A DNA stretch of 57,493 nt, filler included, from Dugesia japonica (lineage: Eukaryota), in assembly GCA_001938525.1 (NCBI GenBank). It is 4 parts of 4 records of this genome, joined end to end, with 100 filler letters (N's around TTAATTAATTAA, not from the genome) between each part and the next. Parts side by side here need not be neighbours in the genome. Positions count along the whole stretch, not along the records: positions 30,234 to 39,246 come from MQRL01623176.1; 3 more parts are not named here. One strand, written 5' to 3'. The notes beneath the pieces were generated by a model. That model had not been told where the DNA came from. It saw nothing but the letters and a program-made list of their open reading frames with translations, and ran no database searches. How positions within the stretch are numbered: the first letter of the stretch is position 1; every line of letters starts with the position of its first letter. The position numbers and the translations under genes were made by a program. Below are positions 1 through 57,493 of the stretch, one piece after another.

Positions 1-244
1 ACCTTAACAACCCAAACACACACAAATTTTAAAATTTAAAAATACACACACACAAACTATCAGGATAAAAAAAAGTGATCGATCAAAAAAAATTTGATCC
101 GATCAAAAATTTTTTGATCCCAAAAATCGTAGAAAAAAAAAACCATCCCAAAAAAAACAGTCAGAAAAAAACAGTCACAATCCTAATGTGTTTTCGAGCC
201 CCCAGTGCTATGTGAGTGTGACCGTGCGCTTCTATCCCCCTACT
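1..244 (-). mobile_element. Polinton/Maverick-like terminus
   Basis: Reverse complement begins AGTAGGGGGATAGAAGCGCAC. About 110 bp is shared with 42410-42512 (tttgatcccaaaaatc...cacaatcStaatgtgttt..agccccc). Confidence 0.55.
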
Positions 245-697
245 CTTATCAATAAAGTCATCGTTGATGTCACTAACAGGTGGACTGCACGTATGGCTTG
301 GGGTCGACCAAGTTATGTTTTATGTTTGCTTATCTTGCTTTTACTATTACTATTAAATTCTATTTTATTATCCGATATTAACGCAATTGATTATCGTGAA
401 ATCTGACTTTCATGTTTTCTATTTTTAATTATTAAATTTTTTTTTTCTAATTAGTCCATTACTTTTACTTTCTACTTTATAACTAACATAGAAATAATTT
501 CATGGTTTTTTCACTAAAGAAATCATTCTACTAATACGTTTGCAAAACCTCCGTTATTATTTTAGTAGGTTCTCAGATATAAACAATATAAAATACTGAA
601 TTTCTCTAATTTCTAATAAAATTTAACAAAATATTAAAACAACAAAGTTTAATGCGAGCAGTCACGGCTTTATTCAAGCACCCTCAAACAAATCAAT

Positions 698-968
698 TAG
701 AGTTTTCGATATCCAATAAATTGGGAATGTTTTTTATTAATGTCTTTGATTATTCTTTATTTCAAATATTTTACTTGATCCTCTTTCATAAACAATATTA
801 TTTTCTTACCTCTACCTAATGGTTTGGAATTATCGTTTTTAATTGTAAAAGATTCACCAGCTGATGATTCCCATAGATATTGTTCATCATCATTGCACTT
901 AGAAATTACTTGAACTTTATCTGCAACTAAATATGATGAATAGAAACCAACATCCATTTGCCTGATGA
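698..968 (-). pseudogene. hsp90: HSP90 N-terminal ATPase-domain fragment
   Basis: [70 protein letters not shown]; IGQFGVG motif degraded, in-frame stop, truncated at both ends. Confidence 0.88.
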
Positions 969-971
969 TAT

Positions 972-1256
972 AAATATGAAAGTGATAGTTACAATAATAA
1001 AACTCAATTTCACACTTTGAAACATGCTGTGGGAGATATTGTAGAGAAGAAAACTATTTTACCTCCGAAAATATATAAAATTGCAAAAGATTATTTTTTG
1101 AAAAATTTTGATAATTATAAGAATATTTGCTCGAGAATTATTCAACATGACAATAAGGAATGCAATGATGGATATTCTCAAACGGTTAAAGTGAATTTTA
1201 GTCTTGAAAAAAACAGATTATTGAAAATAATGAGATCATTAAAACAAAGATTGTAA
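972..1256 (+). pseudogene. Possible C-terminal fragment of a UBE2Z-like E2 enzyme
   Basis: [19 protein letters not shown]...LPPKIYKIAKDYFLKNFDNYKNIC resembles, by eye, the UBE2Z C-terminal extension (YNECIRHETIRVAVCDM..FLEYYDFY..C). No catalytic core is present. Confidence 0.4.
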
Positions 1257-1280
1257 AATAAATAAAAATCTTATGTTAAA

Positions 1281-2282
1281 TATTTTGTTGTCACATATGA
1301 AATTTCCGATTACGTAATAGACAATAAAATCAATAAAAGTCCAATAAAATCAAATTTTATTTAAGTAAAATAGTCACTATCGGATTCTACACCTTTTTTT
1401 AAGTTTTAATTTGTTTCAATTTTTAAGTCTGTCAACTTTTGTAACGTCCTCTTTGCCACATGTAGTCAAGAATTATCATGCAAGAGGATGATTTATTTCC
1501 TATTTACCAATGAAGGCTGTTTAATGCATAATTTGTTGTGCAATAATTCAATTTCAGAATAGTATGTGTCTGAGTTAATATTTTGACCGTCTTCTAAAAA
1601 AGAAAAATGTATGACTCCCGCTATAGCCCACTAAACTGTCAGCATTTTATTTTTCGAGTGTAAATCCGGTTTAAGACAGTGTAAAAGAGGTTGATCGGCA
1701 TCTAATTATTGTGCAGAACGTCTACGATTGTGATGAACAACCCATTTTTCATCACAAGTGACCATGCGATCTAAAAAAGATTCCGATTTATTTTGATCCA
1801 GCAGGATTTGGCAAATTTTCAATCTTTGAGATTTTAGGGAATTATTCAATAAATGAGGAACCCATTGGTCCATCTCTTTTTTCTTTCAAATGATGGGAAA
1901 TTGTTTGACGACTAACGTCTAACGTTTCACTAATTTTTCGTACTGATTGACTAGTGTTTAGTTCCACTTCACGTTTTACATCGTCGTTGCTAATGACAAC
2001 CCCGGGGCGCCCCTCTTTATATTGACCCGGGTTAAATCACCCTTTTGAAATTTGTCGAACCATCTCCGAAGAGTTCTTTCATTAGCTGAACCCTCTCCAA
2101 AAGCAAAATTAATGTTTCGGGCAGCGTCTATTGGGTTTATGCTTTAATTTCCATTCATATAAAAATAATGTTCGCATTTCCGTTTTTTTAGCTTAAGTTC
2201 TAAATGTTAAATATTAAATAAAAATAAATTAGTTAAAAAAACGAGTTCTAAAATCGGACATTTTATATGTGACAATCTAATA
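1281..2282 (-). mobile_element. Internally deleted mariner with both TIRs
   Basis: ~30-bp TIRs (ttgtcacatatgaaatttccgatt at 1288-1311 / aatcggacattttatatgtgacaa at 2252-2275), TA at both ends; decayed transposase with WVPH, VTCDEKW and ILLHDN motifs. Confidence 0.9.
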
Positions 2283-2703
2283 ATTTGTTTTCTTTTTTAT
2301 TCTGTTAAATTGGAAACTTTATAGTTTATTTTATTTCAACTAATAATAGTTAACTATAATTTATTTCTTTACCATAATACATTCTTCTTCATAAGTCAAC
2401 CAACAAATTCAATTTCAACAATCAATTTAAATCTTTGTTATTACAGTCAGCCTTCTATAATCTAAACACAAACTAACGCGCTTTCTTTTTACTTTGTTAT
2501 ATGCTTACCTCAATCTTGATCGAAAAAAGTCGCTTTCCTTACTGATTTTGCATTGTTTTCAAGTAATATTTTCCCAACAAGCAGCTAAATATTTTTCCTG
2601 ATATTTCTTCTAGTCAATGCTTTAAGATTCAATTATTACAATAAATCTTCTGCAATATTACAAATAATCAAAATCAATATTTCTTTACAAAATTTCATAA
2701 AAC

Positions 2704-4409
2704 TGTTAGGGTTTTACCCTAGGTCGGTTAATTATTATATCACTAAATCTAGGGGGTCGAATTTTATGTTAAATTTAATCTAGGGCTAATGAACTGGTAA
2801 AATCCCGCGATGAATTTGAATCTGGTGTCCCCAAAAAATCCAGATTTTCGGAATGGAGCCGTTGACTCGGAATCCAAGTACAGACTCGCACTCATTTGGT
2901 TTGGGTCCAAATTGCATGATACTCGCTTGAATTACAAATTATACTTATTACTTATTTGTCATTAGCTTATTAAATTTCAGCTTATAACTTGATCATCAGG
3001 TTTCTCGTTATCTATTAGTGAGGTTCTAACTAATTAAAATCTTTCGTATTAGTGATTAATATTTTTAACGGAATTTATTTACTACTTGTAGGTTAAAAAT
3101 TAATACCCTATAATTTTACTGTTATAAGGAATAGCAGAATTCAACGAGTGAAAAAATTATATTCTAAATTTTTATGGTTACTAATCCATAAATTTTACAA
3201 TTATAACAAACAACTAACGTGACTGAATCCCGATCTGGAGCAAGCACAACATTTGAATGGACTGATTTTTTAACAAAACGTAACGACTCGAAGAGTCTGC
3301 CATGACTGTTTCTTCTCAAGTCGGAAATCGTTACTTTTGATGAATAACAAAAATTACCGTTTTTTGAATCAATTATTCGCTTCAAAAATAAATTAAATTG
3401 TATTTGTTACACTGGGTAAATTAGCCATATTATTTGATGAAAATGCATCGGTATATATACTGGTTTATCTTCACACCCCCATTCCGCTTATTGGTTATTT
3501 GGAGTCTTACGATTTTTCTGACATTTCTATTGGCTTGAACGTCTCGTGAGTTCTTTTTATTGGTGATTATTTTAGGATATACAAATTATTGGTCAATCTT
3601 TAAACCCTTAAAACTTTTTTCCCTTTCTTGCCATGATTTTCTAACTCTGACTTTTAAATTCACTGATTTTTTCTCGATCAGAAACTTCTAAATTGATAAT
3701 TTCGGCACCACCGGAAGTCGTCGTTTTTGCCATTTTTCACTAAATGATTATTTTTCTTTTAAAAATAATTTATTTTAAATTGTTCGATTTATTTAATTTA
3801 AATAAATAAATTATTTATTTTATTTTCTTGGTGCATCTTAATTAAATGTTTGTATCTTTGTTTCTTGATTAGTTTTTAATCTAATTTCACTGTTTTCTTC
3901 TATTAATTAATTCATTTAATTAATTTTTCTTTCCTCATATATTAATTCCATGTGATTTTCTTGATTTTGACTAATGCAAAAATGGTTGATCATTAGTTTT
4001 TGTCGTCCTGCCACATCTTTTATTACTTCTTTTCTTCTTTGGTTTACTTATTTCGGAGTTGTTTCTTGCTGTGATTTTGGTTATTTCGTTGGTTTTGATT
4101 ACCAATCTTGATTTTCCTTTTCATTATTTCCTTCTTTTTATTAATGAATCAGTTCCTTGGCCATCGTTTATTATTTACTTTGTTGGCTTTTTTATTTCCT
4201 CATTATCTCCTGCTGTATTTCTAGTTTTTTCGTTTTTCGCACGAATTTTGGCCTTCTTATCTAATTTTGACTTTCGTCATTCTTCTCTCCAACTAGATTA
4301 TGCCCTTCTTGGGTCCGATTTCTTCATTTTCTTTTCTAATGTAGATTTTTCGAATTTCATGCTTACTCACGCCATTTTACACGCCTCAGGCTAGTGTTTC
4401 ACCCCAACA
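2704..4409. mobile_element. Candidate solo LTR or retroelement fragment
   Basis: TGTTAGGGT...ACCCCAACA inverted ends with AAAC on both sides (2700-03 and 4410-13); interior has Lys-rich and Cys/His minus-strand coding debris. Confidence 0.45.
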
Positions 4410-4999
4410 AAACTGTAAATAAATACTTCAATGACATACTAAAAATTTATGTTAAAAAAATTATTAACAATTAAAATTTAAAAATTTAACTGAAACCATA
4501 TTAAAATAAATAGAAAAAATGAAATTAAATATTTTTTTAAAAATTAAAGAATTAAAATAGTTTTTTTAAAATTCAATTTCCAATAATAGTATAAAAATTT
4601 GATTACTCACTTATATTAAAAAAATAATAAATTTACAAAAATAATTTTTACAAGAATTAAAATAATTTCTGTTAAAAATAATTTTCAGTAATAGTGTACA
4701 AATTCTAGTGACAAGTTAAATTAAGGAAAATTAAATTTCATAAATATAAAATCAATAATTTTATTAATTTATACAAAAAATAAATAATTTGATCTCAATT
4801 AAACAAGCATAAAAATGCATCAATTAAAACAGAAGTAATTATTACGCAACTTTTATATAATTATTAGGCAGTCATGGCGTTATCATTGCATATTCAATAT
4901 GTAATCAACACAGCATTTTAACCAATCAAATTGCAGTATTACAGCCTTAATACGTAATTACACACCTAAATTCTAGATCAATATCATTTAAGTCTCAAT

Positions 5000-5590
5000 T
5001 ATGTTTCTACACAATGAAGGTTAGTGAGGTTGTGCGGACATATCTATCTGCCAATATTGTGTCATATAGAATTTCGACAAATGGCAACTCATATAAAAGA
5101 AAATTATGATATTTAAGTTCTGGAGTAAATTGTAAAAGCGATTACTCAAAGTTGAATAAATTGTCAATTAAGAAAAACACATACATTGAAATAAAATAAA
5201 ATTTATTAGTATTCCAGCTTATGATATCTTTAAAATCATTTATATTGATTTCTGTGGTTCTTAAAAATAAACCATAAATGGAAAACAATACTTTTAGCTA
5301 TAGTTGATAAATTCTGTACATATATCTTGCTCAATGTGGTATCACATCAAGTTGCAAAATCGACTGTTAAAATATAATTTTATTTTGAAAGATGGTGCCA
5401 CTAGAATAATATATTCAATTCGTGGAAAATCATTTGAATTAAATCTATTCCAACAATTAGCAAATGAAAATAATTGTGACCTCCAATATTCAAGTCTATT
5501 TCATCATAGTAGTAACGGAATGATTGAAAGATAATTTCGTGCGATAAGAGATTCAATTCATATTAGCTTACAAGATAAAAAAATTGCAGA
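5000..5590 (+). mobile_element. Gypsy integrase remnant
   Basis: CQLRK, IYIDFCG, IYSIRGKSFE and SSLFHHSSNGMIER*FRAIRD motifs with stops and frameshifts. Confidence 0.8.
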
Positions 5591-7199
5591 AATTATTTAT
5601 AAATACTTCAATTAATTATACATAAGCTATCCTTGTAAATATTGATTTCTTATATATTAACAGTGGATAATTCAACACATAAAATCGATTCAATCTATGC
5701 TATTTACTCTTCCCAGAATTAATTTATCTATTCTAATTTGTAATTTGATTGTATTACTAACTATATCTGTTTAAACAATTGCTCAAATAACTGATTCAAT
5801 TGATCATTGTTGTCAAGGTGATACAGGTTATCAAAATTTGTATTCAAATGCTGATATTTAACATTGATCATATGATCGAAAACTCATTACTAAATGTATA
5901 ATATTGCACAGTAAATATTTATTTTATTTAATAATTGCATAATCAAAAAAAATTCATTAATTGTCTATGAGATTAATTGGTAACTAAACAATAAATATTT
6001 ATTATCACTAATAATCATTAAAAATAATATTATTAATAATAAATAATAATTTTATTATAATCATATAATATTCAGTATAATTATTTAAACCTTTGTTTGA
6101 ATAATACAAATTGAATAATCTCATATTTATCATTTTGTCAAATGATGACGAATGTAGATTCGTCAAAATTTATTANNNNNNNNNNNNNNNNNNNNNNNNN
6201 NNNNNNNNNNNNNNNNNNNNNNNNNNNNNNNNNTTTTACATATGTAATAAATAATAACATAATAAATTTCTTTAAAATTTTTAATGTCTATCAGTTTAAA
6301 TAAATATTTTTTTTATTTAAAATGTTTTCTCTATGAATTCTCAATTTTTCTCTAAAGATATCCAAAAACAAAATTTTAATTATTCTAATTGTAAAAAATT
6401 TTAAATATTAATTTGTCTCAATGTTCATTTTTCAGTAGCAACAAAAGATCAAAACCATATCCTTATCAATTGTATGTTATTTAATTGTTTCAATTTTTTC
6501 CTTATCTTATTTGTCTTATCTATTTAATTAAACATTGTTAAGATTTCTATCTTTGTATCAACATTATATCATAATGATACAAATAATTATGCATTAGTTT
6601 GATTTACATTTTCGCCTAAAAGAAAATCAGTAAATTCTAAAGTTGTACCGGATTTATTTAGACTAAATTTTAGAGTAATAAAATTAATCGGATAAAAAAA
6701 ATAATTTCTAGAAATATATTATTCGTAAAGATTTTCAATCGACATCAAATTTATAAACAAAAATTAATATTATAGATTGCTTTTTGTTACTTATTTGTTA
6801 GTATAAAAGTTTTAGAATAATTGATAACTTTCAGTGTGTAATATCTTAGACGTTATTAATTTTACCATTAAACATGAAATATCGGTGTTTTCATTATTGA
6901 TACAGTTAAAAGAAACCTAATAATTTTATGGATTTACCTATTAATTATTAAATGCATAGTGGGGGGTGGCAATCTGACAGTTTTCCTGTCTTTGTATATA
7001 ACATATCTAGAAAAACTCTTGTACGCTTTATATAGGAATTTAATTTCATAAATGAGAAAATATCAAATATGAAAATAAATATTATAAAATAAAATACTAT
7101 AATCTAGTAATTTAGTCATAAAAATAATGTAATCAATTTACAGAAAATAACAGAAGATTTTAATTTAATTATTTTTAGACAATTGAAAGTGTAAGTTAA

Positions 7200-7720
7200 A
7201 GAAAGTAATCAAATAACAGAGAACGTATTGTGGAAATTGTCAATTATCTAAAACTATGGACCTCAATAGTTGAGGCAATCATTAAGGCATTTGGCAAACG
7301 TTACAGATTTGAAAAGATATCATTTGCTATTAAACTTTGAAGGTGTTCTGCATTTTAATAATTCATTAGTAATTGTAATAGCGAGAAATTTGTCACATTT
7401 ATTTCAGAGCTTGATGAAATTTTGATAAACCACCATAAAATATTAACAGTAAACATTTTTATGGCAAATACTCGATCTCTTTCGTTTACGATATCACGAG
7501 TAAATATCGAAAAACTAAAATATCAGGTAGCCTTTCTATCACCTTACTTATTTATGTTGAAAACAGTGGAATTTTTCTATAGTAAAATAAAAATAATTGT
7601 TAAAAAATAATTCAGTAAAAAGTATACAGAAATTAATCATGTTCCGATTTGACACGAACAATTAAAGAGATATTAACAAAGGAATGATGTTGCTTAATAA
7701 GAATATATTTTGTGTTTGTT
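7200..7720 (+). mobile_element. Tc1/IS630-like transposase remnant
   Basis: IFMANTR...VAFLSPYLFMLKTVEFFYSKIK is a decayed DNA.FH / FLPPYSP.LNPIE..FSK.K. Confidence 0.6.
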
Positions 7721-8120
7721 ATGAATACGCATGGTTTTGATTAATAGACGATTATCGCGGAACCTTCGTATTAAAATTTTAGTGATTAATTAATCTGTTT
7801 CAAGAAGTATTCTAATTTTATTTATATAAATGATATAATTTAAAATCTGCTTAAGAGTTATTAACATCCAATGATTGTTTATAGGACAAAAAAATTGAGA
7901 AATTCTTCAAATTATCAAATATAAAAATTTGATAATAGATATACAATATTTGCTCATATTAATTTGTAAAAAATGATTACGTATTAGCCAAGTAATTCCA
8001 AACTAGTAAAAACGGTTCAGTGATTAAATAAAGATAGACAATAAATTAAAATAATACCAAATATTTATTGAAAATACTAGTTTTAAGTAATAACAATACG
8101 TAGAAATTTTCAGTTCTCTT

Positions 8121-8300
8121 AGTAGATAGGAGCGCACAGTGCCACTTCTCCTCGCCGACAATGTGGTGCCAGGGTTTTACTTTTTGATTGGTCGACACAA
8201 ATACTATTCCTAAACACGCATTCATATTACAATATTAATGATTTTTAATATTGTAATATGAATGCAACATAAAAAAAACACAAATCTGGGAATTTTTAAA
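8121..8300 (+). mobile_element. Polinton-like left terminus with 21-bp perfect hairpin
   Basis: Starts AGTAGATAGGAGCGCACAGTGCC; perfect stem 8218-8238 / 8245-8265. Confidence 0.5.
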
Positions 8301-8580
8301 ACTACTCAAACCACTAAAATATTACAATAATCCGTGGTAACTATGTAAATTAATAAATGATAACTAATAATAAATTAATTTATAAAAATTTATATTCAAA
8401 TTACTATAATTGTAATATTTAGAATTGTGATAATATGAAATTAAACAATCAATAAATATAGTAATTGCTTAATTTCATATAACCATAATTCTTATTATAG
8501 TAATTATAGTAATATTAAATTAAAATTCATTTGTTAATTTCAAATTCATTTAGTAATACAAATTAAACAATCAATATATT

Positions 8581-8990
8581 TATCTTCCCGTCATCTCTGC
8601 GCCAGAGTTCAAGAGCATAGTCGAAATAGTGGTAATAGTAATATTATTGAGCATCGAAGAAAATGTACAAAATCAATATGTTGTTCAGATTTTAAAATTT
8701 TGTGCAGTGGATTTAATAATTATTGGGAGAGAGTGATGTGCGAAGGTTTGTTGATACGGGCATTAAATCCTAAAATTAATATTCAGTTGACAGATTCAAC
8801 ATTGCTCTTAAAATTATTTTATTGAAATTTTTTATTGAGATTGTACAATTGAAATTATATAATCATTTAAACTTTGTAAAACGTTTGTTTTAATATTGTG
8901 TAATTGCCTGACGATGACGGTTATTCCGTCGAAATTGATAGCAAATAAATATTTTAAAAAATGGTTGTCAATTATTTATTTAAAAATATT
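8581..8990 (+). mobile_element. Penelope-like element 3' end (GIY-YIG C-terminal half plus pLTR)
   Basis: SSRHLCARVQEH..SNIIEHRRKC..FKILC..WERVMCEGLLIRALNPKINIQ..LKLFY*, followed by a hammerhead core. Confidence 0.85.
8904..8944 (+). ncRNA. Minimal type I hammerhead ribozyme (Penelope-associated)
   Basis: TTGC-CTGACGA-T-GACGG ttatt CCGTC-GAA-ATtgAT-A-GCAA; stems I, II and III all pair. Confidence 0.8.
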
Positions 8991-9526
8991 ACTCGAGTTT
9001 TTTTATTTTTCGAGTTTTTAAATATATTTATCTATTGTAAAATTTTATATTTACTTTAAATATTTACTTTGAAGTAAATTTAAAGGAACTTTCTTATCAG
9101 TTCCAAGAAAAAATTATTTTGTTTTCAAATAAATTGTTAATAAATAATCAATAATAACTTATTAATAATAATGATGAAATTAAATGAAAATAAATAATTA
9201 ATAATAATCAAAATGATAATGAACAATCAATGAAAACAATAAATATTTTATTTTAAAACTTATTCGACATCTTCAACTATTATCATTGAATTATATGAGA
9301 AATTCTCGAACAATATCTTTCACAAACAGCATAAATAATTTTACTAATCAAAATGAATATATTCAAATCCCATTTATTTGGAATAAAAGAATTTATATTC
9401 TAAATCTGATGTTAAAAGCTTTACAAACCGTCTAATCCTCAATTCATTAAAACATTTCGAAAAACATTGATTTTTGGCATCAAGATTTAAATACCTATCC
9501 AGTCCCATTTTGTACAAATATGATAG

Positions 9527-10280
9527 TATGACACGCTTCTCAACAATATTATACAAATTAAAAGATTTTATTCTTACAACTTATAAAGCTAAACCCAATA
9601 AAAAAGTATTGATACTTAGTTCAATGCATTCATCCGTTGAAATTGAAAAAAATGACACCCGTATATCAGAGACAATTAGATTTTAGAATAGCACAAAATT
9701 CGGTGTAGATGTAACCGATCAAATGGCGAGAAAATATAGTGTAAAATCTACATGTCAAAGATGGCCTTTACAGGCATTTTTCAATATCTTAGATTTAGCC
9801 GGGATAAATGCTTGGATTTTATATATAGAAACAACGGGTGAGGAAATATCGAGGCAAGAGTTTTTATTTCAATTGACAGAAGAACTTGGGACCGAATATC
9901 AGAAGGAGAAACAGATAAGCAAAGAATGCTCATCAAAAACAATAATAAATACAAATACTGCTTCTTCTGAATGGAGATCTTGTCAAATTAGATATTGTAA
10001 AGTCAATAAAACAAACAAAATTTGCATAAAATGTAAAAAATACGCATGTGGAAAATGTGCAATACAAAATGCTGTAATTTGTAAAAAATGTGATGAAAAT
10101 GCATAAAAGTAAATAAAACTTATAACATCGAAAAGCGGGGAACGACTTTTTATTGTATCATCAGAAAAATATTTTGTTTACTATCTACTTTACTAGGATA
10201 CATATGTTTTTTTGAAGCGGTCATTTGACCACTCATAGTAGAATTAGGTATACATGAAATGTGGGTAGGTTTAGTGTTAA
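9527..10280 (+). mobile_element. 5'-truncated piggyBac (transposase C-terminus, 3' TIR, TTAA)
   Basis: KKVLILSSMH, TKFGVDVTDQMARKYS..RWPL..FFNILDLAGINAWILY, C-terminal Cys-rich domain; ends ...GGTTTAGTG-TTAA. Confidence 0.92.
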
Positions 10281-10299
10281 AGAATAATATTTGAAAAAT

Positions 10300-10886
10300 T
10301 CAAATTTGTCAGAATACTTTATCTACTATTTTATTTCAGTCAGAAAAACTTCATCCAAATTACATCAAAACATTCGATCAAATCGACCCCACCGATTAAA
10401 AATGTGACTGATTTCGCCTACAAATCACCAGTGATAAGCCAAATTCGACCAGTTCGAGGAAATATTCGACTGAAACTGAGAAAAACATTGAAAAAATTCA
10501 GGTTGTTCACCCGGATTCTCATAAAAAATCCTTTAACAAACTAAAAAGCTTGAAAAATATTACCGCTTAAAAAGCCTAAATTTTCGAAAATAATTTAGCC
10601 AATTTTTCAAAATAAGATTAAAAGTTATGTAATCACACATAAATTTTTATCTCCAACTAAAAACATAGCAAGGATTTGGACACAGTTTATCCTATTACGT
10701 AAAATCTCGACGATGAAATTAATCCAATTAAATAACTTGAGTGTAAAATATTTTTCCCAACTAAAAACATAAGGAAATTATTGACAAAATTACCTAATAT
10801 GATCTCATTTTTAATTTTCCAACTAAATACACCGGAATTAAGTTTCACTACATCACTAATCCTCGGGGTTCTAATATCTATCTACT
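10300..10886 (-). mobile_element. Polinton-like terminal repeat (family shared with 15314-15950 and 38638-39246)
   Basis: Ends TATCTATCTACT (rc AGTAGATAGATA); cctattacgtaaaatctcgacgatgaaattaatc matches the reverse complement of ~15512-15549 and ~38682-38712. Confidence 0.55.
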
Positions 10887-11160
10887 AACCTTTAGCCTCA
10901 ATTTTTATAGTGAATCATCATTTTTCGTTTAACGTTTATGTCCTTTTTACTTTTTAATTTTCTATCTAAATCTGAAAATCCAATTTTTTACCAGTTTTTT
11001 AGTGGGGAGAACTTATGTAAAGAAAACTTGTTTTCGATGAAACAATAGGTAATTTTTGGTGCTAATTCCAATGGTATCAATATGTTTTAGTATAGAATTA
11101 TTAATTCATTATAATATATACTATTATAATTTTAGTTCCCATTTGATACATATTTTATCT

Positions 11161-11350
11161 CGAGAACAAATTATTATACAGCCGATTAAATGAAAAATTC
11201 ACTGCCAAACGATCATAATGAACTAACAGGTATGGCAAAGTAATATTGTCCTATGACAACACTCGGCCTCATGTCGCAAAACACTTTGCTGAGGCAATAA
11301 AACAGCTGAAATGTGATGTATTATCCCACCCGCCATACTCTCCAAATATT
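11161..11350 (+). mobile_element. Mariner catalytic-domain fragment
   Basis: KVILSYDNTRPHVAK...LKCDVLSHPPYSPNI. Confidence 0.85.
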
Positions 11351-11703
11351 TATAATACATCACCTTTGGTTAATTTCTTGCTCCAATTTTCATTCAATCC
11401 ATAGATATTTTTCATTTTTATATTACATAATTCCGATTGTGTTAAACCATGTTCCTCATCCGCATTTCTGTGTCAGTGTATTTTGTTTAATTTAAAATTA
11501 AAAATATGCGATTTCAATAATTTACACACAAATATAGTTTTCCACTAACACATGGACCCACAATTTTATAGACGGCATGGTTTTTCAATTCTATTTTTAT
11601 TTTATATAAATTACTTTTATGCTTATAGTGTTTAAATGAATCAATTAAAGTAATTTCAACAAAACCCTAGTATATATACATCAATAATTACTATTAATTA
11701 TTA

Positions 11704-12146
11704 ATGATTGTTAATATTGAAAGGGAAAAGTATCACAAGAAGTCACCAAACTATTAAATTTTCTTCAGGAAAACCATCAAAAGTGTTGATAAAAGCAGTA
11801 AATATACTATTATATTCTTTAAATCTAAAAATTGTAGAATAATAGGATGTAAAGAACCTTAAGAAACACAAGATTTACAGCATGATATGAAAAGCATTCC
11901 ATTACAACCATTAACGGTTCTAGTCAACTTGGGGTTAGTAATTAATTTATATTAATTAGACAAAGTAACCAAGTGTATTTATAAACCAGAATTGTTTCCC
12001 ACTTTACTCTTTTGAAATATGATCTTACATGTGTTAATGTATTTTCATCAGGAAAAGTTGTCATTCTTGGACTTAAGAATTTACAATATCAAAATTATGT
12101 TGATGACATAACATCAGATTTATGTAATTTAATTAATAAGATGTGA
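11704..12146 (+). pseudogene. Decayed, intronless, divergent TATA-binding-protein-like gene
   Basis: Manual translation across stops and frameshifts: ..KYTIIFFKSKNCRIIGCKEP*..LQPLTVLVNLGLVINLY*LDKVTKCIYKPELFPTL/LKYDLTCVNVFSSGKVVILGLKNL..*. This matches both TBP repeats (IF.SGK....G.K; YEPELFPGL; IF.SGKVVLTGAK). Confidence 0.75.
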
Positions 12147-12224
12147 ATGATGTCATATCTAATTTGATGTATCAGTTGCTTGAATTCGTATATAAACTAT
12201 TTCAAATTGTAATTAATTTATAAA

Positions 12225-12620
12225 ATGAAAGACTACACTGTTAACTATGACAGTGATGACACTAATGATATGGAGACAGTTGTTTCTAAAGAAGACGATA
12301 CTGAAGCAAAAGATCATGAAGATGACATAGAAATGGATGAAATGAAAAATGAAACATGGTCCAAGGATAAAATAGAACATTTAAATGATACAACAGATAA
12401 AATGAATATAGAAAGATGGTCATAATGGATTAAGGAAGACAAGAAAGAAAAAAGCTTGATTTTTATTAAATAATTGGTTTTTATTGTTTTGTCGAAATGG
12501 CTATTAGAATTCTGGAGAATGAATTCACAAATTTAAATGAAGATTCTGAGTACTGGGCTCTAGAATTTTATTAGATAAAACTTTATAAGTATACAAATTT
12601 TATACATTATTAAATTATTA
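12225..12620 (+). pseudogene. Small acidic ORF remnant directly after the TBP-like gene
   Basis: ATG in AAAATG context 78 nt after the TBP-like stop; D/E-rich 66 aa, continuing as disrupted coding-like sequence. Confidence 0.35.
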
Positions 12621-12796
12621 AATATTATTAAATAAATTCTTTAGAAAACAAGTTTACAATCAAATCAATGTCTATGCACCAACCCGATTGTCAATACAAA
12701 CGAATATGGAGAATAATTAATAAGATTATTCATTTATTTTACTATTGCCATTATTGCGATAATAATTGTTGGACGTAACCATTGATCGTTTTTCAG

Positions 12797-12980
12797 AATT
12801 CATTTAAAATAAAAGCTTCGAAAAAAATTTGTTTTTTTGGTTTTTTCAGATTAATTCTATACTTCGACTTTGTCTTCGTCAGGAATTGGTGACGAATTAT
12901 TGACGAAGACAAAGTCGAAATATAGACTTAATCTCAAAAAAACAAATTTTGATCGAAAGTTTTATTTTAAATGAATTATT
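12797..12980. repeat. Foldback element with two opposed hammerhead cores
   Basis: ~90-bp inverted arms; minus core at 12853-12887 (GAAA>GAAG) and plus core at 12895-12929 (CTGA>TTGA). Confidence 0.75.
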
Positions 12981-13033
12981 CATTTATAAAATTAATCTTA
13001 GTTATAGCTTTATTTAATTTTTTTTATTATGTT

Positions 13034-13270
13034 TTAAACATTTTTCTCTTTCTCAAATGCCACACGTAAACGAGTCTGAAAATCTTCAACTTTATTCAAT
13101 ATATTTACATATTGTTCCAACAAATCTACATCTAACAAACAAGATAATAATCTCTCCTGTTGTTTTGCCTGGGTGAGGTTTTGAGCTTCAAAATAAAATT
13201 GACCTCGCTTGATGAATTTCTCAATATCATCTTCATTACAGAGCACATTCTGCAATAACCTCTCTGTAAA
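13034..13270 (-). mobile_element. Gypsy gag N-terminal remnant
   Basis: DDIEKFIKRGQFYFEAQNL...LLEQY...FQTRLRVAF, a gag-like helical pattern. Confidence 0.45.
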
Positions 13271-13322
13271 ATAAACGTCAATGAAAACACAAAATTTAAT
13301 TAAATTTCAAAGTTATAATAAA

Positions 13323-14046
13323 AAATATAGAACCGGTTCAAATTTGATCTTACCGAATAAATTATCATCCTATTTTTATATCTACATCAAAACCCATGTC
13401 AATCTGCAAAAGAAAATATAAATTACAAACAAATAAATAATAATACAAATAACATAAATAACAAAGATAATAAGTGTTTTTTGTAAAGTGTACTGGCTGT
13501 TACAAAAGCAAAAATCATGCGGATGAACAACATAGATTTCAAACAGCACAACACCAGAAATAAATGTCTGCATTAAAGTATAGCAAGGCAAATATGCCAA
13601 TGAAGTTAAAAATATACCCAAATTTGAATGACAAAATTTTGGACTTTCGATCAACGTCATATCATAGAACTCAACATCACTTGAAGATTTTGATGTAATG
13701 AAGCATCTAAATCTAGACATCATACATAAATATAAAGTGGTTAAAGAACAAAGAATTTATCTGTGGCTTTTGAAAAATGGTAAAAATTATTATTAGACAG
13801 TGGCCATGAATAAAAATTGATTGACAAATTGTGGTATTAAACTCAATTGGGTACAAATAAGATTTAAATTGTGTCTAAATTGCCTTAATGGATTCAGATT
13901 ACAAGAAACGTTTGATATATGATAGAATACAAACTAGCAATACTCAGTATACGATGACGACAGATACAAAATTGGAATTTTAGGATTATTGCAAAACAAT
14001 TATTCCTCTACTTTTCATAAATGCCGATTTTGAATCAGTTTTACCT
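13323..14046 (+). mobile_element. Polinton/Maverick protein-primed DNA polymerase B, N-terminal remnant
   Basis: GSNLILP..INNKDNKCFL*SVLA..MPMKL/NIPKFE*QNFGLSINVI..IYLWLL..CLNCLNGF..LEF*DYCKTIIPLLFINADFESVLP (Exo I YADFES motif). Confidence 0.78.
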
Positions 14047-14507
14047 AGCCATTAAATAACATAGGATGGAAAATGCATCATTTTGTAGTACTTTGTTTGA
14101 AATGGTAAGCTCCATGTCAGCTTAAGATCTTTGACATCCTTTATTGAAGTAACAAAAATTTGTTAAATTCAAATTATTAAATGATTATATTACTTGATGT
14201 TTATCAATTTCCAGGGTTTAATAGTTTGAAATTTCAGAAAAAACCGACTAAAGAATTTTTTCAAGATTATCTTAAATTTATTTTGTTTGAATTGCTAAAG
14301 CCATTTTATGCAATGAATACATTCTTTTACGAATATCTTGTATATATTTACAAACATTTACATTTTTCAAGTAAGTATTTTCTTTAATTGTTTTTTATTG
14401 TCATTTGAAAATTTTCTAAACACAGAATTCCTTTTAGATTATTGATTAAAGATAAATGTCTCTAGTTTCACTCACAGAGTATCTATATTTGTATTCACTG
14501 TTAATAT

Positions 14508-15305
14508 TGTGATGTGTTTTAATAATATTAATTAATTTGTGTAGATTTTAAATGAACTTTAGTAAACTCAAGTTCCCTTAATTAATTACAATAACATGGC
14601 GTCACGATCATTGCTGGAAGAACTTATCGACTGGCTAAATGTAAAAAATATGTTTTCGAAGAAATTTACAATTGGAGAAAACATTTCAAATCATATTACC
14701 GAATTCGAAACATTTGCCGAAGAACAAAAAATCGGGGATCCAACAAAACGATCAGAGAAGTTATTAAAAAGTTTAGAAGAAGAAGCATTTTTTAACTCCA
14801 ATCAATCCCAGAGTTTAAATCTAATAAAATAAATTATGAATGATCGAAGACAAAGTTATTTGAATTATATCAAATCAAGTCAACCAAGTTAACTCCAATA
14901 ATTAATATTTTATCCTTGAAGCAGTAAGATATGACTCTTAGACAGTATCTAACTGCTATCAGAGTTTCAGGATTCACAAAATTTCAGATTTTGATGAATT
15001 TGATAGAGAAAAGACTCTCTTATCAATATTTTTTAAAGGAGTTAATAATCGTTTGGCAGCCAGAGCCACGGAAATTATGAAACCAAACACTCTGGAAGAA
15101 GCTCTCAATTTTATGAAAAAGAAGATAAAACTCGACATAATGATAAATTGCGAATTATTAGCAATGATTTTAATACAAAAAAATGGCAAGAAATGGAAAT
15201 ATTAGGACGAAAAATTATCGAGCTTGAAAACCGTATAAAGTATTTAGAAAGAAACCATGAAACAGATTCTCAAAAGTATGCAGTTCAAAAGTTCAAAGAA
15301 AAATT
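14508..15305 (+). mobile_element. Gypsy 5' remnant: short TG..CA LTR, PBS, gag
   Basis: TGT(14508)...ACA(14596) immediately followed by TGGCGTCACGA; decayed gag (FTIGENISNHITEFE..., LSIFLKGVNN..PNTLEEAL). Confidence 0.65.
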
Positions 15306-15313
15306 AAAATGTT

Positions 15314-15950
15314 AGTTGGGGAAAGTGGTGGTCTGGCGCACACACATTCAGTAACCATCCCCCGCCGTGACGTAACGAAACGAAACATAATCCTAATGTA
15401 TTTTGTCGACGATTTGAAATTGTACACCTATTAAGTAATATTATGTAACTGCGCCAGTATTTTTTATGTGTATTTACTCGAGAAAATTTTTTTGCACACA
15501 AANTATGTCATAGATTAATTTCGTCGCCGGGAAAATTTACGTAATAGGATTAAGTGGTTTGATTTTTAAATTTATTTTATAAATGGTTTGATTTTCTCCT
15601 ATGTTTTTAGTTGATGAAGTTTTTCAGGTTTTTTAAGTATTAGAATTTTTTAGGTTTTTTAAGCAGTAGGATTTTTTCAAGCTTTTTTAATGGGAAAATA
15701 TTTTTTATGAAATTTTTTACTGAAATTCGGATGAACTTATCATGTTGTTTAAATAATATGAGAAATTAAAAATTTTTAAATAGAATTTTAATGGGAATCC
15801 AGACATCCAAAATTTCAAAATATTTTTTTCGAATTTTACAACATATAGATATTTTTACAGCTTTCGACTAAGAATTTTACGGCGATCATTTTTGGTTTTC
15901 CCAGTTTTTTACACAGGATTTTTTCGAAAATATTTTTTCTCCTCAAATGT
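15314..15950 (+). mobile_element. Polinton-like left terminal repeat
   Basis: AGTTGGGGAAAG..GGCGCACAC start; aatcctaatgt motif shared with 179-189; subterminal region homologous to 10300-10886 and 38638ff; pPolB 3' end follows. Confidence 0.5.
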
Positions 15951-16487
15951 AATTATAATTTAGTGTATGCGATAGAGAATGTTTTGCTGATTCCAAATAT
16001 GGTAACCTAAAATCGCCAAAGTTAATCCTCAATGAAATAAATAGGTTTTCGTGTCGAAAAGAGGTCAAAATTCAGATCTTTGAGTTCAGAACTCTGAGCT
16101 CAGAGCACTGATATTGATTCGATTTTGGTCTTATTTTAATCAGGAGAAAAAGGTGACTGTGTAAAGTTAAAATATTGTCCAGCTAAAAATGCTTCCTAAC
16201 AAAGATATACAGCTGACCTCCCGGATTTTGGTAGCTTTTATCGAAAATATCAAAAACAACTCAAAAATTATCGAAATTAGTACTGTTCGCCTCAGAATTT
16301 TACAGTGAGTACGAAAAACATAGTTAAAAATCAAAAAATCTTTTACATAAAAAGTTGTATTTTTTAATTCAAAATTTATTTAATAAATCTGGTTGCATTT
16401 TTTATTAGACTGATTGATTGTAGGCTTGTTTAATGAAACTGAAAAAAAATTATTAATTAATTAAATAAAATTAATAAATTATTACCT

Positions 16488-16751
16488 TTACATTGTCTGG
16501 ACTGTTTCTGATTCATCTTCACGATAAGGTGGTAATTTACAATGTCCGTATGGAAGACTTATATTTTTATCTGTCCATACTCTTTTGTCATCTGTGTTAG
16601 TGAGTGCAATTTTAGAATTATTTGAACTTTATAGTGTGTGGTCCTTACTAAAGATTCTGAATTGATTAACTGAGACGTTTTGATTGTTAGTATAACAATC
16701 AAGATACGACTGATGACTTATGTCAGTACCTTTTAATGTTACCCCCTTAGC
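16488..16751 (-). mobile_element. Polinton pPolB C-terminus
   Basis: AKGVTLKGTDISHQSYLDC..NQFRIFSKDHTL*SSNNSKIALTNTDDKRVWTDKNISLPYGH; canonical K(A)KGV, DDKR and LPYGH motifs; truncated by a gap. Confidence 0.85.
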
Positions 16752-16927
16752 NNNNNNNNNNNNNNNNNNNNNNNNNNNNNNNNNNNNNNNNNNNNTTAAT
16801 TAATTAANNNNNNNNNNNNNNNNNNNNNNNNNNNNNNNNNNNNNNNNNNNNACAAATGGGAATGAGAGGGTTAAAAATTTTCTAAAATTGTTGACATTAT
16901 TAATATAAATAAATATTATTTGTATTA

Positions 16928-17073
16928 TTTCATTAAAATAAAGAAAAAGCTTCGATCAAAATAAATGTATTTGTAAAAAAGTTCAAATTTTCGACAATGG
17001 TCTTCGAAAATTTGAACTTTTTCTACAAAATGCATTTTATTTCTATCGAAACTTTTTCTTTATTTTAATGAAA
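16928..17073. repeat. Foldback element related to the hammerhead pLTR family
   Basis: ~68-bp inverted arms containing aagcttcgatcaaa; the loop reads rc CGAAGACcattGTCGAAA (stem II remnant); adjacent to (ATT)n. Confidence 0.65.
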
Positions 17074-17133
17074 TTTTAAATAAGATCAATGGTTAAGTCC
17101 AACAATTATTCTTACAATAATTGTAATTATAAA

Positions 17134-17173
<40 letters not shown>

Positions 17174-18462
17174 NNNNNNNNNNNNNNNNNNNNNNNNNNN
17201 NNNNNNNNNNNNNNNNNNNNNNNNNNNNNNNNNNNNNNNNNNNNNNNNNNNNNNNNNNNNNNNNNNNNNNNNNNNNNNNNNNNNNNNNNNNNNNNNNNNN
17301 NACTTAACAAATTGGAACAATATCTATGCACCTTTGGTGTATAATATTACTATTTGGTCATTATTAAAATAAACTTTTAGAATTCTTTAGTAAAAATTAA
17401 TAATTTTGAAGTTTTCCGATTTTTATCAGACATCAGATCTAAATTTTTAAAAATAAATAAATAAATAAATAACAGTTCTTTATTCATAAATTTAATTTTT
17501 TCTAGTTTAATTTTTGTACCATTTGCTATTTGTTATTCTTTAGAGATTTCATTAAGAGAATGAAAAAACAATAAAATAAATGTTTAACTATTAAAGATTT
17601 GTATAAATATCCAATTTTTATACAAAATAAATTTGTTAGAAAAACAATGAATCAAGATAATAAACTAACAATTAACTAATTAAACAACAATATAGACATT
17701 CCACATTGATTCGTGTTCAGTTTTATTAAGATCAAGTGCCATTCATCAGAAAATTAATTTAATGTGAATTTATTATAATATTTTATTCATACTGTTGAGC
17801 ACCAACTGTGAAATTTTGTTTTACATTTCAATTATATTATATTTAATAATCTTGTATTTAATTTATTTATTTTAAAATTATCAATATTGAAAGATTAATT
17901 AATTTTATACAATTTAAATATTAATATTAATTTTTTTTGAAAGGATTATTGTATTTGTAAAGGACTATTAGAAGACGGTTTCAAAATGACGATAATAAAT
18001 ATAAAAACAATAATACCATTAATTTAATCAATTTAAACAAATGAAAAATATTAACTGGAATATTTTAGTAAAATTAAATAACAAATCTATTTGATATTTT
18101 AGCTAGTAAATTCTTTCGAGTATTAATGCACAATAAAAAGAAAAGAATCTATTTTAACTTTCTAACAGAACTATTCTTGGTTTTAATTTTTTTGAATTAA
18201 ACGTATTTTATTTGTGAAGTCAATGCAATCTTAACTTGCATTCATAGGTTGTCATCAGTTAACAAACAGGATAATCTGTTTTTAGGTGTGCTATCAAAAA
18301 GGTTCGTTTTTAACATGTTTGTGTGTTTAAGTACAATTATATGATTCATAGTTAATGCATCAACAAGATTACGTTACAATCTCTTTGTTTAAATAGATCA
18401 TTTTCAAAGTCTTAAAATATATTATTTTCATTTGAAAATAATTTATCTAATATTCGATTTAG

Positions 18463-18798
18463 ATTTCAAATCGAACTTCAAAAAATTTCCTCAATCAAAA
18501 ACCATTCAAAGAGGACAATCTCTGATTCTCACATGTGTTCCTCCTGAAAGTAAACCAAAATCTAACGTAAACATTGTTTATCAAGTTAAAGTTAAAACTA
18601 ATTGATTCATTTTCTAAAATTAGGTTCAATGGATGAAAGATAAAAGGAAAATATTTGAGAACAGTAGAATTAAAATCATTGATGAGCATCAACTATTGGT
18701 TAAGGATACTGTATTGTCAGATGCTGGAAATTATAGTTGTACAGCAAGTAGTCTAGAAGAAATACGTTATTCTCCCATAGCTGTTATAAAAATTCAAG
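18463..18798 (+). CDS. unc5: UNC5 second Ig-domain exons (18463-18566, 18624-18798)
   Basis: FKSNFKKFPQSKTIQRGQSLILTCVPPESKPKSN / VQWMKDK...LSDAGNYSCTASSLEEIRYSPIAVIKIQ, separated by a 57-nt GT-AG intron. Confidence 0.9.
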
Positions 18799-21700
18799 GT
18801 CAGTCTGAAAATTTAATTTCGAAATCTTTAATAAAACTATTAGAAGTAGTTACTGCAAATCCATCTACACAATGGTCAGCTTGGTCTGTTTGTGATAGTA
18901 ATTGTAAAAAATCAAGAACTAGATCTTGTAACAATAAAGATAATTGCAATGAAATAGTTAAAGAAGTGGAATCTTGCACAAAAACTGAATGTGAAGGTAA
19001 TAATTGACAATGTAAAATTGGAGTTTTTTCTAGAGTTCAAATATCAAACTTTTTGTTTTCTATTTTTAAATTGCATAACCAATAAGCGAGGATTTAAAAT
19101 CAGAATAATTCGAGCTCGGTTTATTAAGTATTTTATGGGTGGAATAATTTGAACACTCGTTATTAATACAAATTACAGAATATTTAAAATAATTTTGATA
19201 CTAATATTTTGAAAGATTGTTTTTGATCAATAGTTAACAATTGAAAGAAAAAATAAAACGAAATATTTACATCGGTATTACAAGTAAAAATCATAATAAA
19301 ATCAAGTATAAAAACAAAGAAAAAGAAAAAAATCTGAAGCTTNNNNNNNNNNNNNNNNNNNNNNNNNNNNNNNNNNNNNNNNNNNNNNNNNNNNNNNNNN
19401 NNNNNNNNNNNNNNNNNNNNNNNNNNNNNNNNNNNNNNNNNNNNNNNNNATTTCATATCAATTAATTTAAACAAAATTTAATTATTTCATAAAATTAATA
19501 GCTTCGATCAAAATGTTGTTTATTTTTAATATTTTTCATGATATTTTAGTAGTTAATATTTCAAAATTTTGACTTTTGTCTTCAGAATTTAACGTTTTGA
19601 TTGATTTAATCAATATTAGAAAATTTTACAAAATTGTGCATTTTATTAAATTTTGTTTTACTTTTAAATTAAATTTTAATATATTTTAATTAAATTTATT
19701 ATAATTACTATGAACTACATTAATTTTATGTATATCATGTCTGATCAATATTTCTTCATGTTTCTTTCTGTGAAGTGAAGAATTGTAGCCTTTTCCTAAT
19801 ATTTTCTGTTATATGATTTTTTTCTGGTGAAATCTTATGTTTGTATTAAAAGTATTTGAATCATTTCCATTTCTTTCTGTTGGAGATGTTCTTTAATTCT
19901 TGTTCGGATGGTTTTGCAAAATATAATAAAAAAATCGGAATTCAAACATAATCCAAGAGTTATATTCAAAATACAAGCACATTTTGATAGTCAATTACAG
20001 AAACCAAGATAAAACCTATATCATATGAAATGTATTTGTGATGATATAAATATATGCAATAAGAAAATATCACTTATAAAATAACAAGGATACATATATA
20101 GGAGAAACAAATATTTTCAATGTTTCTTATTTCTTATTTCATTAATTTTATTGTCATATAGTAATTGACTTTAATTGTTTTGACATTTTATGCTCAATTT
20201 TTCACAAGAATAAATATATCTATCAAAAAATAAAGATAAAATTATAATATTAAGTATGTAAAAAGTGTTTCCATTTATTAAGTTGTAATAAAAACAATAA
20301 CGATGATTTTAAATGCCAATCAAATCGTTTTATTATTTAATTGTTTGAATTATGACCATGTGAATTTTATAAATATAAATGTGTTAATATTTGAATATTA
20401 TTTTTTAAATAATTATTCGACATTCAATGATTAAGCTCAAATCAACTTTACTTTATATTGAAAATATTTAGATAATATTCAAACAATATTGAAATATTAA
20501 TCATCAACTTATACATTTTAAAATAATTACAAATATTAAAACAAACATCTTACATTACAGATATAAATAAAAAAAAACACTTTAACAAAAATCTTTATAT
20601 ATTTTCTAAATTTCCTTTATTAACTGAAATATTTTCTCAAGGAAATCTTCAACATTATTGTCATGTTACATCAATTCATTAAAATAATTTTTTTCGAATT
20701 CTTATCATATTACAACGGGCTTTTTGTTGATATCAACATGCTAGATATGATCTTTTGTTGAATGGTTAATAAGGTTAAGTTTATATTTAACTGTCAGGTG
20801 TAAAATATAAACCATAATAATTTTTTTAATGATTTATAATAATAAAAATGTTATTTTTAATAAAAACCCTGAAATAAATAAACAACGAAAACTAATAATC
20901 AATTACCAATTTCAATGATATTTTTTATTTTTACATTAAAACAAAAAACGATTCTAAAGTTACACATGATAAGAAAGTGACCCTAAAGCTACACCCCTAG
21001 ATTCATATTTTTAATATGATTAAGATATTTTCTTAACAATTTTTTTTGTCAATTTTATTTGCATAGAAAAATAAATAAATATAAATATAAATTAAAGAAA
21101 ATGGTAAATTATAAAATCTATTAATATGATTATTTCGTTTGTATAAATTAGAAATAATAATAAACAATTAATTTCAATGGCTCTGATTACCTCATCAAAA
21201 AATAATTAAAGTCAATTCTGTATAAATGTTTCTGGTAGTTTAATATCTAATTTATCAGATATAAAGAGTGAGTATAATTAGTAGTCATATTAATTTATAG
21301 GCTAAGTGTCAATCATTACAGGCTCTTCTCACAACAATGAATAACTATTTCTTTCTTTTTAGATAATAGAGCAGTGGCGCCTTTTGTGAAGAATCCAAAT
21401 AAGAATGGAGGTGAGCATTTTTCGCTTTATTTTTCTGAGCTATATTTAGCAATTTTATACGAATCAATTTGCAGCAGTGACGGATTTTAAAATTTCTATT
21501 TTCATTTTAAACAAATATAGCTATTTTCAAATTTCCTCTCAAAAATTTCTCCTTTATCCATGACAAGCATGATCAAATTATTCAAGTTATTTTATGCTAT
21601 AATTCTATAGAATTTCAACTATATTATAAATGATAATAATAAATGTAATTGTAAGATATTTTAGTGTTTGAACATATTTTTATTCGACTTTATAAAGACA

Positions 21701-24341
21701 AAATAAAATAGTTTTAAAGTTTATTCAATTTTGAAAATATATTTATATAAATATATAATATTTATAATAAAAATAACAGTAATAATAATATTAATAATCC
21801 TAATATTTTTTATATATATAGTCGAAATTCTATTGGACGAGGGTAAAACGAATATCCAATGAAAGATAAAAAGTGACGAATNNNNNNNNNNNNNNNNNNN
21901 NNNNNNNNNNNNNNNNNNNNNNNNNNNNNNNNNNNNNNNNNTTGATATAAAAAGTATATTATTTAAAACAATATGCTTAAGGTTGATGTTTTGATTTCTA
22001 ACACTATAAACAATTTTTTGTATCTTTATTTTTTAAAATATAAGCTTCAATCAAAATTTGTTTTTTTGAGATTAATTCTATATTTCGACTTAGTCTTCGT
22101 CAGGAATTGACTTTTTTTATTTTTATTTTATTTGGGCTATTCATGTAATATTATTTATATGTGCGTGTTTACTTACATACAATTTTGAATTGAATATGAA
22201 ATAAATTAAATCATTTATCCAACAGAATTATTTTACAAAACAAAATTTATCAACAAAAACATAATGTTTCATTTTCAAGNNNNNNNNNNNNNNNNNNNNN
22301 NNNNTTATTATTATTAATAATAATAATTTTAATAATAATATTATTAATAATTATTATTATAAACGTTTTGTTGCAATAAAAATTATATTACAAATAAATG
22401 ATTTATATTTTCCCGTGGTAAAAATTATAATTTAAAAATAAATAATGACAAAACTACACTGAATCTGATTTTGTTAGTTTAAACATTCAACATGTAAATA
22501 TTTTTGCAATGGATTTTCCACTTTCAAAAAATATTATTAATCTAGGTTCCTTTCATTTGTCTACGATTTCATATAGGGTCATTCCTTCACCAAATCGCAA
22601 AGAACGTGATCCTTATATTTGCTCATCCTCCAGTCTAAAGTTTCCAAATTTAAACTTCGCAAACCATCTCCTTGCTTTTCTTTCATCCAAAGCCGTAATT
22701 GTTGCCCGTGGTTTCTGCTGCTGTTTTATTCCTTTTAAATTCGTAGAGCATGCAATTGCACAAATGTCACACTGGTTGTTTGAAGGTTGCCATTTGAATG
22801 GATTTAGATTTTTAATTTAAATTTCGTAGAAAGAATTTTAGTCATCTAATATTCAGTATAATTGCTTAAATCTTTGTTTGAATAATACAGACTGAATAAT
22901 TCCATATTTTTCATTTTGTCTGATGATCACGGCTGATCTGTCAAAATTTATTAAATCGCGTTATTTATATTTTCATAAAAATGTTTTTTAAATAAATTAA
23001 TAACTTAGTACTCAGATAATTTAATTTTGATTTATTAAACAACAACTTATAAAACATTACTTTTCGGAAGACCTACTAAATTTAGTTTAATGTAAAATAG
23101 TTTATTTTTTGAAAAGAAAAAGTAATATTGTATCCAGTATATGTACAATTATTATGACTGGCAAAACAATTAATAGTGTAATTATTAAATAATTATTTCC
23201 ATTTTTATCTAGTATCAACCAGCAGTTTACAAGATGCCAGAGACATTGCAATGTATGTTGGACTATTTGTGGCTGTAACAATTCTAGTAATGGTCATTAC
23301 TGTCATTTTTTGTCTCATTCGTCGGAAAGCATTCTTACCAATACGAAGTCCGATGCGATATCCACTTAATATTAACGGTAAGTGTTTTGTAATGTTAACG
23401 TTTAAAGTTTACAAATTTGATTGGTGACGCCTATAAAATAATTTATGTATCATTGAATTGTATTATAAAATTTTCTAGGAAATGGCGTCACGTTTGATGT
23501 GAAAAACAGTCTAATTAAAAGTATATTTATGTATTGAAATAAGTGAAACTAATCCGTTTATTTTAAGGTTCAAATCCAATTTCAGTCAAAAACCAAAATA
23601 CTATGGACACAACGTTGAATTCATTAATGCAACAAAGATCTTATCTTTCTCAAAGTCCACCTAATCTGCCTCCACCAACTTGTTTGTCAGAAATTAGCAG
23701 TACAAATGCATATTCAACTGGTATTGACTTTTCATACAATAGCACGGGGTCTGGAAAGTTTTCTCAGCCTTTAATTTCGAATTCATCGTCAGCATCTACA
23801 ACAAATAAATCAAAAGCTACTTCATTGTAAGTTATTCCACTATAAAATCATTTCAAACAATATTATTTTCGAGTCCGATTTCCTAATTTAAATAATTTCT
23901 AGACAATATAACATTGATGTGAACACGACTGAATAACAGGAGAAAAATAATATTATTAAAGGCATACATTTCCTTTAACTTGTCAGTAATACCACAGATT
24001 CTAATTCGATAATCATAATTAATGTACCCATTACAATGAAACTAAATCATATTCACTTTGTTACTACATGACAACTGGAAAATTTTAAAAAGAATCTGAA
24101 CAGTTAAAATATTGTGTACTCTGAGTTTGGTTGTTTCATTTTCAATATTATTTATGAATTTTAAATTCTACCGCTTCGTAAATTAACATTAATTATCGAA
24201 TATTAAAAGAAAATGATTAAATACAATATTTTGTTTTAAACAGTAATCATTAATTTTATCGATTATTTTCAATTTAATAATAATAATAAACNNNNNNNNN
24301 NNNNNNNNNNNNNNNNNNNNNNNNNNNNNNNNNNNNNNNNN

Positions 24342-24400
<59 letters not shown>

Positions 24401-27400
24401 GTTTTACAATTGCAAATATTGCGAGAATAATTGTTGGACATAACCATTGATCGTTTTTCATAATTCATTTAAAATAAAAACTTCGATCAAAATTTGTTTA
24501 TTTTTGAGATTAATTCAATATTTCGTTTTTGTCTTCGTCAATTAAAGTCAATTCCTGACGAAAACAAAGTCAAAATATCGAATTAATTTCAAAAAACCAA
24601 AAAAAAATTTTTTGATCGAAGCTTTTATTTTAAATGAATAATAACTATTATTTATTATATTATATTTATTAATATATTTATATTTAATATATTCATTATT
24701 ATTTTATTATAAATAGGTTGAGAAATCGTTCCTCAAACAATCTTTCTAGACATTTAATAAATTATTTGTAATTTGAATTTTTTTATCTACTGATTTTAAT
24801 TATACTTAGTATTGTTACTATGTAGTTAAATATAATAATTTCTCATTAAATATCCACTATACATTTCAGCTATTTGATATATAAAAATATGGTATTTAAG
24901 AATATCATTGGTGAGAAATCCGATCCCCATTATGTGCTCATTCAAACTGAATAAAGTTATGATCAATCAACAGATAAAAAGTTTTTATAAGAATATTACG
25001 AAATAGTGGAGTGTAAATTATCATGAAATATAAAATTTTAATTAAATATTTCTTAAAATAATTAGTATTAATCAATTATTTATTAATATTAATTTAATAC
25101 AATATTTAGATCTAACACTGATCATAAACCTGATCCATTGACTGTTTCGGGATCACCATTAAATTCAAGACCACCATCTGCTTTGTATCATGAATTATCT
25201 TTAGATCATGAATCATTATGTAACCCACCTCCTTTTGTATCAGAAAATATTGACATAAATACTTTAGCCTGGGGTATAATTTCCTCCTCAGGAGGAAGAC
25301 TATGCCTTCCTCAATCAGGTAATTCAATAAATCTCTTTCATTTATTTAAATTAAACCATACCTTTAGGCATTACACTCACAATTGCACCAGGTAGTTTCA
25401 TTAATTCTTCTTCCAGTGAAATGTATCTGGCTGTGTCGAGAAACGATCCAAATCCACCAATATTGTCTGGTATGAATATTTTAATGGATTAAAGAAAATT
25501 ATTTTTCACTTGTCTAATTTTTGTTAACAATTATTTAAGTCAAAATGACTAGAACAATACAAAATTATAAATTCGATTGTCTTTCCTTCTAGATAACCTT
25601 TAAGTATATGTGTTTTAATTTTAATAAAAAAATAATTTTTTTGATAAAATCAACAAATGTTCAACATGTCGAATAAATTTCAATCAAATTCAATGTTTGA
25701 TTTTAATTTAATGAAATTAATGATTTATTAATTTTAAATTATGCAGTGGAATTCCATGTTTCAATATTATTTTTTAAAGAAATTATTAACTCTGAAATAA
25801 AAATTCAAAAATATTATAAATTCAATTCGTAATTACAAATTTCCACATTAATTTTATTTTTTTAAAAATTTTAATTTTCCACAATATTTAAACAAAAAAA
25901 TAAGACATTAAATTAAAATGACAAAATATACAAAAATCACACATTTCATGACATAAATTTATAAATAAATTAAAGTATTCAATTTTAAATTAATTTTTTA
26001 ATCATTTTATTAATATTCTATTATAATATATTTTGAAAACCTTTTAATTATTCTAATGATTATAAAATTAATAAATTTCATTAATTACATTAAATTAATG
26101 CAAATTAAATTTATTAAAAAAACCTAGTAATATATAAATAATTTGAAAACAAATATATTGCTTATTGTTTGTATTTATATAATANTATAAATTGTATATG
26201 CATTTTGTTAGACAATGAAACTTTGCTCACTCCAATTGTTTTATTTGGACCAAAATGTGTTTCAATATTAAAACCATGTGTGATTTCGGTACCACATTCT
26301 GCAGATTTGAGACAAGGAAATTGGGTTATTCGTTTACTTTCATGTGTTCTTCCAGATTCAAATGAAGACTCAAAAGAACCAATCTGCCAACCTATTTGGA
26401 AGGTAAATCGAATGGACTGTTAATCATTATTTTTGCTTTAATTTAGAATATAGCTACTATTGGATGTGAAACGGATCAAACGCCAATTTATACACATTTA
26501 GATCCATTTGCTGCATTTATAATGCTGGATAAACCACAAAAAATATGCCTGGTCGGGCAATCGTATCCTGGTGGAAAAGCTACAAAACGATTACGATTGG
26601 CCGCCTTCGGCAGACCATTATCAACCAACTCCTACTTGCCAAATTACAATATTAGAATCTATGTTTTTTCAGATACTAAAGAAGCATTTGAAAGTGTGTC
26701 ATCAATTGAAATGAAATTGGGCAGCACGCTTTTGGATATTACTTATCAGATTATTTTCAGTGATAGTATGGGTAATTTGTTCTTCTGTATTGANNNNNNN
26801 NNNNNNNNNNNNNNNNNNNNNNNNNNNNNNNNNNNNNNNNNNNNNNNNNNNNNNNNNNNNNNNNNNNNNNNNNNNNNNNNNNNNNTAATATCAATAAAAT
26901 AAAAAAATGATAATTACATTTTTAAAGATCATGTTAAAGGTCTTTTAATTTTATTTCTACTATAATGAATTTTATCAATTATAATTAGCGGACTCAGTAA
27001 AAAATTTATTACTCTCTTTTGATTATATGTGTAAAGAGTAGATTTTATTAACTTTTTTATTAAATTCTTTTTTTGTCGTTTAAATAGTTGTTCAAACGTT
27101 AAGCAGATTTTATATTTTTGGTATTGAATTTTTTAATAGGTATTGTAATTATTAAAAATTTTTGATTAAATTTTCTATTAAATTGTATTATAATTGTTGT
27201 AAACTTTAATAGTCTTTGATTGTATTTGTAGTTAGACAAGTTTGAGACAATCATCGTTGATTTAAAAGACTAGATCAGCTTGNNNNNNNNNNNNNNNTGG
27301 TAGGCCGCGCGCAGACTAATGGTGTATCGCAAAAAATGTTAACATTTACAAAAATAAAAAAGCAAATTTTAATATTATCAATAAAATAAAAGGATTGTTC

Positions 27401-28263
27401 GTTCTAAATACAATTTTATATAATTTATTTACATCAAACTTTAAAAAAACATTACATTCTACATTTTTATTCTTATTGTCTTCTATACCGGTGGGTCGCA
27501 AAATTTATTGGTTTAAATAGTGAGTCTCGTAAAACTCTGGGAACCGCAGAACTAGATCATTTCATTTAAAATTCATTATATGACAACGACAACAAATTAT
27601 AAATTTGTTTTTTAAACAAATTAAACAAACCAAATATTTCGCATTTCAAAATGAGTTTTTTATAATTTTATTTTAATAATAATTCAATTTGTTTAATTTT
27701 TAAATTATTTCAAAAATTTTAAATAGGTTTTGCAAAAATTTCAGATTATTTCTTAATATATTTTCATATTATATTATTTTTAAATTATTTATTTATTTTC
27801 GAATTCGTTGTATTTATTAAATCATCAGATTTTATTTAATTATTTACGTTAAAAACTTCGTTTGAAATGTCAAAATATTTAGTTTGTTTCAATCCATTCT
27901 CACTGTATTGATTTTTACATAATATTTGTGTAACAAATAAATTATATTCCATGGACAGAAAAAGTTTTTTTTATCAATAAAATTTGTTTGATGAATTCTG
28001 AGATTCTTGATTTGTAAATAAAAAATTTCCTAAAATTACTGTATTGTTCTTTTTTAAGGGTAGGAAGTGGTGTGATCGTTCAAAATTGAAGCATTTGAAA
28101 AAAACGTAAAAAACTTAAAAATTCTTTCTCTGTAAAACAAAATTAGTTTTAACTTAATAAATTGCAAAAAAACATGCCAATAAATATTATTATTNNNNNN
28201 NNNNNNNNNNNNNNNNNNNNNNNNNNNNNNNNNNNNNNNNNNNNNNNNNNNNNNNNNNNNNNN

Positions 28264-28295
<32 letters not shown>

Positions 28296-28577
28296 TTTTG
28301 TTTAGGAAATTCCATTTCAAGACATTTGGAGTGGAAGTCAATCAGAAACTTTACATTGTGCCTTCACCTTTGATAATATTGATCCATCACAACAGTCATT
28401 AACATGTCGAATCACCGCATATCAGAGTGGATTCTATAGTCACAAACAAGTTATTACTATCAAACAGGATAAATCAGATCGTAGCAGTTCAAAACGAGAT
28501 CTTATTCAACACGAGAAAGTTTTACTGTATTCAGATAGCAATAATACTTATCTGGATCCATTAATGACAGTTTTTAG
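18463..28577 (+). CDS. unc5: UNC5-family netrin receptor, partial multi-exon gene (Ig2-TSP1-TM-ZU5-UPA)
   Basis: GT-AG bounded, phase-consistent exons: 18463-18566, 18624-18798, 18844-18996, (21363-21410), 23213-23377, 23479-23520, 23568-23826, 25110-25318, 25368-25469, 26212-26402, 26447-~26793 (runs into N gap), 28306-28577. Motifs: LTCVPPESKP/VQWMKD/DAGNYSCTA (Ig), WSAWSVCDSNCKKSRTRSC (TSP1), DIAMYVGLF (TM), SSGGRLCLPQSGITLTIAPG and TLLTPIVLFGP (ZU5), KRLRLAAF and EIPFQDIWSG..LHCAFTF (UPA). Confidence 0.93.
18844..18996 (+). CDS. unc5: UNC5 thrombospondin type-1 exon
   Basis: TQWSAWSVCDSNCKKSRTRSCNNKDNCNEIVKEVESCTKTECE; AG at 18842-43, GT at 18997. Confidence 0.9.
19740..19920 (-). mobile_element. 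Penelope GIY-YIG fragment
   Basis: CKTIRTRIKEHLQQKE...ILGKGYNSSLHRKKHEEILI; similar to 30500-30660. Confidence 0.65.
21363..21410 (+). CDS. unc5: Candidate 48-nt symmetric cassette exon of UNC5
   Basis: Strong pyrimidine tract plus AG, donor GAG|GTGAG, phase 1-1, stop-free (DNRAVAPFVKNPNKNG), locally GC-richer. Confidence 0.6.
22074..22108 (-). ncRNA. Minimal hammerhead ribozyme, intact core, antisense in UNC5 intron
   Basis: rc AATTC-CTGACGA-A-GAC taa GTC-GAA-ATAT-A-GAATT; 5-bp stem I, 3-bp stem II, palindromic stem III. Confidence 0.75.
22500..22810 (-). mobile_element. Mariner N-terminal HTH fragment
   Basis: HLCNCMLYEFKRNKTAAE...ARRWFAKFKFGNFRLEDE. Confidence 0.8.
23213..23826 (+). CDS. 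unc5: UNC5 transmembrane and juxtamembrane exons (23213-23377, 23479-23520, 23568-23826)
   Basis: DIAMYVGLFVAVTILVMVITVIFCLIRRK TM helix with basic stop-transfer, then a Ser/Pro-rich linker; all phases are compatible. Confidence 0.88.
24401..24640. repeat. Foldback element with two opposed degenerate hammerhead cores, next to (TAA)n
   Basis: Same family as 12760-12980; arms attcatttaaaataaaa.cttcgatcaaaa / ttttgatcgaagcttttattttaaatgaat. Confidence 0.75.
25110..26793 (+). CDS. unc5: UNC5 ZU5 and UPA exons (25110-25318, 25368-25469, 26212-26402, 26447-gap)
   Basis: WGIISSSGGRLCLPQSGITLTIAPG; ETLLTPIVLFGP..ILKPCVISVPHSA; LVGQS..ATKRLRLAAF..YNIRIYVFSDT. Confidence 0.92.
27276..27549. mobile_element. 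hAT (Charlie-like) MITE
   Basis: CAG start and GGGAACCGCAG end, flanked by near-identical 8-bp TSDs GACTAGAT / AACTAGAT. Confidence 0.65.
28306..28577 (+). CDS. unc5: UNC5 UPA C-terminal exon (absent from ORF track)
   Basis: EIPFQDIWSGSQSETLHCAFTFDNIDPSQQSLTCRITAYQ...MTVF(R); AG at 28304-05, GT at 28578. Confidence 0.9.
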
Positions 28578-30233
28578 GTTGGAATTCATTATTAATTTAC
28601 TAATAGAATAAATCTGATAATCAATATCCATTGATAATGTATTATATCGATGCGTAAAAAATTTTTGATTAATATGAAATTAAATCAAAGATTTATCCAA
28701 GATTTTGAAAATTCTATGAAATTTAATATTTATATTTAACCTATATACAATTCTTTAATTTTGATATTGCATTAATGTAATTTACGATTGGTTTTTTAGC
28801 CAGTTTGATTAGGTTATAATTGAAATTTGCTACAGTTTTCTTACCTTACTTTTAATCTTCTTACTGCCTTAGAGTCGGTTTATCTTTTATTTCACTTTAT
28901 TTCTTTAGATTACTAGATATTGACTTTACTTATTTTTTTCATGTGATTACTTTTTTATTGTTGAATTATTCTATTAAGAATCTCATTTAAGCAAATGGTT
29001 ATTATACCATTCTAATTCTAATTTAACAAAACTTGTGAAATAAAACAAAGATTTGATGTGTTAATTTTGGAAATTATTTATTAAAAGTATTACAGTTCAT
29101 TAAAATAACAATAATAATGGAAAAAAATAATAATTATTGTTATTGCATCATTTTTTTAATTGTATCATTACAATTATATCAATAAATCTGAGAATTGAAT
29201 TAAATATATTAAAGAATACAAAATATAGAACAAAACATATGGAAGACAAGATATAGAATAAAAGATGTAGAATACCATACATGGCAATGTTTCCTAAATT
29301 TTTTTTACAAATTCCTCCGACAGATCAGTATGATTAATTTGTTCCCCTTTTTTAAAAATTTTAAAACCTAGTTATACATATATATATATATTTTCTTACT
29401 GATTGAAACACAATTAATTCCCATTAATTCCCATTCAGCTAATATTAGAAATTATAAATTAATTTGTTTATTGTTGATGTGGATAATTTTTTTAAAAAAT
29501 TTATTGATTTTTTTGATTGCGAGACGGTTATAAAGCGAATAATGAATTCATTTAATATTTTATCAGGCTAGAATCGAAAATTATCCGTATAGTATCAGCT
29601 TTTATCAAAGTCAAATGTAACAACAAATAAATACAAATAAGGTTCAGATTTAATAACAATATGAAAAATCGATACAAAAATAATAATCAAATCGAAGTAT
29701 ACAAAGAAATTTGATTCAACAGGATTGATAATCAATTGATTAATAAATTATGTATTGAAATTTCAGTTTTCGGTGCCGACAATATATTTTTTGACACGTT
29801 GAATAATCAGTTAAAAATAATAATAGTAATAATAATAATTATAAGATAGTTTTTTAAAAAACAGATTAAAATTTTTTTTTTTGAAAACGGAATTTATTAA
29901 AATCAAAAGTATTTAAAATTGNATCAAGAAAATAATTTATAAAATAAATTTATACAATTAAAGGATTTTTAAAATATAAAATTAAATGAATAAAATAAAT
30001 CTATTTTAGTGTATTTTTTAAAATCAAAATATAATTTAAATATAAAATATAAAATTAAGTATTTAGTATTTTCCGTTTTTAAATATGAATTTTTAAATTT
30101 GTTTGTTTTAACAAATAATGATTTCATAGTTTTNNNNNNNNNNNNNNNNNNNNNNNNNNNNNNNNNNNNNNNNNNNNTTAATTAATTAANNNNNNNNNNN
30201 NNNNNNNNNNNNNNNNNNNNNNNNNNNNNNNNN

Positions 30234-30730
30234 AATGAAGAAATGAAATTGATTTCTCTCAAGTTGATAAAAAATAAATTCTTTAATAACAACTATCAAA
30301 ATATTTATCCTCGAATACAAAATGTAATAAAATCAAACACAGTAATGAAATCTTTCATTAATGAGAAATGTAGCCAAATCATGATAAATATAATAACAAA
30401 AAATTCTAAACTGAAACACAATCCAAGAATATTGTATTCAAAACGCAAGCACCTTGCATTTGTGATGGTAGAAATGCAATAATAAAAATATCACTTACAA
30501 AACAACATGCAGAACCATCCGAATAAGATCATTAAGGAACATCTGAAACAAAAAGAAATCGCAATCTCCAAACACTTTCAACATCACATAACATGGAAAA
30601 CACTAGGAACAGGCTACATTTCTAAACTTCATAGAAAAATACATGAAGAATTACTTAACAATCCTAAAAATCAATGTTGTAATTTATAACCAATTTTAAA
30701 AGTCCAACAAAGTTCCACGATTAACATTTG
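30234..30730 (+). mobile_element. Penelope linker and GIY-YIG remnant
   Basis: QSKNIVFKTQAPCIC...TCRTIR..IKEHLKQKEIAISKHF..WKTLGTGYISKLHRKIHEELL. Confidence 0.7.
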
Positions 30731-32135
30731 ATCTAATTATATAAATTAAAAAGTTTATGATAATAACTTTTGTGTGGTACAAGTATCCAGCACCGATCTG
30801 TGTGGAATAGCTACAAAATGAAGTTAAGCAAATCATAACATGCACAGTTAAATAATATCATTATAATTGATTTTGTTAAAGTTTTTCTTTAAACAATTTA
30901 AGCGAACTCAATTTGATATCTACCTTTAATAGAACCTCTGTGTGAAGAGTAAATAATTCTGAAAATTAATCAAATTTGTAATCATCATATACAGTCAAAC
31001 CTGTCTATAAGAAACACTAGAATTGACAAAATGGATTTTTAATCAAGTTCTAACAAACATTTTGAAGTTTGTTTTAAATAAAAAAAGAATCATATAACAA
31101 CTTTAATTCTGGATATTAAGATTGATTTTCTGCTATACGAAAATTGGATTTCTAACAAAATTAAACATAATCATTCAACAGTTTTTATATGACTAAAATT
31201 CTATTAAAATTTCATCAATCAAGGCCAAATCGGGAAGTGAGAATCTCTGAAAACAATAAAATACGAAGCTCTCGTTGCGGAATCCCAGCTCTTGGTTCGT
31301 GCACAAAATGTGAAGACGATAAATATTTAAATAAAAATGAACTTTAACGTATTTATAAATCAATTTATCTAGAAATGTCAAAGAAAATCTGGCTTAAGGA
31401 TGCTATGGAATCTCCGGACGGATGAGGTTTCTCTGCTCCTCCTCAGAATTTTAAGCCAATATTGTATGACTCTTGGAGAGAGATTAAAGAGGCTTGGTGA
31501 CAGTATGAAGATTGAATTCGGATAAAAAAAATCTGGAGATTTGTGAACAACAAACGGAGTTAATGTGAAAAGTGGAACAGCTAGAAAATCAACTGATCGT
31601 GTAAGAACAGGATTGGGAGAAACAGAATTAGGCTCTCGCATACTTATTGTGTAAAGAGACTAACTATTTTAGGAGACCTCCGACAATAACAGATTATGGA
31701 AACATATTGAAATTGAACTTATTGGCACATAACCAAACAGTCAAAAGATTGGATGCAGGATTCGAGCGGATAATACCAACGCTCATCGAAAATCTTGTGG
31801 AAAAGGATGAAGTTATTGAAGGAGATAGTGAAGAAACTTTAGTGTAAATGTAATGCTTTTTTATATTTTATTTTTATTATTTTTTTTATAAAAAAGTACA
31901 TGTACATGTATATGTGTGTGTATAAATACACACAGACACGTATAATTATAAAAGTAATATAAAAAATATTATTATGCAAACAATAGTCAATAATAATTAT
32001 TGACACTAATTAAAAAAATTAAATTTAAAATACAAACTTGGCAACAGCCATATGAAATAAAGGTAGATAAATTAAATTCATTTAATATAAAAGCTTAGAT
32101 CAAAATTTAGGTTTTAATTATTGATATTGGATAAC

Positions 32136-32170
32136 AATTCGATTTTTCGACCTTGTCTTCGTCAGAAATT
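32136..32170 (-). ncRNA. Minimal hammerhead ribozyme
   Basis: rc AATTT-CTGACGA-A-GAC aag GTC-GAA-AAAT-C-GAATT. Confidence 0.65.
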
Positions 32171-33129
32171 GACTTTTAAAAGTAAATCAAAAAAAAATCA
32201 AAATNGTTCTAAGTAGGCATAATAAATTAAATAAGGCTACCCTCAATACGTTACAGTATATATCGAACAATCCACGGCAATTAAATTTGTTGTGAATAAA
32301 GGCTATAGCAATAAATCTAGTTTTCGTTCAACATATTTGTTTCCCTGATAATGTCACATTAGATTAACTAGAATAAGTTATCTCAAACTAATTCAATATT
32401 CACTACACGAAAGTGTTATATGAATTAAATTTTTGTTTCACTGTAATAACCTTCCTTTGTTTGCAATCATAAGCCTGGCAGAAACGAGTTTCTAGCAAAA
32501 CGAAAACTATACTGTGCAGAACTTAAGAAGTCCCAGATAGAAATAAAGGATCTCAAGGAAGAAAACCATACCAACAAACGGAAGATGACAGTCCTGAGCA
32601 AAAAATTAAGTGTAAGCTGCAGACGTGAGAAATCTTTATTAGAGAGGTCGCTGTCCTGGTCAATATAAAGCCTTGTAGAAGGACTACGATAGCAAAATAG
32701 TTATTGAACATGACTGCGTTATAACCGAGGAAATTATTTTGGATCTCCTTGAATCCTGTGCTCAAATCGACGTGTTCATTACTTTAAAGTCTGTAGTTTT
32801 AAGTCAAAACATAAAATCAACACAAATAGCGAGTCGAACAAACGAAAATAAGGCCAGCAAAATCTGAGAATAATAAACATCAATAGACTTTCTAAAGACG
32901 GGATACAGCATAGTCCCACATTAACTAGGGAGTAGATGATCAACATGCGAGGTGTTGATAAATATCTGCCGACTTCAGGGAATNTAACATTAGAGAAGAA
33001 GTTAAATGTCCAACAACCAAAATATAAACGAGAACGACGATAAATAAATAACATTAGAAACCTCAAAGCCCAACAAAATTATTACAAGAACTAATTTTAA
33101 TATAATAATATATAATATATACCAAATTA

Positions 33130-33531
33130 TTTATATTAAAAATTTCAACCAGATATGCATCATCAATAATGTTTTCCAAATTTATTTTGATCATTTTGAC
33201 TTCTAAACTCTTCAGCAGGTATCGCTTGTTACGAATCTGTTTTATCACCTCTTATGAACCTGTATATCTTTCTTTGTCTTTTTATCTGTTTTTTAATTTG
33301 ATTAGCATCTCGTTTCCAACTTATAAATTTTTCTTTTTTGGTGTCAACTCTTTAGATTCTTTCTTCTTTTCTCCATTGAACCGTCTTTCTCCTAGTATCT
33401 TTTTACCAAATATCATTTATGCTGAACTCATCCCCAAAGTCTTTTAACTTGTTGCATTCAGAGTAAATTCCATATCTGGTACAAACTCTTTCTAATTTTG
33501 ATCCTTTTCATGTTGCATTGATGCAATCTAT
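33130..33531 (-). mobile_element. Gypsy integrase C-terminal remnant
   Basis: FVPDMEFTLNATS*KTLGMSSA*MIFGKKI...YEEVIKQIRNKRYLL. Confidence 0.7.
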
Positions 33532-33782
33532 TGTTGGGGTTCCACCGAGTTGGATGGTAAGAAATTTGTGACTGGGGGAAAACAGCCCTCAGGGGAACCC
33601 GTTCAAGAACTTTACCTACCGCCCCTAGGGTAGGTATTCAGTTCATGGCGGTTGACCTCTCTCTTAATGGGAGGTGCACACCCATAAACCTTTGTATTCG
33701 GCTTCATTATTTTCCCTAATATTTTCAGCAAAAGAAAGAAAATACATTATTAATTATATACATTTTATTTCATAAAAATTAT

Positions 33783-34165
33783 TTATATCAAATCCAGCGC
33801 CCCTGGATCTAACCAATGGGTTGAATTGGTTACCGAAAAGTTAAAGGCGACGGCATCGTCATTATCATCCCATTGAATCCAGGTTGGGTTGCCTATTTGG
33901 CGAGAAAGATCGGCGATGTATTGTTTAAGAAATTCTATCTTTCGTTGTAAAAGTTGCTTCGTCTCTGCTTTTAATGCCTTGGTTTGAGCCGCCAAATCGC
34001 TCTGTTTCTTTACAAATAGATTTAATTGTTTTATCATTTTATCTCTCTGGGCCAATTGTTTAAGGATGACTCGATCAGTTTTCTTTTTAAGGTGTCTTTC
34101 TATCAAGAGCCGTTTCATAATCTGATGACACCGTCGTAAGCTACTAGGGAAGGCTATACGTGGCA
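33783..34165 (-). CDS. Open coiled-coil ORF or terminal exon, unknown function
   Basis: ~127 stop-free codons after a TTTAG acceptor; AATAAA 14 nt after the stop; heptad-like pattern. Confidence 0.5.
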
Positions 34166-34293
34166 CTAAATAAAAGAATTATAATGATATTCGAAGTATG
34201 ATAAGAATAATAATTATATGTGCTACTGAAAACAATTCATGATAAGATAACTAACAAAAGAAAATAATTTTATTAAAGTATAGCGACACACAA

Positions 34294-34651
34294 CTAGGGA
34301 CGAGAGACCTGAACTCCTCTGTCTACCATAAGAGGAACTAGGGCCATCATCTTCCTTAACTTCATGATGTCGTCAACCAATTTATTTTTTCGATCATGGT
34401 TGGACCGGATAACATCAGTTAGGGATTCCAGCTGAGCTTTCCATATTCTCTCCTGCTGATGCGAGGCCTCGGCTTCTGTATTGAAAGCCAGACACTTTTT
34501 CTTGTAACGTCGAACTTTGGCCTCTGCATTGACAACGTCGGCTTCCCAACGACGTTTGGCTAGCCTATACAGATTCCACGTAAGATCAAGGTCTTCGCTA
34601 GTCTCTCGTAATTTTTTTTGCAGAGCCTGCGATTTATTCAGAGAGGAGTGC
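34294..34651 (-). CDS. Open coiled-coil ORF or terminal exon missed by the ORF track
   Basis: TTTCAG acceptor, then 118 stop-free codons HSSLNKSQALQKKLRETSEDLDLTWNLYRLAKRRWEADVVNAEAKVRRYKKKC...VSRP*; AATAAA at 34269-74. Confidence 0.55.
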
Positions 34652-35281
34652 CTGAAATAATATTTTATTAATTATGAAGATTACAAAGTTCAGTAACATA
34701 TCCTTAATAGAATACCAATTTATCTTAACAACATGAGCAAATATAATACAAATCAGCAATAAATGAGACACCTATTTATTTACATTTTCAAGCAAAAGAC
34801 AGGATTTATTGGGGATTAATATTATTGTCAACAATGGGAGCTGTATTTTCAGCATCCTCCCCTCCGAAAGGTTCCCTAATTCCCCAGAGCATATTGGCGA
34901 TGAAAGCCTGAACTACTGGTGGGGAGCTGGAGGTTGATAACGGAATGGAGTAGCGTGGTTACGCTCAGGCCCATTTCATTTGTGGAAGTTCAGTCGCTCC
35001 CCGAAGCTCTAGATACGATAAACAGCCGATTCAACGGGAGGTAGATTGGATCTATCGACTAAAATCACCGCATCTCGATTGTGAGGATTGTGATGTCGTC
35101 GGAAGATTATTCGACGGGTACGTCTATCCACTACTCTTCCCCATATAGACTCCATTTCTTAGAAAACAAGGGAAAATAATAAAATTCAAATAACACAACA
35201 TTAAGATATCGGAAATCATTTATATAATTAATTATGACAAAACACCAAGTTTTCCACAGGTACTATTTTATCCTAGAGCTG

Positions 35282-35482
35282 TCAGCAAAGCAAAAATCTC
35301 TCTTCATCTAAGTCGACCCCATCTTTCAAAGGAAACATCTCTGCAAGACAACGAAGGTCTATTTCATCTGGGTGCTCAATTTCCCCTTTGGTCAGTAAGT
35401 GAGCTATCAATTGTTTTGACCGGCTAATCTGGCGTTGCTTTTTTATCCAACACAGGGTACGATACAATTCTGTTGGCATAAG
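35282..35482 (-). CDS. Small ORF preceded by a splice acceptor, unknown function
   Basis: TTCTTTAG|CTT ATG; 65 aa, open. Confidence 0.4.
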   Translation of the reverse strand, partial: LMPTELYRTLCWIKKQRQISRSKQLIAHLLTKGEIEHPDEIDLRCLAEMFPLKDGVDLDEERFLLC

Positions 35483-36199
35483 CTAAAGAATGAAACTATT
35501 AACCGCAGTCTTTAACTTTGGGCTTAGATTCCCAGAACAAATCGTTGTCGCTGACTAATATTATTAATATAAGGATTTTACCATGGAAAAGGTGATAATA
35601 AAGGGGATGTCGTAAATTAGGATCATAATAACTTTGTTAGAGGAATAGGGATATTCCAACTACTATTAATAATAATAATAAGTATCACCACAATAATATG
35701 CAGCAGGGACAAAATTATTTTAGTAGTAATATTAATAATAAAGATACTCATTACCATGCACGGAAACATGATATCATTGGTGTTGGACCTGGTAGTAACA
35801 ACAATCCTAATCCGAAATAATAATTAGTCAAATATTTTCACATTCAGTTCTCAAATTCTTGATAATTTTAATGGGTTGATATTGATTCTGATAAAACGAT
35901 ACTATTAATACTAATGACAAGAATCCATGTAGTAATGGTTATCATAACCATTATAATATTATTACCCACTAATAATAATAGCAATAGTGCTAGTCCTAAT
36001 AGTAAAATTGCTATTACTAATAATAATCATAATGATCACAGCAAAATAAAAATATTTTTCTTTGCTAATACTTTCGAATTTCTGAGCGGTGCAATTGCTT
36101 AGTGATTTTGTTCTTTTTAAATGATTATACCGATCTTATTGGTGTTGGAGGGTGTGATTACCAATTTACTCTCGTGTAGGTGTGTAAAGTCAGAGAATC

Positions 36200-38030
36200 A
36201 GACTTAAGCAGAAGGCATCAAGCAACTAATATGATTCAATTGGCAGATTCTATGCACACATACTAATAGTATGACTCTCAATTTGTCAAGCCTGCTAATC
36301 CTACGGGAATTCGCAATTTAGGCAATGAATACTGATTTTTTTGCTTTTTATATTGTACAAAACTCATTAGTTATTTATACTCCATGATGTTTTTGGTCTC
36401 AAAGATTACTGCCAATACTGAGCAAGTAGATTTTAGCCGATCAGGGAGTGTTAAAGGAATTATTTTATCATCGAAATCACTAGGATTATTTACATTTCGA
36501 ATCAACTGAAGTGAGTGGTAATTTATTAGCTTTTCTCAATAAATAGTTGGAATTTTATTTTCCTTTTTGATTATCTTATTATGAAATTTTTGTCTGGTTG
36601 TTTGTTATAAAATTATTGAAGGGATTTAAACCTTATTCCAATTCCATATTCCATAAAAAGGAAAACATTGTTAAGCATAACGTAATTTAGGTTTACTATA
36701 TTTACAAATTAACGTCTTATTGACTTTAAATAATGGTAAAGCGGATCTATAAAAAAATTTATTTAATAACGAATGGTTTCAAAGAATTTTTCATTTAATT
36801 TTAATCAAATTCACAGTGATCAATAATTTATCTGTTATGATTTAATATATTTAGCAAAAAAAAATAACAAATTAAGATTTTCTTTAACATGGATTAATTT
36901 ATTAGGATAAATAATATTCAAAGTTTCTTAATAATACAACTTTTAACATAATCAAAATAATACTTTGCTTTTTAATATTAAACTGTAGAATTTCTGCAAA
37001 CGGTTCTCGCAAAGGATCTGGCTATCGTTAGGCGTAATACTTGGTTAAAGAATGGATTTCTTCAGCGGCTATTTTCTTTCTTGGAAACAAAATTAATCGG
37101 GACCAAATTAATTATAATTTACTCGATGGTGCTCCGGTAGGATTGAATTCCTTTGGGTAGATGTTAATTATTCGAGAGTTGATCAGTGAGTTTTTTCCGA
37201 TAAATGTTCTGATATAAGAGCGCTTATCGTATTGACACACTAAAGTACAATTAAAAATTTTTGTAGTTGTTTTTGTTTCTAAATTCAGGGGTCCTTTTAT
37301 AGGATTTTCTTTACACCCCAACTTCTTCCAGATTTGTTGGTTATTTTTAGATTGCATTTTCTATTTTTTTATTGGTTCCAGTGCCAATTCTCTAAAATTT
37401 TCTTCGAGTTTTGGTGCCGCAATTGGCAGTTATTTTTAGCGTGACACATGACAATTGTGTCTTTGTTTTAATTATAATTTCAGGTTCGTCATTGGCTCAA
37501 GCTTCAAACCCTTGCTGAAGTTCTCCAAATGATGTTAGAGATTTGTTATACCCAAATTCCGATGCGTTAGCCGAAACTCTGTTAGGATTTTCTTGAGCCC
37601 TCCTTGTATGTTTACCCGGAGTGAAGTTATCGGCATAAATTGAATTTTGCTCCAAATTTAATTAATTTTTTCGTTTAAATTAATTGATATTTTTGTTGTA
37701 ATTATTTCTTCTTTTGTTAAACATTTTCTTTATTAATTTTATTAGTTCTTTCGATTATTATAATTAATCCCATTTAATTTAATTATCTGAGTCTTTCCAT
37801 TTTCGTTTATTAATATGATCCTGATTCTTCTTGCTTGATTTTCCATACTTGCTCTTCTTAATATTTTCTTTTCCGCAATATTATTTCTAGTTTGATAGTG
37901 AATGATTTATGACCCCACTTTGACTTTATTTTTCATTCCACTGGGTGTTTCATCCCAAACAAATCGCTCTCCATCTTGTTTAAATTCCGTCCCGGAATTT
38001 GCCATAACTCATCCCCGTTGCAGAAAATCC
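36200..38030 (-). mobile_element. Decayed non-LTR retrotransposon fragments (Lys-rich N-terminus, degenerate zinc finger, RT thumb)
   Basis: SALPLFK...KPKLRY and KLRIPVGLAGL resemble post-RT motifs; CTLVC..RTFIG..SL is a degenerate C2H2. Confidence 0.35.
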
Positions 38031-38637
38031 TTCAACTCTAATAAAATTAACAGACAAGGCAAAACTTAAGGTCATTACAGGTTATCCCATAATGCATACA
38101 TAAAAATTGTTCTACAATATACATTTAAAACAGTATACATTGATACATTCAAAGTTCGTTAATTCCGTTAATTCATTGAATCATTTAGTTATTATTTACA
38201 GTTTATCTACATCTAGCCTAGATCGTTCTAGTCGACTTCATCTACTAGGTTGTTCTGGTTGTTCGTTTGTATATCAGAGCCATATTTTCGTAGTATTTTG
38301 GTTACGATTGATTGGGATAGGTTTCTTTTAAATTGATTGTGGTCGAGTATTGAGGTTTTACTGGGTATCCAACTGGATATATCAGAACCGAGAAGAATGC
38401 TTTGAAGTTTTTGAATTACCAATGGTACCGGTTTTCTAGGTTGGGTTGGAATTGTGGAGGATGCTGGAGTTATTTAGGAANNNNNNNNNNNNNNNNNNNN
38501 NNNNNNNNNNNNNNNNNNNNNNNNNNNNNNNNNNNNNNNNNNNNNNNNNNNNNNNNNNNNNNNNNNNNNNNNNNNNNNNNNNNNNNNNNNNNNNNNNNNN
38601 NNNNNNNNNNNNNNNNNNNNNNNNNNNNNNNNNNNNN

Positions 38638-39246
38638 GTAAATAGGCGGCGAACAAATTTTGCACACAAATTATGTCATGAGATTAATTTCATCGGTGAA
38701 ATTTTATGTAAGTGGATTAACTGTTTTTAAATTTTTCTAATGTATTTAGTTGGGAATATTTTTTAGGCTTTTTAAACGGTAATATTTTTCAGGCTTTTTA
38801 GTTGGGAATTTATTCGGTGACGTCAAATAAGGTCTATTTTTATTGGTTTTAAGTGGTTTTTTTCAATAATTTATTCGGTGAGGATGAATAAGGTCTACGT
38901 TTGGATGGTTCAGATGAATTTGGTTACTTATTTCCTCGGGATTGGTTGGTTTGGGTAATTTTTGGGCGTTTTGGTCAAATTTATCCTCGGCATTGATGAT
39001 TTTTGGGTGATTTAGGTAAAATTGGTCCAAAATTTCCTCGCTGAGGTTGAATGAGGTCAATTTTTGACTGGTTCAGGTAAAATTAATTGAATAATTCATC
39101 GTGTTTAAGAAGTTTGGGTAAATTTGGTTGGATTTAGGTAATTTTTGACTAGTTTAGGTGAACTAGGTCTAATTTTTCTCGGGATTGGTAATTTTTTGGT
39201 TGATTTAGATGAATTTGGGTAATTTTTGGGCGTTTTGGTCGAATAT
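38638..39246 (+). repeat. Subterminal repeat of the Polinton-like family with degenerate tandem units
   Basis: ttttgcacacaaattatgtcat..attaatttc shared with ~15490; recurring ggtaattttgggcgttttggtc and gatttagg units. Confidence 0.55.
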
Positions 39247-39349
39247 NNNNNNNNNNNNNNNNNNNNNNNNNNNNNNNNNNNNNNNNNNNNTTAATTAATT
39301 AANNNNNNNNNNNNNNNNNNNNNNNNNNNNNNNNNNNNNNNNNNNNTTG

Positions 39350-40800
39350 AAATCTTCCACATCCAACCATCTGGCTCTACTCACATTGAATCTCTTCAAG
39401 AGTGCCAGCCTGTCCGTTGTGGAAACTCCAATTCATACTCGACCAGGCTATAAATTTCATGGTCGAGAGAATAGCAAGGTTTGTAATCACATTATCGTGT
39501 AACCCAACCTGTTTAAGCACTGGTTCATTTTCAACATACCATGATTCCAGAAACCTTACTGGGATCGTCTCAAGGATTACTTTCCATTTTGGAAGGTTTT
39601 TCTGAATTTCCTCCTTTAGTGGTGTGTATTTATTTATGTTCAAGTCCCTCGCTAATTTTAGATTACTGAATGTGTCGTAAGGGGTTTTCACATCCAGTAG
39701 GAAAACATGCTTCTTCCTAACATTAATATAAATATAATAAACATTATAATAAAGATAAAATTTATTGAATTAAAAACAAATTTATGTAATGCAAAATTAT
39801 CTATCGCAAAAATACGATTTATATTTTTAAAATATTTTGTTAGAAATTTGCAATATACTATGCAATTTTTTTTAAAAACCAAATTTATTTTATNCTTAAA
39901 ATAATATTTTGAAATCTCATTAGTGATAAAGTATGGATGTAAATTTGATTAATATTTAGTTGGCTGGCTTTCTTAATTTGACATAATTTAACTTCCATTT
40001 ATTACCATTCTAGGTATTTCTGATTATTCGTATTATTACTTTATTTTTCTAGCAATTTTGGAATATCGTGACTCAATCTAAGATCCATTTCGATGATATT
40101 TTAAGATATCTGGATTATTTTCTGATAATTTAACCAACTATCTTATTAATATTTACTATATTTCAAATATTTATTGAAAGTGATTATGATTTTCCATATT
40201 CCCTAAATTTAATCACTATTTCGTTTATTATCTAAACAATTCTTTCAGTTTTCNNNNNNNNNNNNNNNNNNNNNNNNNNNNNNNNNNNNNNNNNNNATTT
40301 TCTAAATTATATTTTATTTTGGAATTTGAAATTTTTAATATGAATATTACAAGTCATAAAAAATTAAAAATATTAATGATTGATTATAGTAAATTTTTAA
40401 TGATTTTACTAAAGAAAAAGAAGTGAAATTCTTCAAGTTATGAACGTTATGATAACAAAGTCTATCTGCTAGGAAATGTAAAGAAAACCTGTCTTCAAAG
40501 GCTTACACTCGACAATTAGATAGGTGAATAAGCAATTGGTTGATAAATCTTCATATTACGCATGACAATTCCAAGCCTCAAATGTCATTAAATACCGGAG
40601 AAACCTTAATGTGATTAAAATCGGATGCTCAATCATACGAGGCATATTTTGTAAATAGAGCTTCAGATTTTCACTTATTTTGATATATACAACACAGTCT
40701 TTCTGAAACATGATTTACAATGTTTAAGAAGTGCAGAAATTCATTGATAACTTCATTCACTCTTAGCTCACATACTTCTTTCTTCAGGTTTATCTATATT
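39350..40800 (-). mobile_element. RLE-type (R2/NeSL-like) non-LTR retrotransposon remnant
   Basis: HVFLLDVKTPYDTFSNLKLARDLNINKYTPL...ETIPVRFLESWYVENEPVLKQVGL matches the restriction-like endonuclease pattern (DV..P.D, R..K..KY..L, VG.LGSW...N); RT-like debris upstream. Confidence 0.7.
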
Positions 40801-41119
40801 TTAAAGAAAGAAATATAGTAAACGATTTCACTATTGTGAAAAATTATTCTATAAAATGCACTGTTTTTTTATTTTATACCAATTAAAACATTTCTCTGAA
40901 AACAATGAAGACCTATACATACCCTTGATGTTTAAATTATTATAACTTAGTGTATCAATAAAATAGTTTTGTGATATTTTNNNNNNNNNNNNNNNNNNNN
41001 NNNNNNNNNNNNNNNNNNNNNNNNNNNNNNAAAATATATCCATTAAAAACTTCAAAGAGGAGAGTCTTTGCGATATTTACATTTTTTTCTTTACAAAATG
41101 ATTAAAACAGAACTTTTTT

Positions 41120-41830
41120 CAAAAACATATTAGCTAGTTAATTTTCTTTAAAAAACATATTAGTCATGTAATTTTTCTATAAAAAACATATTACTAGTGA
41201 CAATTGTCTATAAAAAATCTCATTAGTGATGCAATTTTTAATAAAAAAATCTCATTAATGATACAATTTTAATAAAAGAATCTCATTAATGATACAAATT
41301 TTAATAAAAACATCTAAATAAAAATATATGCAATATTTTCTATAAAAAACATATTAAAATGAGAACATTTCTTTGAGAAAAATGATAAAAAACATAGAAC
41401 GTTTTCCAAAAAAATCATAAATTCATGGAACCTTTCCATATATAACTAATAGATCTATATAAAAAACTTATTAGGAAATATTTTTATGAGAGTATAGGGT
41501 TTATGAGTACATTACTTGCATAGTTACCCTGTTTTATATGGTATTTGAATATATTATTTACATAATCACATTGTATTATTTACATAGCAACTATGTATTG
41601 TAAGGATTATGAATGTATTATTACATAATAACCATGTCTTATAGGGTTTATGAGTACATTATTTGCATAGTTACTATGTATTATTTACATAGCAACCATG
41701 TAATATAGTGATTATAAGTGTATTATAGGGTTTATGAGTATAGAACTTGTATTATTATAGCAACTGTGTGATATATTGCTTATGCGAGTAATATTTATAT
41801 AGTAACCCTATCAGGATTTTGAGTATATTA
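41120..41830. repeat. Two adjacent minisatellites (~31-bp and ~40-50-bp units)
   Basis: About six copies of aaaaa(ca/tc)tattaNtNat.caatttt; several copies of tatagggtttatgagtacatta.ttgcatagttac. Confidence 0.75.
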
Positions 41831-42129
41831 ACCGTGTAATAAGAGATCCCCTAACAAAATGCATGTTCATGAAATTAAAACCTTATTTATTTAATAACTA
41901 TATAAAAAAGAAAACAATTTTTCAATAAAACATTTATTAATATAACATTTATTAATTAAACATTTTTTTCTCATATTCTTCAGTCATCTTCAAAATCTTT
42001 TCTTTTAAAATCTCATAATGGTTCTTGTTTTCATTAATAAGGAAATCCGATTGAAGTTCTCTGATGAAATTGTTCATAACTTGAAACATATCTGCTCCAT
42101 CTCACCCATAAATATAAAGTCTGCTCAAA

Positions 42130-42580
42130 AAAAAATATAAATTTTCCATGCAAAAATAAATTTATGAATTTCCCGCCAAAAAATAACAAGACTCCCCTCT
42201 TCCATGTTCAAAGAATATGAAAACACACACTTCTCAGTCAAAAATACTCAAAAAATACGAATAAATGCCATTACTTTCAATGAATTCATCAATTTAAGCA
42301 AATTACAGCCTTTTTTTACCGAAATAAAGATTTCAAAAGATTATGACGTCATACACTCCCAACATAAAAATTTCAAATAATTATTAAAAGATCTGATAAT
42401 TTCAATACAAATAAAAATTTGATCTAATCAAAAAAGCTTTGATCCCAAAAATCTTAAGAAAAAAAAATAAACAAAAAATCATAGCACAATCGTAATGTGT
42501 TTCCAAGCCCCCCTGGGGGAGGGGGGTCCACCAAATTGTGCTAGTGCACAATTGTGCCGTGGGGCCACTATCTACCTACT
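42130..42580 (-). mobile_element. Polinton-like terminus
   Basis: rc begins AGTAGGTAGATAGTGGCCCCACGGCAC; homologous to 1-244; internal hairpin aattgtgc..gcacaatt. Confidence 0.55.
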
Positions 42581-43110
42581 CAAAAGAAAGGAGATTATAT
42601 TTTAAATGTTGATGCTATGTCGACGAGTAATTGCGAAACATGTATTTAATGTCTAATGAATCATAAGAAGTAAAAATGAAAGACATTCTTAAGCGTAAAA
42701 GAATTATAGACAATTTAAATAACTATAAAAATTCCAAATATTTAGAAATGAATAATATAATTAGAAAATGTAATATTGGTGACCAAGTTTTAATTAAATG
42801 AAAATGTCTGCAAAAAATGAAAACAAATATGAAAGACCAGCAATAATTATAGAGAAAATACATTACAGAAGTTTTAAAGTAGAACTCATTAATGGTAAAA
42901 ATAATANTAAGAAATATTGAATGGTTAAAACACTTTAAAAGGGAGGAATGTGAGATATGACTAAGAATTGTAAATTTTTCTGTATTGACCTTTGAAAGAG
43001 CAACGTGACACGTGTAAATATCTGTATATATTTGTTACATTTTGTATAATAAATATATTTTATGCTTAATTCGATTTACAAGTATAGCGTTTATTATTAT
43101 TATAATTATT
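42581..43110 (+). mobile_element. Gypsy pol end, PPT and start of 3' LTR
   Basis: NVDAMST..CETC; IGDQVLIK..IIEKIHYRSFKV..RNIEWLKHF; AAAAGGGAGGAA followed by TGT at 42949. Confidence 0.75.
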
Positions 43111-45579
43111 AATATTGGGATGTGAGTGGTTGTATTTTAGGTTTGCGGTTGGTCTAGCAGTAATCAAACGTACCCATCAATGATATACCCAACAGTCGTT
43201 AAACAGCTTTTATAGACAGCATCGGTGTCTCCTCAAGAGAGTGCATGCGCTCACTAATTTTATTTGGATTCTTTTTATTGCTAGTGATAAAAGTTCTAGA
43301 TTGATCGTGACGTTCTTTTATTCCGCTCATAAAGAAATCAACACGAGATTTTTCATAAAATTGTTTATTGACCATATATGGTTTAATCATATAGTATTAA
43401 TTATTGATAGTTCCGTTCATCTTGAATGATGGAGCACTTCTCGTTTAGGGTTTTCCCATATACCATCGTTGAACAAACCGGTAATTTATTGCTGTATTTT
43501 CATTGGCTGTCATAACATTTGGATCAACTTGTCTCTGGGTTCATCTGGACTTCTAATGTAATTTATATTAAAATTTTATACCATTCGCTTTAATAAATAT
43601 TTAGGTCTATTTGGGCTCATTACATTTTATTGTAATAACGTCTGAAACAACTCAGCCTTCATCTCATTAGCTTTAATAATAGTTACATCATTTTTGGCTT
43701 TTCACACAATTGACCTTACATATTTCATTTCATTACCTGTACTAGGAATAGCATCGGCTTGGTCTTAGTATTGAACGTTTTCATTGAATTGATAGTAATA
43801 TTAACCTGACCAAATGTATTGAATTACCTGGAATTTTGTTAAAACTACAATATTAATAACGTCTAATTGCATGAATTGATTTCAATTTACTGACTTCAAG
43901 AGTAACAACATTTTATCGCATAATATGAAATATTTTCTATTTATTAACTGTTATAGTAGGATCATCTTCTTGAATTGGATGGAATATTTTGGGTTAATTA
44001 ATATGATAGTAATATCATTTCATAAAATTTAGCTACAATAATGTCTTTCTTTTACCGCGATCACAAAACTAAATTTTAAAATTAACAAAATTTATTTAAT
44101 TTACTAAAACAAAATGACCGATAAAATGGCGACTTCCTTGTTGACTGGAATTAAACAATTTCTGAATTGGTTGGGAAAATCTGCTCGATGAAATATAGTT
44201 TCTGATTTTTTTCCTATTTAGTAATTGTGATTAAAATTTCTAGATTGTATTCTGATTTCCTTATCTTTTAATTTGGTGTAGATTTATTTTCGATACGATT
44301 GGCATCTGAATTTTTTCGATTTGTTAGAATTTAGAAATTTCTAATGATGATATCTTCAGAATTAAAATGTGAAATGATGACGATGTGACCGCAATTTTAA
44401 TTTTCTATGTAGATTTCTACAAACCACTTTTATTCAATTTTTCAGGGGTAATTATACTATTCTTTTTATGCTTTTAATTGGCTGGAAGAAATTTAAAATT
44501 AATTCCATTTTAAATAAATTATTTGTATTTATTGCAATTCATTTTTATTATTCCAAAATCTATTGATTTAATTATTAATAATTTAATAAATATTTAATAA
44601 TTAGAGTATTATTTCATTGGTTGTAAATCATCTGTATTAATTGAAATTGATTTATTTTTAATATATTTTATTCATTTATTATCTATTTTATTTAAATATA
44701 ATTTGTTTATATTTTTATTGCAATTTATTTCCAGTTCGTATTTTATTTTTATTGAATATTATACTACAATTTTCCGATGATTTTATTCCTATTACTTTTT
44801 CAATTGTTATTTTTGGTTGGTTATTTAGTTTGTTATTTTATCCCAACAGATCACTCTCCTTTAGTGAAAGATTCCGCAGCAATATCAGATTTCAATGTTT
44901 ATACAATTATTTTTCAGTAATAATAACATTCAAATTTTAATCTAAATTTATTTTTAACAAATTAAGGCCTAAATAATCCTCCTATCATGGTTATATATCC
45001 TTCTGCTTGATTTTTCTTTCTATTTCCATGTTAGCTCAAATCCCGTTTCTTGTACTTTTGTTGGATTCTTAGAATTATTTGCTCTGCTTTGTTCTTCAAC
45101 CTNNNNNNNNNNNNNNNNNNNNNNNNNNNNNNNNNNNNNNNNNNNNNNNNNNNNNNNNNNNNNNNNNNNNNNNNNNNNNNNNNNNNNNNNNNNNNNNNNN
45201 NNNNNNNNNNNNNNNNNNNNNNNNNNNNNNNNNTTTTTGCCCTAGCTGCTCGTTGCTTTTTAATAACGGAAATGGGTTTTCCTGTAAAAAATTTGTTTTC
45301 TTATTTTTTTTGAATTCTTTCATCTAGGTTTGTGGTCGAATTTTAACTATCTGTCTTTTTTAAGTTGATCCTACTTGATGTTCTTGATCATCTTGTTGCT
45401 GTTCTTTCGTTTCCGCTTATCCTTGTATTGGGAACTCGGTCCCCAATGCTCTGGTCTTGTTGTTACTATTTGCTCACTTTTAACTGTTTTTGCTCTTGCA
45501 GATGTTTTCTGTGTTCTTGTTCTGATCATGTCTATACGTACTAGTCTATCTGATCTATCCTTCGCATAAAATGTGCGCG

Positions 45580-46080
45580 GATCTTCATCTACAGCCCTAC
45601 ATTATTTAGTGTTAGTAATGTTTTTTCGTTTTTGTACTTGCTAATATTTCAAAGTGTACACGTACTTTTCAATTTGTTAAATATAATATTTGGTGAAATT
45701 ATCCACATTATTATGGTAAAGTAAAGATTAATAAATTTAACAAATAATTTTCGTAAACTTTCATCATAGTTATAAGAATCATTAAGCATCTCTAAATGTT
45801 TTCTAGAACCTTTATGAACAAAAGCTCAAATAAATATATCTCTTTGATTTGGATTGCAGAATTAGTCGAATAGGTTCACTTGTATTGAGTGTGGTCGCCA
45901 TATTAGTATCCAGTACTAATAATATATCAATAAAATTATATTACAAATAAAAGTATCAATATACCAATTACAAAGTTAAATATGGGGCATCTAAGTGATA
46001 CAATGGTTCGAGATATATATTACATCATTCATTCACAATTAAACACGGGTCACGTCAGTCACAACCAAAATAAGGTTAAA
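45580..46080 (-). mobile_element. Gypsy 5' LTR, PBS and gag remnant
   Basis: rc TGGCGACC PBS at 45893-45900 next to a short LTR-like stretch. Confidence 0.5.
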
Positions 46081-46149
46081 TAAATCTTTAATAAATAAAT
46101 AAATAAATAAATCTTTAACAAATTGCACCACAATCATTATTGTATATTA

Positions 46150-46216
<67 letters not shown>

Positions 46217-46294
46217 NNNNNNNNNNNNNNNNNNNNNNNNNNNNNNNNNNNNNNNNNNNNNNNNNNNNNNNNNNNNNNNNNNNNNNNNNNNNNN

Positions 46295-46353
<59 letters not shown>

Positions 46354-46360
46354 GTTATTA
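46150..46360. repeat. (ATT)n microsatellite; others near 17135, 24342, 28264, 49138, 54409; (TA)n near 49040
   Basis: Directly visible; most flank N gaps. Confidence 0.95.
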
Positions 46361-46519
46361 TTGTGAGGATATTTTAAATTTATTATAAATGATTATTAAA
46401 ACTGTATGTTGCATAATTAATATTTGACTTTGAGTTCAAATATTTAGTATATTGCATAACGGGTCAATGTTTTTTTGCTGATTGAGGTATGTTGATTGCT
46501 CAAATCATAATTACGTTTG

Positions 46520-49034
46520 TATTTATTACACCTTTTTTAGAATTTCATTAATAAATATTATGGTAATTAAACAGAATGCTAACATGGCAACAACCCAAGA
46601 AAATATGCTCAATTCGATTGGAAGAATCTTTAATTGGGATGTCCAGATTTTAAGAGCTAACAATGACTCAAGGTCCTATTCAAAGAACGTTTTTTAAGGC
46701 ATTTCTTTCTATAGATGTTGTGAAATGATATGAATCCATAGATGATTTAATTGAGAATTATGCCAAAAGATGCAGAAAAGCTTTTAAAGAATCTGCATTT
46801 ATCGGTAAAGATATTAGCTGTAATGAAATATTGCAAAGGATATGAATCCATAAAAATTAGTAAATAGCATAATCAGTATAAAAAAAGTCTCGTTAGTTTT
46901 CTCTGGCAAAATGTTGTTAAAGATATGGATGTTAAAAAAGAAATAAAAATTCTATGATCAAGAACAAATGAAGAAATAAAAGACTTTTACAAAAATGGTC
47001 GTTATCAAGAAAAAGCTTAGTCTAGAAGTCAATGTTGCAGCAGTTAAAATCGAAAAGTAGAATTACGCAACTACTGCTAAATTTAATGATTTGCAGCTAA
47101 ATCGTCCAGTCGCTTTTAAATGGAATAATTAATTGGAAAACAACCGAAGCCGATAATTTAAGTCTAGAAGATATGTTAATTCAAATGCACCCATTAATCA
47201 TTTTGACGGAAGAGGATTTAAGAGAACGCAAAATAATTTTTTACAAAGATCCAGACAATGTTAGGCATGCAACAAAAAGGACATGTTGAAGCTAGTTGCC
47301 CAAATGTAAAATATTTCAAGTGTAACAGACCGTGATATTTCAAACATAAATGCTTTTAGATTTTGGATATAAAAAGAGATTATCTTTACTTCAATTTTGG
47401 TGAATATGAAGAAAACTTAGATTATTTGATGACAGAACTATGACATATCAATTCCCAAAACAAAAGCCCGTCCTTAAGAAAAAGTTATCGGGGCAATTCT
47501 CTAAAAAATGTAAGTTTTGATTTGAACAATAATGGTAGTATTGATACTGATTGTAAATATGTGTATGATATTGGATTTCGTAAAAGTTATTTTTGTGAGG
47601 ATGTATTTTTGTATGATGATGTTATGCTTGATATAATAATTGATAATAAAAATAACTTTGTAAATAATAATAATAATTATAGTACTAATAATAGTTATGA
47701 CAATAATAATAATTTATCTATTATTAATAATTTTTTTAAAGAAATTTATGAAAACTCTAATACCGTAGATAGTCGTCCCATGATAAATTCAAAAATCAAT
47801 AATATTGTTACATTATGTTTACTTGATACTGGAGCTAAAATTAATGATATTAAATATGAATTATTAGAAAGAATATGAAATGTTTCAATAATTGATTCTG
47901 ATATAAATGTCAAATGTGCAAATAATGGTTCTTTAAAATTTGTAGAAAAAGTATATTTAGATATAAAGTTTAATAAAAAAATAGAGAATATCTGTTTTTA
48001 TGTTGCTAAAGAAATCTCACCAACTGTTATTTGTGGAATAAATTTATTGAATAAATTTAATATGACATTCACCATTAATGAAGAATCTGTTAATGTAATA
48101 AAACATTAGAAATTGAAAATATTAAAGATGAAAGGATATTGATGATTTTAAAATAAATGAGATATTTGAAAAACTAATATTATAAAACTAAAACATGAAG
48201 TAATAGCAAATAGAAACCAATTGCTATTTATTCTAGGCATCAGCCTTATCATTTAATAGATAGGGTTGAGCAAAATATTAAAGTAATGGAAATAAATGGA
48301 ATTACAATTAAATGTGACTCCCGTTGGAATGTTTCTTTACTTTGCGTAAAAAAACGAGACAATGAGGAAATAAAACTTTGATTAGATTATAGATTGTTAA
48401 ATTAAGTTACAGAAAGACCAATTTTTTCTATTACAAACACTGAGGAAATGATGGATATTTTAAATGGAGCCAAATATTTTACTAGGATAGATTTGGAAAT
48501 TTCTTATTATAAAGTAGAATTAACAGATGATTCAAAATGTAAAATTGCTTTTTCCACTAAAGTTGTACAATATATTTTTAATCGAATGCCTTTTAGAATT
48601 GCAGCTGCTCATGCTACTTTCAAAAATAGATATATAAGGTTTTAGGTTCCTTATATTGGAAAAAAGCAAGTGTTTACTTAAATGATATTTTATTTTTTTC
48701 CGAAACTATAAAATTACACCATAAAAAATTGATAATGTTTCGAAACGTAAAAATGAAGTGGGTTTAGAAATAAGTCCATCTAAATTTCATGATAAACGAG
48801 ATAAAATATCTGGGTCATATTCTTAGTTCAAAAGGAATTCATACTGATAATGCAAAGCTGAAGCAATTTTTAATTTTGAAACCCCAAATGTGTTAAAAAG
48901 TTGAGAAGTTTTTAGGCATTGAAAATTATTATAGGAAATTTTTTAAAGGATTATACAAACTATTGCAAATGTTTAGAAAATCTATGTGGTAGTAACCAGA
49001 AATAAATATACTGGAAAGATGAGTACAAAATTTC

Positions 49035-49035
<1 letters not shown>
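46520..49035 (+). mobile_element. Decayed Gypsy gag-pol
   Basis: Two CCHC knuckles (~47255-47355), protease LLDTGA, RT LDYRLLN, GAKYFTRIDL, FNRMPF, VYLNDIL, YLGH and LRSF.G..NYYRKF. Confidence 0.92.
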
Positions 49036-49075
<40 letters not shown>

Positions 49076-49135
49076 TTCCTTTTTAGATTTTCATTAATAA
49101 ATCTTATGGTAATTAAGCATACTTCTAACAATTAA

Positions 49136-49180
<45 letters not shown>

Positions 49181-57493: not shown

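What the first reader, a model, noticed from the sequence alone, without database searches (positions are those of the whole stretch)
11704..14046. Intronless divergent TBP-like gene embedded in Polinton/Maverick debris
Seen: a compact (~145 codon) disrupted ORF with both TBP repeats (IIFFKSKNCRIIGCK; IYKPELFPTL; VNVFSSGKVVILGLK), no N-terminal extension and no introns. A small acidic ORF starts 78 nt later and a pPolB N-terminal remnant lies ~1.2 kb later on the same strand, within one gap-free stretch that also carries AGTAG-type termini. Known: host TBP is extremely conserved, and this copy looks too divergent and short to be a recent TBP retrocopy. The canonical Polinton gene set is pPolB, integrase, packaging ATPase, protease and capsid proteins; viral TBP homologues are known from some nucleocytoviruses. 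Inference: a Polinton-like endogenous virus lineage encoding its own basal transcription factor, which I do not know to be described.
Basis: partly seen in the sequence, partly recalled or inferred. Interest (0 to 1): 0.88.

Follow-up and report, generated by a model that had tools for sequence, protein, structure and literature searches.

The report
Fossil Maverick virus mini-TBP gene
This is a broken copy of a shortened TATA-binding-protein gene from a virus-like Maverick element; intact relatives carry one shared DNA word in front of their capsid and packaging genes, which the small protein likely reads to switch those genes on.

Summary
11704-12146 (+) is a decayed member of a family of ~150-aa TBP homologues (family profile E 3e-23), not a host retrocopy. 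An intact relative is predicted to fold as TBP (Z 13.1). 25 of 57 related metagenome loci carry Maverick core genes. The pPolB remnant is real; AGTAG termini and TIRs are not supported. In relatives, ATAAAC[AG] precedes 11 of 11 ATPase and 7 of 7 major-capsid genes; TATAAACA is strand-specific (51:3), and TATAAAC[AG] precedes 0 of 37 mini-TBP genes. The protein keeps the TFIIB-binding glutamates but remodels the lobe that reads the 3' half of the box. Likely mechanism: an early mini-TBP directs host Pol II to late genes, as herpesvirus TATT-binding proteins do; binding is untested. A 'TBP' label appears in one adintovirus figure legend (Starrett 2021); I found no characterisation in print. This scan reported the same lineage before on other DNA (8 notes listed).

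The parts
11305..11597 (-). Broken N-terminal part of a Maverick A32/FtsK-type packaging ATPase, head-to-head with the TBP gene; the rest is lost next to a mariner-like fragment
   Evidence: blastx to ATPases of TBP-bearing loci, 43-51% identity, E to 1.5e-12; ATPase profile iE 1.4e-13; Pfam alone gives no hit
11620..11627 (-). One-mismatch copy of the lineage's TATAAACA word, 32 nt before the ATPase start (relatives: 31-36 in 10 of 11)
   Evidence: shuffle p 0.028; weak on its own
11671..11678 (+). Canonical TATA-like box before the TBP gene (inferred early promoter)
   Evidence: sequence; AT-rich DNA, so weak
11704..12146 (+). Mini-TBP pseudogene, about 147 codons, three in-frame stops and several frame changes
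12191..12198 (+). One-mismatch copy of TATAAACA 33 nt before the acidic ORF
   Evidence: shuffle p 0.018; weak on its own
12225..12425 (+). Small acidic ORF (66 codons), no family found; linked to the TBP gene end in other copies
   Evidence: no Pfam hit, no match to 243 locus ORFs; diverged contigs span 12077-12316 and 12106-12358
12705..13346 (.). Two high-copy repeats lying between the acidic ORF and the pPolB remnant; likely later insertions
   Evidence: copies elsewhere in the window; very high contig depth
13439..14055 (+). Broken N-terminal part of a Polinton-type family-B DNA polymerase, ending at the ExoI motif
   Evidence: profile iE 2e-9
16539..16751 (-). C-terminal remnant of the same polymerase type on the opposite strand, running into an assembly gap; may be another insertion
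   Evidence: iE 6.7e-18

Best explanation
The stretch is a decayed piece of a Maverick/Polinton-like element whose lineage encodes a ~150-aa TATA-binding-protein homologue that likely acts as the switch for its capsid and packaging genes. Shown: this copy is broken; it belongs to the mini-TBP family; intact relatives lie among Maverick core genes, are under purifying selection and carry two kinds of upstream word. Inferred step 1: host TFIID and Pol II transcribe the mini-TBP gene early from an ordinary TATA + initiator promoter. Inferred step 2: mini-TBP binds TATAAACA, its conserved C-lobe on the 5' TATA half and its remodelled N-lobe on the 3' AACA half. Inferred step 3: it recruits host TFIIB through the kept E-P-E loop, and so host Pol II, to the ATPase, integrase, capsid and protease genes. 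Having lost the long N-lobe helix, it would escape TFIIA, Mot1 and TAF1 control. Identity as a dead Maverick mini-TBP gene: about 0.95. The late-switch mechanism: about 0.6.
For: Family: 27 phmmer hits among 1.84 billion proteins, best E 6.9e-17; by inspection 25 are short-type and 2 a 163-aa class, none cellular-type. Nearest proteins are 55-64% identical, in a 100/94 clade of 13 rows. Fold: model of P0002, pLDDT 96.5; Z 13.1, rmsd 2.5 over 145 residues to yeast TBP. Context: 25 of 57 loci have a core Maverick gene, 25 only accessory families, 7 (all under 1.6 kb) nothing; the 408-aa ORF model matches double-jelly-roll capsids (E 8.9e-16). Selection: dN/dS median 0.25, maximum 0.45, in 58 non-independent pairs. 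Word: ATAAAC[AG] within 120 nt upstream of 11 of 11 ATPase, 7 of 7 major-capsid, 6 of 7 minor-capsid-like, 4 of 5 integrase and 3 of 6 protease genes (expected 0.2-0.6 each), but 2 of 37 mini-TBP genes (expected 1.3); 10 of those 37 have TATA+Inr (expected 0.5). TATAAACA is 51 sense to 3 antisense in 13 loci, GTAAACA 14:10, AATAAA 140:140; it lies between genes (37 of 91) and in two reading frames (28, 26). Residues in 110 sequences: E97 109, E99 110, F41, F101, F117 110 each; non-canonical R47, M49, N115 110 each, S72 and N6 109 each. No helix of 4 or more residues between strands 45-51 and 65-78. Literature: the C-lobe reads the 5' half and L205 affects specificity (PMC1636458); human E284/E286 bind TFIIB and N-lobe H2 binds TFIIA, Mot1 and TAF1 (PMC7221094).
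Against: No binding or timing data. The word was picked by eye from the same loci, after earlier scan notes suggested one, and I had no TBP-less Mavericks as a control, so co-occurrence of gene and word is untested. TATAAACA is close to a canonical box and host TBP might read it. The word also precedes genes of no structural role (LRR 5 of 5, exonuclease-like 8 of 11), and 27 of 37 mini-TBP genes lack my TATA+Inr pattern. The window's nearest 12 relatives have no known context; context comes from more distant clades. No integrase or capsid remnant and no termini were found in the window. The polymerase has all six family-B motifs but no Pfam DNA_pol_B_2 or PDB hit. One of the four intercalating Phe positions appears lost (mapping by eye), which could weaken DNA binding.
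Confidence: 0.6

Rival explanations
1. The mini-TBP is a decoy or host shut-off factor: it sequesters TFIIB or blocks host TATA boxes, while TATAAACA is read by host TBP or another factor (a Forkhead-type reader is a recalled candidate).
For: The TFIIB-binding glutamates are nearly invariant while one DNA-intercalating Phe seems lost. The word differs from a canonical box by one base.
Against: Inferred DNA-facing positions are fixed on new residues in 109-110 of 110 sequences, which fits selection for a specific DNA contact. The Forkhead-like GTAAACA shows no strand bias (14:10).
Confidence: 0.2
2. Mini-TBP does drive late genes, but only inside a complex with other element-encoded proteins that supply specificity or recruit Pol II, as in the herpesvirus vPIC.
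For: Small unknown genes sit next to it repeatedly: family C1 in 15, C2 in 21, C7 in 9 and C9 in 8 of 57 loci. EBV BcRF1 alone binds TATA and TATT alike in vitro (PMC4893493).
Against: No neighbour family is present in all sub-lineages, and the kept E-P-E loop offers a direct route to host TFIIB.
Confidence: 0.15
3. An old processed copy of host TBP or TRF that lies by chance beside Polinton debris.
For: Intronless and broken; the region is a pile of unrelated transposon fragments.
Against: No cellular-type TBP among 27 phmmer hits; 55-64% identity to short relatives against 21-26% for the family versus cellular TBPs; head-to-head ATPase link also in another copy.
Confidence: 0.02
4. Separate question, on anatomy: the pPolB remnants come from other Maverick insertions than the ATPase-TBP-acidic ORF block.
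For: Two high-copy repeats separate them, no diverged contig bridges 12600-13400 (listed pieces only), and the second pPolB piece is on the opposite strand. In L003 and L017 pPolB lies 6.5-7.3 kb away, opposite to TBP.
Against: With ATPase on - and pPolB on +, the polymerase is still opposite to the structural module, as in L003 and L017; gene order varies in the lineage.
Confidence: 0.35

Closest known systems
Polintons / Mavericks / adintoviruses (Starrett et al. 2021, PMC8502044; Jeong et al. 2023, PMC10748475)
   Same: Relatives carry rve integrase (with chromodomain in two), A32-type ATPase, C5 protease, double-jelly-roll capsid, PLA2 in 2 loci, and a family-B polymerase with an endonuclease VII/HNH insert.
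   Different: A conserved mini-TBP and a strand-specific TATAAACA word. Starrett's Fig. [quoted passage not shown] The Jeong and Krupovic (PMC11161782) main texts hold neither 'TBP' nor 'TATA'.
Beta/gamma-herpesvirus TATT-binding proteins BcRF1 / ORF24 / UL87 (PMC4893493)
   Same: What it likely works like: a viral TBP mimic and a variant box that mark late genes for host Pol II.
   Different: Those are large proteins, about 10% identical to TBP, acting in a six-protein complex on TATT. This one is ~150 aa, 21-26% identical to cellular TBP, keeps the TFIIB loop, and the variant base lies in the 3' half of the box.
Cellular and archaeal TBP (Pfam PF00352)
   Same: Two-lobe saddle, C-lobe EPELFP loop, three of four intercalating Phe.
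   Different: About 30 residues shorter, N-lobe helices reduced or absent in the model, fixed substitutions at inferred DNA-facing positions.
Giant-virus TBP homologues (PMC7221094; BFVD hits)
   Same: Virus-encoded TBP fold.
   Different: By that paper most have diverged at the TFIIB-binding glutamates and come with their own TFIIB. Here the glutamates are kept, and no TFIIB or RNA polymerase family was hit among 123 of 243 locus ORFs scanned.

Membership tests
Polinton/Maverick (adintovirus) | Family-B DNA polymerase | tested here: met
   Window remnants match L003/L017 polymerases, which show ExoI-III and PolA-C motifs (motif patterns recalled)
Polinton/Maverick (adintovirus) | Polymerase is of the protein-primed class | tested here: inconclusive
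   No Pfam DNA_pol_B_2 or PDB hit; assignment rests on context and recalled motifs
Polinton/Maverick (adintovirus) | A32/FtsK packaging ATPase | tested here: met
   Window remnant; 14 of 57 related loci; Pox_A32 in 9 scanned ORFs
Polinton/Maverick (adintovirus) | rve integrase, C5 protease and double-jelly-roll capsid (lineage level) | tested here: met
   10, 13 and 9 of 57 loci; capsid fold E 8.9e-16, model pLDDT 67. None is left in the window fragment
Polinton/Maverick (adintovirus) | Terminal inverted repeats with AGT-type ends and 6-bp target duplication | tested here: inconclusive
   None found around the fragment, whose ends appear lost; related contigs are partial
TBP superfamily | Two-lobe saddle fold | tested here: met
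   Model of intact relative P0002: Foldseek E 4e-9, TM 0.65-0.77 to TBPs; Z 13.1 over 145 of 148 residues
TBP superfamily | Pfam PF00352 above cut-off | tested here: met
   Near relative P0038 57.9 bits, cut-off 22.9; the broken window halves score 17.4 and 17.9, below it
TBP superfamily | TFIIB-binding glutamate pair in the C-lobe | tested here: met
   E97 in 109 and E99 in 110 of 110; the window copy has Lys at the first
TBP superfamily | Binds and bends a TATA-type box | not testable with these tools
   Needs a binding assay
Cellular TBP/TRF paralogue or retrocopy | Closest to host TBP, full N-lobe, four intercalating Phe | tested here: not met
   no tree with cellular TBPs was possible
Herpesvirus vPIC (BcRF1/ORF24/UL87) | Large TATT-binding TBP mimic | tested here: not met
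   ~150 aa; only weak fold matches to BcRF1 and UL87-type models (E 6e-3, 9e-3); a functional analogy, not membership
Herpesvirus vPIC (BcRF1/ORF24/UL87) | Five partner genes | not tested
   Neighbour families had no Pfam hit; not compared with vPIC profiles

The most novel reading that the evidence does not exclude
A widespread lineage of small, integrating Maverick viruses runs a two-stage transcription programme with one 150-residue protein: an altered-specificity mini-TBP that reads a private TATAAACA box, borrows host TFIIB and Pol II, and has shed the surface that host TBP regulators bind. It would be a minimal, naturally orthogonal promoter-recognition factor and a molecular switch between the integrated and the virion state.
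Probability: 0.55. Interest if true: 0.85.

Novelty: new variant of a known kind. Interest (0 to 1): 0.68.

Why it matters
How Mavericks turn on capsid genes, and so whether and when they become viruses, is open. A dedicated mini-TBP with a matching promoter word gives a one-protein, one-word model that a binding or reporter assay can test. It would be an independent case of the herpesvirus late-promoter strategy in a very small genome, and a natural experiment in which TBP surfaces are dispensable. This copy itself is dead; its worth is that it adds a host with many related copies and a head-to-head ATPase-TBP layout.

Tried and rejected
No genome is held for this window, and the related loci are not held as genomes. 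The word-indexed protein search with the broken frame found nothing. Five scans of viral contigs (broken frame, A1, A2, capsid, ATPase) confirmed no relative, so no TBP-less control set was obtained. L058 and L059 (E 7e-4, 1e-3) were dropped before all counts. AGTAG termini and the inverted pair at about 10490-10970 / 15240-15750 were rejected as TIRs (71% identity, third copy). A polyadenylation-signal reading of the word is not favoured (AATAAA 140:140; T before the word in 45 of 58), nor a protein-level reading (intergenic and two frames). RNA: no RNA holder was listed. Two RNA runs of the same species label were laid at 80% likeness: X11 gave depth 4-14 in one mate direction against 0.5-2 in the other over the TBP bins, from diverged reads (4 of 2666 laid reads at 99% or more); X14 gave almost none. 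Strandedness was not established, so this is not used as evidence. The Atlas put P0002 nearest to TBP clusters (0.98; recognition below its threshold) and gave nothing for neighbour C1. No complex prediction was run: only an archaeal TFB stand-in was on hand. Literature searches, 10 in all; of the papers listed, only the two versions of Starrett et al. were seen to link TBP to these elements (one search listed 20 of 54). PMC317201 is not held.

Full report
1. The observation. The window is AT-rich, with assembly gaps and unc-5-like exons at 18.6-28.6 kb (Ig and UPA hits; the name unc-5 is my recall), so the host is likely an animal. The gene spans 11704-12146 (+). It has stops at 11860, 11953 and 12013 and frame changes within about 11720-11800 and near 12013-12024. 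Pfam TBP hits both halves weakly, below its cut-off. The acidic ORF and the pPolB remnant are where stated. AGTAG termini are not supported.

2. What the gene is. phmmer with the longest frame, stops as X, gave 27 hits among 1.84 billion proteins, best E 6.9e-17. By inspection none is a cellular-type TBP. A profile of 25 of them found 496 proteins at E 1e-5 or better among 2032 candidates; the 120 listed all carry PF00352, and I did not see the rest, which may include cellular TBPs. I aligned 110 of those held, 143-165 aa long. That profile scores the window frames at 70.6 and 40.7 bits; the best shuffle score was 6.6. In a 48-row tree the window stretch falls in a 100/94 clade with 12 database proteins, on an end branch of 0.55 against 0.04-0.26 for the others, as expected of decay; only 45% of columns are filled for it. 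The model of P0002 (pLDDT 96.5) matches TBPs at TM 0.65-0.77 and 18-26% identity, and Z 13.1 over 145 residues, with the first non-TBP row at 6.9.

3. Where relatives live. One metagenome scan gave 59 loci; two weak ones were dropped. 25 of 57 hold a core Maverick gene (13 of the 18 of 3 kb or more), 25 hold only accessory families that also occur in core-bearing loci, and 7 short ones hold nothing. Pfam on 123 of 243 ORFs found rve integrase (5), Pox_A32 ATPase (9), Peptidase_C5 (5) and PLA2 (1). The ~410-aa ORF is predicted to be a double-jelly-roll capsid. The long ORFs of L003 and L017 have family-B motifs and an endonuclease VII insert. L003 and L017 hold TBP, ATPase, integrase, capsid and polymerase on one contig. 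Intact mini-TBP ORFs show dN/dS of 0.11-0.45, median 0.25, in 58 pairs drawn from 25 ORFs.

4. The window re-read. Searching with locus ORFs showed an ATPase remnant at 11305-11597 (-), about 110 nt from the TBP start and facing away, as in L039 and L047. In two DNA runs of the same species 57-60 contigs cover one TBP position. One 333-nt contig in each run spans 11510-11835 with 49 other letters, linking ATPase and TBP in another copy, and others link the TBP end to the acidic ORF. Short contigs cannot show whether any copy is whole. No listed piece ties pPolB to the block in another copy. A second pPolB piece lies at 16539-16751 (-). No integrase or capsid remnant was found.

5. Two promoter classes in relatives. 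Earlier scan notes suggested a shared TATA-like word; I tested this on my own loci. After collapsing ORFs at 85% identity, ATAAAC[AG] lies within 120 nt upstream of 11 of 11 ATPase, 8 of 8 C4, 7 of 7 major-capsid, 6 of 6 C12, 6 of 7 minor-capsid-like, 4 of 5 integrase, 3 of 6 protease, 8 of 11 exonuclease-like and 5 of 5 LRR genes (expected 0.1-0.8 each). It precedes 2 of 37 mini-TBP genes (expected 1.3), 1 of 8 C7, 0 of 4 C8, 2 of 4 C9, 0 of 12 C1 and 1 of 4 C11. TATA+Inr precedes 10 of 37 mini-TBP, 4 of 8 C7 and 4 of 4 C8 genes. In 13 loci (71.7 kb) TATAAACA is 51 sense to 3 antisense, and 58 of 78 ATAAAC[AG] sites with a downstream ORF are within 120 nt of a start, against 19% of random positions. 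The labels minor-capsid-like and exonuclease-like are my inference from position and motifs, not from a hit. The window keeps one-mismatch copies at the modal distance before the ATPase and the acidic ORF (p 0.028 and 0.018) and none before TBP. The word was chosen after seeing the data, and no TBP-less control was available.

6. Protein anatomy. The C-lobe aligns cleanly to archaeal and Encephalitozoon TBP. It keeps EPELFP and both Phe, while Asn of Q-N-I-V becomes Ser (109 of 110) and the Leu two before the second Phe becomes Asn (110 of 110). That Leu is L205 in yeast by my count; L205V is one of three changes in the altered-specificity TBPm3 (PMC1636458, passages). In the N-lobe the F116-type Phe is kept; invariant Arg47 and Met49 stand where TBP has Val and Thr (alignment), and the other Phe seems replaced (K, P, S, R or T in 107 of 110; mapping by eye). 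The N-lobe reads the 3' half of the box, which is where TATAAACA departs from the canonical box. The model has no long N-lobe H2 helix, the surface that TFIIA, Mot1, TAF1 and Brf1 bind (PMC7221094, section 12). The TFIIB-binding glutamates are kept, unlike in most viral TBPs in that survey. That these positions face DNA is inferred from the alignments and from recalled TBP structures.

7. Mechanism. Most likely (0.6): host machinery makes mini-TBP early; mini-TBP binds TATAAACA, recruits host TFIIB and Pol II, and turns on packaging, capsid and integration genes. This works like the herpesvirus TATT system (PMC4893493, passages) without being a member of it. Rivals: decoy or shut-off (0.2), obligate complex with element partners (0.15), host retrocopy (0.02). 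The window copy is dead either way.

8. Novelty. Ten paper searches turned up only Starrett et al.: the Fig. 5 legend defines 'TBP' for viruses with adintovirus-like PolB (passages in both versions; parts 2-3 of 6 of the text). Figures are not held. Its supplement was searched without a hit but is cut, its slide files are unreadable and its GenBank maps were not seen, so these may bear on novelty. Jeong 2023 and Krupovic 2024 (term searches) do not mention TBP, and the TBP survey PMC7221094 does not mention Polintons. Most subscription papers are outside the library. This scan has reported the lineage before on other DNA (8 notes listed; unchecked AI notes, used as leads). Class: new variant of a known kind. 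Interest 0.68: the lineage-level claim is strong and testable, the mechanism is inferred, and this copy is a fossil.

Noticed in passing
P0026, P0148-P0175: A second class of 163-167-aa TBP homologues with a longer N-lobe shares the same non-canonical Arg/Met/Ser/Asn positions and forms a 100/98 branch; possibly an intermediate between cellular and mini-TBP. Genomic context unknown.
   Followed up: partly
L012 about 1440-1490; also L016, L020, L022, L034, L021: The C8 and C1 ORFs upstream of mini-TBP are separated by a short AT-rich GT...AG stretch that looks like a spliceosomal intron, which would fit nuclear Pol II transcription.
   Followed up: partly
L017:225-719 (-); L023, L033, L036, L042; L045:1710-2168: Accessory genes in TBP-bearing elements: ubiquitin-conjugating enzyme, leucine-rich-repeat proteins (one with a signal-peptide-like start), RING finger.
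   Followed up: no
L017:5616-7684: Two tandem copies of the minor-capsid-like gene.
   Followed up: no
window 9687-10106 (+), 11180-11350 (+), 56079-56447 (+): piggyBac-like (DDE_Tnp_1_7), mariner-like (DDE_3) and DDE_1 transposase fragments.
   Followed up: no
window about 10490-10970, 15240-15750, 38400-39100: Dispersed repeat with internal 26-nt units; two copies flank the Maverick remnants in inverted orientation.
   Followed up: partly
window 12705-13025, with copies near 17040, 22030, 24400, 32070: Very high-copy short repeat with internal inverted arms, MITE-like.
   Followed up: no
window 18624-28611 (+): Host gene exons with Ig and UPA domains, unc-5-like.
   Followed up: no
window 14566-15315 (+): Three short ORFs that look like a broken retrotransposon gag by eye; no convincing Pfam hit.
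   Followed up: no

What the first reader, a model, noticed from the sequence alone, without database searches (positions are those of the whole stretch)
33532..35500. Tandem array of 'acceptor - ORF - polyA signal' modules: operon-like or leader-spliced cassette
Seen on the minus strand: about five GC-richer blocks separated by short AT-rich spacers. Each starts right after a pyrimidine tract plus AG (exon starts 35482, 35157, 34651, 34165, ~33716) and three end just before AATAAA (34805-10, 34269-74, 33764-69). Three are fully open (65, 118, ~127 codons; two coiled-coil-like), while nearly all TE ORFs here are decayed, and the 118-codon one has no early ATG. The block starts TGTTGGGG and abuts a Gypsy integrase remnant. 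Known: flatworms use spliced-leader trans-splicing, and adenoviruses splice one leader to many terminal exons. Inference: a mobile-element accessory cassette expressed as a polycistron resolved by trans-splicing, or as alternative last exons from a shared leader.
Basis: partly seen in the sequence, partly recalled or inferred. Interest (0 to 1): 0.75.

Follow-up and report, generated by a model that had tools for sequence, protein, structure and literature searches.

The report
Transposon tail with spliced-looking mini-genes
A repeated mobile element in this AT-rich animal genome ends in a row of four small unknown genes, each behind a splice-acceptor-like site and three followed by a polyA signal, which would likely be expressed one at a time by splicing to a shared leader, although no RNA read tested that.

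Summary
The architecture is real. Four ORF modules and a GC-rich terminal unit lie on the minus strand (33532-35482). ORFs M1, M3 and M4 are longer than shuffles give (P 0.014, 0.004, <0.001). AATAAA follows 3 of 4 stops (chance about 0.005). A DNA run shows a repeat family: ORF bins reach summed depth 1,800-6,500, spacer bins 390-660, locus-specific contigs 17-28, and the terminal ~175 bp 127,000. So other copies keep the ORFs and change the spacers. This copy looks decayed: M2 is broken and 5 of 6 near-fixed ORF differences change the residue. 'Module 5' is better read as a TG...CA terminal repeat behind a purine run than as a gene. No relative or fold was found for the proteins. Three RNA runs (5.2 Gb read) barely cover the cassette, so neither spliced-leader (SL) nor shared-leader splicing was tested. 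Best reading (0.4): the 3' accessory region of an LTR-type retroelement, expressed as alternative last exons of a shared 5' leader with splice-coupled internal polyA. An SL-resolved transposon operon (0.25) fits the spacing equally well and would be the real novelty.

The parts
35282..35482 (-). M1: acceptor-like AG, ATG at +3, 65-aa ORF, no AATAAA after the stop
   Evidence: no relative found; low-confidence helical model, pLDDT 52; depth 390-812 in the DNA run
35158..35281 (-). AT-rich spacer ending in the strongest pyrimidine tract plus AG
   Evidence: DNA joints 35190-35304 and 35240-35314 show other copies differ here
34806..35157 (-). M2: acceptor-like AG, ATG at +2; broken in this copy (stops at 35011, 34978, 34915 and a frame change); the last open stretch ends in a TAA inside AATAAA
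   Evidence: about a third of laid depth differs in length at 34920
34805..34810 (-). AATAAA overlapping the final M2 stop, followed by a T/GT-rich stretch
34294..34651 (-). M3: acceptor-like AG, 118 open codons, no early ATG, two long helices, net charge +9
   Evidence: no relative found; 16% of laid depth differs in length at 34651
34269..34274 (-). AATAAA about 20 nt after the M3 stop
33783..34165 (-). M4: acceptor-like AG, 126 open codons (111 aa from the ATG at +47), coiled-coil-like N-terminal part, net charge +10
   Evidence: no relative found; in other copies similarity breaks at the stop, 33783/33789
33764..33769 (-). AATAAA about 14 nt after the M4 stop
   Evidence: PPT role inferred
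33532..33706 (-). GC-rich (0.49) ~175-bp terminal unit, TG...CCCCAACA, 20-70 times deeper than the ORF bins; likely an LTR or other terminal repeat
   Evidence: bin depth 126,863; 40,015 at 33702, 4,834 at 33724; no Rfam hit; folding z -0.66 and -1.43
33150..33531 (-). decayed Gypsy-like integrase C-terminus that the element abuts; a separate, high-copy family
   Evidence: family name rests on a recalled motif, no Pfam hit
35566..37221 (.). low-copy DNA upstream of the cassette; marks where this copy of the family stops (the rest of the element is missing here)
   Evidence: depth 22-178

Best explanation
This is a truncated copy of the end of a repeated mobile element, likely the 3' accessory region and terminal repeat of an LTR-type retroelement, whose four small ORFs would each be expressed as an alternative last exon spliced to a shared 5' leader and ended at its own polyA signal. 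Shown: the modules, the repeat family, ORFs kept better than spacers, a far deeper TG...CA terminal unit, and breaks in this copy. Inferred: in intact copies one promoter in the 5' LTR makes a leader with a splice donor. The choice of acceptor picks M1, M2, M3 or M4, and splicing to an acceptor switches on the next AATAAA, while unspliced genomic RNA reads through to the 3' LTR, as shown for plant Copia elements. The basic coiled-coil proteins M3 and M4 would be oligomeric accessory factors; their targets are unknown. The family is nearly silent in ordinary polyA RNA, likely through host silencing.
For:: ORF bins 1,777-6,515 against spacer-dominated bins 390-659. DNA joints lose similarity at the M4 stop and regain it at 33695-33716. 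The terminal unit is 20-70 times deeper than the ORFs, which is the solo-LTR pattern; purine run, then TG...CA on the minus strand; on the plus strand no TGG primer-site start follows the unit, which argues for minus as the sense strand. ORFs open from the acceptors, stop and meet AATAAA, and the scan found only 3 weak donor-like sites, as expected for terminal exons. M2 and M4 (and M5) are in phase 1, and M3 lacks its own start, so it would need an upstream coding leader or is broken at its start. Precedents: splice-coupled internal polyA with U1-protected full-length RNA (PMC5580714, passages); cis donors outcompete SL for an acceptor (PMC4558846, passages); accessory ORFs in planarian Burro and fish foamy-like elements (PMC6431247, passages).
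Against: No spliced read was seen: 168 reads were laid out of 35.7 million, 166 of them only partly, and none of the 15 joints shown is in RNA (11 more joints not shown). No leader, gag-pol, second LTR, primer site or target-site duplication lies in this copy. The terminal unit has no AATAAA, is short and GC-rich, and its ends are inverted only in TG/CA. Phases are 0, 1, 2, 1, 1, so not uniform. Three internal sense polyA signals are a heavy load for a genomic RNA. Summed contig depth is not a copy number, and AT-rich spacers may drop out of an 85% filter without selection.
Confidence: 0.4

Rival explanations
1. A transposon-borne operon: one transcript is cut at each AATAAA and the downstream ORF is capped by host spliced-leader trans-splicing at the next AG.
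For: Spacers of 67-160 nt and AATAAA-to-AG distances of 159, 109 and 54 nt fit flatworm operons (candidates <=300 bp; S. mansoni median 99 bp; PMC12582326 passages). Few donor-like sites lie inside. ATG sits 3 and 2 nt behind the M1 and M2 acceptors.
Against: The SL's terminal AUG is in frame only with M1; at M2, M3 and M4 it opens frames of 8, 5 and 3 codons, and leaves M3 without a start unless a weak AG near 34628 is used. M1 lacks AATAAA. No SL-like loose end appears at an acceptor among the 17 rows shown (862 not shown; RNA coverage near zero). The host taxon is unconfirmed.
Confidence: 0.25
2. Compact independent mini-genes of a DNA element or integrated DNA virus: each ORF has its own short AT-rich promoter and polyA, and the AGs are incidental or are mutated start contexts.
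For: A stop overlapping AATAAA (M2) and short AT-rich gaps are typical of compact viral genomes (recalled). Acceptor-like sites are common, 2 per kb. A near-ATG acceptor in 2 of 4 true modules has P 0.11. Copies vary at the M3 start. A deep terminal unit could be a terminal inverted repeat with short derivatives.
Against: All 5 of 5 block starts carry an acceptor-like AG. No viral relative by sequence or fold. No polymerase, capsid or transposase gene was found beside it.
Confidence: 0.15
3. An antisense cassette of a retroelement whose genomic RNA is the plus strand, which would let acceptors and polyA signals survive reverse transcription (HBZ-like; recalled analogy).
For: It removes the internal-polyA problem. 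The plus strand starts TGTTGGGG, an LTR-like start.
Against: If the deep 175-bp unit is a whole LTR, no primer-site start follows it on the plus strand, while a purine run precedes it on the minus strand. It survives only if the LTR is longer than 2 kb.
Confidence: 0.1
4. Real accessory ORFs, but the acceptor and polyA pattern is a by-product of AT-rich spacers, or the blocks are non-coding remnants.
For: The tests are post hoc on 4-5 modules; the window has 4 AATAAA per kb; no protein relative was found.
Against: ORF length P down to <0.001, AATAAA placement P 0.005; conservation among copies ends at the M4 stop codon.
Confidence: 0.1

Closest known systems
3' accessory regions of complex retroviruses and foamy-like fish ERVs (recalled; ERV accessory ORFs in PMC6431247 passages)
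   Same: several small ORFs just before the terminal repeat, each with its own acceptor
   Different: there the RNAs end together in the 3' LTR (recalled); here three ORFs have their own AATAAA, and no sequence relationship was found
Arabidopsis Ty1/Copia (EVD) spliced, prematurely polyadenylated gag RNA (PMC5580714, passages)
   Same: splicing coupled to an internal polyA site inside an LTR element
   Different: one site and one known protein in a plant; here three sites and orphan ORFs; untested
Planarian Burro/GYPSM1 giant Gypsy elements (PMC6431247, passages)
   Same: LTR elements with accessory ORFs in AT-rich animal genomes
   Different: no Burro domain was found here, and no acceptor-ORF-polyA array appears in the passages I read
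Flatworm SL-resolved operons (PMC12582326, passages)
   Same: spacing of about 100 nt and few internal donors
   Different: those are host housekeeping genes ('transpos' occurs 0 times in that paper's main text); no SL read here
Rotifer Terminons (PMC6431247 section 8)
   Same: retroelement with coiled-coil accessory ORFs and 5' truncation
   Different: no hammerhead core and no telomeric repeat at this end
Adenovirus major late unit; Drosophila mod(mdg4) and lola (recalled)
   Same: shared leader joined to alternative last exons, each with its own polyA
   Different: not transposons; analogy only

Membership tests
LTR retrotransposon (Gypsy or BEL type) | terminal repeat bounded by TG...CA | tested here: met
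   33706-33532 on the minus strand; its inner edge matches the depth step between 33702 and 33724
LTR retrotransposon (Gypsy or BEL type) | polypurine tract before the 3' LTR | tested here: inconclusive
   11-nt purine-rich run with one T
LTR retrotransposon (Gypsy or BEL type) | paired LTRs, primer-binding site, target-site duplication | not testable with these tools
   copy is truncated; no second copy in the window; no genome held
LTR retrotransposon (Gypsy or BEL type) | linked gag-pol | tested here: inconclusive
   upstream DNA is low-copy with no significant Pfam hit; linkage in other copies unknown
LTR retrotransposon (Gypsy or BEL type) | polyA signal inside the LTR | tested here: inconclusive
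   no AATAAA inside the 175-bp unit; the nearest is at 33769, so the LTR may be longer or use a variant signal
Burro/GYPSM1 | giant polyprotein with MATH, BIR, BCL2, ankyrin, env | tested here: inconclusive
   none in the 29 stretches scanned, but the element body is absent from this copy
Terminon / Penelope-like element | 3' hammerhead ribozyme | tested here: not met
   0 Rfam matches at E<=10; no CTGANGA core on the minus strand
Terminon / Penelope-like element | telomeric repeat at the 3' end | tested here: not met
   sequence at 33532
SL-resolved operon | same-strand ORFs <=300 bp apart, polyA site then acceptor | tested here: met
SL-resolved operon | SL joined at the acceptors | tested here: inconclusive
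   RNA depth near zero on the cassette
SL-resolved operon | host has SL RNA | not testable with these tools
   organism coded; no genome
Polinton / integrated DNA virus | PolB, ATPase, capsid, inverted termini | tested here: inconclusive
   none seen among the window's long ORFs or scanned stretches; only one end is present

The most novel reading that the evidence does not exclude
A retroelement family has built its own operon: four orphan accessory genes on one transcript, cut at internal polyA sites and capped by the host's spliced leader, so that a transposon borrows trans-splicing to express a gene cluster.
Probability: 0.25. Interest if true: 0.8.

Novelty: new variant of a known kind. 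Interest (0 to 1): 0.48.

Why it matters
Mobile elements rarely carry several accessory genes, and internal polyA signals should cut a retroelement's own genome. An array of acceptor-ORF-polyA units kept across what look like tens to hundreds of copies points to an undescribed expression strategy, either adenovirus-like alternative last exons or an SL-resolved operon. Both can be decided from existing long-read genomes and transposon-derepressed RNA data. The four proteins have no known relatives and may be host-interaction factors. My paper searches (open-licence PMC and bioRxiv only, judged from listings except the papers named) showed no description of such an array. Repbase and the original Burro paper (not held) could not be checked. 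Without RNA evidence it remains an interesting structure, not a shown mechanism.

Tried and rejected
No genome held. Protein searches: Pfam on 20 ORFs and 9 read-through stretches gave nothing significant for the cassette. Word searches for M3 and M1 found no candidate (near lengths only). phmmer with M4 against 1.84 billion proteins gave 2 hits, both repeat proteins; I aligned and rejected P0001 (24-39 aa patches on DUF7507 repeats) and set aside P0002 (E 4e-4, repeat protein) without aligning it. Atlas: M4 best 0.80, M1 none. Foldseek of M3 against viral models: 0 at E<=0.001. The M1 model was too poor to search; M4 and M2 were not folded. No related loci in metagenome or viral contigs. No Rfam, tRNA or significant RNA fold. 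No RNA holder listed in the run index. The 34 X11 reads with a loose end at 35159 match only about 26 nt of the AT-rich spacer and are loose on the exon side, the opposite of a spliced read; I take them as an unrelated transcript. Long-range DNA joints (33191-37722 and similar) have 21-26-nt sides in single contigs and were rejected as chance. Earlier findings: 3 look-ups, nothing. Terminon reading rejected (no hammerhead). Reading the terminal unit as an SL RNA gene (ATG then GTAAG at 33554-33561, plus strand) was considered; it has no Rfam support and such a 6-mer is expected by chance. Paper supplements were not read; those of the planarian genome papers may hold a repeat library with this family.

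Full report
Setting. The window is 26% GC with assembly gaps. It carries exons of an UNC-5-like gene on the plus strand: Pfam Ig and UPA hits at 18624-28608, and 86-96% identity over four exons to P0003, which has ZU5 and UPA domains. The cassette lies about 5 kb past the last exon I located; I did not find the death-domain exon, so it may be in an intron or downstream. No genome is held and the organism is coded.

Observation. On the minus strand, five blocks of GC 0.40-0.49 alternate with spacers of 124, 160, 128 and 67 nt at GC 0.13-0.27. Each block starts behind an AG with a T-rich run (5 of 5 by a loose filter), similar to the host gene's acceptors. M1, M3 and M4 are open for 66, 118 and 126 codons from the acceptor (P 0.014, 0.004, <0.001 in 1000 shuffles each). 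M2 (0.76) and M5 (0.86) are not above chance. AATAAA lies within 32 nt of 3 of 4 stops, against 11% of 9,394 AT-rich test windows (P about 0.005). Acceptor-like sites alone are common (109 on the strand, 2 per kb). An acceptor within 10 nt of ATG occurs at 196 of 1,293 AT-context ATGs, so 3 of 5 gives 0.027 and 2 of 4 gives 0.11. All these tests are post hoc. Frames relative to the acceptor are phase 0, 1, 2, 1, 1, and the scan found 3 weak donor-like sites.

Other copies. Of 24 listed runs, 9 hold part of the stretch, in 4 studies. I laid one DNA run and three RNA runs on 32990-38480; the DNA run may be the assembly's source. It laid 7,419 contigs, of which 5,569 are under 95% alike. Contigs that match this locus have depth 17-28. 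ORF-dominated bins of M2-M4 have 1,777-6,515, spacer-dominated bins 390-659, the M1 5' bin 812, and 35566-37221 only 22-178. The tool warns that summed depth is no copy number, so I use ratios only. They suggest tens to hundreds of copies, with this one cut off near 35560. Five DNA joints (6 contigs) were relevant at the 3' end: four lose similarity at 33783/33789, the M4 stop, and regain it at 33695-33716; a fifth lies in the integrase and is unrelated. Two more skip most of the M1-M2 spacer. So relatives keep the coding blocks and swap the spacers, which is what selection on the ORFs would leave, though faster indel decay of AT-rich DNA could add to it. The bin 33542-33725 has depth 126,863, with a step from 40,015 at 33702 to 4,834 at 33724. 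That edge coincides with a TG at 33706 behind a purine-rich run, and the unit ends CCCCAACA. I read it as a terminal repeat with many solo copies rather than a fifth gene. Depth at 33544-33546 is only about 2,700, which may come from indels near the end or may mean the deep part is internal.

This copy. M2's ATG frame stops at 35011, 34978 and 34915, and the stretch that ends in AATAAA is in another frame. About a third of laid depth differs in length at 34920, so M2 looks like one ORF broken here. 16% differs in length at the M3 acceptor, so M3's phase here may not be the family's. Of the 6 near-fixed differences shown inside M2-M4, 5 are nonsynonymous (only 40 of 640 rows were shown). That fits neutral decay after insertion. 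The open ORFs then reflect a younger insertion than the integrase remnant, not host use.

RNA. From 35.7 million reads (5.2 Gb; three studies; 6-25% of each run), 168 were laid and 166 of them only partly. Depth on cassette bins was 0-1.9, apart from one bin at 5.4 caused by a 26-nt spacer match from an unrelated transcript. No RNA joint appears among 15 rows shown (11 not shown), and no leader-like loose end at an acceptor among 17 rows shown (862 not shown). The neighbouring integrase bin reached 23 in one run, so the lay could detect transposon RNA. The family is close to silent in these samples and the splicing question is untested. Planarian LTR elements are PIWI-silenced and tissue-specific when released (PMC8532177, passages), so silence would be expected if the host is a planarian.

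Proteins. No relative was found by Pfam, word search, phmmer, Atlas or Foldseek. M3 is predicted as two helices of 57 and 47 residues (single sequence, pLDDT 75). M3 and M4 show heptad periodicity and net charge +9 and +10. Their role as oligomeric accessory factors is inference.

Mechanism. Acceptor, ORF, stop and polyA with no donor is the shape of a terminal exon. Such units need a 5' partner. (a) A shared cis leader from the missing 5' part of the element explains M3's lack of a start and the phase-1 trend. Read-through of internal polyA sites by the unspliced genome has a precedent in Copia elements (PMC5580714, passages), and a cis donor would outcompete SL (PMC4558846, passages). (b) SL trans-splicing fits the spacing (PMC12582326, passages), and cleavage at each site would free the next acceptor from any donor. 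But the SL's AUG would be in frame only with M1. (c) Separate mini-promoters, (d) an antisense cassette and (e) chance remain. My weights are 0.40, 0.25, 0.15, 0.10, 0.10.

Comparison. It works like the 3' accessory regions of complex retroviruses or the adenovirus late unit (both recalled). It is not shown to be a member of any named family. LTR membership is partly met, Terminon features are not met (PMC6431247, section 8 and passages), and Burro or Polinton cannot be judged from one end. I also read passages of PMC11952523 (accessory small ORFs upstream of gag in MDG1 elements) and PMC13524379 (flatworm env elements are gag-env-pol); neither passage set describes such an array. No supplements were read.

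Verdict. A real, conserved, multi-copy transposon accessory cassette of unusual build, with orphan proteins and an untested expression mechanism: new variant of a known kind, interest 0.48.

Noticed in passing
window 18624-28608 (+), also 23603-25323: Exons of an UNC-5-like netrin receptor (Ig, TSP1, ZU5, UPA); death-domain exon not located.
   Followed up: partly
window 37222-38480: A second high-depth repeat block (bins up to 51,908) with decayed minus-strand ORFs and no Pfam hit, separated from the cassette by low-copy DNA; probably another retroelement.
   Followed up: partly
window 35500-36700 (-): Decayed ORF-like stretch with hydrophobic runs upstream of M1; could be an old membrane-protein remnant or just the reverse of AAT-rich DNA. 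No significant Pfam hit; low copy.
   Followed up: partly
window 33554-33561 (+) and 33614-33635: Inside the terminal unit: an ATG followed by GTAAG (donor-like) on the plus strand, and a hairpin with a 7-bp perfect stem; neither is above chance by folding score.
   Followed up: partly
window 12737-12888, 22027-22109, 24402-24639, 32076-32171: Dispersed short repeat family with inverted arrangement (D10/D14/D19, I24), MITE-like.
   Followed up: no
window 760-1053 (-): Fragment that reads like a decayed HSP90 (recalled motif), probably a pseudogene.
   Followed up: no
window 8538-8822, 9687-10103, 56079-56788 (+): Remnants that read like a GIY-YIG/Penelope ORF, a piggyBac transposase end and a pogo/Tigger transposase (names recalled, not searched).
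   Followed up: no
window ~5514 (+), 47444-49000 (+), 53150-53308 (-): Further Gypsy-like remnants (integrase core, protease-RT, integrase C-terminus); the last is 38% identical to the remnant beside the cassette.
   Followed up: partly
window 30178-30189, 39291-39302: The same short TTAA-repeat string sits between pairs of 44-N gaps; likely an assembly linker artefact.
   Followed up: no
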